A program made the translations under genes and the position numbers. Below are positions 1 through 26,685 of a stretch of DNA of 26,685 nt, piece after piece. The DNA lies in the NCBI GenBank assembly GCA_022813865.1, contig JALDZX010000072.1, positions 62,001-88,685 of the forward strand. Reading direction: 5' to 3'. Source of the stretch: Xylographa opegraphella. Lineage: Eukaryota. A model generated the notes under the pieces. It did no database searches. It was not told the DNA's origin and saw nothing but the letters and a program-made list of their open reading frames with translations. How positions within the stretch are numbered: the first letter of the stretch is position 1; every line of letters starts with the position of its first letter.

Positions 1-199
1 ACAACGTGTTTGCTGCGGCTTCAGCCTCTCGTATTATGCAAGGCGCAAGTGTGACTAATGCATGACAAATCAATATCAATTGGATTTTCCCATCACCACA
101 CACGCTTGCCCATACTCTACGACAAGTCACCACTCCCCATGAACCACCACACCAGAACTACCAACGACATCTCCTAAGCCCATCCTTGAACCCCACACG

Positions 200-1324
200 A
201 TGGCGAGCCACCACCCACTCACCCTCCGCTCCACCGCCCTCCGCCTCCGGCGCCACACCTCCACCACGCGCCCCTTCAGCAGCACGCCCCCACGCCCCAA
301 ACACGGGCCAATACCCACCTTCCCCCCAACCTCCTCCCCCTCTCTCGACGCCCTCCTCTCCACCTTCCGCACGAACGTCTTCCTCCCCTCACACCTCCTG
401 CGCCCCCAACGCGCCCTCATCTACCGGCGCTCCCTGCAGCACCAGCTCACGGGCGAAGATCCAATCACACTCACCCTCCCGACCGCCTCCCCCGACGGCA
501 GCGGCAGCGAAGACTTCACCCTCGCCCCGCTGGATCACCTGCGCGACGAGCCCGCCACCGCGCCCGCCTTCAACACCTTCCTCTCCCTGCTGCGCACCAC
601 CGCCGACTGGCGCCTGCTGCCCTTCTTCCTCGAGGGCCTGCGCACCAGCGGCCGCAAGCTGGCGCCCGCGCGCGCGGAGAAGATGGTCCGTCGCGCCGCG
701 GCCGCGGGGCAGATGGGTATCGTGGGCGAGTGTGCGCGCATGGTCGCGCGCACGGGCGTCAAGCTGGATGAGGTGGGTTTGGCGCGCGAGATGATGTGGG
801 GGGCTGTGCAGACGGCGGTGTTGGAGGGCTGGAGCGCGCAGGGGACGGCTGCGGCCGCGAAGCAGGCGGAGGGGACGCTGGTGCTGATGGAGGATCCGGC
901 GCACGTGGGGGGCGAGAGGGCGCGGGATCCGCGAAGGGCGCCGGAGGTGGTGGGCGCGGGGATGGGGCTGGTGGCGCTGAGGGCAGGGAAGGCGGGCGAG
1001 GGGGATGCGGGTGGGAAGGTGGAGAAGCTGGCGAGGAGGACGCTGGACTGTTGGCGCTATGCGGAGCTGGGTGGGCGGGACGGGAGTTGGTGGGATGCGA
1101 ATCGGGCGTTGATGTGGTGGGCGCCGGTGGAGGTGGGCATGCGAGCGGCGATGAAGGTGCTGGGCGAGCAGTCAGAGCTGGGGAGGAGGTTGGGCGAGGT
1201 GCTGAAGGCGGATGTGGAGCCTGTGGTGCAGAAGGCGAAGGGGATCCTGGAGAGAGAGGGGCCGGCGGAGGGCCGCAGGAGGGGGATAGTCATGTATGAG
1301 GAGCTACAGAGGGCGTTGGACTAG
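200..1324 (+). CDS. Fungal hypothetical protein, probably mitochondrial (374 aa, intronless)
   Basis: Long ORF with strong GC3 bias. The N-terminus is Arg/Ser/Thr-rich and acid-free (MASHHPLTLRSTALRLRRHTSTTRPFSST), with an R-x-F-S-S-T cleavage-like motif typical of mitochondrial presequences. The body looks helical. Confidence 0.8.
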   Translation: MASHHPLTLRSTALRLRRHTSTTRPFSSTPPRPKHGPIPTFPPTSSPSLDALLSTFRTNVFLPSHLLRPQRALIYRRSLQHQLTGEDPITLTLPTASPDGSGSEDFTLAPLDHLRDEPATAPAFNTFLSLLRTTADWRLLPFFLEGLRTSGRKLAPARAEKMVRRAAAAGQMGIVGECARMVARTGVKLDEVGLAREMMWGAVQTAVLEGWSAQGTAAAAKQAEGTLVLMEDPAHVGGERARDPRRAPEVVGAGMGLVALRAGKAGEGDAGGKVEKLARRTLDCWRYAELGGRDGSWWDANRALMWWAPVEVGMRAAMKVLGEQSELGRRLGEVLKADVEPVVQKAKGILEREGPAEGRRRGIVMYEELQRALD

Positions 1325-1534
1325 GTGTACTCTATCTACTCTTGTAATAAATACCTATATTGTCCGGTGAACTTCTTCCGATCGCCGTCGTCGATAGAAC
1401 GCAAATGGCTAACCGTGTGTTGAGCACGACTTTCCATTTCCGTTACAACTAGCTAGCATGCTTGTGCTTTTGGATCTACACCCGCGATCCACATTTATAG
1501 ATAGATGCAAAGTGAAAGATCATCGTAAAGTCGT

Positions 1535-3292
1535 TCAAGATGCAAAAACAAGGGCCAGGGCGTTATCATCCCGGATCCTGCCCATAACTCCCAAGTTCAC
1601 CTCACCGCCGATTACAGCCGGGCCAGTCACAACAATATGTCCAACAAAATCTCCGTCGTCGGAGATCTTCGACATCGGCGTATCGACAACCTTGATTTCT
1701 ACAGCACTCAGCGGAGCACCGAAGTGGGATGGCTCAAGTGGGACATCCTGTATCCGGTAGTCAAATGCGTTAATCTGCGATACTGCACCGGCCACCTTCG
1801 CCGCAGTGAGCGCGTATATGATCCGTGCGCCAGTCAGAACCCGTAGATCGTGCAATTGCTTCGAACTGAGGAATTGGGGATTCGCGGAGATGAATGTGGG
1901 AACAAAGATGAGCCGAGGGCCTGGTACGCTTGGCTTGTTCATCCGGCCTGCCAATAACGCTCGAGCTTGCAAGGTATACTGGATCTTGGACCAATTGTCA
2001 TGACTGGCGTTAAATTTCTCCTTGTGAGCTTGTGTCATGGTCTGAGCAGAAGCAACAATGATGGTGGGAGAAACACCTAAGAAAGCCGAGTCGTAGTCTA
2101 CGTTTGGACCGGCTGTCGGTGTCAACGCGAGCGACGCGCCTGAGAATAGGGCTGCAAGAGCGAGGACCATAGTGTAGTTGGTGGTAAGAGAGTCCAAAGG
2201 CATCAGTAGGTCAGAAGGCTCGATTTTGTGGTTTCTTGGGACAGCTGAAATCTGTGCTGCAATTGCCGCAACAATATTCTACATCATAAAGGTGAGCTCT
2301 CTGAGGACCAATGGTAGTTCCGAAAACTAGACTGACCTTTTGAGAAAATTCAACCACATCGTATATCGCAGGCTTCTTCTTCTGGTATATGTGAATAATA
2401 TTTGGAGCTTCCCCATTTGATGGTAAATCGGCTGGAGCATTGCTATTCAGATCGACATCTCCTATGATCTCATGCCATGCAACGACCGTCTGTGTTTTGC
2501 TCGGATTGATTCCGAAATCCATATGCCGGCTGGTTTCTTCAACAACCCAGATAGACTGTTTGACTTTAGGACACGACATTGCAAGGTGTTCCGTAGGCAC
2601 AGTTCCCGCGGGTGCGATAAGAACATCTGCGTTTGTACTATGTAGTACATCCGCCAAAGTCTCGAAGCTGAGATTCTGCGGAATGAGAATCGGCACGATT
2701 CCGTTATATGCAGCAGCTTAAGAGACATATCAGCATAGCCCGATCCCGAAGGTCAGAAAACATCCCGCATACCAAAGAACGCTACGAGAAACTCGACGGA
2801 ATTTGGCAGGTATATGACCACTCTAGTAGCGCCCTGCTTCTGCAAGTGTCCTCCAATTGCATTGATATGTCGGGTAAGATTCATAAGACTGTGCTCGAAA
2901 GTTTCCTTTCCCATCACGGAGATTATGCGACCTTTCTTGCCATCAACACCTTCCAGTGCCTTTTTCCAAATGTCCCTTACGTCTCCATCTCTTCCACTTG
3001 TCCACTTTGATGCCCCTGGATCCTTGACATTGAGCCCGCTCCTTAGAGGGTAGCCATACGGTGCCTCCAGTGATCGATAGATGGCTGACTCGCCTGGTTG
3101 ACGGACTGGAGAGCTCGAGGCTTGACGAGCCAGCAAAAGTGGATGTGTGTCAGGGTCATAGGTGAAGAATACAGGATACGCAAGATAGCCAACAAAGACG
3201 AGAGTCAAAATTGTTGTGTAAATGCTCCAGCCAGCAAAGAGATGCTCGAGCTGGCTGTCGATTTGCTCGAGGAACGAGCTACCGGTGGCCAT
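1535..3292 (-). CDS. AMP-dependent synthetase/ligase (ANL)-like membrane-anchored protein, degenerate; 3 exons (3292-2773, 2716-2337, 2278-1535)
   Basis: Three ORF pieces join in frame through introns 2717-2772 (GTATGC..AAG) and 2279-2336 (GTCAGT..TAG). It has an N-terminal TM helix, VVIYLPNSVEFLVAFFAAAYNG (ANL A2-like), HFGAPLSAVEIKV and GHIVVTGPAV (A6-like). Confidence 0.8.
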
Positions 3293-5661
3293 GTCCAATA
3301 CAACCAGCACTTCGCAATTGTCCTTTCGTGTTACTAGAACAACATTACATTGGGACTCAGGAGCTCTGTCAGGACCAGTGCTGTGCCGGTGGCCTGTCAG
3401 TTCTCAGCCTCACCAGCATATGCGCAGCCGCGCGCCAAGCCTTTCTTCCTCATGAAACACATTAACCTACCTTAGGACTTACTCCGAGACCTTTCTCGAA
3501 GCTCTCATTTGTGATTCATACATGCTTCGATGCCGTCGCTTGATGAAGACCCACTAACCAACGCTACACGAAGAGTACAAGCTACTCGGGAGTGCTCCCA
3601 CACTCGTTTGGTATTCTGTATAATCATATTCTACTATGATACTTACTTGTATCAAAGGCAATCACCCCAAGGTTCCTCTTGGTTGATATGCCTAGGAGAA
3701 GAAGCGTATTTTGGTTATCTTAGTGATGATGTCTGTTTGCCATAGCTCATGATCAAGTATACTCAGGAGATCGCTTGTTGCAATATACCACAACCTACGT
3801 CGTGAATGAGAGCTTCTATTATCATCTGCGCATATTTTACTTCTTTTGTCACTTCAGTCAAGTTGCTAGTTGATGTGTCTCCCCCCAGCGGCGAGTTCCA
3901 AGCATGTTGGTACAGATGTATCATTCGGTCGTCATGTCATGATAGGAAGGTCACTCACTGACATTTTCACGTTCCCTCGTGTCTCCCGTTGATACGTTGT
4001 GTGATTGTATCAGGCTTGGTTACAACCGGCAATCGAAGCTCCCCTTCCCCGATGGAAGGTTCGGGTACATGCATGACCCCAAGAAAGTGGCTATGGTCGA
4101 ATAATTGCACGTTTTCCACACCTCGTATAGCTGTGGTACAACATACCTCGGGCTTCCGAGTTTAACGAAACCTAGGTTGGAGGGTTATCGAAGGACCTAA
4201 ACACATGTACAATTCCGCACCTGACCCGTACTCAATGATAGCAACAAGACTTTTGCCAGGAAGGGCAGGTCTCCTGCATATTCCGAAAGAGTATTTTCTA
4301 GCGATACTCAGTCTCAATCGACCATCTGCTGTATGCAGATTCTGGCGCAAGAGCTCGACTCACGGATACTTATTGAGCGATCTCCACCACTTCTCCATGC
4401 ACAGAACCATAGAACCTTCAATCCAGCACATGTAACATCTCTTCACAATTTACTGACGCCCTGTTCATACGCCCAAAATTCGTGTACGCCATTCCCACCC
4501 AAACAACTTTACAACGTCTCTGATATATCTTCACGCCAAACAAAAAGCATGTCTCGAACCGATCCTCCATCACCCCGACCAAGACCATTCCCTCTTGCAC
4601 CGCCACCGAGTCCAGTCAAGACGAACAAAGGATCCCCATCCACTATCGCCCCCCAGGCCACGACTAAATAAGCGCTTAGCTTATTTCAGAATTGGATCAG
4701 TGAGGTCAGTGACGTATGCTTGATACGAGGAAAGGGACATCTCTAAATCTTCAAGCGATAGGAAAGAGGATTGCAAATGCTTCTCTGGTAGAAGACGTCT
4801 TACATAAATAGTGATGCGAGACATTAGCGTGCATATGAGAAGCAAGGGTTGAAGATCTTAGGTACAGCTTAAGAGAAGGCTGAGAGCGCTCGCACTGGTT
4901 GCAAGTCTCAATGATGCGTCTTGTCAGGAGAGCGAGTGGATTTTCGGTATCTCAATGTTAGCCAATTGGCCAGATTTGTATCGCAACACTCCATTCATTA
5001 TTGAACAATATAATAATCAATCGCTAAAACTCCTTGTAACATATGATGGCTTTCAGCTTGTGATTGCAGATCTTGATAACACCACCAAGTACAGCAAATA
5101 AAGAGCTGCGTCTTGCCAACAACAGACTTGAGCAGAACTTTCTTCTATTGGTGCAAGCTCTGTTCAGCCGTGCTCGAATAACTAGCATCGCGGCAATACG
5201 GTTGGAGCTCACTGACGACGCACACATCAACCTCTGAGTTTCCACTCATGCTACTCAAATTCATTAAAACCACGAAGGTGTCTAGACTACTATCTATCAT
5301 ACAATTTGTAACCCTGAATATGAAACGCTAAGAGATCGATTGAAGTCGATTAGAGCGCGATTAACGACAGGTCTTCGCTCTGTGGAACAATCAAATGATA
5401 CAAGCAGAATGCCAGTATATGGTTCACCTTATCATCATGCCAACAATGGTAGATAGGTGAGCAAGGAATGCTGCCGTCCCAGCTGATGAAGAAAAGTGAG
5501 CGGACGTCCGATGTTGGGTTTTTCTAGCCCTCCAAAATGACGCACTGTGATTGGCTAGAACCTACCAGGTGGAAGTGAGTTGGCGTCACTAGCACTTCCT
5601 CTAACATCTTCAAACAAGACATCAGCGACTTCGCTAGCAACCTCTCACCGGTTCAACGAAA

Positions 5662-6362
5662 ATGCTCATGCAAAGAGTTCTGCAGCCATCGCTACGGCGA
5701 GGTATGACTACATTCCTGTTCATGACGCATTTACGCAATGTGACTGACGATCTGCAGCGGCCTTCCAGCAGCCCGTGTCTTTCTCACGAAATGCACTTTG
5801 CAAGATAGCTGCACCAACGTCGGCTGCTACATCACATCACCAGGTACAATCAAGGTGTGTAGGGTATCTTTCATTCTTGACTCGTCAGTGTATGTATAGT
5901 ACAGCTTCCTGACTGCGCCTCAGACAAGCAGCAACCCAAGCCCTCAAACAAGACGATGGTTATCAGATCCTTGTGAAACAACGCCTCAACCGACCGGTAT
6001 CCCCTCATCTCGCAATCTACAGACCCCAGGTAACCTGGTATCTCTCGATTTTGAACAGGATCACTGGTTCAGTACTCTCCGGTGGCTTTTACATATTTGG
6101 ATTCTCATATCTGGTGGCTCCTCTCCTCGGCTGGCATCTGGAATCAGCATCCATGGCAGCTGCATTTGGAAGCTTGCCATTACTGGCCAAGGTCGGGCTC
6201 AAATTTGGAATAGCTCTGCCGTTCACATTTCACAGCTTCAACGGGATTCGGCACCTTGTTTGGGATACGGGAAGGGAGTTGAGCAATAAAGCAGTGCAAA
6301 ACACGGGATGGTCTGTTGTTGGCATTTCAGTTGCGAGCGCAGGTATACTGGCATATCTATGA
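5662..6362 (+). CDS. SDH3: Succinate dehydrogenase cytochrome b560 subunit (SDHC); exons 5662-5701, 5758-5854, 5924-6362
   Basis: Signature QRLNRPVSPHLAIY, SILNRITG and FHSFNGIRHLVWDTG. The mitochondrial presequence MLMQRVLQPSLRR joins in frame via introns 5702-5757 and 5855-5923. Confidence 0.95.
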
Positions 6363-7535
6363 CAGCGTTATGTGACTAGAGAGGGCTGTTGAACGTATAC
6401 GGGCTTTCGGTCGTGTATCGCTATTTGGCGTCTAACAACGGATTATTCAAGCACTACTGCTTTGCTGTTTTATCGCTATTCTTGTGGCCTTTTGTACACG
6501 TTCTGAGTATGTCCCACGAACACGACAAAGACGACCAGGAGAGGTCTACCAGCCGGAAACCAATTCCCCATGGCTGACCTCAGGTTTCATTAAGGCCACG
6601 GTCGGAGGTCAGCGTGAGATTTTAAGCTAGTCCTACGACCGAACGAAGGATCCTGCACAACAATGGTCGCCTCCAATAATCTATCTTGTTCTTGTGAGCA
6701 TCGAATGTCATGTAAGCTCTGACCAAATCCCGGCTTAAAGGGGACTAGTTTCCAGCCTACGCAGTAGACTAAGGTTAGCCCTATGACAGCCGCAAGAACC
6801 TCGAGGACGCTCAAGGTAAGGAAGGTATCATGACTGACCATACCGACCTTAGCTACCGACCTCGTAATAATCTCACGAAGGCATTGTGGTCACAGCACCA
6901 TACCAGAACTTCCCTTTGCAGTACGAGTAGTGGATGCTGACCCATGCTTCGATTTCTTTACCGCTCTTTATTCCATCCTTGCAAGTCATGATCTATTGCC
7001 ATGGTGGAGTGATCAGTGATACGGCTTCACTCCTCGATCAATGGATACACTCACGTCCATACTTTGACTATCGACCAAAGTACACTGGCAGATAGTTATT
7101 CATGTATACAACCTATTGTCTTTTTCTCTTCCATTCATCAATTACTGCAGAATGCGGTATCAGTGACTGAAATGACTTGGTATACGATCACATGGAAGGT
7201 TCCATGTAAGATCTTAGTGTTCAGCTATATTCCTGAAAGTTTGCTGGATCTGCCCCTCGAAGATCCTTTTTTGTATGACCGTAAGCAGACCTGACGAAAT
7301 GCAGGCCAGCTGTAAGTGAGAAACATGGGATGATGATGGCTCAGCCGTCAGGCTCCTGCGACAAGCAGCTTCATCCAATGCGCAAGGGCTTTTATCAAAC
7401 TCGGCCAAATTCTTTGGTTTTGGAGCTTGGAATACTCGGTCTCCTCGACGTTGATCTTGCCCCATATATAGTTGTTACTTCAATTCTTTATTCTGTAATT
7501 CGAGAATTGAGGACCAATCGCTCTGTTTTATGAAT

Positions 7536-9309
7536 ATGTCTTCTTCTCAAAACACTCCTCTTGACCTTGCAAATGTCCAAGGTGATATCTTGTGGGGCTA
7601 TGTTGTTCTGCTGGCATTATACTCAGACTGATTCTGGATAGGGCCGGTCTCCCCAAGAAAAGCCAAAGCTACTATTTCTTTGAAATTGACGAACACCGCG
7701 TCCACAACTTTCGCAAGCAGCTTCTTCACCTAGTGCCTTTCATTACGACAACCGCCCAAGTCATAAGCGACAAGGCAAAGATTGTCACCGCAAAGAAGAC
7801 CGCTACCGATGGAAAAATCGCTCCTCCGATATTAGAAATCAGTGGAGTCAATATAGCTTTCACTCAGAAGGGACTACTAGAGGTTCAGTTCTACTGCTTC
7901 AAACACCATCATCGCCAAGCGTATCACTAAGTTCTTGTTTCTTTAGCTGGGAATCAACAACGAGAAGATCGGCGACACGGCCTTTGAAAATGGTATGCTG
8001 GCAAATGCGGCCGCTCTTGGCGATCCTGGCTCCACGTCGCCATCTGGTCCAGACTGGATTCCTGCATTTAAGCAGCACATACACGGCATGATTCTGGTAT
8101 CTGGCGAGAGTCCTAAGACAGTGCACGAGAAATTAGCGAAGGTAAAAGATATCTTCTCTGTTGGACGTCATGATGCCAGCATTCACGAAGTGAAACATAT
8201 TGGCGGAAATGTGCGTCCAGGAAAGGAGAAGGGCCATGAGCAGTTTGTACCACTCTTCCAGGCTCGAAAAAGACATAGCTATTAAAACAATACCATAGCT
8301 TTGGCTTCCTCGACGGCATCTCGCAGCCTGCGGTTCAGGGGTTTGATACCAATCCAAATCCAGGTCAGGGGACAGTACCACTAGGAACAATCCTCCTCGG
8401 TCGTGAGGGTGATACTGTCACGCGTCCTTCCTGGGCGCTTGATGGAAGTTTTATTAGCTTCCGATATCTCTTCCAACTGGTGCCAGAACTCAATGAATTT
8501 TTGAAAAACAATGCTATTCCAGGTGTACCTGTTAAGCAAGGCAGCGGGCTGCTGGGGGCTCGGCTTGTCGGACGATGGAAGAGTGGTATGTTCTTCTCCA
8601 CACATGGCCATGAGCCTTACCTGGAGCGAAACTTTGGTAACGATACGTAGGCGCACCGATCGATCTTACTCCAGAGCAGGACGATCCTGTCCTTGGCGCG
8701 GATCCGCTTCGTAACAACAATTTCAGCTACAATATTCTTAACGACCAGACAACGCAAGATCGATGCCCCTTCGTAGCGCACATCCGCAAGACTAATCCTC
8801 GGGGCGACCTTGAGACCCCACATCCTCCTGGTACGGCCCCAATCTCAACCGCAATTCACTGTATTATTCGCCGTGGGGTGCAGTTCGGACCCGAAGTCTC
8901 TGCGGACGAAGCGGCGTCCGGAAAAACCAAACACGGGCGTGGTCTACTATTCGCGGCTTACCAGAGCAATATCGGCAACGGCTTTGAATTCATTCAACAG
9001 TGTACGTACTTCTCCCTGTGGTCGTCGTACGGCTACTTCTTAACAATGCTTAGCCTGGGCGAATAATTCGGCTTTCCCCCCATTCAAGGGACCAATAACG
9101 CCAGGATGGGACCCATCATTGGTCAGATCGGTCCTGAGCAAGGTGTATTTGTTGAACCCACAGCACGTGTGATGTCAGGCACAGACCCTCACAGTCAGGC
9201 CACGACCCTTAATTTGACCGCGCAGTGGGTTGTGCCAAAGGGCGGAGAGTACTTTTTCTCACCTTCTATATCCGCCCTTAAGAATACCTTTGCTCTAGCA
9301 CAAGGATGA
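7536..9309 (+). CDS. Dye-decolorizing (DyP-type) heme peroxidase; 6 exons, introns 7592-7641, 7883-7946, 8243-8298, 8586-8650, 9002-9053
   Basis: The spliced product contains NVQGDILAGLPKK, GHEHFGFLDGISQP (GxxDG distal Asp), GRWKSGAPID, CPFVAHIRKTNPRGD (proximal His), RRGVQFGPE and GGEYFFSPSI. All introns are GT-AG and keep the frame. Confidence 0.93.
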
Positions 9310-11189
9310 TCGGAGCTGTGGAGGCATTCTATATGATGGTTTTCGAGGTGAATGAAATGTGGAGTGTTAGCTCTATTTTGGAAAACTTGGACTTGAAGTC
9401 GTGAGAGCAGCGTTCGTGGATTATCAGAGGTTATTTGGAACGTTATATGCATCAACAGTCACTTTGTATCCGAATGGCGGTATATGCCTATTGTTGCTGG
9501 TCCCTCAATATAAGCAAGCTTTTCTACAATTCTGTACTGGCTTTCTCGATGCGTCCAGATCAGCTACGGCCTCCATTATGTGCTAGCTTGGGCTACAAAC
9601 AGCAGCATTCATGTATACCCCGTTTCTCGTCTATCCTAGTCCCAGCATCCTTTCCGTGCGGAGAACCTTACAACATAGGTATGGAATGAAATCTTGTATT
9701 ATCTCGTTACAGCCCCATAACTCGAAGTATGAACCCGGGTCCAATCTAATAAGCGAATCACTTGCGCTTGAGCGACGGAAGTGCTGGTGTCTGATCGGAT
9801 GGAGGATTCAGAGTTGGTTTACGGATTCAACGGTGCCGCCTGTGCTGCCAAGGGTGAGAAAGAGTACTAGGATATGCTGTGTTTGGGTGTCGGCAGCGGA
9901 GATGGTGCCTCGTCGAGCTGACTGACTTGGGGTACTGGTAGAGGTGCTATCGAATGTATTGAGGGGTAGAGATATGAGGATGGGGAAATGGAGATATTGT
10001 GGGACAGATGATACCCGTCAGGGGAGTGAGAGGGATTGCATGTTTGGGTATTCGGGATAAGGCGGCGTATAATGGGATTTGTAGGCTTTGCAATTGGCGG
10101 TGGCAGCTACGTGCTGCGATTGCTATCATAATTTGACCTTGTGGAACATACGGACTTGGTACGAGGTGTAGTCAGTGATTGCCACGCTTGGGAACGGTGC
10201 CATCTCGATACTTCATGGGTGGTTAGCTGGACATGGTTGAGAAGGATTCAGTCCCCCACACCAGGTACTTCACTGATAATACAGAATTTGGGACACAAGC
10301 ATCTTTGTAATAGACCACTGTTGCTCGAGGTCTCATATCTAGCGGACATCAGATTCAAACTGTATCCTGTTTCCGCCATACGAAGTAACAGTACCAATTC
10401 ATGCGTTTCGTTGTGGTGGCTGGTGCATTTCCCTGATTCTGCACCCGCTCCCTGGGTTTAGGCGCCCCGAATAAAGAACTTGAGAACAGAGCCGTGTCAA
10501 ATATTCTTGGGGTACTTGTCTCTGGATTCGAGAGTATGGTCCGAGCTGAGAGGTGTGATCCTCTCCAATCATGGTCGGAATAAGGTCAGAGATGCCTTGC
10601 AGTCCTTTCCAAATAACTATGGTCAAGATCGCTCCTGCTGAATTTTCCACACATTTTACTCTTCATCCCGGTTCAGATTTTCTACTTTTGTTCTTACATG
10701 GGAGCTGCGCTGAAGCCTTCCGCGTTCATTAAATTAGAAATTCTGCGGTCTCTCGGACAGGAATATGGAAACCATACGAGGGTATCATTGCTTCTATGAT
10801 GCGCGCAGAGAAAGCTCGGCCCGGAGTGGAGGCTGCGGCTGAGGCTGTGACAGAGTCTGTGCTTTGCTTCACTATGATACCTCGCGTTTTGAGCGGATCG
10901 CGTTCTGAGAAGCCCTTTCGAACGCGTTTCATGGGTATATCTATCGAATAACTAAACAATTCAGTGGGGACTGATGATTTCTGTCTGCTGCCGTTCCCTG
11001 CACTTGCATGTGATTGCTATCGTTTCGAAACCCGCACAAGACTAAGGCAAACCGCATCTGATAGCACTCGGTGAAACCCGTGCCATCATCTTGGATGATG
11101 AAGCATGGGTGGGAGGCTAAGACATATCTCGGCCGTCGTCTCCTCTCCAACAAAAAGATGCCGTTGACGTTTATTTTATTTTTTAAGTT

Positions 11190-14028
11190 ATGCCAGACTC
11201 ACCGTTGGCTCAGTCTGTACCACGCAGGCCCGGAAAGCATTCACACTACCCGAGTCTTCCAATCGCCGACGAGTTCTGCAGCTCACAATGGAGTTCGCTG
11301 CTAACCCCACACGCTGCCACGGACTTCGATTACCAGAGCTCGTTTGACCCAGACGATAGCTCCTCCGTCCTTCATCCTTGCCCCTATACTGACACTGACG
11401 ACACTTCGACCCAGACGTTGCTCCGCTCCAGAAGTCACTCCTCATACGAACCGGTGCATGATGTGGCCAACCATGAAGGCCATGCCGAGCTGGATATTTC
11501 GACGGAACATGATGATGCGTATGGTCTGCAAAACGATCAGGAATCCTCATATAGGCTTTCTACTTTGAAGCAGCCTCCGGAGACAGGCACCTCAAAGCAA
11601 GTGTTGAGAACGGAGCTTTGGAAATCACGACCGTCGGCGTTGTCCCAATATCGGTTCGCGGTGGATGATGGGGGTTGGTGGTGGCATCAAATGTTGGTCG
11701 ATCGGAGTCTACGATTCATGGCAGCTCTCACGACTCTCTTTGCGCTCATGATGGTCATACTTTGCATCGTATACTTTGGGGACTTTGTTCATCGAGTCAA
11801 CGCAAACTCCACGTCAGTCGGTGGGATATCGGGTGAAAGTTGCTCGACGATGGAGAGTAGGAATATTGTATGGTTTCTGAGCACCTCTTGTTCTAGAGGA
11901 TCATGCCCATACTGAACTGATTATCTGTGGCTAGGCCCTCCACCTGTTCTTGAACATAGCTGCCACCATAACGCTTGGAATGAGCAACACATTCCAAACT
12001 ATCGTCTCGTCCCTCAAAGCTGATGAGCTTCGGTGGGCACTTTCAAAGTACGGCGATGCGAGAATTGGTACAAATAGTCCTTTCAACATCAACCGCAAAA
12101 AGACCGGGAAAGCAAGCTCGTGGTGCGCTTGGCTCCTGCTTGTCTCGACATCTTTTGTAAGCCCCGGGTCCAATCCAGTCAGGAGATGTCTGTGGTGGTG
12201 CTGATCGAAAAACAAGCCAATTCATTTCCTCATCAACTCTGTTTTTGGGCCTTCGTTCTATGTCACTCCACCAACTCATGTCATTTACAATCCCATACCT
12301 AGTATGAACTATTCTACTCGTACTACAGCTATGATGCAATATAGCAGTTTTCAGTTAGACACAAGCGATATAAGCTGTTGGTCAGCTTTCCGAGCCGGAG
12401 TCTATACTTATCCCTCGGATATGGACTACATGGCTGCAGGGGTTGTTTCAATAGATCCTTACTCGACACTTTCTCGCTCGTCAGTTACTGTCACATATTA
12501 TGACGCAAACTGCACGAAATACCGCAATACAACCCGAGATCTTCTTTCTCTTTACGACGAAATGAGTCCGGGTTACCAATTTTTTGTTGGCGACTGCTGG
12601 AATGCAAAGATGGTCGCATGCGAGCTTGGCGGGAACAATACACAAAGTTGCAGACTCAATATCAGAATGTCTGCTGCGTTAACCCTGGCTGGCTGTCTTG
12701 TACTCAAAGCCGGATATATGATATTTCTTAACTTCAGGGCTCGACGGAAGGTGAAGACACGATGTCTTACGTATGGAGATGTTATTGTGGCCTCCGTCCT
12801 CGATCCCAGACTACGCATCTGGAACGAGTGCTTGGTCAATGCCCAAGAAGGTCACCGGCACAAAGTCAGCCATACCTGCCATAAACACTGCAGCGACTCG
12901 GAACCATCAAAGACTGGTGACAATATTGGCCACTGCCAAAAGTGTAAAATGTTTAATACTATCGATAAAGCGGCCGACTTGATTCATCCTGTCATTGCGA
13001 TCAAATACAAGTCGTCACTGATATCGAATCTTGGCGTAACTGCCGTTTCCCAGATGATGATGCTTACGCTCTGCTCTCTTACCATGGTAGGAGTCTCTAT
13101 CCTGCTCGCCATTGTTTTTGCAGGTGCGGCAATTACACGCAACGATGCCTGTCCCAAATTCCCAAACAACCCGATGTGCGAGATTCCACTCGGAACGTAT
13201 CTCAATGATAAATTTGGGGGCTTTGGTGGTTTCAATACAAGTGTTAGCTTGGCCGCGCTTGCACCTGATAATCTTGGAAGTGAGTTCTTAGCATTCAGCA
13301 TTGCCAACGGCGCACAGTTTCTGTACTCATTACTGTACCTTCTCTTGATTTACAACGTCACTTTGATCAGTATGGAACACGATTGGGGTACATTGGAAAA
13401 ACGCCGCCAGAAGCTTCGATGCACCATCGTTAAGGGCGGTGGATTCGCACAGTCCTATTTACTCCAGCTACCAAAACGCGTGCTCTTTCCCGCCATGGGC
13501 TTCAGCGCCTTGATGCATTGGTTGTTGGGTCAAGCTATCTCGACGATAGAGATCACATGGGCCGATCCAGTAGCAAAAACAGCTCATACGCAGAATTTCG
13601 TACGTGGCGTGCCATGAACATTACGATTGACTTGCTAAAACGCTGCTTTCAACAGGTCGTGTACGCAGTCTATCCAATCTGGTTATCGACCGTACTCATG
13701 CTCGTCATGACAAGCGTTTGCTGGTGGGCGTTCACATACAGGCGCGAGGGCTTCATCCCGCAGCTGTACGGCTCGGTGCGGGCGTGCTGCTCCGCCACCA
13801 CGGAATTGGACTCCTTTGGCAAGGAAGGCGTGATGTGGGGTGATCGTAAGTGTTCAGCCGTGTTCGACCGTCGTTGGTTTTGTTTGCTCTAACTTCGACC
13901 CAGTCACCAAGCCGGATCCGCAGGATACAAGGTTTCGACACGCCGGTCTGTCGTCGGGCACTGTGGAGCAGATCGTACCTGGGGAGCTCTACTGCGGTCG
14001 GGACTCCCCGCATCTAAAAGTCTCATGA
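11190..14028 (+). CDS. Multi-pass membrane protein, DUF6536-like; 5 exons, introns 11868-11934, 12157-12216, 13600-13655, 13846-13903
   Basis: ORFs join in frame at GT-AG introns. Motifs ALHLFLNIAATITLGMSN, PIHFLINS, CLTYGDVIVAS, SYLLQLPKR, MHWLLGQAI and WGD..RHAGLS match the recalled fungal DUF6536 family. Several hydrophobic helices are present. Confidence 0.8.
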
Positions 14029-15656
14029 AACATGGAGGCATTCAAGACGCGGAGAACTTGGCTCGCTTATCGCTCAATCGCAACATCGTGCCTTCGCACC
14101 ATCCGTGATATGCCCTAAGCTGGTAGTAAACACGAGGCGTGGAAACAATCGAGGCTTTACGTCTCTACTGGGCATCAACATGCAGTTCAAACCTCTCGTC
14201 ATTCCTAGGTTGTTACATTCTCGAGAACTCCTCCCAAACCCGCGACTAGGGTCGGCACAAGCCTACGTCAATCGTCGCCGTCTCTCATACTACCCGACTC
14301 TGTAACGCCAAGAGACGTGCTTGCGTTCTGGTAGCCGATCACAATAGCAGCTACAGGGTATCGTGTTGCCAACACCCATAGTACGGACTCTCGAGGTGCA
14401 GAAATGGGGTAGTCAGCACGATGGTCAGGGTATCGTAGGAGATCGACGGGAATGCTCCGCACGCTGGTCTAGATTCAGGGTGGGAGAATATAAGAGTTAT
14501 GGGAAAGTTAGGCAAAGATGTTGGTTTTTCTGTCTTCTATATTGTACGTCTGCAATACTTGGAATTGGTTCAGCGAAAGGAGTCGGTTGTCACATTTGTC
14601 ACGTACTGGCTATTACGAGTCTGATTTTATATTACAGCCGCAATCGAGACTGTGCTCAAGGGATGGGTGGAAGAACAAAGCAAGAAAGGAAGGGTACATG
14701 TGCAGCATGAACGGGCTATCGATCAGGCAAGGCTACCCGTACGGCGGAGCGTTCGTCACTGCAACCGACTATCATTGATTTTCTGGCCTATCTTCTGCCT
14801 CGTTTTCGATCAGGTACTGTGCGACATCCGCATTAAGTGATAACTTCCTGATTAGGCGAGAGCAGCGGACAATAGATGTAAGTACACTAATATTAATTTA
14901 AGGGAGAAGATATCTTTTTCCCGATAGGTTCTATGTAGCTGCTGAATATCGGCCCATGCTCCAGGTTTCCAACAATGGCTTTGGGCGCTGATTCCTACCG
15001 ATAGAGGATAGGAGTGTACCAACGTTGCTATCGTGTGCAGACAAATAGCAAAGGCAGCGGATCTGTAAGGTCGGAGGAACATACTGGAGGTCGTTAGTCG
15101 AGTATGAGTCTGAGCGGTTTGTTGGGAATCGTCGAGGTCAGGTCCGGCCCATTGGAAATTGCCCTCCCGATGGTGAGGCTAAAAGGATGGGAGTCCTCCG
15201 GACAGGGTTCCAATCTTGGACTGTCGTAGCCATGATTGTCTTTAATCACCGCATCATCGATGTGATATCCTTGATGATCGAGTTATGAGACTTGCTATCG
15301 CTTCTCATGTACAGCCGTAGCCCATAAATATACGTATTTTATGTAACAGCCATAATTGGTCTAGCCGGTACTTCACTGGACCAGAAAATCCCCGGCTCGG
15401 GGTTAGTTATGGTACGAGTGAAGAAAGTGGCTTAGTCATGCTCTGTTTCAGAAGCTCACCGTGCGACTAAGCCCGGCCAGGTTAGTGCTTCATGTCGGAT
15501 GCGACGACCGAGGCACGTCAAAGATATCCGCGCAAATCACATGTGCAGGCCCCATAAAGCAGACAGAGCAATTCTCTCCACAATACGGAGTACGGAGTAA
15601 TGTAATAACCTACACTTGTCCGGAGTTCTTGAAAGTTCTTTGAAATCCACATCAAA

Positions 15657-16937
15657 ATGCCTTTCAATACTGTCCTAACGAGGCAGCTTGGCATCAAAGG
15701 TAAAGATCTCTAGCACTACCCTACGAAATCTCTGCTTACCATTACGCAGTTCCCGTTGTGCAAGGGGGCATGCAGTGGGTCTGAACCGCTTATGACCAGA
15801 GCAAGAGCGAAGCACTGATTTCAGCAGGTGGGCTATGCGGAATTGGCCAGCGCGGTAAGCAATGCTGGGGCACTTGGTATAGTATGTTGTCCTGCCCTCT
15901 GATGCTAGAGACTGGCTCAAAAGGTCTATCTAGCTCACCGCGCTCACTCAACCTACACCCGAAGACCTTCGGAAAGAGATCCGAAGATGTCGGACTATGA
16001 CCAAACAGCCGTTCGGCGTCAACCTTACTCTTCTACCTGCTCTGGTCCCTCCCGACTACCATGGATATGCAAAAGTCATAATCGAAGAAGGCATCAAGAT
16101 TGTAGAAACTGCGGGCAACAGTCCGGGGCCTGTTATCAAACAGTTCAAGGCTGCCAACTGTATTGTCCTACACAAATGCACTACGATTAGACACGCCCAA
16201 TCTGCGATCAAGCTCGGTGTCGACTTCTTGTCAATAGATGGCTTTGAGTGTGCTGGCCATGTAGGTGAATCGGACATTACAAACTTCATCCTTCTCAGCC
16301 GGGCCCGCCAATCACTCAAAGTACCATTCATAGCGTCTGGGGGCTTTGCGGACGGACAAGGACTTGCAGCCGCGTTGAGTCTGGGAGCCGAAGGCATCAA
16401 TATGGGCACACGATTCATGTGTACGATTGAAGCCCCAATACATCAGAACATAAAGGAAGAGATCGTCAGAGCTCAGGAGACCGACACGGAGCTAGTACTA
16501 AGAAGGTGGAAGAACACGTCCAGGCTCTACGCAAACAAGCCAGCCAAAGATGCTGTCAAGGTTGAAAAGGAGAGCGCGAGCGGAAAGTTTGAGGAGGTAG
16601 CCCCATTCGTCAGTGGCAAGCGAGGGCGACAAGTCTTTTTGAACGGAGACGTGGATTTCGGAGTTTGGACTGCGGGTCAGGTCATGGGTCTGATACATGG
16701 TAATGAAACATCACACGCGGCAATTCGATCTCTCGATGCTGATGTGCGAAATCAGATATACCATCTTGCGAAGAGCTTGTCAAGCGGATAGAACGTGAAG
16801 CCGAGGATACTATCCGGAAGGCTAGCTTTTTAATCATCGATAGCAGCTCTGATGCTGTATCAGCGACAGGTACGGTCGGTAAGAATACTAACAATCCCGG
16901 GGCAGAGATATGGGGTGTTGGCAAGAGCAAGCTGTAA
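15657..16937 (+). CDS. Nitronate monooxygenase / 2-nitropropane dioxygenase family flavoprotein with C-terminal SKL; introns 15700-15749, 15779-15827, 15882-15933, 16700-16755
   Basis: Motifs VPVVQGGMQWVGYAELASAVSNAGALG, PFGVNLT, DGFECAGH, PFIASGGFADG, GINMGTRF and AGQVMGLIHDIPSC. The last exon ends ...GKSKL-TAA. Confidence 0.93.
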
Positions 16938-17744
16938 TGCTAGGTTCGTGTAATATTACTGGTTCCTGCTTGGTGTCTGCCATCATTGTAGCATGAGTAC
17001 CTGTCAACATGTGCATCGGTTAACATGAATGAGTTATTCAACACGCGGTTTTCTCTCTTCAAAGTCCGGATGTCTTCTGAGCATATCATCTTTGAGCTTG
17101 TTGCGATCTTGCTGTGGCTTGTTTCTTTTCCTGTTGTCATAATGAAGAAATTCAGCTTCTCTCATGCTATGCCCGTCGATTCGTGGCTATCTCTTTCCTC
17201 TATTGGCTGGACCTACCACAGTTTAACCAATAACCTAGATGTGCTCTAAGCGCACCACCAAACAAACGTTGGCGGTCTTGCGCTTAATCCCCAACATATC
17301 GGTTTGTTCTTGAAGCCGTCTTCTCCTGTTTTCCATTATCTCTGTTTCAAATTTATAACCGATATCCAAAAGACGTTCCACTTCCCTATTGAAGACACGA
17401 ATCGGTCCCTCTTGAGCCTTTCGCGTTGACTCGCAAATGATCATATAGGAACTATATTTCAAGAATCTGATTTGCGCAGAGATACTAAAGTTACCGACTT
17501 TAATCTATCTCCATTAGTCTTGGTCAATCACTGCAACATCGCCCGATCTTGCAGTCTAAGCCGCTGGCAGTATTACCACGAAAGAGGGATGATTCTCTCC
17601 GATCGCCCCCCATCTCTTCAAATCTCTCGCCTGCTCAAAACTCCAAGCTCCTCCTCCCTCCTCCCCGTTCGCATACCACCTCCCCATCCAGTCTTCCACC
17701 CCCCCTCCCAATCATTAGTCAGCAAAACAGACTTCGAACTCACC

Positions 17745-17966
17745 TCACCTCCGCTCATAAACAATCACATACGGATCCCTCAAGATCTTATCCCTCGCCG
17801 CCCGAAACCTTGCCTTGCAGCTGGGGCAGAAGCCCTCTTGTTTCGTGGTCCGCTTGCCTTCGCCGCCACGGTGCGCGGGGAGGCCGAGGATGGAGAGGCA
17901 TAGGTGCAGTTTCCCGCGCACTTCGTGGCTGCAGGTGGTGTAGAGGGTCCAGTCACGGAGACACAT
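17745..17966 (-). CDS. Small Cys/His-motif protein (73 aa; possibly extended by a 3' intron 17693-17748), paralog A
   Basis: MCLRDWTLYTTCSHEVRGKLHLC...GFCPSC..FRAARDKILRDPY, with ACCAAC-ATG start context. Motif spacing is shared with the neighbouring ORF at 18438-18791. Confidence 0.6.
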   Translation of the reverse strand: MCLRDWTLYTTCSHEVRGKLHLCLSILGLPAHRGGEGKRTTKQEGFCPSCKARFRAARDKILRDPYVIVYERR

Positions 17967-18437
17967 GTTGGTAGGTGTGAGGGTGGTGGTGGGTGGGAAG
18001 TCGAGGGTGGGGGGATGGAAAAGGAGTTGCGGGGGGGGTGGGAGATGCTGGTGGGTGGGGGGATGGTCGAGGTCGAGGGGGAAGGGCCGGGACGAAGGAT
18101 GCTTGGCCATGGAAAGGGGGACGAAGTCGAAGGTGTGGGTGTAGGGATCGGCGGGTTGTGTCTCGGTACAGTGCGTTGGGGCTGGTAGAGGGTCGTTGAG
18201 GATAAGGACAGTGTTTCTTGGCATTGTGCGTTGTTACTGATCTCAAGCAGGCTGAGTACAATGGCATTGTTGTCTCATACTCGTGGTTTGCTTTACAGAT
18301 GGTACTGGATCACAAAAGAGGTACTTACATTTCTTCGCAAGGAGCACTGACGATTCCAGACACCTCCACCCCCTCCCCCCCCCTTTTTCCCCCCAAAAAA
18401 GAAGAAGAAAAAACTCACCTCTCACCCTCCCCCCTTC

Positions 18438-18791
18438 TCAAAGCGCAAAACACCGAAACCACTCCCCCCTCCTCCTCCACCCCATTTTCCACACCCGCCA
18501 CCACGCCCTCCTCCCCTCCCCCTCCCCCTCCACCGTCGCATACGGCGACACAAACGGCCGTTCCGGATAACGATACGCATACGGATCACTCAAAATGCGC
18601 GCGCGCGCGCGCAGGAAGGGGACATTATGCTCGAAGGCGCAGCTCGGGCAGCGGCCGGGGCGCGGCACGCGCTGCCGGTACACGCCGTCCTGCGGCGTGT
18701 GCTTCCAGAAGGGCAGGGGGAGGCATTTCTTCAGCGGGCCGGGGCTGTCGTGCCCGCATTGTTGGTGGTGGATCGTTTGTTGGATGCACAT
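18438..18791 (-). CDS. Small Cys/His-motif protein (117 aa), paralog B
   Basis: MCIQQTIHHQQCGHDSPGPLKKC...GRCPSC..FLRARARILSDPY, with CCAAAC-ATG start context. It aligns with paralog A. Confidence 0.6.
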   Translation of the reverse strand: MCIQQTIHHQQCGHDSPGPLKKCLPLPFWKHTPQDGVYRQRVPRPGRCPSCAFEHNVPFLRARARILSDPYAYRYPERPFVSPYATVEGEGEGRRAWWRVWKMGWRRRGEWFRCFAL

Positions 18792-18867
18792 GTTTGGTGG
18801 TTCGTGGTGTAGGGTTGTTGAGGGATGGGGGAGGGGGATGGGGGGGGGGGGGTTTAAGAGTGGGGAT

Positions 18868-18922
18868 GGGGGATAAGGGGATTGTGAAGGGGGATAAGGG
18901 GATTGTGGTGGGGGATAAGGGG
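18868..18922. repeat. 21-bp tandem repeat (GGGGGATAAGGGGATTGTGRW, ~2.6 copies) inside a G-tract-rich stretch
   Basis: Units at 18868-18888 and 18889-18909, with a partial unit at 18910-18922, read directly from the sequence. Confidence 0.85.
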
Positions 18923-19945
18923 GCGGGAGCGGCATTGTGTATGGGTGTGCTTGGTTCTTTGTGGTTTTGTGTGAGGGGACAAAGGGTGGGTAAGGGGGTT
19001 TGTGCTGCTGTGTGAAGACGGAATGGAACAAGGGGCGGACAATGGGAATTGTGAATTCCAAAAGGTCGGTATTGTTCCGCGTGCAGAGCACTGTTGTGGC
19101 CCGCTGACAAAGCGGAGCTGGAAGCACAGAGAGCTCACGGCTCGAAGTATGCATCGCTGAGCCTGTCATACAGGTTTCGCGCCGAGGCGCCGCGATATCT
19201 CGTTCCCTTCGATACTGGTATATCACCAGTATATATCGGCCCTCGAGAACGAAAACAAGAAAAGCGAGCCGCAGACGCCAGGATGCCACATCGCATGAGC
19301 GAAAACTCCGCTCAGGCCCGCCGAGCGTAAGAGTGCCAAGTTGATCATATGGGTCCTATAGCACGGAGATGACTTCCTGCTGCTTAAAGAGGAGGGGTAG
19401 ACACTACTACCTAGGCAGCTCGCCGCCGCACAAAAGTCCAGTGAATGAGAAGCACGCCTGCCGCGAGCAGAAGTCGTCCGCAGAACAAAGCCGGATGTCC
19501 GTAAGTGACAGCACGGAGCTCGGGTATTGGAGTTAGAGAAGAATCGGCGTGCAACCGGTGAGAATGTAGAGCAGGCGGGATGGAGGAGATGTCGGCTGAG
19601 CATTTGGAGATACTCGCTGTATAGAAGTTGGAACCGTAGGGCGGAGGAGGAAAAGGAATGGAGTGTGGAAAGATGCAGGAAAACAAGGAGAGTGAATGGT
19701 CGATATTGTATTGTAAGCGATGTATAGAATCTAGTTCCGCCGCCGCCGCCGCATGGACTATTTAGACTCAGTATAGCCCCTTCGAGGTATAGGGACACAG
19801 CATTGAATACCGGTCGAGAAATAAAAACACTTACATATGTAAACAGAAACTTATCGTCACCCTAATAACCACCCATCCACGGCTCCGCAATCCAAAAGCG
19901 CCCACCCCCTATCCATCAACTCCACACATCCATACCCAACAACTC

Positions 19946-21284
19946 TCACACCTCATATCGTAATCGGATACTTCCCCAACCCCCAACCTCAAACGCGACA
20001 ATCGTCGACGGAAAAGTATACAAGTCCGTAAACTCATGCGTCCGCCGGTCCCACACACTGCTGCGCCTCTGCCCATCGGGTCGAAATAACGGCGCCAGCG
20101 CTTGCTCCCCCTGTGCAGCGGCCAAGTCCGGCGTGTACCGCAACGCCGTGTATGTGGCGCCCGCAGGCGGCGATTTCTTCGACCGCCACGCCTCGAAGAT
20201 CTCGTCCACGGAGGCCTGCAGGGCGAGCAGGCATTGCTGGGCGTTGGCGGCGTCTACCTTGTCGAGCAGGCGCTTGTCCCCGTACGCGGTCCACGTGGTG
20301 CAGAAGCTGTTCTTGACCTGTAGCCCGATGGCGTTGTCTTCGTCGTGCATGAACTGGAGCCGGTGAGTATGATATTCCTAATGCTTAGGCTGGAAGATGT
20401 GATACCTTGGCGCAGATGTCAGCATCGCCGAGAAAATTGTGGAGGAAGCGCCGAGGTGTGCGGATGTGGCCTGCGGAGAAAGAGTCCTCGAGGAAATGGT
20501 CTGCGTGGGTATTCATGGCATATGCCAATGGGAGATCTTCCGGCTTACCGCCTTGAGCTACCTCCAATGCAGCAGTGTGGCCCGCGGTATAGGCCGTGTG
20601 CGCGTCCTCGCCGAAGTGGTCGTAATTGATACGAGCAAGTCCTAGATAGCCAGGAACGTCGAACGGACGAGTGATGGTGATTTCCTCAAAAGCCAATGTC
20701 TGATCGGATAAGCGGCTATATAGCACAGAAGGGTCAACTTTGGTATTCAAGGCCTGATTTATCGTATTGACCTCCAGCTGCAGCACCCCAAGGAGCTGTT
20801 CTGCTTCTCCAGGGTTTCGGGTCTTGTCGATCGCTAACCACTCCCATGCTGCTAAGAAACATCGAACCTGCTCGTCAAGACCCACGCCATCGCTGATAGG
20901 ATGCGCAGTCCCGTAGAAATCCCCACCGAGGCCGTTAATCTGCCCGTAGGTGACTTCGAGTCCGTTCGGCAGAGTGAACGGCTTCTCGTAAGCCAGATAA
21001 GATTTACCATCGCTCCACCGGAGAGTAAGAGCATCTCCAAGTTTGTGTTGCTCGCCGAATTCAAAGTCGACTCTGCCGTGCGCCGAACCATCGGTACCCT
21101 GAGCTTCCTTGACGATAGGGATAACACGAGGTGTCGAATGAAAGCCTGGAACCGAAGGTTTTCCACTGCTTTGGGAAGATCTCTCATCGGTAGCGTTGGA
21201 TCCTTTGTCCTGGCTGTATCGACGTTAGCAAGCACAGAAATATGTCCTGGGCGGGACGCATCACATCACGTCCTCGGTGGCCAT
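19946..21284 (-). CDS. Zn-dependent phosphatidylcholine-hydrolysing phospholipase C (Pseudomonas/Legionella PC-PLC-like); introns ~21214-21264 and 20354-20405
   Basis: One frame from ~21213 reads FEFGEQHKLGD, TYGQINGLGGDFYG, NYDHFG and AYAMNTHADHFLEDSFSAGHIRTPRR. After the intron (GTATCA..CAG) come FMHDEDNAIGLQV and WTAYGDKRL. The first exon and its donor site are uncertain. Confidence 0.8.
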
Positions 21285-22445
21285 GATAGCAATAGTACAA
21301 AGGGAAAAGCTGCGAATAGTCCGAGTTGGAGAAGACAATTGGACAAGTCAAGTATAAATAGATACTACAGCAGATGGTGCATCAACACGTATGGCACAGA
21401 GTAGATGTCCGCCTCTTAACATGAATGGTCATGGATTGACATCACATAGTGGTACAGGTGGTAGTCAGATGGTCAATCAGTAATAAAAGTCGGATAGGAA
21501 ACCACACGTGAGATAATTCTGCTTCTCATCCGATAAATTACAGAGGCAGAAATGAATGGTAAAGACGCATGAATCCTAGAGTAAGCTTCGGTGCTCAGCT
21601 CCTCTATGCTCAGCTCCCAGCAAGCACCACAGCGGGGTATCTTATCCTAGCCAAGAACCTCTGACAGCACGGCGTATAGAGTTCGTATTGTAAATAGAAG
21701 CGACCTACTCACAAAAAGTCGTTGCCATGACATATTGCTTATTGCTTCTTAGATTTTTACTGTCAGTCTACATTTGATGGATGGCGTCAGCTCCCTCGAG
21801 TAAATCTCGAGTTTGGGCATCTTGCCTTTACTAACGTCCCTCCCTGCGTAGCGAGACACCCTCCGTGCCGAGACAATTGAGGGGTACTTTGACTTTGAGC
21901 AACTCCAAAGCTTCGCACACGATGAGGTTCCCTATACTTCTATATATATAATGTGATATAGCTATTCATGAACATCTAAGACCTCTCCTACCTTAAAATT
22001 ACCTTAGCATTGTCACCTTCACGCGTGAGTTACAACGAACCTCCTTTTCGTGTATAATAGCGTACCTCTGCTCTAGCACCACTTATAAGCTCTTACCACT
22101 TACGACGTTTATAAAGGGTAGTACCCGACCCTAAAAGTCTTACAAGAGCACGGCAAATCATGATCAGCCTTGTGTTCGCTTGCAGCTCTTAAACTCATGC
22201 AAAATCGCCACGTTTATCGGTACCGCGGCTAGCGCCAAACAGCCCCGCGCATGCCATGTAATCATAACAGTGTAATTACTTGCAGTGGCTAATAGATCTA
22301 TGGCGCAGCCTTTCCCCTCGTGCGGGCAACTCGGAACACAACATCTAGCTGTCGGCAATAGTGCTTTAAAAGATTCTTTGACGAACTTGCAGAACTGTTT
22401 ACAACCAAATTATGGCTTCGTTTTAAAAATATATCCATTCCGTTA

Positions 22446-23346
22446 GCTCTAGTTCAGCGCTGGAACGCCTACATTGTTTCTGTACAATATCTTTTCTACA
22501 CGAAGATGCATACTTACGGTTTCGATGGCAGTTAGACCAGCATCTTTCGCGCCCCTCACTGCAACTGCGACTCTTCTCTGTCGTTTCTATCTTATCGCTT
22601 TGCGTACCGTAGTATAGGAAATCGACAAATCTACTGGCTTCTTTGTCTCACTTGGAGCAAAGGCGTTAGAGTCGAAAGTGGAACCGATTAAAAAGGCCCT
22701 AGATGAGCTCAACCTGAATGTGGGTGGATCCTTAGACAGCAGAAGTTGGAAGAAGACTACGGAACTGATTATAATCGGCATAAAGAATGAGATATTTCGA
22801 CGTTTACACCAGTATTTAGAAAAAGAAAATACATTCACCCTAGAGAGGTTGGATCAAATATAAGGACAGCAGGTCCCCCCTAATAGAAGCAGCACTTTGG
22901 GGACGAATCGAGAATGTCAAATATCTTCTGGAACATGGTGCAAATAGGAATCTTTGCGACATTCATGCCGTCAGGCTGCCGAACTTGCTGGGCTGTCCCT
23001 GCGAAATGACAAAGAGCGCTATCAGCGTTCCGGTGGAGAGGTTCAGGTGTACTGAGAAGTCACTTTCATTGCCAATCAAGCTGGGAGAGTGATCTTCAAA
23101 CTGCTAAAGGATTCGAAAGATCTTTCGAGTAGAGGAGTACCTACACATGATTAAGTATTTCAGGCACACTCACTCAAGAGGACAAATCGAGGAACTATTG
23201 AACTTATTGCACCGATCATAGAATTTTATGTTTCAAATGAGTGGAAGACTGTTGCGTCTCTACAGCGCCCATCAAATTACCCTTCAATAGCGGCCATAAG
23301 CGGCTGGAATCATGGAGAGACAAAGGTCACTGTATCGGGAAGAGAG
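22446..23346 (+). pseudogene. Degraded fungal Zn-knuckle + ankyrin + SsdA-like deaminase family gene (catalytic C-terminus missing)
   Basis: Manual translation across frames gives RWNAYIVSVQYLFYTKMHTYGFDGS*..RAPHC, VV*EIDKSTGFFV, the ankyrin SRSPLIEAALWGRIENVKYLLEHGAN, RNDKERYQRSGGEVQVY*E and EWKTVASLQRPSNYPSIAAISGWNHGETKVTVSGRE. Stops fall at 22533, 22615, 23053 and 23152, and there are frameshifts. The ankyrin is clear; the family call rests on recalled motifs. Confidence 0.7.
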
Positions 23347-23354
23347 GGATTAAA

Positions 23355-23503
23355 CAAGAAACTGAAGGAGCCGAATACATGGGTTAATGACAAGGGAAAT
23401 TCGATGAGACTGTTCTCGAAGAGGATATTAAGAAAATTGTGAACGAAAATGGATTCAAGAAAGATGAGCTTCTGAAAGATTACAGCTCCTCCCGATGCAA
23501 AGT
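23355..23503 (+). pseudogene. Fragment of a patatin-like phospholipase domain
   Basis: GKFDETVLEEDIKKIVNENGFKKDELLKDYSSSRCKV, followed by a GTACGT donor at 23504. It resembles the FD...LE..IK..........LL.D.....CKV segment of fungal patatin domains. No GxSxG or DGG motif is visible. Confidence 0.5.
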
Positions 23504-23595
23504 GTACGTCTTTCGGATTTTGCACCTAGAGTTCACTTACTAGTTGAAGTCTCATAGATTTGTGCGTGCGACAAGTTCTGATCGACTCTAGACAA

Positions 23596-26295
23596 TCATA
23601 CCGCCTCGTCTCCTTTCCATGAAGCTGCCTGCAGGGCGTTGCCGAAATGACCACCCTGAGCATTGATATCTGCCCCGTTGTTCAGCAGCAGCTTAACCAT
23701 CGCCTCGTGTCCTTCCGATGAAGCTGCCTGCAGGGCGTTTCCGAAATGACCACCCTGAGCATTAACATCTGCCTTCTCGTGGATGAGTACCTCTACTATC
23801 TTATCCAGGCCTACGCAAGAAGGAAAATCAGATCTGTCTCGTTCGCAAACACGTCGCGCCGCGCTTTCACAAAGAATACTGGATACCATGTCCAGAAAGA
23901 ACCCGATTTAGTACGACAAAGCTGGACTTCTTTGCTGAGTAGACTGATGTCAATCATATCTTGTCCCTTCTGAACGTGCTCTGCCCAATACTCAGCCGCA
24001 TACCGTATAAAAGTGAATTTATCTACCAATTGGCCAACTCGCTTTTCTATTACATACCAACTGAGGTTCGATAATCCCCACGATGGTTGAATCTGAAAGT
24101 CTTGTAAGCACAGAAAGAAAATGCATATTCTGGAAACAACTGCCTCGGCTAACACAGTATTGATCGGGCCCTGCCAGGAACTTACGCGATTGCTTAAGCT
24201 GAAGGTTGTTTGAGTTAAAAATTCTCGGGCTGTCTGATGAATTAGATATACTCGAGAATCGTAAACGCTTAGTAGGAGGCCGCAAAGGTCTTTTAAGCTC
24301 TCCTCAAAATGATCGTCAGATTCTACGTCCTCCTGGAAATCAGAGTAACGTTGGTAGTCTTCCTGTGTAAAAGCTAGTGCAACCTTAACCTCAGATACGG
24401 ACAGTGGCCTTTCCGCTGCAACAACAAGTTGAAGCAATAACTTTGCCTGTTCATAGTCTACGCTTTTGCTAAGCATCTTTTGATATGCTTCATTTATAGT
24501 TGGCGGTAATTCTTTGATTAAGTCTTTAATCTTCTTCTCTGTGCCACGTCCAGCAATGTTGTCTTTGATGAAGTCCAGTATCAGGTAGAGCCAGAGATAC
24601 GTTCGATTTTCTATACTCTGGAGGTGTTTAATAATTGCCTCTTGCACTGTCTTAGAGACTTTCGGGATATAATGTGGGACTTTTGCATCGATAACCAGGT
24701 TGATTTCTGCCGCGATAAGTGAAGCCTTCTCACTTCCGTCTAAACGAACGAATGCCGAGTTACCGCTCAGTAACCCGTACTGAGTATCGATATACCCATA
24801 TGGACGGCTTGTGATGAGTATCTTGAGTCTGCCTCCTGCTTTTTGGATTGCTTCACGGTCCGAGAAGTACTCAGTAATCTTTTGTACCGGTCTCTCGTGG
24901 TCCTGCTTCAAACACTCATCTAGAGCATCAATGATGCATATTACTTCGCCAACCATGGGATCCTCTAAAGTATTTCTAAAAACGTCCCAGAGCTCGTCAA
25001 ACATTGTAGAGAGTTTGGCTCCATGTGCCTCGAACTTCGTGATAGCGTGCACGGCCATGCCCTTTTGAGAAGGCTCTGTGTACAGTTGGTGGAGCATTGC
25101 TGCTATCGCATTCTCACATTTCTGCTGAGCCTCCTGCCCATCTTTGAAGAAGAAATAAAGTACGGATGCAGTCTTCGAAGTGGCTATCAGTCGGTCGTCG
25201 ATAAGATACCTTGTCAGTACTGACTTTCCACAGCCTGGACCGGCATAGACATGAAGCAATCGCGAATCTTTCGAGTCACGCCACTCACAAAACCTTTCAT
25301 CCTTAACAAACCATTCGCATGTCCCGATTACTCGCTGCGGGTTATTGTCCTTTTGTCTTTTGTAATCGCTTGACAAGCTCCGGACTAGCTCAATACGCTG
25401 AGAGTCTTGCTCCTTTGACAGTCTCTGTAACTTCTCTTGTCTGATATCGATAAGGGCTGCCAGAATCTGCGCAGAAACGTTGCACTGCTCGCTAAGCTGT
25501 AAGTACTGTTGGTTCCAACTTTCACGCCCTTTCTCCACATCAATAAGGGTGGTAAAGCGATCGCAACGCTCATCCCATTTGTCCACATCAGTCAAGAATG
25601 CCTCCCAGTCGTCCACTTTGGCCGCATTACGAAGGAAACGCTTGGTAGGATGCTTAGACAAATAGGTAAGCAAACGAGCCTGATACGTAAGGATAGAGCT
25701 ATATAGCTTGACGACAGTATCGTGGAAGGAAACATTAGTATTATCCAGGTAGAGCTCGTCCCATTCCATATAAAGTCCTATTAGAAAAGATACCCGGTCA
25801 AGGCCTTTCATCATGGTTTCGCTTTGTTCTTTCTGGTTGGGAACTAACTGTAAATAACAAGTAAGCCATACTGAACATTACTTAAGTACTCACAATCACT
25901 ACTCGTGGCACTAGCTATATATTAATAAAATAAGTTGAAAGCGGTCGTCTTACTGGTAGAAGAAAGGAGATACACGTCCAAGCTAATGCCGCATGAGGTT
26001 CCGAGCTCGATACTGCCTGTAAATAACATTGCGAATAGTCGATAAAGCTCACGATGTTCTGTCCGAGCTCGCGCAGCTTTAGAGACCTCCCCGCAAGCTT
26101 GATGGTCCACTGCTTGATCTGACGTTCCCGGAGTATCTTATCAATTAAGATTGTATTCTGCTCCGACAGTTGTCTTGCGTACTGGTTCAGGATATCTGCC
26201 TCTGCTTCGCTAAGTGCATCAAAGGCCCGCTTCCACAGAACCTTAGAGTCATGTGAAACAGACCTCTTGGGAGCCTGTCGTATACCTGTATACAT
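23596..26295 (-). pseudogene. Fungal NLR: NWD-NACHT-N-like N-terminus + NACHT NTPase + winged helix + ankyrin repeats; frameshift at ~23820 (pseudogene or truncated allele); intron 25848-25953
   Basis: Exon 1 has LWKRAFDAL...HAALAWTCISFLLP. The intron GTAAGA..TACAG joins it to the 667-aa ORF, which carries GTCEWF, Walker A AGPGCGKS, Walker B CIIDALDEC, ILITSRPY, TYLWLYL and VYLIHQTAREFL. That ORF stops at 23811, while the ankyrins (ADVNAQGGHFGNALQAAS x2) continue in another frame to 23596. Confidence 0.88.
23602..23773 (-). repeat. Near-identical 99-bp ankyrin-coding tandem repeat units
   Basis: 23602-23674 and 23701-23773 share CGCCTCGT..CCTT...ATGAAGCTGCCTGCAGGGCGTT.CCGAAATGACCACCCTGAGCATT.A.ATCTGCC at a 99-nt period. 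Confidence 0.9.
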
Positions 26296-26685
26296 TAAGT
26301 TGACATTTCAAGGATTAGAGTAGCTACTATAGTCATCCTATTTCGGCTCGCTTGGGTTTTCGCTTCGCGTGGATATCGTTTACAACACTATAACAGATAT
26401 CGAGGCATGTACATAGCCTTAGGTGTTGTAAAATTGAATTGGCGTTAGCTGACAGACCTGCGGCTGTGCGAAGCCGGTCATTTGCAGGCGCCCGGAAAAT
26501 ATAAAATCCGTCCCAGAACAGTAAGAGTTTTCCCGGCTCCGTGCACGGCCCGATGTTAATGCACACCCCCCCCAAACTTTCACCACCATCATTTTGTCGC
26601 AATATTTTAACAACTACTGTATTGTTTATTTTCACATTGATGTATCTTGTTCTATAGCTCAATGCGATAATTTCTAGCTAACCAT

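What the first reader, a model, noticed from the sequence alone, without database searches (positions are those of the whole stretch)
22446..23346. Hidden fossil of a fungal ankyrin / SsdA-like deaminase gene, invisible in the ORF track
Seen: stitching + frames gives an ordered set of pieces. These are W-N-x5-VQYLFYTKMHTYGF...RAPHC, then *EIDKSTGFFV, then a clear ankyrin (SPLIEAALWGRIENVKYLLEHGAN), then RNDKERYQRSGG..VY, then WKTVASLQR...AAISGWNHG...VSGRE. Knowledge (recalled, unverified): this order matches uncharacterised Pezizomycotina proteins with a CPFC..H.HGF knuckle, ankyrins and a C-terminal domain related to the ssDNA deaminase toxin SsdA (AAMSGW...SGRDW...HAEKQL). Inference: the gene breaks off just before the HAE catalytic motif, so a possibly mutagenic or toxic effector was disabled here. 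I know of no described function for this fungal family.
Basis: partly seen in the sequence, partly recalled or inferred. Interest (0 to 1): 0.75.

Follow-up and report, generated by a model that had tools for sequence, protein, structure and literature searches.

The report
Dead deaminase riding an NLR-carrying transposon
A broken gene for a likely DNA-mutating enzyme lies with an immune-receptor gene inside a small cut-and-paste-type transposon whose sister copies in this fungal genome also hold such receptor genes, and the same element has different neighbours in a related species, so these transposons likely carry fungal immune genes between sites and species.

Summary
The fossil is real. 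22412-23346 is a pseudogene of an intronless ascomycete knuckle-ankyrin-SsdA_C deaminase, with four stops, four indels and the last 110 residues (HAE, CxxC) missing. The family was already noted in silico (Iyer 2011); I found no test of it. Intact relatives keep SsdA's KT, SGW, HAE and CxxC residues, so they are likely ssDNA cytidine deaminases. The new part is the setting. The gene starts 580 bp inside a pogo/Fot1-type end (TA plus 42-bp terminal repeat, 21832-21875). Seven of eight such elements with visible interiors in this genome hold NLR genes, some as near-identical copies with different flanks. A related organism has the same element, with both ends, the large deletion and the truncation, but other flanking DNA. 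It is 94% alike against 85% for host genes. So the gene likely broke before the element moved, not here. An empty site and transposition are inferred, not shown. The scan earlier noted single, unproven pogo-cargo candidates in two other genomes.

The parts
21832..21875 (+). Left end of a pogo/Fot1-type element: TA followed by a 42-bp terminal repeat
   Evidence: 44 of 44 bases identical to the right end of the complete 5.85-kb element G000:C157:278420-284267 (L080), which has TA at both ends and a DDE_1/HTH_Tnp_Tc5 transposase gene. Run X2's copy starts exactly at 21832.
21876..22411 (+). Conserved subterminal leader of the element family, here running into the deaminase start
   Evidence: 68% identical over 476 nt to the left end of L080; related to L109, L110, L112, L120, L081 and L016 ends with the repeat removed, scores 78-244 against shuffle maxima of 45 or less; present upstream of the intact gene in L014.
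22412..23346 (+). Pseudogene of a knuckle-ankyrin-SsdA_C (DYW-like) deaminase, codons 1-383 of about 493; KT and SGW residues remain, HAE and CxxC are gone
23347..23537 (+). Fragment of a patatin-like gene that stands in place of the deaminase's 3' end
   Evidence: 80% identical to P0193, whose match begins at 23347. P0193 matches an own-genome patatin locus at E 5e-6 and Pfam Patatin only at E 0.12, so the assignment is indirect.
23596..26307 (-). NLR gene (NACHT_N, NACHT/NPHP3_N, winged helix, two ankyrin units), convergent with the deaminase and itself broken: the ankyrin part is out of frame with the main reading frame
   Evidence: Pfam; 99-bp repeat pair; runs X2 and X3 each have one more base at 23826; frames.
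26381..26524 (.). Segment shared with the far end of L014; in run X2 the record holding it goes on into an inverted copy of the terminal repeat
   Evidence: 87% over 144 nt to L014:3372-3514; joint 21875-26524 on opposite strands, 48 letters on the short side, distance not given.
26522..26685 (.). End of a second, unrelated multicopy repeat inserted at a TA; the contig ends inside it, so the element's right end is not in this assembly
   Evidence: 18 other matches in G000, all beginning at or within five bases of this boundary; same start after a different flank in L083; searches for the right end failed.

Best explanation
The stretch is a dead ankyrin-deaminase gene inside a pogo/Fot1-type element with no transposase gene in the part seen (21832 to beyond 26524) that also holds an NLR gene, and the element likely moved as one unit after the gene had lost its catalytic half. 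Shown: the gene, its breaks, the element's left end, the family of sister elements with NLR cargo, and a copy with both ends and other flanks in a related organism. Inferred: a DDE transposase of the family, acting in trans on the terminal repeats, cut and pasted the unit into TA sites. Also inferred: an exchange of the element's middle replaced the deaminase's 3' end with a patatin fragment and the NLR, since L014 has the same outer parts around an intact deaminase and two other genes. The dead gene then decayed by C-to-T changes with a mild CpA bias. The element is closer between the two organisms than host genes are, which likely reflects gene flow after they split. Predicted for the intact protein: a cytoplasmic or nuclear zinc-dependent cytidine deaminase of single-stranded DNA, held or targeted by its ankyrin and knuckle domains, most likely a cell-death or anti-parasite effector like its NLR co-passengers (about 0.55 for ssDNA, 0.4 for the defence role).
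For: Element ends. The end pattern gave 22 matches in G000 against 1 for the reversed control. Sister elements: L080 is complete, with HET, an AAA-type NTPase domain and TPR beside a DDE_1 transposase. L109 has both ends 8.05 kb apart with a TPR gene and DDE_1; L110/L111 have DDE_1, HeLo, NB-ARC and TPR; L112 has HET-NACHT-ANK; L114/L116 have NACHT. Recent copies: L114 and L116 are 99.96% identical over 2202 nt including the NACHT gene, with different flanks; L081 and L082 share the same 518-nt end with different flanks. Run X2 (organism B): record 9 matches 21832-23704 in 1899 nt and then goes on in other DNA; record 11 matches 23725-26524 and joins an inverted terminal repeat; the window's host flank lies on a third record. 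Listed pieces: element 267 differences in 4607 nt (94.2% alike), host 396 in 2684 (85.2%). Decay: 59 of 89 window-private changes are C>T or G>A; CpA sites 25 of 114 against 34 of 306, P=0.007. dN/dS is 0.55 for the window against L014 and 0.19-0.32 among intact relatives. Catalytic residues in 62 aligned relatives: K350 59, T351 55, S368 61, G369 62, W370 57, H417 62, E419 62, C462 61, C465 61. A profile of 12 fungal C-terminal domains finds SsdA first in the PDB, E 1.8e-11, and plant DYW domains only at E 0.42. SGW is described as unique to the DNA-targeting BaDTF2 members (PMC7901873, passages), and K289, T290, S300 and W302 bind ssDNA in SsdA (PMC12494967, passages). None of 43 full-length rows has a hydrophobic N-terminal run.
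Against: The right end and the second TA are missing from this assembly. In X2 the element is split over two records at the ankyrin repeats. The DDE genes of L080, L109 and L110 are each split over several reading frames, and no intact one was found. X2 is one run from the same study as the probable source of this DNA. The host comparison rests on one locus and 2.7 kb. L109's cargo is enclosed by a further 99-nt inverted repeat, so it may be a nested element. Only 4 of 10 distinct full-length fungal deaminase loci (L014, L015, L016, L022) show pogo pieces nearby, with no background control; L025, L027 and L030 show none, and L017, L018 and L021 are contigs under 4 kb. The position matching SsdA Arg336 is Gln in 37 of 62 rows and Arg or Lys in 16. 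No activity or expression was measured.
Confidence: 0.7

Rival explanations
1. One reading: a resident toxic or mutagenic gene was switched off at this locus by cutting it before the active site.
For: The catalytic half is indeed missing, and a second remnant at G000:C101:108352-108639 has lost its start codon and everything after about codon 47, so no intact copy was found in this genome.
Against: The 191-nt deletion and the 3' junction are shared with organism B's copy, which has other flanks. The junction is a fusion to a patatin fragment inside a mobile element. The neighbouring NLR is broken too. One search had no positive control, and the assembly has gaps.
Confidence: 0.08
2. The genes were not moved as cargo. 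This is an accessory patch where pogo copies insert often, and a chromosomal rearrangement near the left end explains the different flank in organism B.
For: No empty site was read; the right end is not assembled here; a second repeat has inserted at 26522; fungal NLRs often lie in repeat-rich regions (own knowledge).
Against: X2's match starts at the first base of the TA-repeat end and its other record reaches an inverted repeat. L080 is a complete element in TA sites around an NLR gene. L114 and L116 share end plus NACHT gene at 99.96% with different flanks.
Confidence: 0.12
3. On function only: the intact protein edits RNA (C-to-U), as Iyer et al. 2011 raised for ascomycete ankyrin-DYW proteins, or edits a neighbour's mRNA as in the OLD-ZAO system.
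For: It belongs to the DYW-like clade, whose plant members edit RNA (PMC3239186, passages). L016 has a C2H2 zinc-finger gene next to its copy and an OTT_1508 deaminase 7 kb away.
Against: It keeps SGW and lacks a DYW-type tail in 62 of 62 rows. Only 4 of 43 N-termini have net charge of +3 or more, a crude test for a mitochondrial presequence. The zinc-finger neighbour had no match in the other fetched loci searched. SsdA has only residual activity on RNA (PMC7901873, passages).
Confidence: 0.2
4. On function only: the intact gene is a selfish tool of the element (a poison that penalises loss, or a mutator that diversifies cargo) rather than a host defence.
For: It sits directly behind the element's conserved leader in the window and in L014. 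Broken copies are common (window, L005, L016, L020).
Against: No constant partner or antidote gene was seen among the loci scanned. Intact relatives at 75-80% nt identity are under purifying selection, and several lie with no pogo piece nearby. The window's own changes show no TpC or strand bias (P=0.23 and 0.40).
Confidence: 0.15

Closest known systems
Ascomycete ankyrin-fused DYW-like deaminases (Iyer et al. 2011, PMC3239186; passages and Table 1 text read, supplement not available)
   Same: Ankyrins plus HxEK...CxxC deaminase with a long insert, in Pezizomycotina (named members in Cladophialophora, Venturia, Microdochium, Pyrenochaeta).
   Different: The window copy is a pseudogene. The passages read do not mention the N-terminal C-x2-C-x3-H-x-H knuckle or a link to transposons, and they raise organellar mRNA editing as a possibility, which the SGW motif and the N-termini do not favour.
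SsdA / BaDTF2 bacterial ssDNA deaminase toxin (PMC7901873, PMC12494967; passages read; PDB 7JTU, 9C63)
   Same: KT, SGW, HAE and CxxC residues; best PDB match of the fungal domain profile (E 1.8e-11).
   Different: The fungal proteins have knuckle and ankyrin domains instead of a secretion-linked N-terminus, His-to-Cys spacing of 43-155 residues against 21 in SsdA, mostly Gln at the Arg336 position, and no immunity gene identified.
pogo family, Fot1 subfamily of Tc1/mariner (PMC7325037; passages read)
   Same: TA target, short terminal inverted repeats, HTH + DDE_1 transposase in sister copies.
   Different: Elements here are 4.7-8 kb and hold whole or near-whole NLR and deaminase genes; no transposase gene was found in the part of the window's copy that is assembled.
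ToxhAT (PMC6737239; passages read)
   Same: A TIR-bounded fungal element that carries host-type genes, among them a patatin-TPR NLR, and moved between species.
   Different: ToxhAT is one 14.3-kb element with 74-bp repeats and a hAT-like transposase. Here there is a multi-copy pogo-type family with a different NLR in most copies.
Starships (PMC9156397, PMC11162782; passages read)
   Same: Fungal mobile elements whose cargo includes NLRs and patatin-like genes, with cargo turnover.
   Different: Starships use a tyrosine recombinase (DUF3435) and span tens to hundreds of kb. No DUF3435 gene was found among the window ORFs scanned; L016's copy does have one 6 kb away.
OLD-ZAO antiviral editing module of Neurospora (PMC12754623; passages read)
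   Same: A fungal deaminase of bacterial-toxin ancestry with a defence role.
   Different: OLD is an OTT_1508-like A-to-I mRNA editor with a fixed zinc-finger partner. This family is SsdA_C with ankyrins and shows no fixed partner.

Membership tests
Ascomycete ankyrin-DYW-like deaminases (Iyer 2011) | Ankyrin repeats fused to the deaminase | tested here: met
   Pfam Ank over cut-off in the window piece and in 8 of 9 relatives scanned.
Ascomycete ankyrin-DYW-like deaminases (Iyer 2011) | HxEK motif and CxxC | tested here: not met
   Absent from the window copy, which is cut at codon 383. Met in intact relatives: H and E 62 of 62, K 60, both Cys 61. The window copy is a dead member by descent.
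Ascomycete ankyrin-DYW-like deaminases (Iyer 2011) | Large insert in the catalytic domain | tested here: met
   In relatives only: His-to-Cys spacing 43-155, median 52, n=61.
Ascomycete ankyrin-DYW-like deaminases (Iyer 2011) | Asp at the end of strand 4 | tested here: inconclusive
   Asp in 22 of 62 rows at the column I took for this position; strand numbering not confirmed by a structure.
BaDTF2 / SsdA-like | SGW motif | tested here: met
   Present in the window; S 61, G 62, W 57 of 62 relatives.
BaDTF2 / SsdA-like | ssDNA-binding Lys289, Thr290 and Arg336 | tested here: inconclusive
   K 59 and T 55 of 62 at the positions I matched by motif; the Arg336 position is Gln 37, Arg 12, His 7, Lys 4.
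BaDTF2 / SsdA-like | Bacterial secreted toxin with an immunity gene | tested here: not met
   Fungal gene; no hydrophobic N-terminal run in 43 of 43 rows; no constant neighbour. It may work like SsdA without being a BaDTF2 toxin.
BaDTF2 / SsdA-like | C-to-U activity on ssDNA | not testable with these tools
   Needs an assay.
pogo/Fot1 DNA transposon | Terminal inverted repeats at both ends | tested here: inconclusive
   Left end present; right end not in G000 but joined to the right part in run X2. Both ends present in sisters L080 and L109.
pogo/Fot1 DNA transposon | TA target duplication | tested here: inconclusive
   TA at the left end here; TA at both ends of L080 and L109; the right TA of the window's copy was not seen.
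pogo/Fot1 DNA transposon | HTH + DDE_1 transposase | tested here: not met
   No match in the window, so this copy is non-autonomous as far as it is assembled. Met, in split reading frames, in L080, L109 and L110/L111.
pogo/Fot1 DNA transposon | Copies at different sites | tested here: met
   Different left flank in X2; L114 vs L116 and L081 vs L082.
pogo/Fot1 DNA transposon | Excision and reinsertion observed | not testable with these tools
   Needs an empty-site survey or a transposition assay.
Starship | DUF3435 captain as first gene | tested here: not met
   The first gene inside the end is the deaminase; no DUF3435 among the window ORFs scanned.
Repeat-induced point mutation (RIP) | C-to-T changes concentrated at CpA on both strands | tested here: inconclusive
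   CpA 25 of 114 against 34 of 306, P=0.007, no strand bias, but TpA/ApT is only 0.81 and other contexts are also hit: mild RIP or ordinary mutation bias.

The most novel reading that the evidence does not exclude
A pogo/Fot1 lineage works as a small mobile immune cassette in filamentous fungi. Conserved ends carry exchangeable cargo (whole NLR receptors with different effector domains, and an ankyrin-gated ssDNA deaminase) to new sites and across species boundaries, giving fungi a DDE-based route, apart from Starships, to spread and reshuffle non-self recognition genes and an APOBEC-like DNA deaminase.
Probability: 0.45. Interest if true: 0.8.

Novelty: new variant of a known kind. Interest (0 to 1): 0.6.

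Why it matters
How fungal NLR repertoires turn over and move is largely open, and eukaryotic elements under 10 kb are said to carry mostly gene fragments (PMC11162782, passage read). A multi-copy pogo-type family with whole NLR cargo, near-identical copies at different sites and a cross-species copy would be a compact system in which this can be tested. It also points to intact, purifying-selected fungal relatives of SsdA (for example L014) as candidate eukaryotic ssDNA deaminases. The pseudogene by itself is ordinary.

Tried and rejected
Self-mutagenesis by the deaminase: rejected as unsupported, with no TpC bias (23 of 134 vs 36 of 287, P=0.23) and no strand bias. An intact paralogue in G000: not found with P0006 (12 matches: 4 window pieces, one 46-codon remnant, 7 ankyrins) or with PF24120 (0, but the controls also gave 0). 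Introns as the cause of the gaps: rejected, because relatives are single open frames and the window lacks sequence rather than having extra. The element's right end in G000: two searches failed. Terminal repeats around relatives L015, L016-L018, L021, L022, L025, L027 and L030: no paired ends; L016 has one family end only. The host organisms of L014-L016 could not be compared with this genome, so transfer beyond organism B is untested. Structure: the AlphaFold model of P0006 from 19 rows had mean pLDDT 50.5, confident only over the ankyrins; I did not use it for a fold search, and no deeper model was obtained. Direct tests of the 50-residue fragment for patatin were weak (Pfam none; atlas 0.84; own-genome patatins E 0.91). 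No RNA holder was listed. In X2 the stretch 21273-21831 has little cover, which proves nothing alone; run X3 gave only short, low-depth pieces and was not used, except for the extra base at 23826. The codon classes printed were in the wrong frame and were redone. The protein counts are dominated by ankyrin proteins and do not give the family's size; I picked 44 rows by eye (342-596 aa, matches reaching beyond the ankyrins) from the best 150.

Full report
Observation. The window is fungal DNA with ordinary genes on the left (succinate dehydrogenase membrane subunit, DyP peroxidase, nitronate monooxygenase). The last piece, read with X at its stops, found 19 proteins among 594 candidates, all with Pfam PF24120 (SsdA_C) and 17 with ankyrin families. 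The closest, P0006, maps onto 22425-23367 in four collinear pieces of 63-80% identity. A metagenome scan gave 47 loci; L014 holds an intact, intronless gene that is 88.7% identical in DNA. Against it the window copy starts at 22412, has stops at 22533, 22615, 23053 and 23152, one extra base at 22421, deletions of 23, 191 and 1 nt after 22607, 22856 and 22966, and ends after codon 383 at 23346. The catalytic HAE and CxxC are absent from the whole window. Two knuckle cysteines and one histidine are also replaced.

Decay. Of 89 changes private to the window at 880 sites where L014 and L016 agree, 59 are C>T or G>A; L014 has 9 private changes at 800 sites and L016 has 28 at 819. CpA sites are hit about twice as often as other cytosines (25 of 114 vs 34 of 306, P=0.007), on both strands. 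Private codon changes are 50 replacement, 22 silent and 4 stops. dN/dS is 0.55 for the window against L014, 0.77 for L016 (also broken) and 0.19-0.32 among six pairs of L014, L015, L017 and L018. So the family is under purifying selection and this copy is not. A second remnant at G000:C101 covers only the leader and about 47 codons.

The protein family. In 62 aligned relatives (44 picked by eye from the best 150 rows, the rest) the residues K350, T351, S368-G369-W370, D406, H417, E419, C462 and C465 are kept in 55 to 62 rows, and the N-terminal C-x2-C-x3-H-x-H knuckle in 49-50 rows, with gaps in the others. A profile of 12 fungal C-terminal domains finds SsdA as the best solved structure (E 1.8e-11), and plant DYW domains at E 0.42. 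De Moraes et al. (PMC7901873, passages) call SGW unique to the DNA-targeting BaDTF2 group. Yin et al. (PMC12494967, passages; author name recalled) show that K289, T290, S300, W302 and R336 contact ssDNA. The fungal proteins keep the first four by motif match, but mostly have Gln at the R336 position. None of 62 ends in a DYW-type tail, none of 43 full-length rows has a hydrophobic N-terminal run, and 4 of 43 have a net charge of +3 or more before the knuckle. This favours an intracellular ssDNA cytidine deaminase over a secreted toxin or an organellar RNA editor, but it is a prediction. Iyer et al. 2011 (PMC3239186, passages; supplement not available) already list ascomycete DYW-like deaminases fused to ankyrins, and databases name members accordingly. 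Four searches (listings and abstract starts seen) and passage searches in PMC12494967 and the 175-enzyme screen 10.1101/2023.06.29.547047 (no occurrence of 'fung' in either main text) turned up no test of a fungal member. Supplements that I could not see, and subscription papers, may hold one.

The setting. A DNA search of 21400-23600 in the own genome showed that 21832-21895 recurs, twice as an inverted pair 5.85 kb apart on contig C157. That element (L080) has TA at both ends, repeats of which one is identical to window 21832-21875, a split HTH_Tnp_Tc5/DDE_1 transposase gene on one strand, and a HET, NTPase and TPR gene on the other. These are the marks of the pogo/Fot1 group (PMC7325037, passages). 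The window shares L080's subterminal leader at 68% over 476 nt, and the deaminase begins directly after it. The end pattern has 22 matches in G000 against 1 for the reversed control. I looked at 20; one (C171:23301) is not an element end, and most others run into contig ends. Eight elements show more than 1.5 kb inside an end: the window, L080, L109, L110, L112, L113, L114 and L116. Seven hold NLR-type domains: NACHT-ANK here; HET-NTPase-TPR in L080; TPR in L109; HeLo and TPR in L110, with NB-ARC in its sister L111; HET-NACHT-ANK in L112; NACHT in L114, and in L116 by 99.96% identity. L113 is an interrupted L114-type copy that I did not scan. L114 and L116 share 2202 nt but have different flanks, as do L081 and L082 over 518 nt. 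The ends fall into two related types. L109's cargo lies within a further 99-nt inverted repeat and may be a nested element.

What replaced the catalytic half. From 23347 the sequence matches P0193 (65% over 17 and 80% over 49 residues), which in turn matches an own-genome patatin locus at E 5e-6. It is therefore probably a patatin fragment. Then comes the convergent NLR gene, whose ankyrin part is out of frame. L014 shares the leader (22114 onward) and the segment 26381-26524 with the window, but between them it has the whole deaminase and two other reading units, one with a weak Uma2-like lead. L020 has one of these behind its deaminase too. I infer an exchange of the element's middle part.

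A second organism. Run X2 (organism B, same study as the probable source run X1) was laid on 15500-26685. Record 8 holds the host genes left of the element in three pieces, with the stretches between them replaced by other sequence. Record 9 (33.6 kb) matches 21832-23704 in 1899 nt, starting at the first base of the TA end, and continues in DNA that the listed pieces do not place on the window's flank. Record 11 (23.5 kb) matches 23725-26342 and 26409-26524 and joins an inverted copy of the terminal repeat. Because record 9 is only 26 nt longer than the window stretch and crosses the 23346 junction, it shares the 191-nt deletion and the truncation, while it lacks the 23-nt deletion. The main lesions therefore predate the separation of the two copies. 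The listed pieces are 94.2% alike for the element (267 differences in 4607 nt) and 85.2% for host DNA (396 in 2684), although the element includes a pseudogene and non-coding leader. Long records with 4-9% differences are not carry-over of the window's own DNA. The simplest reading is movement of the unit and gene flow after the hosts split. Limits: one run, one host locus, an element split over two records, piece and difference tables that were cut, and no empty site read through.

Other relatives. Of 10 distinct full-length fungal loci (L014, L015, L016, L017, L018, L021, L022, L025, L027, L030; duplicates L023, L026 and L028 set aside), four have pogo pieces near the gene: L014 (leader and far segment), L016 (a family end 5 kb downstream next to a SesA/NB-ARC gene, plus part of the leader), L015 (a transposase fragment 400 nt upstream) and L022 (a DDE_1 frame ending 745 nt before the deaminase frame). 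No paired ends were found around them, and I have no background rate. The family is thus often, not always, near pogo DNA.

Mechanism. Shown: the gene, its breaks, the left end, sister elements with NLR cargo, and the copy with other flanks. Inferred: cut-and-paste by a family transposase in trans, cargo exchange behind conserved ends, loss of the catalytic half before the move, and decay by C-to-T changes afterwards. Predicted: the intact protein deaminates cytosine in ssDNA and serves as a cell-death or anti-parasite effector under control of its ankyrin and knuckle domains. The defence role rests on the company it keeps and on the precedent of OLD-ZAO (PMC12754623, passages), not on a test.

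Comparison and novelty. Cargo-carrying TIR elements are known in fungi (ToxhAT, 14.3 kb, with a patatin-TPR NLR; PMC6737239, passages), and Starships carry NLRs and patatins (PMC9156397 and PMC11162782, passages). Five searches (listings and abstract starts seen) showed no paper describing a pogo/Fot1 family with NLR cargo. The library lacks most subscription papers, and I did not see Starship cargo supplements. Two earlier notes of this scan describe single pogo-cargo candidates in other genomes, both left unproven; I had written the hypothesis down before reading them. I rate the system a new variant of a known kind. The pseudogene alone would score about 0.25; with the element family and the cross-species copy I give 0.6.

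Noticed in passing
G000:C157:278420-284267 (L080:2421-8268): Complete 5.85-kb pogo-type element with TA at both ends, a HET-NTPase-TPR gene and a transposase gene interrupted by a tandem 15-bp repeat run and frame breaks.
   Followed up: yes
G000:C2:489170-497219 (L109:671-8720): 8.05-kb element with degenerate ends; inside, a 99-nt 96% inverted repeat (1303-1401 / 5787-5885) encloses a TPR-type NLR gene and a second gene without a Pfam hit, suggesting a nested element.
   Followed up: partly
G000:C178:198394 and C231:2202 (L114, L116): Two copies of an element end plus NACHT gene, 99.96% identical over 2202 nt, with different flanks; L113 is an interrupted third copy at 92%.
   Followed up: yes
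G000:C198:1-6169 and C159:1-5025 (L110, L111): Two sister elements, 99.2% alike over transposase and HeLo fragment but 91.6% over the NB-ARC-TPR gene.
   Followed up: partly
G000:C123:3216 (L112:717-4302): Family end followed by a 988-codon open HET-NACHT-ANK frame that runs to the contig end.
   Followed up: partly
G000:C101:108352-108639 (L005): Second deaminase remnant (part of the leader and about 47 codons, start codon lost) abutting the 3' end of a 1178-codon methyltransferase / FAD-binding / phosphomevalonate kinase / phosphoribosyltransferase frame; ferric reductase genes lie nearby.
   Followed up: partly
L016:1141-20664: Another broken copy of the deaminase lies among an OTT_1508-like deaminase, a C2H2 zinc-finger gene, a SesA/NB-ARC gene, a pogo-family end (15207, minus), DUF7587, a DUF3435 fragment and a cytosine methyltransferase fragment: a Starship-like region.
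   Followed up: partly
window 26522-26685: End of a different multicopy repeat inserted at a TA, with 18 other matches in the genome, many at contig ends; class not determined.
   Followed up: partly
window 23596-23907: The NLR has only two 99-bp ankyrin units and is one base short at 23826 compared with runs X2 and X3; in X2 the assembly breaks at these repeats, which may mean a longer array there.
   Followed up: partly
window 19946-21224: A minus-strand gene in at least two frames (20385-21224 and 19946-20377) with no Pfam hit, conserved at 84% in organism B.
   Followed up: no
window 11187-13892: Multi-exon membrane-protein-like gene (470-codon frame 12205-13617) with no convincing Pfam hit.
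   Followed up: no
window 7586-9309: DyP-type peroxidase gene in several exons.
   Followed up: no
window 22607 and 22856: Both larger deletions in the pseudogene have 3-4 nt of similar sequence at their two ends in the alignment with L014, as expected of microhomology-mediated repair; judged by eye.
   Followed up: no
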